Virus record (IMG/VR): IMGVR_UViG_2657244940_000020
Length of the DNA: 17,953 bases
Origin: a virus
Taxonomy: Duplodnaviria > Heunggongvirae > Uroviricota > Caudoviricetes
Direction: 5' to 3' (one strand)
In this document: piece after piece, positions 1-17,953 of the stretch
How the letters are laid out: each line of letters opens with the position of its first letter
Position numbering within the stretch: position 1 is the stretch's first letter
The notes under the pieces: generated by a model
The model's input: the letters and a program-made list of their open reading frames with translations, nothing else
Database searches by the model: none
What the model was told of the DNA's origin: nothing
Translations under genes and position numbers: made by a program

Positions 1-669
1 ATGTCTGAACAATTAGTCACACCTGAAAACGTCACCACGAAAGATGGAAAAATCAACCTGCTGGATCTCAACCGTCAGCAGATGCGGGAGTTTTTTAAAG
101 ATTTAGGTGAAAAACCCTTCCGCGCCGATCAGGTGATGAAGTGGATGTATCACTATTGCTGCGACAACTTTGATGAGATGACCGACATCAATAAAGTGTT
201 GCGCGGCAAACTGAAAGAGGTGGCGGAAATCCGTGCACCGGAAGTGGTTGAAGAACAGCGTTCATCTGACGGCACCATTAAATGGGCGATCGCCGTTGGC
301 GATCAGCGCGTTGAAACGGTATATATCCCGGAAGACGACCGTGCCACGCTCTGCGTCTCTTCGCAGGTGGGGTGTGCGCTGGAGTGTAAATTCTGTTCCA
401 CCGCCCAGCAGGGCTTTAACCGCAACCTGCGGGTATCGGAAATTATCGGCCAGGTGTGGCGTGCGGCGAAAATTGTCGGCGCAGCAAAAGTCACCGGTCA
501 GCGCCCAATCACTAACGTAGTGATGATGGGTATGGGCGAGCCGCTGCTCAACCTGAACAACGTCGTTCCGGCGATGGAAATCATGCTTGATGATTTCGGT
601 TTTGGCCTGTCAAAACGTCGCGTCACGCTTTCCACTTCCGGTGTGGTTCCGGCGCTGGATAAACTGGGT
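1..669 (+). pseudogene. rlmN: 5' fragment of rlmN (radical-SAM 23S rRNA/tRNA m2A methyltransferase), codons 1-223 only; C-terminal ~160 codons missing
   Basis: ORF 1..846 translation begins [23 protein letters not shown]... and contains the radical-SAM CxxxCxxC motif (CALECKFC); matches my memory of E. coli RlmN up to ...VVPALDKLG (nt 669), after which the sequence no longer resembles RlmN. Reading frame continues without stop to 846. Confidence 0.85.
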
Positions 670-846
670 CCAGTTTTTCCAGCCGTTTGGTCAGGGCATA
701 TTCTGCGCAACGATGTCTGTGATATCAGCCTGAACCTGCAACTGACGGAACGTGTGCTGGTCAGCACTGACGGCAGTGTGTCGAGTGTTGAAGCTGTAGC
801 GGAACCCGATGAACCTGAAGAAATGTGGACGGTGAAACGTGGCTGA
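670..846 (+). pseudogene. C-terminal remnant of a P2 R-like tail completion gene, fused in frame to the rlmN fragment; stop overlaps start of S
   Basis: Frame-1 translation [58 protein letters not shown] lies immediately upstream of and overlaps the S-like gene (GTG 839; stop TGA 844-846), the position gene R occupies in P2-like phages. Assignment from gene order and vague family resemblance only. Confidence 0.4.
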
Positions 847-1285
847 ACTGCAGAAGGTGGACGACTGGCTGAGTGCTTTGCTGGCGAATCTGGAGCCAGC
901 CGCCAGAAGCCGCATGATGCGCCAGCTGGCGCAGGAACTGCGCCGGACACAGCAGCAGAATATCAGGATGCAGCGCAACCCTGACGGCAGCAGCTATGAG
1001 CCGCGACGGGTAACAGCACGAAGTAAAAAAGGGCGCATCAAACGTCAGATGTTTGCAAAGCTGCGCACCACAAAATACCTGAAAACCGCCGCCAGCGCGG
1101 ATTCTGCCAGCGTACAGTTTGAAGGTAAGGTGCAGAGCATTGCCCGCGTTCACCATTATGGCCTGCGTGATCGCGTCAGCCGCAAAGGACCGGAGGTCCG
1201 TTACGCAGAGCGTCGCCTTCTGGGTGTAAATGATGATGTTGAGGCAATGACCCGCGACATGATTCTGCAATGGCTGGCGGGGTGA
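839..1285 (+). CDS. S: Tail completion / virion morphogenesis protein (P2 gpS family), 148 aa, GTG start
   Basis: ORF 839..1285 ([25 protein letters not shown]...), size close to P2 gpS (~150 aa) and positioned directly upstream of V as in P2. Confidence 0.75.
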
Positions 1286-1289
1286 TCTT

Positions 1290-1307
1290 TGTATCAGCAC
1301 TGATACA
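1290..1307 (+). promoter_or_regulatory. Candidate Ogr/Delta-activated late promoter element (TGT-N12-ACA dyad) upstream of V
   Basis: TGTatcagcactgatACA at 1290-1307, part of a near-perfect palindrome TTGTATCAGCACTGATACAA, in the S-V intergenic space about 55 bp before the V start codon. P2 late promoters carry a TGT-N12-ACA dyad for Ogr. Confidence 0.5.
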
Positions 1308-1353
1308 AGTTGCAGCACTGCCGCCTTTCTTCCCCTGATGGCAACCTTTCCCT

Positions 1354-1932
1354 ATGAACGCACAATTAACCGAAATCATGCGCCTTATCACCAACCTGAT
1401 CCGCACTGGTGTAGTCACCGAAGTGGACCGGGAGAATTGGCTTTGCCGGGTGAAAACGGGCGAGCTTGAAACCAACTGGATCAGCTGGCTGACGCTGCGT
1501 GCCGGGAATGCCCGCACATGGTGGCGACCATCGGAAGGTGAGCAGGTGGTGCTGCTGAGTCTGGGCGGCAATCTGGAAACCGCGTTTGCCCTGCCTGCGG
1601 TCTACTCAAACCAGTTTCCGCCACCTTCAGATTCTGAGGACGGCAACGTGGTTGAGTACCCGGACGGTGGCTGGTTTGAATACGAACCCGCCACCGGGCG
1701 CTGGTATGTCAGGGGCATCAAATCAATGGTCATTGAGGCCGCTGACAACATCACCATGAAAACCAGTGAGTTTGTACTGGAGGCTGACCGCACGCGCATT
1801 AACAGCGAAGTGGTGATCAATGGTGGCGTTACCCAGGGCGGCGGAGCGATGAGTTCTAACGGGATCGTGGTTGATGCGCATCAGCATACTGGCGTCCTGA
1901 AAGGCGGCGACACAACCGGAGGCCCGGTATGA
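1354..1932 (+). CDS. V: Baseplate central spike protein (P2 gpV family), 192 aa
   Basis: ORF 1354..1932; N-terminal region and the C-terminal His-containing tip motif (VVDAHQHTG) are typical of gpV spikes; stop overlaps W start (ATGA at 1929-1932). Confidence 0.88.
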   Translation: MNAQLTEIMRLITNLIRTGVVTEVDRENWLCRVKTGELETNWISWLTLRAGNARTWWRPSEGEQVVLLSLGGNLETAFALPAVYSNQFPPPSDSEDGNVVEYPDGGWFEYEPATGRWYVRGIKSMVIEAADNITMKTSEFVLEADRTRINSEVVINGGVTQGGGAMSSNGIVVDAHQHTGVLKGGDTTGGPV

Positions 1933-2288
1933 CGCTTTATAGCGGGATGAACAATACCAGCGGTAAAGCCATTACTGATATTGACCATCTGCGCCAGTCG
2001 GTGCGGGACATTCTGCTGACGCCGCAGGGTAGCCGCATTGCTCGTCGGGAATATGGTTCCCTGCTGTCGGCACTGATAGATCAGCCACAAAATCCGGCGT
2101 TACGCCTGCAGGTTATGTCGGCTGTGTATGTGGCACTGAGTCGCTGGGAGCCACGGCTGACGCTGGATTCCATCACTATTAACAGCAATTTTGACGGTTC
2201 AATGGTGGTGGCGCTGAACGGGCGGCGTAATAACGGTGTGCCTGTTTCCCTTTCCGTATCAACAGGAGCAGAGAATGGCAGTGATTGA
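1929..2288 (+). CDS. W: Baseplate wedge protein (P2 gpW / GPW-gp25 family), 119 aa
   Basis: ORF 1929..2288, size and position between V and J as in P2; translationally coupled to V. Confidence 0.82.
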   Translation: MTLYSGMNNTSGKAITDIDHLRQSVRDILLTPQGSRIARREYGSLLSALIDQPQNPALRLQVMSAVYVALSRWEPRLTLDSITINSNFDGSMVVALNGRRNNGVPVSLSVSTGAENGSD

Positions 2289-3183
2289 CCTTTCGCAGTT
2301 GCCTGCGCCGCAGATTGTGGATGTGCCGGACTTTGAGACGCTGCTTGCCGAACGCAAGGCAGAATTTGTGGCGCTTCATCCGAAAGATGAGCAGGAAGCA
2401 GTGATCCGCACGCTGGAACTGGAATCTGAACCCGTCACCAAATTGCTGCAGGAGAACGCTTACCGTGAGTTGCTTCTGCGCCAGCGCATTAACGAAGCCG
2501 CGCAGGCTGTGATGGTGGCTTACGCGATGGGCAGCGATCTTGACCAGCTCGCTGCCAACTACAACGTGAAACGCCTGACGGTGACGCCTGCTGATAATGA
2601 CGCTGTGCCGCCCGTTGCAGCTGTGATGGAAAGCGATGAAGCGTTACGCCTGCGTGTGCCTGCAGCCTTTGAAGGGCTTTCAGTTGCGGGGCCAACTGCA
2701 GCTTATGAATTTCATGCCCGAAGCGCCGACGGTCGGGTGGCGGATGCCAGTGCAACCAGCCCGGCACCTGCAGAGGTGGTGCTGACTGTCCTTAGCCGCG
2801 AAGGCGATGGAACTGCAGAAAAAGACCTGCTGGACGTGGTGGAAAAAGCTCTGAACAGTGAGAACGTCCGCCCGGTGGCTGACCGTCTTACGGTTCGCAG
2901 CGCAGAAATCATCCCGTATCGCGTGGAAGCCACCATTTTTCTCTATCCGGGACCGGAAGCAGAGCCGGTAATGGCAGCGGCAAAAGCCAGCCTGCAGAAG
3001 TACATCGCCAGTCAGACACGTCTTGGTCGGGATATTCGCCGTAGCGCCATCTTTGCCGCCCTGCATGTTGAGGGTGTGCAGCGTGTGGAGCTGGCTTCTC
3101 CTCTGGCGGATGTGGTCCTGAACAAAACACAGGCGGCATCATGTACGCAGTGGAGCGTAACCAACGGAGGAACGGATGAATAG
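2275..3183 (+). CDS. J: Baseplate assembly protein J (P2 gpJ family), 302 aa
   Basis: ORF track gives 2236..3183, but ATG at 2275 is preceded by AGGAGCAGAG (RBS) and yields MAVIDLSQLPAP..., 302 aa, matching P2 gpJ length; overlaps end of W. Confidence 0.88.
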   Translation: MAVIDLSQLPAPQIVDVPDFETLLAERKAEFVALHPKDEQEAVIRTLELESEPVTKLLQENAYRELLLRQRINEAAQAVMVAYAMGSDLDQLAANYNVKRLTVTPADNDAVPPVAAVMESDEALRLRVPAAFEGLSVAGPTAAYEFHARSADGRVADASATSPAPAEVVLTVLSREGDGTAEKDLLDVVEKALNSENVRPVADRLTVRSAEIIPYRVEATIFLYPGPEAEPVMAAAKASLQKYIASQTRLGRDIRRSAIFAALHVEGVQRVELASPLADVVLNKTQAASCTQWSVTNGGTDE

Positions 3184-3781
3184 TCTGCTGCCACCGGGTT
3201 CAACACTACTGGAGCGCCGACTGGCGCAAACCTGCAGCGGGATTTCTGATCTGCAGGTGCCGCTGCGTGACTTGTGGAATCCGGCAACCTGTCCAGTCAG
3301 TTTCCTGCCTTATCTCGCCTGGGCGTTCTCTGTGGATCGCTGGGACGAGAGCTGGACAGAAAGCGTCAAGCGCCAGGTGGTGAAGGATGCTTTTTATATT
3401 CATCAGCATAAAGGGACCACCAGTGCCGTGCGGCGGGTGGTGGAGCCGTTCGGCTTTCTGATCCGCATTATTGAGTGGTGGCAGACCGGAGAGGCACCGG
3501 GCACGTTTCGTCTGGATATCGGTGTGCAGGACCAGGGCATCACTGAAGATACCTATCTGGAACTTGAGCGACTGATAAGCGATGCCAAACCATGTAGCCG
3601 TCACATGATCGGCATGTCCATCAACCTGCAGACCAGCGGCCCGCATTGGGTGGGAGCCGCCAGCTATCTTGGCGAAGAAATCACGATCTATCCGTATATC
3701 AACGAAACAATTATTTCCGGCGGCACCGCGCATGAAGGCGGGGCGGTCCATGTTATTGACACAATGAGAGTGAATCCATGA
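3176..3781 (+). CDS. I: Baseplate/tail protein I (P2 gpI family), 201 aa
   Basis: ORF 3176..3781, start overlaps J stop, stop overlaps H start (ATGA); position between J and the tail fibre gene. Confidence 0.82.
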   Translation: MNSLLPPGSTLLERRLAQTCSGISDLQVPLRDLWNPATCPVSFLPYLAWAFSVDRWDESWTESVKRQVVKDAFYIHQHKGTTSAVRRVVEPFGFLIRIIEWWQTGEAPGTFRLDIGVQDQGITEDTYLELERLISDAKPCSRHMIGMSINLQTSGPHWVGAASYLGEEITIYPYINETIISGGTAHEGGAVHVIDTMRVNP

Positions 3782-5319
3782 GCACAAAATTTTATACCCT
3801 GCTAACGGATATTGGCGCGGCGAAACTTGCCAGCGCCGCCGCGCTCGGTGTGCCTTTAAAAATTACCCATATGGCGGTCGGCGATGGTGGCGGAACATTG
3901 CCAACGCCGGACGCAAAGCAGACAGCATTAGTAAATGAGAAACGCCGGGCTGCGCTGAATATGCTCTATATCGACCCGCAGAACAGCAGCCAGATTATTG
4001 CTGAACAGGTGATCCCTGAAAACGAGGGCGGTTGGTGGATACGTGAAGTGGGCCTGTTTGATGAATCAGGGGCATTGATTGCCGTGGGAAACTGCCCGGA
4101 AAGCTATAAGCCGCAACTGGCTGAAGGTAGCGGGCGCACTCAGACCGTGCGCATGGTGCTGATTACCAGCAGCACGGACAATATCACCCTGAAAATCGAC
4201 CCTGCTGTAGTGCTGTCAACCCGCAAGTATGTGGATGACAAGGCACTGGAGCTGAAGGTGTACGCGGATGATCAGATGGCAAAACATCTTGCCGCACCGG
4301 ACCCGCATTCACAGTATGCACCCAAAGAAAGTCCGACGTTTACCGGGACACCCAAAGCGCCAACGCCAGCAGCAGGGAATAACACCACGCAGATTGCGAC
4401 CACCGCGTTTGTTCAGGCGGCTCTGACGGCTCTTATTAATGGTGCGCCAGCCACGCTGGACACGCTGAAAGAAATAGCCGCAGCCATTAACAATGATCCG
4501 AATTTCAGTACCACCATTAACAATGCGCTGGCACAAAAAGCGCCGCTGTCGAGTCCAGCACTCACCGGAACGCCAACAGCACCTACTGCGGCACAGTCGG
4601 TCAACAATACACAGATTGCCACTACAGCTTTTGTGAAATCAGCGATTGCAGCAATGGTGGGTTCTGCACCCGCGGCACTGGATACACTGAACGAACTGGC
4701 GGCGGCACTGGGGAATGATCCGAACTTTGCCACGACAATGCTTAATGCGCTGGCAGGTAAACAACCGCTGGACAATACGCTTACCAATTTGAGTGGAAAG
4801 GATGTAGCTGGTCTTCTCGCATACCTTAGTTTGGGAGAAGGTTCAGCATTACCTGTTGGTGCGCCTGTTCCGTGGCCGTCAGCAACTCCACCAACTGGAT
4901 GGCTAAAATGCAATGGAGCAGCGTTTACCGCTTCTCAGTACCCCAAATTGGCTCAGGCCTATCCTGCACTCAGATTGCCTGATTTAAGAGGCGAATTTAT
5001 TCGTGGCTGGGATGACGGGCGCGGGGCTGATAGCGGGCGAGGTTTGCTTTCTGCTCAGGGTGCTATGTCATTCGATCACCGGCACTGGATTCCAACTTCA
5101 CCAAGTTCTGGCGGAGATGGTCCAATGACGGCTGTTTTTATAGATAACAATGCGTCAATGGCTTATTACCCGAACGGAACTAATGAATATAACCCAAACC
5201 CGTCAACTGGCACGGTATTGCAGACATATACCGCAAAGGCAACACTTGGTTCAAAAATGTTTGGTAGTGAAACGAGGCCGCGAAACGTTGCATTTAACTA
5301 CATTGTGAGGGCTGCATAA
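3778..5319 (+). CDS. H: Tail fibre protein (P2 gpH-like N-terminus; C-terminal ~160 aa lie inside the invertible segment), 513 aa
   Basis: ORF 3778..5319; N-terminus MSTKFYTLLTDIGAAKLA...MAVGDGGG...ESYKPQLAEGSG is the conserved gpH baseplate-attachment region; central tail-fibre repeat motif; C-terminus has a phage tail-collar-like motif (WLKCNGAAFTASQYPKLAQAY). Confidence 0.9.
   Translation: MSTKFYTLLTDIGAAKLASAAALGVPLKITHMAVGDGGGTLPTPDAKQTALVNEKRRAALNMLYIDPQNSSQIIAEQVIPENEGGWWIREVGLFDESGALIAVGNCPESYKPQLAEGSGRTQTVRMVLITSSTDNITLKIDPAVVLSTRKYVDDKALELKVYADDQMAKHLAAPDPHSQYAPKESPTFTGTPKAPTPAAGNNTTQIATTAFVQAALTALINGAPATLDTLKEIAAAINNDPNFSTTINNALAQKAPLSSPALTGTPTAPTAAQSVNNTQIATTAFVKSAIAAMVGSAPAALDTLNELAAALGNDPNFATTMLNALAGKQPLDNTLTNLSGKDVAGLLAYLSLGEGSALPVGAPVPWPSATPPTGWLKCNGAAFTASQYPKLAQAYPALRLPDLRGEFIRGWDDGRGADSGRGLLSAQGAMSFDHRHWIPTSPSSGGDGPMTAVFIDNNASMAYYPNGTNEYNPNPSTGTVLQTYTAKATLGSKMFGSETRPRNVAFNYIVRAA
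4330..4770 (+). repeat. Two tandem ~219-bp (73-codon) repeat units inside H (4330-4548 and 4552-4770)
   Basis: Protein units SPTFTGTPKAPT...NNTTQIATTAFV...APATLDTLKEIAAAINNDPNFSTTINNALAQKAPL and SPALTGTPTAPT...NNTQIATTAFV...APAALDTLNELAAALGNDPNFATTMLNALAGKQPL are separated by one codon; diverged at DNA level. Confidence 0.6.
4814..4839 (+). other. Left 26-bp DNA-invertase crossover site (hix/gix-like), inside the H coding sequence
   Basis: TTCTCGCATACC-TT-AGTTTGGGAGAA: two imperfect 12-bp inverted half-sites around central TT. It matches the reverse complement of the site at 6714-6739 at 20 of 26 positions, including an identical GTTTGGGAGAA arm. Confidence 0.7.
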
Positions 5320-5918
5320 TGGCACAGGCAAAATTAAACAACGAACTTATCGCCACAGAGGCAGGCGATATTACAGTATTTAACTATGATGACGAGACGC
5401 GAGAATACCTTTCTATATCTGTTGAATATCTGGCCGTGGGCGTAGGTATTCCAGCCAACTCATGCATTGACGCCCCCGGCGAGAGCAAAGAGGGTTTTGC
5501 TATTTGCCGGACAGCCGATTTTGCCGCCTGGGAATACGTCGCGGATCACCGTGGTGAAACGGTGTACAGCACTGAAACAGGCGAGCCGGAGATCGTTTCT
5601 TTGCCTGGTGAATACCCGGAAGGCACCACCACGCTGGCACCTGATACGCCTTACGATACGTGGAACGGTCGCGAGTGGGTGACAGATACGGAAGCGCAGA
5701 ACGCGGCGGACGTGGAAGCGGCGGAACAACAGAAAGCTGCGCTCCTGCTTGAGGCCCAGACAACGATCAGTCTCTGGCAGACAGAACTACAGTTAGGCAT
5801 TATCAGCGATGAAGATAAAGCTAGCCTGATCGCCTGGATGAGCTACATCAAAGCACTACAAGCCGTCGATATATCAACGGCTCCTGTTATTATCTGGCCT
5901 GTTCCTCCGGAGAGTTAG
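5319..5918 (+). CDS. G: Tail fibre assembly chaperone (P2 gpG / Tfa family), 199 aa
   Basis: ORF 5319..5918 directly after H (TAATG overlap); C-terminal ...STAPVIIWPVPPES motif of Tfa chaperones. Confidence 0.82.
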   Translation: MAQAKLNNELIATEAGDITVFNYDDETREYLSISVEYLAVGVGIPANSCIDAPGESKEGFAICRTADFAAWEYVADHRGETVYSTETGEPEIVSLPGEYPEGTTTLAPDTPYDTWNGREWVTDTEAQNAADVEAAEQQKAALLLEAQTTISLWQTELQLGIISDEDKASLIAWMSYIKALQAVDISTAPVIIWPVPPES

Positions 5919-6342
5919 GCCACTCGATATCTGGTGCGCTGGAGGTGTTTAAAACTTCCAGAGCATCCAGATAATCAAGCCACAAACCATACTGTTCAAG
6001 CTCATCGCCTTTCAGACGACCAATAGCGGCTTTACCGGGCCATTGCTTACTGTTCATGTATTCGTTGGCCTGGTGAATTAGTAGCTGTCTTTCTGATTCA
6101 GTAATTTCAATAAGTTCTTCATGCGTGGGTGGAGGAATATCTGCCCACGCAGGCAGCCCATCATCTCCGGCAATACGGATTTTTCCTTGTGGCGGTTCAT
6201 CCATAAACTCACTGATAATATTTTGATTTACTTCCTTAGCGTCTGATAAATCCCATCCCTCTGATTTATATTTATCAATCATATCCACAGGGAAAAAAGC
6301 ATTATGCCTTGCGCTATAAACATATTCGTTCATATAAATCAC
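5890..6342 (-). CDS. Alternative tail fibre assembly chaperone (G'), 150 aa
   Basis: Minus-strand ORF 5890..6342, C-terminus ...SSAPDIEWPNSPEEQAR parallels the G C-terminus; lies downstream of H'v on the minus strand; 3' end overlaps the 3' end of G by 29 nt. Confidence 0.78.
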   Translation of the reverse strand: MIYMNEYVYSARHNAFFPVDMIDKYKSEGWDLSDAKEVNQNIISEFMDEPPQGKIRIAGDDGLPAWADIPPPTHEELIEITESERQLLIHQANEYMNSKQWPGKAAIGRLKGDELEQYGLWLDYLDALEVLNTSSAPDIEWPNSPEEQAR

Positions 6343-6353
6343 CCTGAATAAAA

Positions 6354-6727
6354 TTACTCACCAACAGCCCACCAACTGTAATTCATCGATACCGTGTCGC
6401 TGGTTGATGACGTTCTGTAAGCAGAATTAAAGCCGGTTAACGTTGGGCCTTCTGCAGTCATCACGAACCCTCGCCCAGCGCCTAAAGGCGCACCTCCATC
6501 ACCAGAATGAGTAAGCATGGCGCAGTCCGCTTTTTTAGGGAAAGGGATAGGAAATGTAATCCTCATTGTTTGCGTCGATAATTTCGGCATAGCCTCACCT
6601 CGACCATATTGCAGAATTTTACCGTTTGGTAATTTCATCCATCCATCACCACTGGCAAAAGAAGCCATGTCCGGTATCTGATTTTCCCCTGTTCCCACCC
6701 CCCGTTTCGCTGCTTCTCCCAAACCAA
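6354..6727 (-). CDS. Alternative tail-fibre C-terminal cassette (H'v); has no start of its own and is expressed only after inversion fuses it to the H constant region
   Basis: Minus-strand open frame runs from the right crossover site to the stop at 6354 (...GLGEAAKRGVGTGENQIPDMASFASGDGWMKLPNGKILQYGRG...). It is in frame with the H constant part across the crossover dinucleotide. The ATG at 6767 in the ORF track lies outside the invertible segment and is probably not used. Confidence 0.72.
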
Positions 6728-6739
6728 CGTTTATGAAAA
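6714..6739 (+). other. Right 26-bp DNA-invertase crossover site (hix/gix-like)
   Basis: TTCTCCCAAACC-AA-CGTTTATGAAAA; resembles remembered hixL/gix/cix sites (TTnTCnnAAACC ... GGTTTnnGAnAA); inverted relative to the site at 4814-4839 with complementary central dinucleotide. Confidence 0.75.
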
Positions 6740-6794
6740 TGCAGAGATAACGGCTAACTGGCATCATCTCCGGTTTTTATTCAGGGGGATGATC

Positions 6795-7361
6795 ATGCTT
6801 ATTGGCTATGTACGCGTGTCAACAAATGACCAGAACACCGATTTGCAACGCAATGCACTGAACTGTGCGGGATGTGAGCGGATTTTTGAGGATAAAATCA
6901 GTGGCACCAAGTCCGACAGACCGGGGCTGAAAAAGCTGCTCAGGACACTATCGGCAGGAGACACGCTGGTTGTCTGGAAGCTGGACAGACTGGGGCGCAG
7001 TATGCGGCATCTTGTTACGCTGATAGAAGAGCTGCGCCAGCGTGGCGTGAATTTCCGAAGCCTGACTGACAGTATTGATACCAGCACCCCAATGGGCCGT
7101 TTCTTTTTTCATGTCATGGGTGCCCTGGCTGAAATGGAACGCGAACTGATAGTTGAACGTACCAGGGCGGGGCTGGCTGCAGCTCGTGCTAAAGGCAGAG
7201 TAGGTGGACGCCGTCCTAAGTTGACCAGCGAACAGTGGGCACAGATTGGGCGTTTACTCGAGGCCGGAGAATCAAGACAGCGTATTGCACTGATTTTTGA
7301 TGTAGGCGTTTCTACCATTTATCGAAAATTTCCGGCAAATAAGAACAATAAATCTCCCTGA
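6795..7361 (+). CDS. Serine-recombinase DNA invertase (Gin/Pin/Hin/Cin family), 188 aa
   Basis: MLIGYVRVSTNDQNTDLQRNAL...VVWKLDRLGRSMRHL...GRFFFHVMGALAEMERELI...GGRRPKLT closely matches remembered Gin/Pin N-terminal catalytic and C-terminal HTH regions. GGGGG at 6784-6788 sits 6 nt before ATG 6795; an in-frame ATG at 6789 is an alternative start. Confidence 0.9.
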   Translation: MLIGYVRVSTNDQNTDLQRNALNCAGCERIFEDKISGTKSDRPGLKKLLRTLSAGDTLVVWKLDRLGRSMRHLVTLIEELRQRGVNFRSLTDSIDTSTPMGRFFFHVMGALAEMERELIVERTRAGLAAARAKGRVGGRRPKLTSEQWAQIGRLLEAGESRQRIALIFDVGVSTIYRKFPANKNNKSP

Positions 7362-7409
7362 ATCAGCTTTATTTTGATTATCCCTGAAAGCAGACAAATA
7401 CCGTCATTT

Positions 7410-7427
7410 TGTGTGAATAACGGTACA
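7410..7427 (+). promoter_or_regulatory. Candidate Ogr/Delta-activated late promoter element (TGT-N12-ACA) upstream of FI
   Basis: TGTgtgaataacggtACA at 7410-7427 in the invertase-FI intergenic region, ~85 bp upstream of the FI ATG, which has a strong RBS (CAGGAGGT at 7488-7495). Confidence 0.55.
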
Positions 7428-7503
7428 ACTGCGCTTAGCTGTTTGTCAGGCACAATCACTTCAACATAGGGCGAAGCCTAATCCAATCAGGAGGTTCGCC
7501 ACT

Positions 7504-8676
7504 ATGGCTCAGGATTACCACCACGGGGTGCGCGTTGTTGAAGTCAACGAAGGCACCCGATCCATTACCACGGTGAGCACCGCCATCGTGGGTATGGTCT
7601 GCACGGGCGATGATGCCGATGCAAAAATGTTTCCTCTTAATAAACCCGTGCTGATCACTGATGTGCTGACTGCCAGCGGTAAAGCGGGTGAGTCAGGCAC
7701 GCTGGCTCGTTCGCTGGATGCCATCGCTGACCAGGCAAAACCCGTGACCGTTGTTGTGCGTGTGCCGCAGGGTGAAACGGAAGAAGAAACCACGACCAAT
7801 ATCATCGGAGCAGTGACCGCTGAAGGTAAAAAAACAGGCATGAAAGCCCTGTTATCTGCCCAGTCACAGCTCGGCGTTAAACCGCGCATTCTCGGCGTGC
7901 CAGGTCACGACACGAAGGCGGTAGCTACTGAGTTGCTGAGCGTGGCGCAAAGCCTGCGTGGATTTGCTTACCTGTCAGCGTATGGTTGCAAGACAGTGCA
8001 GGAAGCAATCACTTACCGTGAAAACTTCAGTCAGCGTGAAGGAATGCTGATCTGGCCCGACTTTACTGGCTGGGACACGGTGCTGAATGCCGAAGCAACG
8101 GCTTATGCCACCGCCCGTGCGCTTGGTCTGCGCGCCAAAATTGACGAGCAGACCGGATGGCACAAAAGCCTGTCCAACGTGGGCGTTAACGGTGTCACCG
8201 GAATTTCTGCTGATGTGTTCTGGGATCTGCAGGACCCGGCAACCGATGCGGGACTGCTGAACCAGAACGACGTCACCACCCTTATCCGCAAAGACGGTTT
8301 TCGCTTCTGGGGTTCCCGCTGCCTGAGTGATGACCCGCTCTTTGCCTTCGAAAACTACACCCGCACGGCGCAGGTGCTGACGGACACGATGGCAGAAGCG
8401 CACATGTGGGCGGTGGATAAACCGCTGAATCCGTCGCTGGCCCGCGACATTATCGAGGGTATCCGCGCCAAAATGCGCAGCCTGGTCAGTCAGGGCTATC
8501 TCATTGGTGGTGATTGCTGGCTGGATGAGTCGGTGAACGACAAAGACACGCTGAAAGCCGGAAAACTCACCATCGACTACGACTACACGCCAGTGCCGCC
8601 ACTTGAAAACCTGATGCTGCGTCAGCGCATCACCGATCAGTACCTGGTGAATTTCTCCAGCCAGGTCAGCGCGTAA
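7504..8676 (+). CDS. FI: Contractile tail sheath protein (P2 gpFI family), 390 aa
   Basis: ORF 7504..8676 with strong SD; size (P2 FI ~396 aa) and position before the tube gene. Confidence 0.9.
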
Positions 8677-8685
8677 GGGGACAAC

Positions 8686-9201
8686 ATGGCTTTACCACGC
8701 AAATTAAAACACCTGAACCTGTTTAATGACGGGAACAACTGGCAGGGGATCGTTGAGTCGCTGACGCTGCCGAAATTTACCCGCAAATATGAGAAGTATC
8801 GCGGCGGCGGAATGCCGGGTGCAGTGGATGTGGATCTGGGGCTGGATGACGGCGCACTGGATACGGAATTTTCCATTGGTGGTACTGAACTGCTGCTGTT
8901 TAAGCAGATGGGCAAAGCCACGGTAGATGGTATCCAGTTGCGCTTTACCGGCTCTATCCAGCGTGACGATACCGGGGAAGTGCAGGCCGTGGAGCTTGTG
9001 GTGCGTGGACGTCACAAAGAAGTGGATTCCGGCGAGTGGAAGACGGGCGAAAGCAACACCACCAAAGTGACCAGTACCAACAGCTACGCGAAGCTGACTA
9101 TAAATGGTGAGGTGCTCTATGAAGTGGACCTTATCAACATGGTGGAAATTGTGGACGGTGTGGACCTGATGGAAGCGCACCGCAACGCCCTCGGCCTCTG
9201 A
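8686..9201 (+). CDS. FII: Tail tube protein (P2 gpFII family), 171 aa
   Basis: ORF 8686..9201 directly after the sheath gene; size matches P2 FII (~172 aa). Confidence 0.88.
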   Translation: MALPRKLKHLNLFNDGNNWQGIVESLTLPKFTRKYEKYRGGGMPGAVDVDLGLDDGALDTEFSIGGTELLLFKQMGKATVDGIQLRFTGSIQRDDTGEVQAVELVVRGRHKEVDSGEWKTGESNTTKVTSTNSYAKLTINGEVLYEVDLINMVEIVDGVDLMEAHRNALGL

Positions 9202-9255
9202 TGTATCTGAACGGCGCGGGATACCGCGCCAGAACCCAATTTACAGGACAGCAAA

Positions 9256-9558
9256 ATGAGCGATAAGCAGACTGAAAAGACTATTCAACTGGATACCCCC
9301 ATCAAGCGCGGTAAAACAGAAATCACCGAAATTGTGCTGCGTAAACCGCAGTCCGGTGCGCTGCGCGGTACACGCCTGCAGGCCATTATGGATATGGATG
9401 TGAACGCGATGATGACCGTGATCCCCCGCATCTCCAGTCCGGCACTGACTGCACAGGAAATTGCAGAGATGGACCCGGCAGATCTCACTGCCATGTCGGT
9501 TGAGGTTGTCACTTTTTTGTTGAAGAAGTCGGTGCTTGCCGGTTTACCGACAGCCTGA
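9256..9558 (+). CDS. E: Tail assembly chaperone E (P2 gpE), 100 aa
   Basis: ORF 9256..9558 upstream of the tape measure gene; contains the T6G slippery site near its 3' end. Confidence 0.8.
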   Translation: MSDKQTEKTIQLDTPIKRGKTEITEIVLRKPQSGALRGTRLQAIMDMDVNAMMTVIPRISSPALTAQEIAEMDPADLTAMSVEVVTFLLKKSVLAGLPTA

Positions 9559-9692
9559 CGGTTGACGATCTGGTGGCTGATATCGCCACCATCTTTCACT
9601 GGCCGCCATCCGTTACTGACGTTATGCCGCTGACCGAAGTGCTGGAATGGCGGTATAAAGTGATTCAGAGAAGCGGGGCCAACGATGAGTGA
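9256..9692 (+). CDS. Tail assembly chaperone E+E' made by programmed -1 frameshift at TTTTTTG (9513-9519); predicted ~145 aa
   Basis: Slippery heptamer T TTT TTG at 9513-9519 in the E frame. The -1 frame is open from there (FFVEEVGACRFTDSLTVDDLVADIATIFHWPPSVTDVMPLTEVLEWRYKVIQRSGANDE*) to TGA 9690-9692, overlapping the T start codon. Same arrangement as P2 E/E+E'. Confidence 0.65.
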
Positions 9693-12600
9693 TAATAACC
9701 TGCGCCTGCAGGTCATTCTTAATGCGGTTGACAAACTCACCCGCCCATTCCGTGCTGCACAGGCCAGTTCGAAAGAGCTGGCTGGCGCAATTCAGAATAC
9801 CCGAAACAGCCTCAAAGAACTAAATAAGCAGGCTGGCAGAATTGATGAATTTCGCAAGACGCGCTCGCAACTAGCCATAACAGCCAACAACCTGAACGCA
9901 GCCCGCGAAGAGGCGGCAAAACTCGCCACACAATTTGCTGCCACTAACAGGCCAACCGCCGCGCAGGCAAAGTTATTCAGTCAGGCCAAAACACGAGTAC
10001 AGGAACTTCAGCAGACCTATAACGGCTTGTTGGGGGCGGTCCAGAGACAACGTCAGGCACTTAAAGAATCAGGGATTGATACCAGACAACTCAGTAGTGC
10101 CCAGCGAGAACTTAAGAAAAATGCCGAAGAAACTCGTCAGGCACTGGAGGGCCAGCAAAAAGCACTTAAACGTCTGGGTGAACAACAGGCACGGATGAAC
10201 GCTGCCAGAGAACAATACTCAAGACGGCTTGAAGTGCGCGATCGCATCGCAGGAGCCGGAGCCACCACCACGGCTGCAGGGCTGGCAATGGGCGCGCCAG
10301 TGATGGCGGCGGTAAAAAGCTATACCAGCATGGAAGATGCCATGAAAGGTGTGGCAAAGCAGGTCAATGGTCTGCGTGACGATAATGGCAACCGCACTGT
10401 GCGTTTTTACGAAATGCAGGATGCCATCAAAGCTGCCAGTGAACAGCTGCCAATGGAAAACGGTGCTGTGGACTTCGCCGCACTGGTTGAAGGTGGTGCG
10501 CGCATGAATGTGGCAAACCCTGACGACAGCTGGGAGGACCAGAAACGTGACCTGCTGGCCTTCGCCAGTACGGCAGCAAAGGCGGCAACAGCCTTTGAGC
10601 TGCCAGCGGATGAACTGTCAGAAAGTCTGGGGAAAATCGCCCAGCTCTACAAAATACCAACCCGCAATATTGAACAGCTCGGTGATGCGCTGAACTATCT
10701 GGATGATAACGCTATGTCGAAAGGGGCAGACATCATTGATGTCATGCAACGCCTGGGCGGTGTGGCTGATCGTCTGGATTATCGTAAAGCGGCGGCGCTG
10801 GGTTCCACCTTCCTGACACTGGGGGCTGCGCCGGAGGTCGCTGCCAGTGCTGCCAACGCGATGGTGCGTGAATTGTCCATTGCCACCATGCAAAGCAAGA
10901 GTTTCTTTGAAGGGATGAATCTGCTGAAACTCAATCCTGAAGTGATTGAAAAGCAGATGACGAAGGATGCGATGGGAACTATCCAGCGTGTGCTGGAGAA
11001 GGTGAACGCACTGCCGCAGGACAAGCGTCTGTCTGCCATGACCATGTTGTTTGGTAAAGAGTTTGGCGATGACGCGGCGAAACTGGCAAACAACCTGCCG
11101 GAACTACAGCGCCAGCTAAAACTGACAGCGGGCAATGATGCGCTCGGTTCCATGCAGAAAGAATCCGACATCAACAAGGACTCACTTTCTGCTCAGTGGT
11201 TGCTGGTTAAAACCGGAGCGCAGAATACCTTCAGCAGCCTGGGCGAAACGCTGCGCCAGCCGCTGATAGATATTCTGTACACGGTGAAAAGCATCACGGG
11301 GGCGTTGCGTCGCTGGGTGGAAGCTAACCCTGAACTGACGGGTACACTGATGAAAGTAGCCGCGGTTGTGGCTGCGGTTACTGTCGGCCTCGGCACCTTA
11401 GCGGTGGCGCTGGCTGCAGTGCTGGGGCCGCTGGCAGTGATCCGTCTGGGATTCTCTGTGCTGGGTATCAAAACGTTACCTTCCGTTACGGCAGCAGTAA
11501 CTCGAACCAGCAGCGCGTTGTCCTGGCTGGCTGGCGCACCACTGATACTGCTGCGACGCGGGCTTGCTTCATCGGGCAACGCTGCGGGTTTACTTACTGC
11601 ACCGTTGTCATCTTTGCGCCGCACGGCATCACTGACGGGAAATGTCTTGAAAACTGTAGCAGGTGCGCCAGTTGCACTTTTGCGGTCTGGATTATCCGGT
11701 TTACGTGCTGTTGCTGTGATGTTTATGAATCCTCTGGCGGTACTGCGCGGTGGACTGGCAGCCGCAGGCGCGGTGCTGCGAGTGCTTGCATCTGGTCCGC
11801 TGGCGATGCTGCGCGTTGCCCTGTATGCCATATCTGGTCTGTTAGGTGCTCTGCTTAGTCCGATAGGTCTTGTGGTTACTGCACTGGCGGGTGTGGCGCT
11901 GGTTGTCTGGAAATACTGGCAACCCATCACCGCATTTCTCGGTGGCGTGGTGGAAGGATTCAAAGCGGCGGCAGGTCCCATCAGTGCAGCGTTTGAACCA
12001 CTTAAGCCCGTGTTCCAGTGGATTGGCGACAAAGTGCAGGCGCTGTGGGGCTGGTTTACTGATCTGCTGACGCCTGTTAAGTCGACCTCTGCCGAACTGC
12101 AGAGCGCAGCGGCAATGGGGCGACGATTCGGGGAGGCACTGGCGGAAGGGCTGAATATGGTCATGCATCCGCTGGACTCCCTGAAATCCGGCGTTTCCTG
12201 GTTGCTGGATAAACTCGGCATTGTCAGTAAAGAGGCTGCAAAGGCGAAACTGCCGGAAAGTGTGACGCGTCAGCAACCTGCGACGGTGAATGCAGACGGT
12301 AAAGTGATGATGCCATCGGGTGGTTTTCCGTCATGGGGATATAGCTTTGCGGGGATGTATGACAGCGGCGGCTATATCCCGCGCGGGCAGTTTGGCATCG
12401 TCGGTGAAAACGGGCCGGAAATTGTCAACGGCCCGGCAAACGTGACCAGCCGGAGAAATACCGCTGCACTGGCTGCGGTTGTTGCCGGAATGATGGGCGT
12501 TGCTGCCGCGCCTACAGAGCTTCCACCGTTGCACCCTTTGGCACTTCCCGCGAAAGGCGGCGAAGCGATGGTGAGTCGTGCAGCCACTGTGCCGCCCATT

Positions 12601-12762
12601 CAACGGATTGAGGCACCGACGCAGATCATCATTCAGACGCAGCCAGGACAAAGTGCGCAGGATATTGCGCGGGAGGTGGCCCGCCAGCTTGATGAACGTG
12701 AACGCAGGCTGAAGGCAAAAGCCAGGAGTAACTACAGCGATCAGGGGGGATACGACGCATGA
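9685..12762 (+). CDS. T: Tail tape measure protein (P2 gpT family), 1025 aa
   Basis: ORF 9685..12762; long alpha-helical N-terminal region, hydrophobic segment with periodic L-R-x-G-L repeats, position after E/E'; start overlaps E' stop. Confidence 0.9.
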   Translation: MSDNNLRLQVILNAVDKLTRPFRAAQASSKELAGAIQNTRNSLKELNKQAGRIDEFRKTRSQLAITANNLNAAREEAAKLATQFAATNRPTAAQAKLFSQAKTRVQELQQTYNGLLGAVQRQRQALKESGIDTRQLSSAQRELKKNAEETRQALEGQQKALKRLGEQQARMNAAREQYSRRLEVRDRIAGAGATTTAAGLAMGAPVMAAVKSYTSMEDAMKGVAKQVNGLRDDNGNRTVRFYEMQDAIKAASEQLPMENGAVDFAALVEGGARMNVANPDDSWEDQKRDLLAFASTAAKAATAFELPADELSESLGKIAQLYKIPTRNIEQLGDALNYLDDNAMSKGADIIDVMQRLGGVADRLDYRKAAALGSTFLTLGAAPEVAASAANAMVRELSIATMQSKSFFEGMNLLKLNPEVIEKQMTKDAMGTIQRVLEKVNALPQDKRLSAMTMLFGKEFGDDAAKLANNLPELQRQLKLTAGNDALGSMQKESDINKDSLSAQWLLVKTGAQNTFSSLGETLRQPLIDILYTVKSITGALRRWVEANPELTGTLMKVAAVVAAVTVGLGTLAVALAAVLGPLAVIRLGFSVLGIKTLPSVTAAVTRTSSALSWLAGAPLILLRRGLASSGNAAGLLTAPLSSLRRTASLTGNVLKTVAGAPVALLRSGLSGLRAVAVMFMNPLAVLRGGLAAAGAVLRVLASGPLAMLRVALYAISGLLGALLSPIGLVVTALAGVALVVWKYWQPITAFLGGVVEGFKAAAGPISAAFEPLKPVFQWIGDKVQALWGWFTDLLTPVKSTSAELQSAAAMGRRFGEALAEGLNMVMHPLDSLKSGVSWLLDKLGIVSKEAAKAKLPESVTRQQPATVNADGKVMMPSGGFPSWGYSFAGMYDSGGYIPRGQFGIVGENGPEIVNGPANVTSRRNTAALAAVVAGMMGVAAAPTELPPLHPLALPAKGGEAMVSRAATVPPIQRIEAPTQIIIQTQPGQSAQDIAREVARQLDERERRLKAKARSNYSDQGGYDA

Positions 12763-13244
12763 TGATGGTGCTGGGATTGTACGTGTTTATGCTGCGCACC
12801 GTGCCGTATCAGGAGCTGCAGTATCAACGCAGCTGGCGACATGCGGCAAACAGCCGGGTAAACCGACGTCCGTCCACGCAGTTTCTGGGACCGGACAACG
12901 ACATGCTGACGCTTTCCGGTGTTCTTATGCCGGAGATAACAGGTGGCAGGATGTCGTTGCTGGCACTGGAGCAGATGGCAGAACAGGGGAAAGCATGGCC
13001 CCTGATTGAAGGCAGCGGCACGATTTATGGCATGTATGTGATTGAGGGACTGAATCAGACTAAAACGGAGTTTTTCCGCGATGGTATGCCGCGCCGGATT
13101 GAGTTTACCCTGTCGCTCAAACGGGTGGATGAATCCCTGTCCGATATGTTCGGTGATCTCAGTGCGCAGCTGAATAATCTGCAGGATACGGCAACGTCTG
13201 CCTTAAGCGATATCAGTAAAACGGTGGGAGGGCTGCTGTCGTGA
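12759..13244 (+). CDS. U: Tail protein U (P2 gpU family), 161 aa
   Basis: ORF 12759..13244, ATG overlaps T stop; size matches P2 gpU (~159 aa). Confidence 0.85.
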   Translation: MMMVLGLYVFMLRTVPYQELQYQRSWRHAANSRVNRRPSTQFLGPDNDMLTLSGVLMPEITGGRMSLLALEQMAEQGKAWPLIEGSGTIYGMYVIEGLNQTKTEFFRDGMPRRIEFTLSLKRVDESLSDMFGDLSAQLNNLQDTATSALSDISKTVGGLLS

Positions 13245-14365
13245 ATTTCAGCTCTGAACTGCTTAACAAAGGCAACAAAACTCCCGCATTCAGCATCAGT
13301 ATTGAGGGGAAGGATATCACCACTGTGCTGGATAACCGCCTGATGAGTCTGACGTTGACGGACAATCGGGGCTTTGAAGCAGACCAGCTTGATCTGGAGC
13401 TGGACGACGCCGACGGAAAAATCGTGCTGCCGCGCCGTGGGGCGGTCATCACGCTGGCGCTGGGCTGGAAGGGGCAGCCGCTTTTCCCGAAAGGGGCATT
13501 CACGGTGGACGAGATTGAACACACCGGCGCACCGGATCGCCTGACTATCCGGGCGCGAAGTGCTGATTTTAGGGAAACGCTGAATACCCGCCGTGAAAAA
13601 TCGTGGCACAAGACCACTGTCGGGGAAGTGGTGAAGGAAATAGCCGCGCGTCATAAGCTGAAGATGGCACTGGGTAAAGACCTGTCGGATAAGCCCGTGG
13701 AGCATATAGACCAGACTAATGAGAGTGACGGCAGTTTTCTGATGCGGCTGGCGCGCCAGTACGGTGCCATCGCGTCGGTGAAAAATGGCAATCTGTTATT
13801 CATCCGGCAGGGACAGGGCAAAAGCGCCAGCGGTAAACCACTGCCGGTGATCTCAATCACACGTAAGGACGGCGACAGTCACCGCTTTACCCTGGCAGAT
13901 CGCGGAGCCTACACGGGCGTAATTGCCAGCTGGTTGCATACCCGCGAACCCGCGAAGAAAGAAAGCACCACGGTGAAGCGTAAGCGCAGGACTAAGAAGC
14001 AGAAGAAAGAGCCGGAAGCGAAGCAGGGCGATTACCTGGTGGGTACAGATGAAAACGTGCTGGTACTTAATCGCACCTATGCCAACCGGAGCAACGCCGA
14101 ACGGGCGGCGAAAATGCAGTGGGAACGCCTGCAACGCGGCGTTGCGTCATTCTCGCTACAACTGGCAGAAGGTCGGGCAGATCTCTACACGGAAATGCCA
14201 GTGAAAGTCAGTGGCTTTAAACAGCCGATAGATGATGCGGAATGGACCATTACGACTCTGACGCATACTGTCAGCCCGGATAACGGTTTTACGACCAGTT
14301 TGGAGCTTGAAGTGAAGATTGATGATTTCGAAATGGAAGGATTCTTCGCAATGGAGAACTTTTAA
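13241..14365 (+). CDS. D: Tail protein D (P2 gpD / late control D family), 374 aa, GTG start overlapping U stop
   Basis: ORF 13241..14365 (MNFSSELLNKGNKTPAFSISIEGKDITTVLDNR...), size close to P2 gpD (387 aa), last gene before ogr as in P2. Confidence 0.87.
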   Translation: MNFSSELLNKGNKTPAFSISIEGKDITTVLDNRLMSLTLTDNRGFEADQLDLELDDADGKIVLPRRGAVITLALGWKGQPLFPKGAFTVDEIEHTGAPDRLTIRARSADFRETLNTRREKSWHKTTVGEVVKEIAARHKLKMALGKDLSDKPVEHIDQTNESDGSFLMRLARQYGAIASVKNGNLLFIRQGQGKSASGKPLPVISITRKDGDSHRFTLADRGAYTGVIASWLHTREPAKKESTTVKRKRRTKKQKKEPEAKQGDYLVGTDENVLVLNRTYANRSNAERAAKMQWERLQRGVASFSLQLAEGRADLYTEMPVKVSGFKQPIDDAEWTITTLTHTVSPDNGFTTSLELEVKIDDFEMEGFFAMENF

Positions 14366-14431
14366 GTTTTCAAAATGGAATAATGCGGTATCATTATTGT
14401 GAATTTAGCAAAAATGGGGAGAACTCGAAAA

Positions 14432-14650
14432 ATGATGATTTGCCCACTGTGTGGAAGTGCCGCCCATACTCGCAGCAGTTTTCAGGTATCTTCATTGACC
14501 AAAGAGCGTTACAACCAGTGCCAGAACATTAACTGCAGCCATACTTTTGTTACCCATGAAACTTTTGTTCGTTCGATTGCAACGCCAAAAGAGTCAAATC
14601 CGGTTCAGCCGCATCCAATGAAATCAGAACAGGTGGCGCTCTCTCTTTGA
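14432..14650 (+). CDS. ogr: Ogr/Delta-family zinc-finger late transcription activator, 72 aa
   Basis: MMICPLCGSAAHTRSS...ERYNQCQNINCSHTF has the CxxC-N22-CxxxxC zinc-finger spacing and the size of P2 Ogr (72 aa). ORF track starts at 14399, but the ATG at 14432 gives the expected length and N-terminus. Confidence 0.85.
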   Translation: MMICPLCGSAAHTRSSFQVSSLTKERYNQCQNINCSHTFVTHETFVRSIATPKESNPVQPHPMKSEQVALSL

Positions 14651-14728
14651 CGCTGCCGCCATTTTGTCGCCATCGTTAAAAAACAGTGTTTCTAACATCA
14701 TGATTTTAAACAGCTTAAATTTCAGGCA

Positions 14729-14809
14729 ACAAAAAACCCATCAACCTTGAACCGAAATGGCGGGGTTGATGGGCTCCACAAAATGGGGACATCAAAGAAA
14801 AGCAGTGGC
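14729..14809 (-). ncRNA. rybB: RybB small regulatory RNA (sigma-E dependent, Hfq-binding), ~81 nt including intrinsic terminator
   Basis: Reverse complement of 14729-14809 reads GCCACTGCTTTTCTTTGATGTCCCCATTTTGTGGAGCCCATCAACCCCGCCATTTCGGTTCAAGGTTGATGGGTTTTTTGTT, matching my memory of E. coli RybB. It ends in a 10-bp stem (14737-14746 / 14764-14773) followed by a U-run on the minus strand. Confidence 0.85.
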
Positions 14810-14845
14810 ACTAATTAAGACTGATGCCCTGCGGAAAAGTTCTGC
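14810..14845 (-). promoter_or_regulatory. rybB sigma-E promoter (-35 GAACTT, -10 GTCTTA)
   Basis: Minus-strand sequence upstream of the RybB 5' end: GAACTT (plus 14837-14842) and GTCTTA (plus 14816-14821) with ~15-16 nt spacing, fitting the sigma-E consensus GGAACTT-N16-TCnnA. Confidence 0.6.
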
Positions 14846-14886
14846 GGTTGTGCAAAAAAAATTTCATTTTCAGGGCAACTTCAGTT

Positions 14887-16572
14887 TTATCCTAATCCTG
14901 GCCATACCATGACGATGATTGTCCCTGCCAGCGTCAGCAGGACGTTGGCGATTGCATAGGTGCCCGCATAGCCCAGCGCCGGGATGTTACTGCGAGCTGT
15001 ATCACTGATGATCTCCATTGCCGGCGCGCAGGTGCGTGCGCCCATCATTGCGCCGAACAACAGTGCGCGGTTCATTCGCAATACATAAGCACCGAACAAG
15101 AAACAGATAACCACTGGCACAAGACTGACAATCAATCCGGCAATCAACATCTGACCGCCAATCGCGCCCAGGCCGTTATTAATACCGCTACCGGCGCTCA
15201 GACCAACGCCTGCCATAAACACCATTAAGCCGAACTCTTTCACCATGCTTAATGCACCCTGCGGAATGTAACCGAAGGTCGGGTGGTTAGCGCGCATAAA
15301 GCCCAGCATAATTCCGGCGAATAACAACCCGGCAGCGTTCCCCATGCCGAAACTGAATGTGCTGAACTGGAAGGTGATCATCCCGATCATCAGCCCAATA
15401 ACAAAGAAGGCGCAGAATGCCAGCAAGTCAGTGACCTGGCTGTGAATCGAGATAAAGCCGATGCGATCGGCGATGGTTTTTACGCGACGGGCATCGCCGC
15501 TGACTTGTAAAACGTCACCTTTGTTAAGCACGACGTTGTCATCTATCGGCATCTCAATCTGGCTACGAATGACGCGGTTAAGGAAGCAACCGTGATCGGT
15601 CAACTTCAGTTGTGCGAGACGTTTGCCCACGGCGTTATGGTTTTTAACGACCACTTCTTCAGTGACGATACGCATGTCGAGAAGGTCACGATCGAAAACT
15701 TCTTTGCCGTTACGGAAGCTGGGATCGAGTCGTGCGTGGGCGTCGGGATAGCCTACCAACGCTATTTCATCGCCCATTTGTAGCACAGCATCACCGTCTG
15801 GATTCGCCAGAATCCCGTTACGTCGAATACGTTCAATGTAGCAGCCAGTTTGTCGATAAATACCCAGTTCACGCAGATTTTTGCCGTCGGTCCAGGCCAC
15901 CAGCTCCGGGCCGACGCGGTAGGCGCGGATCACCGGTAAATAAACCTTACGGTTGGCATCAGTGTCCAGGCCACGTTCGCGGGCGATTTGCTGGGCGCTG
16001 GTCTGTAAGTCCTGATGCTGCAATTTCGGCAAGTAACGCGCACCAACAATCAAACTCACCAGACCGATTAAATAGGTTAAGGCATACCCGAGGCTCAGAT
16101 TATCCAGTGCCAGTGAGAGTTGCCTGCTTTCCATGCCGGAATGACGCAGTGTATCGCCAGCACCGACCAGAACCGGTGTCGACGTCATAGAGCCAGCTAA
16201 CATACCGGCCGTCAGGCCAATATCCCAGCCAAACAGCTTACCTAACCCTAAGGCGATCACCAGCGCACTGCCAACCATCACCAGTGCTAACATTAGGTAA
16301 TTTTTCCCATCGCGAAAAAAAATGGAAAAAAAGTTCGGTCCGGCTTCGACCCCGACGCAGAAAATAAACAGCATAAAGCCAAGATTAAGCGCGTCGGTGT
16401 TAATGCTGAAATGTTGTTGGCCTAATAACAGCGATACGACTAAAACGCCAATGGAATTACCCAGTTGGATCGAACCAAGTCGTAATTTCCCGAGACATAG
16501 CCCAAGCGCGAGGACCACAAATAATAACAGAATGTAATTCCCATTTAACAATTCGGCGACGTTTATATTCAC
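14887..16572 (-). CDS. ybjL: Putative transporter YbjL (AAE family, two RCK_C/TrkA-C domains), 561 aa
   Basis: ORF 14887..16572 ([25 protein letters not shown]...VWPGLG) matches remembered E. coli YbjL in full length. Confidence 0.92.
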
Positions 16573-16841
16573 GGAGGCTAACTTCTTGTTTACTAGTAAG
16601 CTGTTGAAAGAAATGGTAATTTACGATAATGTTTTTTACCAGAATTCAGGGCGCAGATTCATTCAGCGCACCTAAACGATAGTAAAGTAACAATATATTT
16701 TACTAGTGTAATCACATTAGGTATCAACGGCTATATGAATTGCGTTGGCCTATATTAGCATGGAATGCGAAGCGGCTTTATCTTACTGAACGCCACACTG
16801 GCGAAAAATGTGTTCGATAGACGCAGTGTCAGGAGGAACGA

Positions 16842-17219
16842 GTGAAACATAAACAACGTTGGGCGGGGGCAATCTGCTGTTTTGTCCTCTTCATTGTGGT
16901 GTGTCTTTTTCTGGCGACGCACATGAAAGGCGCTTTTCGGGCTGCCGGGCATCCTGAAATCGGTTTGCTATTTTTCATTCTTCCTGGTGCAGTTGCCAGC
17001 TTCTTTTCACATCGTAGAGAAGTCCTGAAACCTCTGTTTGGCGCAATGCTGGCGGCACCCTGTTCGATGCTCATTATGCGGCTGTTTTTTTCACCGACGC
17101 GCTCATTCTGGCAAGAGCTGGCATGGTTATTAAGTGCGGTGTTCTGGTGTGCGCTGGGGGCATTGTGTTTCTTATTTATCAGTAGTTTGTTTAAACCACA
17201 GCACAGAAAAAATCAATAA
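16842..17219 (+). CDS. ybjM: Inner membrane protein YbjM, 125 aa, GTG start
   Basis: ORF 16842..17219 (MKHKQRWAGAICCFVLFIVVCLFLATHMKG...), hydrophobic, preceded by AGGAGG at 16831-16836; divergent from ybjL as in E. coli. Confidence 0.85.
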   Translation: MKHKQRWAGAICCFVLFIVVCLFLATHMKGAFRAAGHPEIGLLFFILPGAVASFFSHRREVLKPLFGAMLAAPCSMLIMRLFFSPTRSFWQELAWLLSAVFWCALGALCFLFISSLFKPQHRKNQ

Positions 17220-17238
17220 AGCCCTCAACGCGAGGGCT
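17220..17238. terminator. Bidirectional intrinsic terminator between the convergent ybjM and grxA genes
   Basis: Hairpin AGCCCTC-aacgc-GAGGGCT at 17220-17238; on the minus strand it is followed by TTTATTGATTTTTT (a good terminator for grxA); weaker T-tract on the plus strand. Confidence 0.6.
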
Positions 17239-17248
17239 TGTCAGACGA

Positions 17249-17506
17249 TCAGGCGTCCAGATTCTCTTTCACCCATGCAGCAAAATCGGTATAGCCGCCG
17301 ATATGTTGCTGATCGACAAAAATCTGCGGCACGGTTTCTACGGGTTTACCTGCCTTTTGTTGTAGATCTTCTTTAGTGATCCCTTCCGCACGAATATCTA
17401 CATACTGATACTGGAAATCATCGCGCTCATTGCTCAATTTCTCGGCCAGATCTTTTGCACGCACACAGTAAGGGCAACCCGGACGACCAAAAATAACGGT
17501 TTGCAT
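17249..17506 (-). CDS. grxA: Glutaredoxin 1, 85 aa
   Basis: MQTVIFGRPGCPYCVRAKDLAEKL...VDQQHIGGYTDFAAWVKENLDA with the CPYC active site. The ORF track extends 5 codons upstream (17521), but the GrxA N-terminus is MQTVIFGR. Confidence 0.92.
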   Translation of the reverse strand: MQTVIFGRPGCPYCVRAKDLAEKLSNERDDFQYQYVDIRAEGITKEDLQQKAGKPVETVPQIFVDQQHIGGYTDFAAWVKENLDA

Positions 17507-17665
17507 TATTTCTCTCCTCATAGATTTATGCCTGTAATGATCACGCTAAAATGTATTCGCTGAAAGTAGGTTTAACCTGTTGCATTAATTGCTAAAAGCT
17601 ATAACTGTTAAACACAATGCAGTGAAAAGTTTTAGACTGAAGGCTCACTTTGCAGAGGGAAGCGT

Positions 17666-17953
17666 ATGCGCGCGATCGGTAAATTGCCTAAAAGCGTGTT
17701 GATACTGGAATTTATCGGAATGATGTTGCTGGCGGTGGCGCTGCTGTCGGTAAGCGACTCCCTGTCGCTACCTGAGCCATTTTCTCGGCCAGAAGTGCAG
17801 ATTCTGATGATTTTTCTCGGTGTTTTGCTCATGATTCCCGCTGCGGTGGTGGTTATTCTTCAGGTGGCAAAACGTCTTGCCCCACAGCTGATGAACCATC
17901 CACCGCAATATTCACGTTCAGAAAGAGAAAAAGATAATGACGCCAACCATTGA
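17666..17953 (+). CDS. ybjC: Small inner-membrane protein YbjC (DUF1418), 95 aa; stop codon is the last triplet of the window
   Basis: ORF 17666..17953 (MRAIGKLPKSVLILEFIGMMLLAVALL...), divergent from grxA as in the E. coli ybjC-nfsA locus. Confidence 0.85.
   Translation: MRAIGKLPKSVLILEFIGMMLLAVALLSVSDSLSLPEPFSRPEVQILMIFLGVLLMIPAAVVVILQVAKRLAPQLMNHPPQYSRSEREKDNDANH

Follow-up and report, generated by a model that had tools for sequence, protein, structure and literature searches.

The first 846 nucleotides of the stretch of DNA analysed here (17,953 nucleotides, the window) form an open reading frame in which three sequences of different origin adjoin: the 5' part of the chromosomal gene rlmN, a short antisense piece of ubiJ, and the 3' end of gene R, a tail gene of P2-like phages. 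In our judgement this reading frame is probably the scar of an in vivo chromosomal rearrangement that arose by illegitimate, template-switch-type recombination. As a single-strain case such a scar is ordinary. What merits notice is the ubiJ insert with its fold-back and, above all, the recurrence of the same breakpoint in gene R in other prophages.

Anatomy of the chimeric reading frame

The window follows gene borders within contig CDRA01000153.1 (63,455 bp) of the draft E. coli assembly GCA_000947375.1, running from the start ATG of rlmN to the stop codon of ybjC. The original prediction described an rlmN frame that is exact to codon 223 and then runs into 58 unrelated codons. The reading frame and the 58-codon extension are both present, but the extension is not all phage DNA because 669-699 is antisense ubiJ sequence. 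A three-way alignment accounted for every base of 1-846 by rlmN, ubiJ or R. The coordinates are collected in Table 1.

Table 1. Features of the window and joins at the same site of gene R in other P2-like prophages
Feature	Sequence	Position	Strand	Basis or detail
Chimeric ORF, RlmN(1-223)…R(96-143)	window	1..846	+	281 aa
rlmN 5' 58%, codons 1-222 plus 2 nt	window	1..668	+	668/668 identity to B2 E. coli
Fold-back (inverted homeology) spanning junction A	window	654..683	.	13/14 pairing; DNA fold
ubiJ antisense insert, 31 nt, templated	window	669..699	+	31/31 match to ubiJ 3' end
2-nt microhomology AT, ubiJ insert/gene R (junction B)	window	698..699	.	three-way alignment
Gene R 3' remnant, codons 96-143, native frame	window	698..846	+	identity to CFT073; Pfam P2_Phage_GpR 96-133
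Gene S (tail completion/virion morphogenesis), intact	window	839..1285	+	Pfam Phage_tail_S, 8e-42
TGT-N12-ACA perfect dyad TTGTATCAGCACTGATACAA between S and V	window	1290..1307	+	read from sequence
Remaining P2-like tail module: V W J I H G, invertible fibre segment and Cin/Hin-type invertase, FI FII E T U D, ogr	window	1354..14650	+	ORFs, Pfam
attR core of rybB-targeting P2-like prophage	window	14715..14741	.	K-12 vs CFT073 overlap and pattern search
Deletion, portal 16446 to R 23902	L018 / L157 (two Logan runs, read-archive assemblies, and one IMG/VR contig)	2665 / 7795		
Deletion from portal 16351	L020 (= L029; Enterobacter asburiae TN152)	2195		
Deletion from terminase 17778	L022	2039		8-nt microhomology
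Join to other P2-like DNA at R site	L142			
IS66-family element at 8-bp target GGATATTC	L021	141		

The rlmN piece matched the chromosomal rlmN of phylogroup-B2 strains, for example ATCC 11775, at all 668 positions, and sseB, sseA, yfhM, pbpC and ndk, the native neighbours of rlmN, lie upstream of it on the contig. Because of this identity and these neighbours, the piece is the true chromosomal gene, which rules out the diverged phage-borne paralogue that had been left standing as an alternative.

The insert matched ubiJ at every one of its 31 positions (E = 2e-6 against 28 Gb), and one end of the match lies 10 nt upstream of the ubiJ stop codon. On the sense strand of ubiJ the same stretch encodes 11 residues of UbiJ near its C-terminal end, and this source sequence is kept in essentially all 5,426 complete E. 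coli genomes. rlmN and the insert meet at 668/669 with an overlap of 0 nt. rlmN and the ubiJ sense strand have a 14-nt near-identical word in common, and the two copies stand head-to-head at the join. As a result, rlmN 654-667 (GCTGGATAAACTGG) pairs with insert 670-683 (CCAGTTTTTCCAGC) at 13 of 14 positions, both arms being native rlmN and ubiJ sequence. At least 13 pairs with the rlmN end were reached by fewer than 4e-4 of random 31-mers. The complementarity is thus far beyond chance, which indicates that the ubiJ insert was picked by sequence and is not a random fragment. Folding of 640-760 as single-stranded DNA gave -21.5 kcal/mol (z = -2.9) with none of 200 shuffles equally stable, and the stem is part of the centroid structure.

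From base 698 onward the DNA was 99.9% identical to the 3' end of the P2-like gene R of CFT073, annotated as 'phage tail protein' (CFT073 928900 onward), so that the R remnant anticipated for 670-846 is indeed present from this base. The frame of R is kept, and the fusion ends in R's own C-terminus (...MWTVKRG). The share of R in the fusion is the last 48 codons, that is, the last third of this P2-family tail-completion gene. Gene S begins with GTG at 839 and so overlaps the end of the fusion, whose stop codon is at 844-846, 58 codons past the rlmN part; this overlap had likewise been foreseen.

RlmN makes m2A2503 in 23S rRNA and m2A37 in tRNA, and C355 is its catalytic cysteine alongside C118. 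Of these two the fusion retains C118, along with the cluster motif C125-X3-C129-X2-C132, but it has none of residues 224-384 and hence no C355. Pfam found RlmN_N and positions 2-95 of the 166 of the Radical_SAM profile. A functional RlmN/Cfr radical-SAM methyl synthase combines the CX3CX2C motif with both C118 and C355 and a complete barrel, a combination not found here. Without C355 and half of the radical-SAM barrel the fusion cannot work as RlmN, as had been expected of a fragment with the cysteine motif and without the C-terminal half. The event would knock out RlmN in this strain. The phage portion covers only positions 96-133 of the GpR profile (PF06891) and scores 19.7 bits against a cut-off of 25, short of a full-length match, and the fusion is no working GpR either.

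A shared breakpoint in gene R

The break in R falls between GAT and ATT, at codons 95/96 (window 698-700; 23899-23902 of the CFT073 locus, L003). At least five independent events in other P2-like prophages, four deletions and one IS66 insertion, have this point, to within 3 nt, as their endpoint (Table 1). The phages that share the breakpoint differ in this region from one another and from CFT073, with identities of only 76-95%. Their joins at the R site have variable, unrelated partners and 2-8 nt of microhomology, which is often imperfect. In the insertion (L021 1-150; ENA ERZ27252147 k141_3671) an IS66-family end with the IR GTAAGCGTCGTC... adjoins R at GGATATTC.

Further results speak for a true hotspot. 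Among 120 loci that were sampled by DNA pattern and had enough flank, 117 had an intact R, one had a frameshift and two had truncations, both at the GAT/ATT site. In a set of 25 aberrant R proteins, five break at codons 94-96 (Poisson P about 2e-4). Because R is conserved on either side of the site, the breakpoint is no alignment-boundary artefact of the kind that a conserved/variable mosaic might produce; the alignments of the partners also abut exactly.

The 36-bp block after the breakpoint was examined as a CRISPR protospacer and rejected, since its 1,015 E. coli matches were full-length R genes and none was spacer-like. A scan of JGI metagenomes for non-native sequence upstream of this block gave no hits. 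One protein, P0107, that might have been a left-retaining use of the site breaks at L003 23862 and was set aside.

Breakpoints in R also form a second cluster, a looser one, some 36 nt further downstream and just past DISLN (R codons 106-113; window about 730-750). Its members are P0002, P0003, P0008, P0009, P0012, P0019, P0175, P0178, L155, L156 and H182, and they include fusions with gene V, with a Dam methylase and with the replication endonuclease gene, as well as a 36-nt tandem duplication (12 aa twice). This cluster is not nucleotide-precise, as its DNA breaks are at 23935, 23937 and 23946. One member, L155 (Logan SRR18032325, in 8 samples), is a heavily scrambled P2-like remnant with D and U inverted, lysC joined to R(1-107), and lysA, lysozyme, holin and X inverted. 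Its R join has a 2-nt overlap, and it may be a real snap-back rearrangement or an effect of k=31 assembly.

In the CFT073-type allele a 9-bp hairpin, TATTCACCT-TTG-AGGTGGATA, has its 3' foot at the breakpoint (L003 23903), where it would fit polymerase stalling during leftward copying. The stem is weak, the regional fold is not significant (z = 0.27), and the hairpin is degenerate in other R alleles. A literature search found no known hotspot in R and no mention of the assembly accession. We raise the following idea as a possibility that is on balance doubtful. The GAT/ATT point in P2-like gene R could be a conserved fragile site, where forks stall or strands break, perhaps at the hairpin's foot. 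It would repeatedly seed illegitimate recombination and transposon insertion across Enterobacteriaceae and drive the formation of head-less, lysis-less, tail-only remnants. In the present strain such a site would have captured a broken chromosomal end and so led to a megabase inversion. If the breakpoint is mechanistic, it would help to explain the decay of P2-like prophages and would offer a defined sequence for studies of bacterial fragile sites.

Origin of the join

In K-12, rlmN (2,643,129-2,644,283) and ybjL (888,134-889,819) are both on the minus strand and 1.755 Mb apart, in line with the distance of about 1.7 Mb between rlmN and the rybB-ybjL locus given beforehand. The window has the two genes on opposite strands, rlmN on plus and ybjL on minus, so that their relative orientation is flipped versus K-12. 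The join is therefore of the inversion type. The original prediction had listed a deletion, an inversion, another rearrangement or a chimera. A rearrangement rather than an integration agrees with the data, but a simple deletion cannot give this orientation. The reciprocal junction, between the 5' part of R and the 3' part of rlmN, was not found among R N-terminal homologues, a set from which genes at contig ends may be missing. Nor was R(1-94) found fused to RlmN or to short out-of-frame tails among the R homologues. We infer, from the orientation of the one junction at hand, that the join is one end of an inversion of about 1.75 Mb across the replication terminus.

The join shows no long homology, IS end or recombinase site; it does show microhomology and a templated ubiJ insert, the features expected of template switching. 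The most economical sequence of events to give this structure would start with a broken or stalled 3' end in rlmN after nt 668, which would engage ubiJ at the 14-nt near-identical sequence. Synthesis would then turn around onto the displaced strand and copy 31 nt of the opposite strand of ubiJ, leaving the fold-back. A second switch, through the 2-nt match, would lead to the recurrently broken point in gene R of the P2-like prophage at rybB/ybjL. The joins could be the product of MMBIR/FoSTeS-like template switching or of alternative end joining with templated filler. The outcome would be the inactivation of rlmN and R, a head/lysis/regulatory half that is unattached to the tail genes here, and gene S placed behind the rlmN promoter. 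PMC11297215, which cites Chayot et al. 2010, describes E. coli as being without Ku/LigD end joining but with RecBCD/LigA-dependent A-EJ that is able to give translocations.

That the junction is a genuine in vivo event is, we think, fairly likely. The breakpoint coincides with independent natural events in R, which favours a real event over an assembly chimera. Such a chimera would mean that a chimeric read, or scaffolding or gap closing, joined the end of an rlmN contig, a stray ubiJ fragment and the end of a prophage contig, and that the genome itself has an intact rlmN and an ordinary prophage. We regard this as rather improbable, though it deserves weight. The junction has one carrier, a draft (short-read style) assembly, and none of 5,426 complete E. 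coli genomes contains it. Among about 15 billion proteins the fusion protein forms a singleton cluster, known from one contig, and a word-indexed protein search with the junction peptide found no other carriers, a weak result because the search missed the fusion protein itself (P0001), which is present. The length of the insert, 31 nt, is a common k-mer size. Inverted joins with short complementarity resemble in vitro template-switch chimeras, and polymerase artefacts made in vitro typically have fold-backs of this kind too. The missing reciprocal junction among R-like proteins would suit a chimera as well. Against this, a De Bruijn assembler needs real reads for the k-mers of both junctions, and, were the true paths present as well, we would expect it to branch at a low-coverage chimera rather than to run through it for 42 kb on the left and 21 kb on the right, as this contig does with native synteny on both sides. 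It is also very unlikely that a random misjoin would match, to the nucleotide, natural R breakpoints found elsewhere.

A history in two steps, in which a deletion ending at the R site first removed the left half of the prophage, or an IS66-type element sat there, and a later unrelated rearrangement brought rlmN alongside, seems quite unlikely. Deletions from portal or terminase that end at exactly this R site do exist in other lineages, and the phage with the IS66-family element at GGATATTC (L021) is 95% identical to that of the window. However, no portal, terminase or IS sequence lies between ubiJ and R, and the second event would need the same nucleotide again. No IS end is present at the junction, all of 1-846 being assigned to rlmN, ubiJ or R.

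Site-specific recombination, by an aberrant integrase at a secondary att site or by a Cin/Hin invertase at a quasi-site, is highly improbable. In its favour, the prophage has a gene for a Cin/Hin-type invertase as well as cix-like sites, a serine recombinase could account for the 2-nt overlap at junction B, and the R site is loosely like the att core by eye (about 9/15 positions). Against it, no sites of either type lie at the join, and the partners joined to the R site elsewhere are unrelated sequences with variable microhomology, in phages of differing sequence. For the invertase we looked for a 26-bp crossover site made of two TTYTCNNAAACC-type half-sites flanking a 2-bp core. Compared by eye with genuine sites, no cix-like half-sites were seen around 698 (686-712), in the ubiJ insert or at rlmN 668, and the R site and its partners were judged unlike cix. 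The att core (about 25-27 bp) was defined by comparing K-12 with CFT073. It occurs as a single copy in the window (Table 1), and no other match was found there at up to 6 mismatches. The longest word common to 560-900 and 14600-14900 was 9 nt, which upholds the earlier view that the junction is no att site and has no direct repeat of the rybB end. An att junction would have a copy of the core at the join and the integrase-proximal end of the prophage beside the host flank; neither was found, and the junction is within R, a late gene that in CFT073 lies 19.5 kb away from the end with the integrase.

End protection by Chi/RecBCD was rejected too. The Chi octamer was absent, in both orientations, from 698-14650 of the window and from the CFT073 prophage (L003 4000-37400, about 33 kb), and it was also absent from related remnants. 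The sole Chi in the window is at 15897 in ybjL, on the bottom strand.

The prophage remnant and comparison with known systems

Downstream of the fusion the tail module, 95-97% identical to CFT073 and other prophages at ybjL, and ogr (kept at 14399-14650) appear from their reading frames to be intact. In the best 10 of 1,987 index blocks carrying the S protein, this same protein comes after an intact R. The invertible tail-fibre segment has cix-like inverted sites (TTCTCCCAAACCAACGTTTATGAAAA) at 4814-4840 and 6713-6739, a Cin/Hin-type serine invertase at 6789-7361, and an opposite-strand alternative fibre C-terminus with its chaperone at 5890-6767 (minus strand). Beyond ogr come attR, rybB, ybjL, ybjM, grxA and ybjC. 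RybB is at 14728-14806 on the minus strand (Rfam, 105 bits), with rybB regenerated intact. The attR core overlaps the 3' end of rybB.

Because R is truncated, and the head, lysis, replication and integrase genes are unattached at the junction, the prophage is probably a grounded remnant that is non-inducible and has tail genes only. Gene S is probably transcribed from the rlmN promoter, together with the fusion reading frame. Ahead of V there is one weak terminator-like site only (1262-1283), fewer than expected by chance, so that transcripts from the rlmN promoter may also extend into the V-G genes. The dyad between S and V is predicted to be, and we take it to be, an Ogr/Delta-type late-promoter element of P2-like phages, upstream of V.

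The event probably marks a large inversion and would fix a non-inducible tail-gene remnant behind a housekeeping promoter. If genuine, the junction is a clean case, from nature, of illegitimate joining over several templates in E. coli, with a 31-nt insert chosen by 14-nt homeology.

Compared with prophages at the CFT073-type rybB/ybjL att junction, the right end is normal, with attR in the 3' end of rybB; unlike theirs, the left end lacks 19.5 kb of phage DNA as well as the integrase and the att core. A-EJ, as summarised in PMC11297215, is alike in that it joins unrelated chromosomal ends without Ku/LigD and at little or no microhomology, and it can result in translocations or inversions. It differs in that the filler here starts with the complement of the adjacent rlmN end, for which A-EJ alone does not account.

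Junctions ascribed to MMBIR/FoSTeS, including those of stress-induced amplification in E. coli, share with it the lack of long homology, a short microhomology (2 nt here), an inverted templated insert copied from a distant locus, the use of a diverged repeat (14 nt here) and serial switches. They differ in that the present case is a single natural junction in a draft genome, known from sequence alone, whose rlmN/ubiJ join has a 0-nt overlap and a fold-back rather than classic microhomology. Grounded or defective prophages, including tail-only P2-like remnants (PMC6379469), resemble the one described here in that tail genes, ogr and attR are kept and the integrase, replication, head and lysis genes are absent at the junction. 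What sets the present one apart is that its truncation consists not in a deletion within the prophage but in joining to a housekeeping gene far away, at a breakpoint that independent remnants share.

What the first reader, a model, noticed from the sequence alone, without database searches (positions are those of the whole stretch)
4814..6739. Gin/Pin-type invertible tail-fibre switch with both crossover sites identifiable
Two 26-bp sites with internal dyad symmetry lie in inverted orientation at 4814-4839 (inside H) and 6714-6739, with complementary central dinucleotides (TT and AA). Between them, the plus strand carries the current H C-terminus and chaperone G; the minus strand carries an alternative C-terminal cassette with no start codon (6354-6727) and an alternative chaperone G'. 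Inverting in silico at the central dinucleotide fuses the H constant region to the alternative cassette in frame (...LLAYL-GLGEAAKRGVG...). The invertase gene sits just outside the right site. The switch appears intact, so the population should be a mix of two fibre specificities.
Basis: seen in the sequence. Interest (0 to 1): 0.6.

Follow-up and report, generated by a model that had tools for sequence, protein, structure and literature searches.

The report
Invertible tail-fibre switch in P2-like prophage
This is a textbook Gin/Cin/Pin-type DNA inversion switch in a P2-like E. coli prophage that swaps the tip of the tail fibre; it is real and apparently active, but it is an ordinary, already well-described kind of system.

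Summary
Two 26-bp gix/cix-like sites (4814-4839, 6714-6739) lie in inverted orientation with TT/AA cores. They are the only such sites in the window (0 expected by chance). They bracket Hv+G on the plus strand and H'v+G' on the minus strand. A 188-aa serine invertase (76% identical to Mu Gin, 79% to P1 Cin) starts 55 bp beyond the right site. Inverting 4828-6725 in silico gives an in-frame 473-aa fibre.

That exact protein exists in public assemblies. So do both predicted 54-nt recombinant junctions. In three assemblies one contig carries a parental and a recombinant junction together. This maps the crossover to the central TT and indicates that the element flips. Among complete E. coli genomes, 269 have related prophages with H'v silent next to the invertase and 47 have it fused to the H constant part.

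Corrections are minor:
- An in-frame ATG at 6767 outside the segment lets gene callers annotate the silent cassette as a free ORF.
- The invertase probably starts at 6795.
- In this contig the prophage's left half is replaced by rlmN. That junction is seen in only one draft assembly.

Phase-variable fibre segments in P2-like E. coli prophages are already demonstrated experimentally. Interest is low.

The parts
3778..4827 (+). Constant N-terminal part of tail-fibre gene H (residues 1-350). It lies outside the invertible segment.
   Evidence: Pfam Phage_tail_fib matches residues 1-150. The crossover falls in codon 350.
4814..4839 (+). Left crossover site, TTCTCGCATACC TT AGTTTGGGAGAA, inside H.
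   Evidence: It resembles P1 cixL (..CCTAAACC TT GGTTTAAGAGAA) and Mu gix.
4828..6725 (.). Invertible segment: 1,898 bp between the two core dinucleotides.
   Evidence: The exact recombinant junctions predicted from these limits are found in L013-L016. BLAST shows the segment on the opposite strand relative to its flanks.
4828..5319 (+). Hv: the currently expressed C-terminal cassette (H residues 351-513), of the Collar / T4 gp12-gp37-like type.
   Evidence: Pfam Collar. PDB short tail fibre 9cuy E=2e-18 and T4 gp37 2xgf E=1e-14. PHROG 523.
5319..5918 (+). G: tail-fibre assembly chaperone paired with Hv (199 aa).
   Evidence: Pfam Caudo_TAP E=2e-34. PHROG 105.
5890..6333 (-). G': alternative chaperone paired with H'v (147 aa from ATG 6333). 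It converges on G and overlaps its 3' end by 29 nt.
   Evidence: Pfam Caudo_TAP E=1e-28. PHROG 188. The public gene calls are 147 aa.
6354..6725 (-). H'v: silent alternative C-terminal cassette (123 aa after fusion), of the Gp53-like_C type. It has no start codon inside the segment.
   Evidence: Pfam Gp53-like_C E=1e-13. In-frame fusion. The exact fused 473-aa protein is in public data.
6714..6739 (+). Right crossover site, TTCTCCCAAACC AA CGTTTATGAAAA.
6795..7361 (+). Din-family serine DNA invertase (188 aa; an alternative ATG at 6789 would give 190 aa).
   Evidence: Pfam Resolvase + HTH_7. Gin structures E=1e-92. 76% identical to Gin and 79% to Cin. Ser9, Arg7, Asp64, Arg65 and Arg68 are present.
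6813..6884 (+). Putative recombinational (Fis) enhancer inside the 5' end of the invertase gene. This is inferred, not shown.
   Evidence: It aligns without gaps to the enhancer annotated in P1 cin (CDS nt 19-90) at 76% identity. The candidate proximal core centre lies about 97 bp from the right-site centre, compared with about 96 bp in Mu.

Best explanation
This is a two-state, Gin/Cin/Pin/Hin-type (Din family) site-specific inversion switch in the late tail operon of a P2-like E. coli prophage.

**Proposed mechanism.**
- The 188-aa serine recombinase encoded just right of the segment binds as dimers to the two 26-bp sites.
- Inferred: it is activated by a Fis-bound enhancer lying in the first ~90 bp of its own gene.
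- It cuts both sites at the central TT/AA dinucleotide, rotates one half of the tetramer by 180 degrees and religates. This flips 4828-6725.

**Consequence of each orientation.**
- As in the window: the H constant part (residues 1-350) is joined to a Collar/gp12-like tip. Its chaperone G is co-transcribed.
- Inverted: the same constant part is joined in frame to a Gp53-like tip, followed by its own chaperone G'.

Lysogen populations and phage bursts therefore carry two receptor-binding specificities.

**Shown here:** the sites, the frames, the domain content, the invertase family, the existence of the inverted form, and the crossover position.

**Inferred:** Fis/enhancer dependence, the flipping rate, and the difference in host range.
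For: **Sites and frames**
- The sites are unique in the window and not expected by chance.
- The fusion is in frame.
- The two cassettes have unrelated tip domains, and each has its own Caudo_TAP chaperone.

**Invertase**
- It is 76% identical to Gin and 79% to Cin, with the catalytic Ser9.
- It has the residues that McLean et al. 2013 (PMC3798978) report as uniquely conserved in Fis/enhancer-dependent invertases. These are basic residues at Hin positions 47, 48 and 51 (here K46, K47, R50) and Q151/R154/L155 (here the Q-I-G-R-L motif), read from the sequence.
- The 5' end of the gene aligns without gaps to P1's annotated enhancer.

**The inverted form exists**
- The exact predicted H' (473 aa) is present on 4 public contigs, and the exact H on 9 or more.
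- The exact 54-nt recombinant junctions are found in L013-L016.
- L014 carries the parental-left and recombinant-left junctions on one contig. L013 and L015 carry the parental-right and recombinant-right junctions on one contig.
- The two sites differ at positions 12 and 15, so these junctions place the crossover within the central TT.

**Related prophages and literature**
- In complete E. coli genomes, related prophages occur in both states: 269 silent and 47 fused. One example is ECONIH5.
- Goldberg et al. 2014 (PMC4272514) showed by sequencing and PCR that such segments in P2-like prophages of EPEC flip within clonal cultures.
Against: - No reads were available. Co-existence of both orientations in one culture is inferred from contig structure. 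Two prophage copies locked in opposite states in one genome would look the same.
- No sigma-70 consensus promoter was found for the invertase.
- The Fis-site assignment rests on alignment within a conserved coding region. Synonymous sites are only slightly more conserved in the enhancer stretch than elsewhere: 41-63% against 32-39%, on small counts.
- In the window's own assembly only one orientation was assembled (L002/L009). The prophage there appears truncated on the left.
Confidence: 0.93

Rival explanations
1. The switch is a structurally intact fossil. In this particular copy, a prophage remnant fused to rlmN, the segment is frozen because the invertase is not expressed or the late operon is never transcribed. 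The inverted forms seen elsewhere reflect past events or other copies.
For: - The left half of the prophage is missing in this contig.
- No consensus promoter was found upstream of the invertase.
- The window's own assembly shows a single orientation.
Against: - The remnant and the full prophages differ by 0-3 substitutions over up to 13 kb, so nothing has decayed.
- Invertase, sites and enhancer region are identical to those in samples that show both junctions.
- Din invertase promoters are naturally weak (background knowledge of Mu gin).
- The rlmN junction occurs in one draft contig only and may be a misassembly.
Confidence: 0.05
2. The parental and recombinant junctions found together in single assemblies come from two separate copies of the prophage in the same genome, fixed in opposite orientations, or from assembler artefacts. 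They do not come from ongoing flipping.
For: - Many E. coli genomes have several matching places: up to 7 per genome, median 1.
- The palindromic contig ends are short: 184-244 nt of flank.
Against: - The shared repeat is only about 15 bp with a mismatch. That is too short to collapse in a k-mer graph, so both junction sequences must be present in the reads.
- The same pattern recurs in three independent assemblies (L013, L014 and L015, with L016 a second contig of the L014 assembly).
- Even under this rival, the two copies would have to derive from each other by exactly the predicted site-specific crossover.
Confidence: 0.02

Closest known systems
Phage Mu G segment / Gin and phage P1 C segment / Cin
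   Same: - The layout is the same: constant 5' part of the fibre gene outside the segment, two convergent [variable C-terminus + chaperone] cassettes inside, and the invertase immediately outside one site, transcribed away from it.
- The sites are 26 bp with a 2-bp core. The TT core and the GGTTT..GAGAA half-site match P1 cixL.
- The invertase is 76-79% identical.
- The enhancer position within the invertase 5' coding region is the same.
   Different: - The host phage is P2-like (S V W J I H G ... FI FII E T U D ogr), not Mu or P1.
- The segment is shorter: 1.9 kb against about 3 kb in Mu and 4.2 kb in P1.
- The cassettes are unrelated to Mu S/S' (27-32% identity or less over short local matches). 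They are Collar/gp12-like and Gp53-like domains.
- The flanking inverted repeats are only the 26-bp sites, whereas P1 has 0.6-kb repeats (background knowledge).
Invertible tail-fibre segments of P2-like prophages in E. coli (EPEC E2348/69; Goldberg et al. 2014, PMC4272514) and the Fels-2 Fin system of Salmonella (Kutsukake et al. 2006, cited in that paper)
   Same: - Same phage family and same position, the Z/fun hotspot between G and FI (bioRxiv 10.1101/2024.10.15.618418).
- Same invertase family.
- A two-variant version was experimentally shown to co-exist in both orientations in clonal cultures.
   Different: - I did not align the EPEC or Fels-2 loci to this one, so allele-level identity is unknown.
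- One EPEC locus has three repeats and four variants. This one has two sites only.
e14 P segment / Pin (E. coli K-12) and Salmonella Hin/hix
   Same: Same recombinase family and site architecture. In e14 the inversion fuses stfE and ycfK reading frames.
   Different: - e14 is a lambdoid remnant.
- Hin flips a promoter rather than a coding cassette, and the hin gene lies inside its segment (background knowledge).

Membership tests
Din family (Gin/Cin/Pin/Hin) Fis-dependent DNA inversion systems | Small serine recombinase: an N-terminal catalytic domain with a Ser nucleophile and the Arg/Asp/Arg/Arg set, plus a C-terminal HTH. It should be closely related to Gin/Cin. | tested here: met
   - Pfam Resolvase + HTH_7.
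- E=1e-92 to the Gin structures.
- 76% identical to Gin and 79% to Cin.
- R7, S9, D64, R65 and R68 read.
Din family (Gin/Cin/Pin/Hin) Fis-dependent DNA inversion systems | Two 26-bp imperfectly dyad-symmetric sites in inverted orientation, with a non-palindromic 2-bp core. | tested here: met
   Compared with Mu gixL/gixR and P1 cixL.
Din family (Gin/Cin/Pin/Hin) Fis-dependent DNA inversion systems | Strand exchange at the central dinucleotide. | tested here: met
   Recombinant junctions in L013-L016 keep left-site position 12 and right-site position 15. This bounds the crossover to the TT core.
Din family (Gin/Cin/Pin/Hin) Fis-dependent DNA inversion systems | Recombinational enhancer with two Fis sites in cis, about 100 bp from the nearest site, within the invertase 5' coding region. 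| tested here: inconclusive
   - Gapless alignment to P1's annotated enhancer at 76% identity.
- G...C 15-mers at 6816-6830 and 6865-6879, found by my own reading against the Fis core definition in PMC4784862.
- The excess conservation at synonymous sites is small.
- Fis binding was not tested.
Din family (Gin/Cin/Pin/Hin) Fis-dependent DNA inversion systems | Invertase residues that contact Fis or the enhancer: basic residues at Hin positions 47, 48 and 51, and Q151/R154/L155. | tested here: met
   K46, K47, R50 and the motif A-Q-I-G-R-L-L are read. The criterion comes from PMC3798978.
Din family (Gin/Cin/Pin/Hin) Fis-dependent DNA inversion systems | Dependence on Fis and on negative supercoiling, and strict inversion selectivity. 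| not testable with these tools
   This needs in vitro recombination or a fis mutant.
Invertible tail-fibre host-range module (Mu G / P1 C type) | Constant N-terminal fibre part outside the segment. Two alternative C-terminal cassettes, each with its own chaperone, on opposite strands. Both orientations read in frame. | tested here: met
   The exact H and H' proteins both exist in public data.
Invertible tail-fibre host-range module (Mu G / P1 C type) | Both orientations co-exist in a population. | tested here: met
   - Parental and recombinant junctions lie on the same contig in three samples carrying a 99.9-100% identical element.
- 269 silent and 47 fused states occur among complete genomes of related prophages.
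- This is indirect, because reads were not seen.
Invertible tail-fibre host-range module (Mu G / P1 C type) | The two orientations confer different host ranges. | not testable with these tools
   The only evidence here is that the tip domains are unrelated: Collar/gp12-like and Gp53-like_C.
P2-like (Peduoviridae) prophage tail gene cluster | Gene order S-V-W-J-I-H-G-[hotspot]-FI-FII-E-T-U-D-ogr. | tested here: met
   Pfam and NCBIfam assignments.
Multiple-inversion systems (shufflon-like, p15B Min, the EPEC three-repeat P2-like locus) | Three or more crossover sites, giving more than two variants. | tested here: not met
   Only two sites are found in the 17,953-bp window, even with a relaxed consensus or half-site scans.

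The most novel reading that the evidence does not exclude
If the rlmN-gpR junction at 668-698 is real, this copy is a head-less, lysis-less P2 tail module. It keeps a working fibre switch, all baseplate, sheath and tube genes, and ogr. It could then be retained by the host as a phase-variable tailocin-like weapon, or as a source of an invertase that acts in trans on other Din sites.
Probability: 0.03. Interest if true: 0.45.

Novelty: already known. Interest (0 to 1): 0.12.

Why it matters
It matters mainly for annotation.

- **Variable fibre.** The tail fibre of this prophage is a variable gene. It can produce a 513-aa or a 473-aa protein.
- **Mis-called genes.** The 'gp53-like domain-containing protein' (136-137 aa) and 'phage tail protein' (176 aa) in public records are silent cassettes. 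They were mis-called from an ATG outside the segment.
- **Assembly breaks.** The element breaks or folds back short-read assemblies at this locus.

Biologically it adds one more example of host-range bet-hedging by Din-family inversion in P2-like phages. That behaviour has already been demonstrated experimentally.

Tried and rejected
- **Contigs encoding the exact H' protein.** I looked up the chaperone G instead, which returned contigs in both orientations.
Translating 6354-6727 gave stop codons. The in-frame stretch is 6354-6728.
- **Invertase promoter.** The sigma-70 scan of 6300-7520 found nothing. This is uninformative for weak Din promoters.
- **Enhancer constraint at synonymous sites.** The window, Mu and P1 show only a small, non-significant excess.
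- **Third crossover site (shufflon-like system).** None was found.
- **Cassette similarity to Mu S/S'/U/U'.** The only real similarity is a weak one between chaperones. The cassettes are not the Mu/P1 ones.
- **Solved structure for H'v.** The only match is marginal (9zd7 gp92, E=0.02).
- **Filler at the rlmN/R junction.** The 29 nt match nothing fetched.
Full report

Yes. The window reads TTCTCGCATACC-TT-AGTTTGGGAGAA at 4814-4839 and TTCTCCCAAACC-AA-CGTTTATGAAAA at 6714-6739. The pair is the longest inverted repeat found in 3700-7500 (I1). A degenerate pattern written from the two sites matches nowhere else in the 17,953 bases with up to three mismatches, and 200 dinucleotide-preserving shuffles gave no match. 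A pattern written from the general Din consensus, and a half-site scan, also find only these two sites. Each site is an imperfect dyad: 9 of 12 half-site positions match in the left site and 8 of 12 in the right. The cores are TT and AA on the plus strand, so the sites are in inverted orientation.

**2. What lies between and around the sites?**

- H (3778-5319, 513 aa) has the P2-type N-terminal fibre domain and a Collar domain near its C-terminus.
- G (5319-5918) is a Caudo_TAP chaperone.
- On the minus strand lie a second Caudo_TAP chaperone (5890-6333) and a 124-codon open frame with a Gp53-like_C domain (6354-6728).
- The gene at 6795-7361 has Resolvase + HTH_7 domains.
- gpI lies upstream and the sheath gene downstream.

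The remaining genes are those of a P2-like prophage tail cluster: S, V, W, J, I, H, G, invertase, FI, FII, E, T, U, D, ogr. The host is E. coli. The right flank is ybjL-ybjM-grxA-nfsA at 99.9% identity, and the left 668 bases are rlmN at 100% identity.

**3. In-silico inversion.**

Inverting 4828-6725 keeps both hybrid sites intact. It joins H residues 1-350 to the minus-strand cassette in frame (...AGLLAYL|GLGEAAKRGVGTGENQIPDM...). The product is 473 aa and ends 20 nt before the start of G'.

The cassette has no start codon inside the segment. The frame stays open through the right site to ATG 6767/6764. Public annotations use that ATG to call a free-standing 136-aa gene. In the other orientation they call a 176-aa gene. 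These are best read as gene-calling artefacts.

**4. Does the inverted form exist?**

An exact-sequence look-up found the predicted 473-aa H' on four public contigs and the 513-aa H on nine or more. Contigs encoding the identical chaperone G were compared with the window. L002/L009 (GCA_000947375.1, CDRA01000153.1) is 100% identical to window 1-13918. L001/L008 is a complete P2-like prophage that is 99.98% identical from position 698 onward. In L013-L016 the segment lies on the opposite strand relative to a flank.

The four 54-nt junction sequences were searched exactly:
- The predicted recombinant left junction is in L014.
- The predicted recombinant right junction is in L013, L015 and L016.
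- L014 carries the parental-left and recombinant-left junctions on one contig (left flank, segment, left flank reversed).
- L013 and L015 carry the parental-right and recombinant-right junctions on one contig.

The shared repeat is only about 15 bp, so both junction sequences must have been present in the reads of those samples. The simplest reading is a mixed-orientation population. The two sites differ at positions 3, 6, 7, 9, 12 and 15, so the recombinant junctions place the crossover between positions 12 and 15. That is the central TT, as expected for a serine invertase.

Among 5,426 complete E. coli genomes, 269 have an H'v-type cassette next to the invertase, as in the window, and 47 have it fused contiguously to the H constant part. 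ECONIH5 is an example with the whole locus in the inverted layout.

**5. The recombinase and its control.**

- The protein matches the Mu Gin crystal structures at E=1e-92.
- It is 76% identical to Gin and 79% to P1 Cin, the same distance as Gin and Cin from each other.
- The catalytic residues are present: R7, S9, D64, R65, R68.
- So are the residues that McLean et al. (PMC3798978) describe as uniquely conserved in Fis/enhancer-dependent invertases. These are basic residues at Hin positions 47, 48 and 51 (K46, K47, R50 here) and Q151/R154/L155 (Q-I-G-R-L here).
- The first 120 nt of the gene align without gaps to gin and cin. P1's record annotates CDS nt 19-90 as the enhancer. The equivalent stretch here is 6813-6884, and its proximal part lies about 97 bp from the right-site centre.

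Conservation there is only slightly higher than in the rest of the gene. I therefore treat the enhancer as inferred. No consensus sigma-70 promoter was detected.

**6. The two tips.**

Hv resembles T4 gp12/gp37-type collar tips: PDB 9cuy E=2e-18 and 2xgf E=1e-14. H'v is a Gp53-like C-terminal domain with only a marginal solved relative. The two tips are unrelated to each other and to Mu S/S'. Each has its own chaperone family, PHROG 105 and PHROG 188. This fits two different receptor specificities, which I could not test.

**7. Comparison with what is known.**

The architecture is that of the Mu G and P1 C segments, placed in the G-FI hotspot of a P2-like phage. An invertase with inverted neighbouring genes is reported as common at that position (bioRxiv 10.1101/2024.10.15.618418). 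Goldberg et al. 2014 (PMC4272514) showed by paired-end sequencing and PCR that such segments in P2-like prophages of EPEC flip within clonal cultures. One of those loci has two variants and another has three repeats and four variants. The present locus is the simple two-site version.

It meets every sequence-testable defining feature of the Din family. Fis dependence and host range remain untested.

**8. Caveat on context.**

Left of position 698 the prophage (most of R, the lysis genes, X, L and the head genes) is replaced by rlmN. The join goes through a 29-nt filler and creates an in-frame RlmN-gpR ORF. This junction occurs on a single draft contig in the whole collection. It links loci that are far apart in K-12: the rlmN region with pbpC and ndk on one side, and the ybjL region on the other. 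It may therefore be a strain-specific rearrangement or a chimeric contig. If it is real, this copy cannot form virions, and the switch would matter only at the DNA level or in trans.

**9. Verdict.**

This is a functional-looking and apparently active Gin/Cin/Pin-type tail-fibre inversion switch. It is a well-known kind of system, so interest is low.

Noticed in passing
window 1-846 (junction at 668-698): rlmN (100% E. coli) is joined through a 29-nt filler of unknown origin to the 3' end of P2 gene R. This gives an in-frame 281-aa RlmN(1-223)-gpR fusion ORF and removes the head, lysis, X and L genes of the prophage. The junction is found on only one contig in the whole public collection (GCA_000947375.1 CDRA01000153.1). 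Prophages 99.98% identical from position 698 are complete on their left side. It may be a rearrangement or an assembly chimera.
   Followed up: partly
window 6740-6767 (minus strand) and public annotations in L001, L008, L013: The frame of whichever cassette is silent stays open across the right site to ATG 6764/6767. Gene callers therefore annotate a free-standing 136/137-aa 'gp53-like' protein. In the other orientation they annotate a 176-aa 'phage tail protein' (WP_072044173.1). The GGAG directly abuts the ATG, so real translation seems unlikely.
   Followed up: partly
window 6338-6353, 6775-6790, 7348-7363: A linker of the form ATTCAGGG[T/G/A]GAT occurs three times: just upstream of the G' start (minus strand), just upstream of the invertase start (plus strand), and as the reverse complement of the last codons of the invertase. 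It may be a scar of modular exchange at cassette-chaperone junctions.
   Followed up: no
L013 (GCA_000936345.1), L014 and L016 (GCA_000936715.1), L015 (GCA_000941435.1): Short-read assemblies fold back at this locus. Contigs run flank, segment, then the same flank reversed for 184-244 nt, and they break inside the segment. This is a practical signature of a mixed-orientation inverton in draft genomes.
   Followed up: yes
L019 3360-4781 (E. coli ECONIH5, NZ_CP026202.1): In this complete genome a related prophage lies in the inverted orientation. RefSeq splits the fused fibre gene into a partial pseudogene ('missing C-terminus') and a separate 136-aa gp53-like CDS. This suggests either a disruption in the constant part or an annotation problem.
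   Followed up: no
window 6789-7361: The exact 190-aa reading of the invertase (from ATG 6789) is catalogued in Salmonella Typhi as 'probable DNA-invertase STY2889' and also in Klebsiella. Its 90%-identity cluster has 2,365 members. The invertase is therefore far more widely shared than the fibre cassettes.
   Followed up: no

What the first reader, a model, noticed from the sequence alone, without database searches (positions are those of the whole stretch)
9500..9692. Programmed -1 frameshift signal (TTTTTTG) producing E+E'
The heptamer T TTT TTG at 9513-9519 sits 12 codons before the E stop, and the -1 frame is open for a further 57 codons, ending at TGA 9690-9692 inside the T start region (ATGAGTGA). 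This is the conserved tail-chaperone frameshift of P2 (and, functionally, lambda G/GT), and its preservation suggests the tail assembly pathway is still under selection.
Basis: partly seen in the sequence, partly recalled or inferred. Interest (0 to 1): 0.45.

Follow-up and report, generated by a model that had tools for sequence, protein, structure and literature searches.

The report
P2-type tail chaperone frameshift site
This is the well-known "slippery" sequence that lets P2-like phages make two tail-assembly chaperone proteins (E and the longer E+E') from one gene start; it is real and intact here, but ordinary.

Summary
T TTT TTG lies at 9513-9519 in zero-frame phase of gene E (9256-9558, 100 aa), 12 codons before its stop. 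The -1 frame is open for 57 codons to TGA 9690-9692, inside the tape-measure start ATGAGTGA. The predicted 145-aa fusion carries Pfam Phage_TAC_7 followed by Phage_P2_GpE, and aligns without gaps across the shift point to P2 E+E' (48% identity). P2 has the same heptamer, in the same phase, at the homologous column, annotated as a -1 frameshift. In 125 distinct relatives the heptamer is TTTTTTG (121) or TTTTTTA (4). The third-codon-position pattern of variable sites switches from frame 0 to frame -1 at the heptamer. The -1 frame has a stop 5 codons upstream and no start codon before 9573, so its conserved first 18 codons are reachable only by frameshifting. The feature is already known, and the sequence is 99-100% identical to sequenced Elveevirus-type phages. 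Two caveats apply. Selection is shown for the phage lineage, not for this copy, whose prophage is cut off inside gene R at an odd rlmN/ubiJ junction. A weak downstream hairpin (9528-9551) is only a candidate stimulator. Public records mis-annotate E' as a separate 39-aa gene.

The parts
9256..9558 (+). Gene E (zero-frame product, 100 aa), a tail assembly chaperone
   Evidence: ORF. Pfam PF10109 Phage_TAC_7, E=1e-18, residues 9-88. phrog_103 'tail', E=2e-42.
9513..9519 (+). Slippery heptamer T TTT TTG (X XXY YYZ in E phase), the -1 frameshift site
   Evidence: Same heptamer and phase as the annotated frameshift site of P2. TTTTTTG in 121 and TTTTTTA in 4 of 125 distinct relatives. Falls at the homologous F-L column in 16 of 17 Peduoviridae fusions.
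9519..9692 (+). E' extension read in the -1 frame (57 codons plus TGA). With E residues 1-88 it gives the 145-aa E+E' protein, with junction ...VVTFL|VEEVG...
   Evidence: PF06528 Phage_P2_GpE, E=1.5e-17, at residues 107-143 of the fusion. Gapless 48% identity to P2 E+E'. Variable sites sit at -1-frame third positions.
9501..9503 (+). TGA that closes the -1 frame 5 codons upstream of the shift site
   Evidence: There is no ATG, GTG or TTG in the -1 frame between this stop and 9573.
9519..9558 (+). Zone translated in both frames (E C-terminal tail and the start of E')
   Evidence: Among 125 relatives, 11 sites vary here: 6 at the -1-frame third position and 3 at the frame-0 third position.
9528..9551 (+). 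Candidate weak stimulatory hairpin (GUCGGU(G)...(U)ACCGAC) starting 8 nt after the heptamer. Unproven.
   Evidence: -6 to -10 kcal/mol. 96% of cells paired in 30 variants, with one covarying pair (UA 15, CG 8, UG 5). Not present in P2.
9502..9505 (+). Shine-Dalgarno-like GAGG, 7 nt upstream of the heptamer. A speculative 5' stimulator.
   Evidence: G9504 is a synonymous third position that does not change in the properly aligned variants, while neighbouring third positions do. This is confounded by coding for the conserved E/K-V-V motif.
9573..9692 (+). 39-aa 'GpE family phage tail protein' CDS as annotated in public records. This is an annotation artefact covering the distal part of E'.
   Evidence: The conserved -1-frame coding extends 18 codons upstream of this GTG.
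9685..12762 (+). Gene T (tape measure, 1025 aa). Its ATG overlaps the E+E' stop in ATGAGTGA.
   Evidence: PF10145.
8686..9201 (+). Gene FII (tail tube), the upstream neighbour that defines the canonical tube - chaperone - tape-measure order
   Evidence: PF04985, E=6e-60.

Best explanation
This is the programmed -1 ribosomal frameshift site of a P2-like (Peduoviridae, Elveevirus-type) tail operon. Most ribosomes translate E (9256-9558) to its stop and make the 100-aa chaperone. A minority behave differently when peptidyl-tRNA-Phe sits on UUU 9514-9516 and Leu-tRNA sits on UUG 9517-9519. Both tRNAs slip back one base onto UUU UUU (9513-9518), and decoding resumes at GUU 9519 in the -1 frame. This yields the 145-aa E+E' protein: 88 shared residues, then 57 residues carrying the GpE domain, ending at TGA 9690-9692 on top of the tape-measure start codon. 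By analogy with P2 E/E+E' and lambda G/GT, the two products act in a fixed ratio as chaperones for the tape measure T during tail assembly. Shown here: the sequence anatomy, the homology, and the selection on both frames. Inferred: the slippage itself, its efficiency, and the chaperone role.
For: The anatomy is exact. PF10109 lies in frame 0 and PF06528 only in the -1 extension. The fusion aligns without gaps to P2 E+E', 48% identity over 139 aa, E=2e-50, straight across the junction. The P2 record annotates the same T TTT TTG in the same phase as the 'site of -1 translational frameshift', with a 57-codon extension ending on the T start. Of 17 diverse Peduoviridae, 14 have TTTTTT(G/C/T) at the homologous column; this counts RSY1, which one search confirmed after one search missed it. 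The other three have different X XXY YYZ heptamers (CCCTTTC, AAATTTT, GGGAAAG). In 125 distinct relatives at roughly 85-100% identity the heptamer is never lost: TTTTTTG in 121 and TTTTTTA in 4. Upstream of the heptamer, 71 of 102 variable sites are frame-0 third positions. Downstream of the E stop, 31 of 50 are -1-frame third positions. Among the 42 closest relatives, all 26 variable sites upstream of the heptamer are frame-0 third positions. The -1 frame has a stop 5 codons upstream and no start codon before 9573. The literature reports that P2 makes E (91 aa) and E+E' (142 aa) by -1 frameshifting at TTTTTTG, conserved in P2-like phages (PMC3091744, citing Christie 2002 and Xu 2004).
Against: There is no direct evidence of the fusion protein or of shift efficiency for this sequence. 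No strong 3' stimulator was found: folding gives z = -1.75, and Rfam has no match. A homopolymeric T6 run does not by itself distinguish ribosomal slippage from RNA-polymerase slippage. The prophage in the window is truncated, so this copy may never be expressed productively.
Confidence: 0.9

Rival explanations
1. E' is an independent small gene. Public annotations list a 39-aa 'GpE family phage tail protein' starting at GTG 9573, and on this view no frameshift is needed.
For: PGAP and several phage records annotate exactly this CDS. phrog_6416 models a 39-aa protein.
Against: The 18 -1-frame codons upstream of GTG 9573 (9519-9572) are conserved at protein level with P2 E' (VEEVGACRF..SLTVDDLVAD versus VAELGAVTF..NLSVDDLMAD). 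Their variable sites are -1-frame third positions (9524, 9542, 9551, 9566, 9572). No Shine-Dalgarno-like sequence precedes 9573 (upstream CTGACGGTTGACGATCTG). The -1 ORF opens only 5 codons before the slippery site. In P2 the fusion is the annotated, experimentally based product.
Confidence: 0.03
2. The frame change is made by RNA polymerase, not the ribosome. Transcriptional slippage on the T6 run would add one U to a fraction of mRNAs, giving an E+E' with F-F-V instead of F-L-V at the junction.
For: The site is a homopolymeric run, and slippage on A/T runs is documented for other bacterial and phage genes (review PMC5009743). Nothing computed here separates the two routes for this sequence.
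Against: Six bases is short for efficient slippage, on general knowledge. The conserved unit is the phased heptamer including the 7th base (G, or A in 4 variants, both compatible with tandem tRNA re-pairing). Three related phages have heteropolymeric X XXY YYZ sites (CCCTTTC, AAATTTT, GGGAAAG), two of them (CCCTTTC, AAATTTT) at the same column, that cannot support polymerase slippage but do fit ribosomal tandem slippage.
Confidence: 0.06
3. The signal is intact but idle. It sits in a decaying prophage remnant lacking head, lysis, replication and integrase genes. Its preservation reflects recent acquisition, not ongoing selection in this host.
For: Window 1-668 is host rlmN, 669-699 is a 31-bp piece of ubiJ, and phage homology begins at 698 inside gene R. 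The E/E' region is 100% identical to IMG/VR locus L055, 99.8% to a complete circular 37-kb element, and 99.3% to phage Cartapus, so there has been no time for decay.
Against: All tail genes from S to D, and ogr, are full length. The left junction is found in none of 5,426 complete E. coli genomes nor in GTDB representatives, and may be an assembly chimera, in which case the prophage could be complete. This reading does not contradict the mechanism; it only limits the 'still under selection' inference.
Confidence: 0.3

Closest known systems
Bacteriophage P2 genes E and E+E' (FETUD tail operon; Christie et al. 2002, as cited in PMC3091744)
   Same: The slippery heptamer T TTT TTG is the same, in the same phase, at the same alignment column (…GFL|VAE…). 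The -1 extension is 57 codons. The stop overlaps the T start (ATGAGTAA in P2, ATGAGTGA here). The gene order is FII-E-T-U-D-ogr. The Pfam pair is PF10109 + PF06528. The fusions share 48% identity without gaps.
   Different: E is 100 aa rather than 91 aa, with 12 rather than 6 codons after the site. The tape measure is 1025 aa versus 815 aa in P2. A weak hairpin 8 nt downstream is present here and in its clade but not in P2.
Elveevirus, Felsduovirus and Kapieceevirus phages and prophages (Escherichia phage Cartapus, Klebsiella phage 4LV2017, Salmonella RE-2010/Fels-2 type, E. coli CFT073 prophage at ybjL)
   Same: Nucleotide identity over the E/E' region is 82-99.8%. The heptamer, the E length (99-100 aa), the extension and the hairpin region are the same.
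   Different: These records annotate E and a separate 39-aa 'GpE' CDS instead of the frameshift product. The prophage copy in the window is truncated at its left end.
Lambda G/GT and the general tail-assembly-chaperone frameshift of long-tailed phages (Levin 1993; Xu, Hendrix and Duda 2004)
   Same: [quoted passage not shown] They are thought to be needed in a fixed ratio and to be absent from virions (PMC5009743).
   Different: No sequence-family relationship was detected; only PF10109 and PF06528 were hit. Lambda uses G GGA AAG. P2-like phages are contractile-tailed.

Membership tests
P2-type E/E+E' tail chaperone frameshift (Peduoviridae) | The gene lies between tail tube (FII) and tape measure (T) in a FI-FII-E-T-U-D operon | tested here: met
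   Pfam assignments of the neighbours: sheath 7504-8676, tube 8686-9201, tape measure 9685-12762, GpU, GpD, Ogr.
P2-type E/E+E' tail chaperone frameshift (Peduoviridae) | The zero-frame product belongs to the gpE chaperone family (PF10109 Phage_TAC_7) | tested here: met
   E=1e-18, 67.5 bits against a 25-bit cut-off.
P2-type E/E+E' tail chaperone frameshift (Peduoviridae) | The -1 extension carries the GpE domain (PF06528) and is homologous to P2 E' | tested here: met
   E=1.5e-17, 63.2 bits against a 23-bit cut-off, residues 107-143 of the fusion. Gapless alignment to P2 E+E'.
P2-type E/E+E' tail chaperone frameshift (Peduoviridae) | An X XXY YYZ slippery heptamer in zero-frame phase at the position homologous to the P2 site | tested here: met
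   T TTT TTG at 9513-9519, compared with P2 locus 679-685. Same alignment column.
P2-type E/E+E' tail chaperone frameshift (Peduoviridae) | The -1 ORF has no initiation of its own upstream of the conserved region | tested here: met
   TGA at 9501-9503. The first start-like codon in the -1 frame is GTG 9573, with no Shine-Dalgarno sequence.
P2-type E/E+E' tail chaperone frameshift (Peduoviridae) | Purifying selection acts on the heptamer and on the -1 frame downstream of it | tested here: met
   Heptamer retained in 125 of 125 variants. Third-position periodicity switches frame at the site.
P2-type E/E+E' tail chaperone frameshift (Peduoviridae) | The fusion protein is actually produced at a low, fixed ratio, and both products are essential for tail assembly | not testable with these tools
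   Known for P2 only from the literature. No expression data exist for this sequence.
Lambda G/GT chaperone family (sequence membership) | Sequence homology to lambda gpG/gpT families | tested here: not met
   The Pfam scan of E and the fusion returned only PF10109 and PF06528. The resemblance is functional and positional only.
-1 PRF sites with a 3' RNA stimulator (dnaX or IS type) | A stable stem-loop or pseudoknot 5-9 nt downstream, supported by covariation | tested here: inconclusive
   A 6-7-bp hairpin at 9528-9551 with an 8-nt spacer, only -6 to -10 kcal/mol, z = -1.75. One covarying pair, in a doubly coding region. Absent in P2. No Rfam match.

The most novel reading that the evidence does not exclude
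In the Elveevirus/Felsduovirus/Kapieceevirus clade the P2-type site may not be 'naked', as reported for P2. It may be tuned by two flanking elements: a small hairpin 8 nt downstream (9528-9551), kept through a U-A to U-G to C-G exchange even though both changes alter one of the two overlapping proteins, and an invariant Shine-Dalgarno-like GAGG 7 nt upstream. These would set a clade-specific E:E+E' ratio, perhaps matched to the longer (1025-aa) tape measure.
Probability: 0.15. Interest if true: 0.3.

Novelty: already known. Interest (0 to 1): 0.1.

Why it matters
It matters little for new biology. This is a textbook recoding site in a sequence nearly identical to phages already deposited. Its practical value is for annotation. 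RefSeq/PGAP and many phage records split the locus into E plus a free-standing 39-aa 'GpE family' gene. The comparative evidence here shows the real second product is the 145-aa frameshift fusion. The phase switch of synonymous variation at the heptamer is a clean, reusable computational signature for calling such sites.

Tried and rejected
NCBIfam gave no hit for E, the fusion or the 39-aa ORF. Rfam gave no match at E<=1 in 9200-9800. The PDB sequence search found no solved relative. The primary paper (Christie 2002) is not held in the library, so the experimental basis is cited second-hand from PMC3091744.

A strong 3' stimulator was looked for and not found. Folds of 81 and 171 nt give z = -1.75 and -2.18. 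P2 folds no better than shuffles and has no hairpin at the same spacing. The one clade-specific hairpin has a single covarying pair, so I do not claim it.

The RSY1 'single fused ORF' at first looked like a relative without a frameshift. It is an annotation of the open -1 frame in a GC-rich genome, and TTTTTTG is present there too.

The second heptamer that leads out of its ORF (G GGG GGA at 12744, into U) was considered as a T-U frameshift. I rejected it as most likely the ribosome-binding site of U, 8-9 nt before ATG 12759.

A search for the rlmN/ubiJ/R junction in GTDB genomes found nothing.

Full report
**Observation.** The sequence shows six Ts at 9513-9518 followed by G at 9519. The E ORF runs from ATG 9256 to TGA 9556-9558, which places the heptamer in the classic phase ACT-TTT-TTG, that is T TTT TTG. 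Twelve sense codons follow before the E stop. Read from 9519, the -1 frame is open for 57 codons and stops at TGA 9690-9692. That stop lies inside ATGAGTGA, where ATG 9685 starts the 1025-aa tape-measure ORF.

**Is it more than chance?** The 15 + strand phage ORFs of the window hold 4,179 codons and only 13 in-phase X XXY YYZ heptamers. Eleven of these lead into -1 frames that stop well inside their own gene. Only two lead out. One is the E site. The other is G GGG GGA at 12744, which sits 8-9 nt before the ATG of gene U and is best read as U's ribosome-binding site. The -1 frame at the E site is closed by TGA 9501-9503 just five codons upstream. It contains no ATG, GTG or TTG until GTG 9573.

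**What the products are.** E (100 aa) matches Pfam PF10109, Phage_TAC_7, 'tail assembly chaperone proteins E, or 41 or 14' (E=1e-18). The 145-aa frameshift fusion adds PF06528, Phage_P2_GpE (E=1.5e-17), at residues 107-143. PHROGs places both parts in 'tail' families. The neighbours are sheath FI (7504-8676), tube FII (8686-9201), tape measure T, then U, D and ogr. This is the P2 FI-FII-E-T-U-D-ogr order.

**Comparison with P2.** The P2 reference record annotates E, E+E' (a joined CDS) and a 'site of -1 translational frameshift'. Its sequence shows T TTT TTG in the same phase, followed by a 57-codon -1 extension whose stop overlaps the T start. The window's fusion aligns to P2 E+E' over 139 residues without a single gap, straight through the junction (…VVTFL|VEEVGACRF… versus …VVGFL|VAELGAVTF…), at 48% identity and E=2e-50. 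Two differences are minor: E continues 12 codons past the site here against 6 in P2, and the tape measure is longer.

**Wider family.** I compared 17 Peduoviridae-type loci from Escherichia, Salmonella, Klebsiella, Erwinia, Burkholderia, Ralstonia, Pseudomonas, Vibrio, Mannheimia, Shewanella, Zymomonas, Acidovorax and a Microcystis phage.
- Fourteen carry TTTTTT(G/C/T) at the homologous F-L/F-F column.
- Three carry other canonical slippery heptamers: CCCTTTC, AAATTTT and GGGAAAG.
- The heteropolymeric variants argue that the family's mechanism is tandem tRNA slippage on the ribosome rather than polymerase stuttering.
- Ralstonia phage RSY1, annotated with one long ORF, turned out to be an annotation of the open -1 frame. 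It also has TTTTTTG.

**Selection.** Three scans of IMG/VR gave 240 related loci. Among 125 distinct, gaplessly alignable E/E' sequences (about 85-100% identical), the heptamer is TTTTTTG in 121 and TTTTTTA in 4. TTTTTTA is still X XXY YYZ, synonymous in E and V-to-I in E'. None has lost the heptamer.
- Upstream of the heptamer, 71 of 102 variable sites are frame-0 third positions.
- Downstream of the E stop, 31 of 50 are third positions of the -1 frame.
- In the 36-nt doubly coding zone, 6 of 11 favour the -1 frame.
- In the 42 closest variants the switch is sharper still: all 26 variable sites upstream of the heptamer are frame-0 third positions.

Variable sites at 9524, 9542, 9551, 9566 and 9572 are -1-frame third positions that lie upstream of GTG 9573. 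The -1 frame is therefore translated from the heptamer, not from that GTG.

**Annotation point.** Public records, including RefSeq CFT073, the circular element p13P477T-2, phage Cartapus, RE-2010 and several Klebsiella phages, list E and then a separate 39-aa 'GpE family phage tail protein' at the equivalent of 9573-9692. The evidence above shows this is the distal part of E+E'.

**Mechanism.**
- Shown: the anatomy, the homology, and the selection on both frames.
- Inferred from the established simultaneous-slippage model and from P2: with tRNA-Phe on UUU 9514-9516 (P site) and tRNA-Leu on UUG 9517-9519 (A site), both slip to UUU UUU 9513-9518. GUU 9519 is read next, giving F-L-V at the junction.
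- From the literature: P2 makes E (91 aa) and E+E' (142 aa) this way, and P2-like phages conserve the site (PMC3091744). In lambda, the analogous G and GT products bind the tape measure and recruit tail-tube subunits, in a ratio set by the shift frequency (PMC5009743).
- Not measurable here: efficiency and expression.

**Stimulatory elements.** Rfam has nothing here. Folding the 81 nt after the site gives z = -1.75. The recurrent element is a small hairpin, GUCGGU(G)…(U)ACCGAC at 9528-9551, starting 8 nt after the heptamer, with an energy of -6 to -10 kcal/mol across variants.
- On 30 distinct variants, 96% of cells pair, against 15-69% for slid controls.
- One pair covaries (U-A 15, C-G 8, U-G 5), although each change alters one of the two overlapping proteins.
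- This is a single pair, probably a single event, in a doubly constrained region.
- P2 has no equivalent, and the literature reports none for P2 or the Burkholderia relatives.

I therefore list the hairpin as a candidate only. The same status applies to a Shine-Dalgarno-like GAGG 7 nt upstream, whose synonymous third base does not change in the properly aligned variants. That motif also encodes a conserved E/K-V-V motif.

**The 'still under selection' clause.** The lineage is clearly under purifying selection, but this copy cannot be judged. Its E/E' region is 100% identical to IMG/VR locus L055, 99.8% to a complete circular 37-kb P2-like element, and 99.3% to phage Cartapus. The prophage in the window is also not complete.
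- Bases 1-668 are the 5' part of host rlmN at 100% identity.
- Bases 669-699 are a 31-bp exact copy of an internal piece of ubiJ.
- From 698 the sequence is the middle of tail-completion gene R, 99.9% identical to the CFT073 prophage that lies between rcdA and ybjL.
- No complete E. coli genome has this junction, and no GTDB representative contains the exact 56-base junction sequence.

The junction is either a real rearrangement with templated filler or an assembly chimera. All tail genes from S to D, and ogr, are full length.

**Verdict.** The feature is the already-known P2 E/E+E' programmed -1 frameshift, in a sequence nearly identical to deposited phages. Interest is low. The only mildly new points are the mis-annotation of E' in public records and a weak, clade-specific candidate hairpin.

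Noticed in passing
window 1-846 (junction at 668-699): The left end of the prophage is a three-part chimera read as one ORF: the rlmN 5' part (1-668, 100% identical to E. coli), a 31-bp exact piece of ubiJ (669-699), then the middle of P2-like gene R (698 onward). The junction is absent from 5,426 complete E. coli genomes, and the exact 56-base junction sequence is absent from GTDB representatives. It is either a real rearrangement with templated filler or an assembly chimera. Integrase, repressor, replication, capsid and lysis genes are missing from this side.
   Followed up: partly
window 4814-7361: An invertible tail-fibre (host-range) segment. Inverted repeats at 4814-4840 and 6713-6739 (TTCTCCCAAACC-type crossover sites) enclose the 3' part of H, gene G, and oppositely oriented alternative G' (5890-6342) and H' C-terminal (6354-6767) cassettes. 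A Hin/Gin/Cin-type serine invertase follows (6789-7361, PF00239 + HTH_7). The CFT073 relative has an acyltransferase at this position instead.
   Followed up: partly
window 12744-12762: G GGG GGA lies in phase 3 codons before the stop of tape-measure gene T, and the -1 frame there is the U reading frame (ATG 12759). Formally this is a T-U frameshift configuration, but it is most likely just U's Shine-Dalgarno sequence.
   Followed up: no
window 9573-9692; L001, L002, L084, L085, L100: RefSeq/PGAP and many phage records annotate the distal part of E' as a free-standing 39-aa 'GpE family phage tail protein' and omit the frameshift fusion. This is a systematic annotation artefact across this clade.
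   Followed up: yes
L089 352-822 (Ralstonia phage RSY1): The annotated 156-aa 'tail protein' is the -1 frame read through from an upstream pseudo-start (an Arg/Ala-rich nonsense N-terminus). The real E frame and a TTTTTTG at L089 649-655 are present.
   Followed up: yes
window 14650-17953: The right prophage end is normal: ogr (14399-14650), then host ybjL (-), ybjM, grxA (-) and ybjC, the same attachment region as the CFT073 P2-like prophage. The window starts exactly at the rlmN ATG and ends exactly at the ybjC stop.
   Followed up: partly

What the first reader, a model, noticed from the sequence alone, without database searches (positions are those of the whole stretch)
14651..14886. Prophage right end lies within ~80 bp of the RybB sRNA 3' end; ogr and rybB are convergent
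ogr stops at 14650 and the RybB terminator is at 14729-14775 on the opposite strand, so the attachment junction must lie in 14651-14728 or overlap the rybB 3' end. Phages often integrate at the 3' ends of small RNA genes. No obvious terminator for ogr exists before rybB, and the RybB hairpin lacks a U-run on the plus strand, so ogr read-through would be antisense to RybB.
Basis: partly seen in the sequence, partly recalled or inferred. Interest (0 to 1): 0.5.

Follow-up and report, generated by a model that had tools for sequence, protein, structure and literature searches.

The report
P2-like prophage inserted at rybB end
The right end of a 186/P2-type prophage joins the E. coli chromosome inside the last 14 bases of the small-RNA gene rybB and rebuilds the gene intact, which is an ordinary and already documented phage integration hotspot.

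Summary
RybB (Rfam, 105 bits) lies at 14728-14806 (-), so the two genes converge 77 bp apart.

Comparing attL, attR, empty E. coli sites and a free-phage attP defines a 26-bp att core, TAAATTTCAGGCAACAAAAAACCCAT (14716-14741). It overlaps the last 14 nt of rybB. In four lysogens whose host allele differs from the phage in the 12 nt outside rybB, attL keeps the host bases and attR keeps the phage bases. Strand exchange therefore lies inside rybB (14728-14741). rybB is identical in occupied and empty sites.

The 65 bp between ogr and the core is the attP P arm. It carries two 186-type integrase arm-site repeats (14654-14675).

About 20% of complete E. coli genomes are occupied, including E. coli B REL606. 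Three papers and a GenBank att annotation already name rybB as a target of P2-like/Felsduovirus phages, so this is already known.

The read-through idea is untested. There is no canonical ogr terminator, unlike in relatives. A marginal hairpin plus AUUUUGU straddles the ogr stop codon (14632-14667).

The parts
14432..14650 (+). ogr, the late-gene activator (72 aa) and last gene of the prophage
   Evidence: Pfam PF04606, 6.4e-22. The RefSeq CDS in the 99.8%-identical genome NZ_CP015085.1 matches these coordinates. PHROG 603, transcriptional regulator.
14632..14667 (+). Bulged GC-rich hairpin (14632-14660) followed by AUUUUGU, straddling the ogr stop codon. It is a marginal candidate intrinsic terminator for ogr.
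   Evidence: Found by my own scan. RNAfold gives -14.2 kcal/mol, z = -1.9, with 8 of 200 shuffles folding as well. Function is untested. The 3' half of the stem coincides with the first integrase arm-site repeat.
14651..14715 (.). Phage-specific P arm of attP, the rightmost prophage DNA between the ogr stop and the core
   Evidence: Present in lysogens and in the free Klebsiella phage KP12 attP, absent from empty sites.
14654..14675 (+). Two adjacent 11-bp direct repeats, TGCCGCCATTT and TGTCGCCATCG, which are 186-type integrase arm-binding sites on the P arm
   Evidence: They match the published 186-type arm-site consensus tgccGCCActt (PMC3448106). A second pair, TGCCGCCACTT TGTCGCCACTT, lies on the other side of the core inside the int 3' end (L004 7863-7884). 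The pattern gives 3 matches in the window against 0.41 expected. Binding is inferred, not tested.
14716..14741 (.). attR copy of the 26-bp att core TAAATTTCAGGCAACAAAAAACCCAT
   Evidence: The identical 26-mer is at attL (L004 7742-7767). It occurs once in the empty site of strain AVS0068. In the KP12 attP it lies between ogr and int with one mismatch. Across 5,400 genomes, empty-site matches begin at 14716 from the right and end at the core's last base from the left.
14728..14741 (.). The 14-bp segment AACAAAAAACCCAT in which strand exchange occurs; it is the last 14 nt of rybB
   Evidence: In lysogens DETEC-P80, SWYH.B349aT, 31B19CPO012 and REL606 the host-type 12-mer (TAAGTTTTAGAT or TAAATTTTAGAT) stays at attL and the phage-type 12-mer (TAAATTTCAGGC) sits at attR.
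14728..14809 (-). rybB small-RNA gene. The Rfam match is 14728-14806. The published 5' end GCC adds 3 nt, which rests on my own knowledge.
   Evidence: RF00110, 105.3 bits. The 82-nt sequence is identical in empty and occupied sites.
14728..14775 (-). RybB intrinsic terminator: 12-bp stem with a 17-nt loop (14735-14775), then UUUUUUGUU
   Evidence: Rfam structure line. Fold of -24.1 kcal/mol. My own scan.
14815..14842 (-). Sigma-E-type promoter-like sequence upstream of rybB (GAACTT, 16 nt, TCTTAA), entirely in host DNA
   Evidence: Read directly from the sequence. The assignment to sigma E rests on published knowledge of rybB and was not tested with a tool.
14887..16572 (-). ybjL (aspartate:alanine antiporter family), the host gene flanking rybB
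   Evidence: Pfam Asp-Al_Ex and TrkA_C. RefSeq annotation.
1..14715 (+). Late-gene half of the P2/186-like prophage: baseplate, tail fibre with invertase, sheath, tube, tape measure, gpU, gpD and ogr
   Evidence: RefSeq annotation of the near-identical genome. Pfam gpU and gpD. About 95-96% DNA identity to Peduoviridae phages.

Best explanation
Window 14651-14741 is attR, the right attachment junction of a 186-type member of the P2-like phages (Peduoviridae). The phage has integrated by tyrosine-integrase site-specific recombination into the 3' end of the sigma-E-dependent small-RNA gene rybB. Its attP lies between ogr and int. It carries a 26-bp copy of host sequence: the last 14 nt of rybB (part of the 3' half of the terminator stem plus the U-tail) and 12 nt downstream of the gene. 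Exchange takes place within the 14 nt inside rybB. Because attP and attB are identical there, rybB is rebuilt unchanged at attR. The displaced copy of its 3' end at attL pairs with a phage-encoded 5' half-stem and serves as the terminator of int. The 65 bp between ogr and the core is the P arm, with two 186-type integrase arm sites. A matching pair lies in the P' arm inside the int 3' end. Shown here: the coordinates, the core, the exchange interval, the intact rybB and the attP layout. Inferred: integrase binding to the arm repeats, the terminator function of the attL hairpin, and the excision pathway through the Cox/Apl-like protein.
For: RybB was identified at 105 bits. ogr, gpD and gpU were identified by Pfam. 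In NZ_CP015085.1 (99.8% identical) the prophage runs rcdA-int-CI-CII-...-D-ogr-ybjL. The alignment of attL, attR and empty sites gives the 26-bp core. A free phage, KP12, has ogr-core-hairpin-int as attP, and its match to the window stops exactly at 14741. Empty-site matches begin at 14716 or 14728 and end at the last core base across about 5,400 genomes, and 1115 of 5426 genomes are occupied. Polymorphism mapping in four lysogens places the exchange in 14728-14741. rybB is identical in empty and occupied sites. The integrase carries PF24624 and PF00589, and a Cox-like excisionase matches PHROG 575. The arm repeats match the published 186-type consensus. The attL hairpin CCCGUUUACAUAAAUGGG followed by U6 folds at -9.2 kcal/mol. 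The literature names rybB as a target of P2-like/Felsduovirus phages: PMC3032704, PMC10121019, PMC4048246. GenBank KY271398 annotates a 19-bp attR at this position.
Against: No evidence contradicts the integration model. Its limits are these. The exact cleavage positions within the 14 bp are not resolved. The integrase-binding and terminator roles are inferred from sequence and from a published consensus. The attL hairpin is not statistically unusual (z = -1.6). Whether the prophage in this window can still excise is unknown, because the window lacks its left half.
Confidence: 0.95

Rival explanations
1. The prophage sits in the rcdA-rybB intergenic spacer, and strand exchange occurs in the 12 bp downstream of rybB (14716-14727) without touching the gene.
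For: In B2-type hosts the attP/attB identity extends 12 bp beyond the rybB 3' end. From such strains alone the exchange point cannot be placed.
Against: In four lysogens with the K-12-type allele, all host-specific bases of the 12-mer remain at attL and all phage-specific bases are at attR. Exchange is therefore to the right of 14727. In Klebsiella the annotated repeat is only 19 bp and still includes the 14-mer.
Confidence: 0.03
2. The missing canonical terminator is functional. When the prophage is induced, ogr or late-operon transcripts read through attR, run antisense across rybB and ybjL, and lower RybB.
For: The consensus scan finds no canonical terminator between ogr and rybB. The plus-strand RybB hairpin has no U-run. 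Relatives RE-2010 and 500465-1 have textbook terminators directly after ogr, whereas this att/int module does not.
Against: A hairpin of -14.2 kcal/mol followed by AUUUUGU straddles the stop codon. The space after ogr is occupied by integrase arm sites, which explains the layout without invoking regulation. By established P2/186 biology, which was not tested here, the late activator is silent in lysogens and excision uncouples ogr from rybB. Untranslated antisense RNA is also a usual Rho substrate.
Confidence: 0.07
3. The rybB copy next to ogr is phage-borne cargo, or a duplicate, rather than the chromosomal gene.
For: The last 14 nt of rybB are carried by the phage attP.
Against: Prophage-free genomes hold the identical full-length rybB at the same place between rcdA and ybjL. 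The KP12 attP carries only the 3' fragment followed by unrelated phage sequence. Rfam finds a single RybB in the window.
Confidence: 0.01

Closest known systems
Rybb* P2-like prophages of E. coli B (REL606, carrier of retron Ec86), W and Crooks (Archer et al. [quoted passage not shown] 2023, PMC10121019)
   Same: The insertion site, gene order and att sequences are the same. The REL606 prophage has rcdA-int-CI...ogr-ybjL, an Ogr protein with the same accession (WP_000972391.1) as in the near-identical genome, the same core and an identical rybB.
   Different: Only the cargo in the variable regions and the degree of decay differ. The REL606 copy is deleted in its late genes and has about 500 bp extra between the core and int. 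The window's copy matches a complete-looking ST131 prophage.
Klebsiella pneumoniae island Kpn38RybB (PMC4048246) and Klebsiella phages 4LV2017, KP12 and the Kp48xx series
   Same: The integrase is 99% identical, the ogr-att region is 97-98% identical, and the core lies at the rybB 3' end. GenBank KY271398 annotates attR there.
   Different: The host genus differs. The annotated identity is 19 bp rather than 26 bp. The KP12 attP has one mismatch in the core.
Phage 186 (tRNA-Ile), Fels-2 and SopEPhi (ssrA), HP1 (tRNA-Leu): 186-type P2-like phages that integrate into the 3' part of structured RNA genes (PMC3448106)
   Same: All have a tyrosine integrase with 186-type arm sites (tgccGCCActt), attP between ogr/B and int, a core that duplicates the 3' end of the RNA gene so that the gene is restored, and a CI/CII/Apl-type switch.
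   Different: The target here is an Hfq-dependent sRNA terminator, not a tRNA-like fold. The integrase is at most 56% identical to any phage integrase outside its own group. RE-2010 has a canonical terminator after ogr, whereas this module does not.
Phage P2 integration at locI/locH
   Same: The virion and late-gene family is the same, ogr is the last gene next to attP, and the core is of similar size (about 27 bp in P2, from my own knowledge).
   Different: P2 Int is only 39% identical. P2 uses the tgTGGaCa type of arm site and mostly intergenic, non-RNA targets (PMC3448106).

Membership tests
RybB sRNA (Rfam RF00110) | Covariance-model score above the curated gathering threshold over the full length | tested here: met
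   105.3 bits against a gathering score of 40, model positions 1-79 of 79.
RybB sRNA (Rfam RF00110) | Conserved enterobacterial context between rcdA (ybjK) and ybjL, present with or without a prophage | tested here: met
   The empty sites L002 and L003 hold the identical gene between rcdA and ybjL.
RybB sRNA (Rfam RF00110) | Sigma-E-dependent promoter | not tested
   GAACTT-N16-TCTTAA is readable at 14815-14842 on the minus strand. No tool or expression data were applied.
P2-like (Peduoviridae) prophage, 186-type regulatory module | P2-type late genes ending in gpU, gpD and ogr | tested here: met
   Pfam Phage_P2_GpU, Phage_GPD and Ogr_Delta. RefSeq annotation. 95-96% DNA identity to Peduoviridae records.
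P2-like (Peduoviridae) prophage, 186-type regulatory module | int, CI, Apl/Cox-like and CII switch genes at the left end | tested here: met
   Shown in the near-identical genome, not in the window itself: CI (PF07022 and PF16452), CII, Fil and a Cox-like excisionase (PHROG 575).
P2-like (Peduoviridae) prophage, 186-type regulatory module | 186-type integrase arm-site direct repeats (tgccGCCActt) on both sides of the core | tested here: met
   Window 14654-14675 and L004 7863-7884. The consensus comes from PMC3448106. Protein binding was not tested.
Site-specific integration at the 3' end of an RNA gene (tyrosine integrase) | Tyrosine recombinase encoded next to attL | tested here: met
   PF24624 and PF00589, PHROG 1.
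Site-specific integration at the 3' end of an RNA gene (tyrosine integrase) | Direct repeat at both prophage ends, a single copy in empty sites, and one copy in the free-phage attP | tested here: met
   Population-wide match boundaries support it.
Site-specific integration at the 3' end of an RNA gene (tyrosine integrase) | The core overlaps the gene's 3' end and the gene is regenerated intact | tested here: met
   The overlap is 14728-14741. rybB is identical in occupied and empty sites.
Site-specific integration at the 3' end of an RNA gene (tyrosine integrase) | Demonstrated excision and integration activity | not testable with these tools
   This needs induction with an attP/attB PCR assay, or an in vitro recombination assay.

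The most novel reading that the evidence does not exclude
This att/int module has replaced the canonical post-ogr terminator seen in relatives with integrase arm sites. Late or ogr transcription in a not-yet-excised or excision-defective prophage might then read antisense through rybB (and ybjL). That would transiently lower RybB and loosen the sigma-E/outer-membrane-protein feedback during phage development. Decayed copies that can no longer excise are common at this site, so such an effect could be widespread.
Probability: 0.06. Interest if true: 0.45.

Novelty: already known. Interest (0 to 1): 0.15.

Why it matters
The main value is for annotation. The prophage boundary in this window should be set at 14715/14716-14741. 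rybB should be annotated as intact. The 65 bp after ogr is a recombination arm, not spacer. The site is occupied in about one fifth of complete E. coli genomes and carries variable anti-phage cargo (the retron Ec86 in E. coli B is in a prophage at this site), so a precise att definition helps delimit these islands. It opens no new question. The only untested biological point is whether phage transcription ever interferes with RybB.

Tried and rejected
1. The consensus promoter/terminator scan found no terminators. It also missed the genuine RybB terminator because of that hairpin's 17-nt loop, so it was not decisive. I replaced it with my own hairpin-plus-U-run scan.

2. A genome-contig scan with the attL junction pattern returned only two species representatives, a Buttiauxella MAG and Escherichia sp. 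E1V33. With one genome per species it says little about host range. The Buttiauxella attL shows the same layout with diverged arm repeats.

3. I considered whether the phage-type 12-mer in empty B2, D and E sites is a scar of earlier excision. I rejected this, because exchange within the 14-mer would restore the host 12-mer. It is more simply a host allele that the phage copy matches.

4. I considered whether the 20-22-bp repeat after ogr is a relic of an int 3' end. I rejected this in favour of 186-type arm sites once the published consensus was found.

5. The secondary ptrR insertion was examined for finer mapping of the overlap region. It is a single decayed example and was not conclusive.

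6. Literature searches for 'rybB' with 'attB' gave nothing relevant. PMC3318445 and PMC3603311 do not name rybB as a phage target in their main text.

Full report
**Observation.**
The ORF that ends at 14650 is an Ogr/Delta zinc-finger protein (Pfam 6.4e-22). The RefSeq CDS in a 99.8%-identical ST131 genome corresponds to 14432-14650. Rfam finds one family in the whole window: RybB, 105.3 bits, full length, at 14728-14806 on the minus strand. Its terminator stem-loop is 14735-14775, followed by UUUUUUGUU. ogr and rybB therefore converge, with 77 bp between the ogr stop and the RybB 3' end. Upstream of ogr are gpD and gpU of a P2-type tail module. Downstream of rybB are the host genes ybjL, ybjM, grxA and ybjC.

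**Where the junction is.**
A search of 5,426 complete E. coli genomes with 14300-15100 found the whole stretch in 1115 genomes. In the others only the right part matched, starting at query base 417 or 429, which is window 14716 or 14728.

The left end of the same prophage in NZ_CP015085.1 lies between rcdA and a tyrosine integrase gene. A search with that junction gave the mirror picture: in prophage-free genomes the match ends at the base that corresponds to the last base of the repeat.

I aligned attL, attR and two empty sites. A 26-bp direct repeat, TAAATTTCAGGCAACAAAAAACCCAT, is present at both prophage ends (window 14716-14741 and L004 7742-7767) and once in the empty site of strain AVS0068.

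A free Klebsiella phage from sewage, KP12, has the same sequence with one mismatch between ogr and int. Its similarity to the window stops exactly at 14741. This gives attP, attB, attL and attR. The core overlaps the last 14 nt of rybB (14728-14741) and extends 12 nt beyond the gene, to 5 nt after the rcdA stop codon.

**Where exchange happens.**
K-12-type hosts carry TAAGTTTTAGAT (or TAAATTTTAGAT) instead of TAAATTTCAGGC in the 12 nt outside rybB. I examined four lysogens with such a background: DETEC-P80, SWYH.B349aT, 31B19CPO012 and E. coli B REL606. In each, attL keeps the host 12-mer and attR carries the phage 12-mer. A fifth genome, for which only attL was read, agrees. Strand exchange is therefore to the right of 14727, inside AACAAAAAACCCAT, the rybB 3' end. 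The 82-nt rybB sequence is identical in occupied and empty sites, so integration regenerates the gene.

**What the rest of 14651-14715 is.**
This stretch is not spacer.
- Immediately after the ogr stop are two adjacent 11-bp direct repeats, TGCCGCCATTT and TGTCGCCATCG (14654-14675).
- A second pair, TGCCGCCACTT TGTCGCCACTT, lies on the other side of the core inside the 3' end of int.
- Next to the core on the int side there is also a tandem 19-bp repeat. It recurs in diverged form in a Buttiauxella relative.
- The integrase has the N-terminal and catalytic domains of phage tyrosine recombinases. A Cox/Apl-like excisionase, CI, CII and Fil are present at the left end. The element is therefore a 186-type member of the Peduoviridae.
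- On the minus strand of attL, phage sequence pairs with the displaced rybB 3' fragment to give CCCGUUUACAUAAAUGGG followed by U6 directly downstream of int. The phage copy of the rybB end probably doubles as the int terminator. This is an inference.

**The terminator and read-through claim.**
The consensus scan found no terminator in 14300-15000. The plus-strand version of the RybB hairpin has no U-run. Relatives with other att/int modules have textbook terminators directly after ogr: RE-2010 has AACCCGC...GCGGGUUUUUUGUU and 500465-1 has AACCUGC...GCAGGUUUUUAUU. This phage lacks an equivalent.

My own scan does find a bulged GC-rich hairpin at 14632-14660 (-14.2 kcal/mol, z = -1.9) followed by AUUUUGU across the stop codon. 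It is conserved in the Klebsiella relatives, though KP12 has a weaker U-run. Whether it terminates transcription cannot be decided from sequence.

Phages of the Kp4845-2 type share ogr only up to window 14636 and then diverge. The exchangeable att/int module therefore begins inside the last codons of ogr, and this hairpin belongs to it. Read-through antisense to RybB remains possible but untested. By established P2/186 biology, the late activator is off in lysogens and excision uncouples ogr from rybB.

**Comparison with what is known.**
- rybB is listed as the insertion site of P2-type prophages in E. coli B, W and Crooks, and the B copy carries retron Ec86 (PMC3032704).
- In Klebsiella pneumoniae a Fels-2-like island lies 'precisely within the gene for ... 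RybB' (PMC4048246).
- GenBank record KY271398 annotates a 19-bp attR at this position.
- I checked REL606 directly. It has the same gene order, the same att sequences and an Ogr protein with the same accession.
- The integrase is 99-100% identical in Escherichia phage vB_EcoM-813R9 and several Klebsiella phages. It is at most 56% identical to any phage integrase outside its own group, and 39% identical to P2 Int.

**Verdict.**
It is a textbook case of a tyrosine-integrase phage targeting the 3' end of a structured RNA gene, at a site already recorded in the literature. What this analysis adds is precision:
- the 26-bp core at 14716-14741;
- the 14-bp exchange interval inside rybB;
- the identification of the post-ogr sequence as integrase arm sites;
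- an occupancy of about 20% among complete E. coli genomes.

Interest is low.

Noticed in passing
L005 3417-3460, L014 15060-15110 (NZ_OZ546943.1); intact site L015 185-215: The same kind of prophage, here decayed, with IS3 replacing its early region and int truncated, is inserted at a secondary site that splits the LysR-type regulator gene ptrR (yneJ) next to sad/glsB. The intact site reads ...TGTTACTGCCGTTAACCTGACTGG. It resembles the primary attB only around CC-T-AACCT, at the right edge of the core and the adjoining rybB stem bases.
   Followed up: partly
window 14716-14727; L002 2989-3000; L003 3001-3012: The 12 nt just downstream of rybB are polymorphic among E. coli: TAAGTTTTAGAT in K-12-type strains, TAAATTTTAGAT in one strain, and TAAATTTCAGGC in ST131, O157 and APEC-type strains. 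Only the last allele matches the phage attP over the full 26 bp. Both kinds of host are lysogenised. Whether occupancy differs by allele was not counted.
   Followed up: partly
window 14636 (inside the last codons of ogr); L016 605: Klebsiella phages of the Kp4845-2 type share ogr at about 97% identity up to window 14636, then diverge completely and carry a different integrase (54% identical). The swappable att/int cassette therefore begins within the ogr C-terminal codons.
   Followed up: partly
L018 (Salmonella phage RE-2010), about 630-660: The canonical terminator after ogr in RE-2010 ends in GGGTTTTTTGTTGCC. This is the same 15 nt as the RybB tail plus the next bases of the core here, but on the opposite strand relative to ogr. 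It may be coincidence or a trace of shared ancestry of the att regions. It remains unexplained.
   Followed up: no
L019 25543-26132 (REL606); L006 15847-16290; CFT073 (hit H35): Some rybB prophages have an extra 350-500 bp with a small hypothetical ORF between the core-proximal repeats and int. This moves the P' arm sites inside int away from the core and might impair excision.
   Followed up: no
window 5319-7361: The prophage has an invertible tail-fibre segment. Opposed tail-fibre-assembly genes (5319-5918 on the plus strand; 5890-6342 and 6354-6767 on the minus strand) lie next to a serine recombinase or invertase (6789-7361), according to the RefSeq annotation of the near-identical genome.
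   Followed up: no
L013 (NZ_CM135810.1) 12093-16100: In strain WGI31CT the rybB prophage terminase gene is fused to a tail-fibre gene of another prophage, and the flanking host genes are from the ompN/uspF region. This indicates a large chromosomal rearrangement between prophages.
   Followed up: no
L004 16413-20264; L019 34893-36941; L011 25102-29696; L012 26830-30020: The region between the DinI/Tum-like gene and the portal gene holds different cargo in each lysogen: a P-loop/KAP NTPase, retron St85/Ec86, an HsdR-like protein, and Abi plus ASCH proteins. This fits the published P2 defence hotspot. It lies outside the window.
   Followed up: no
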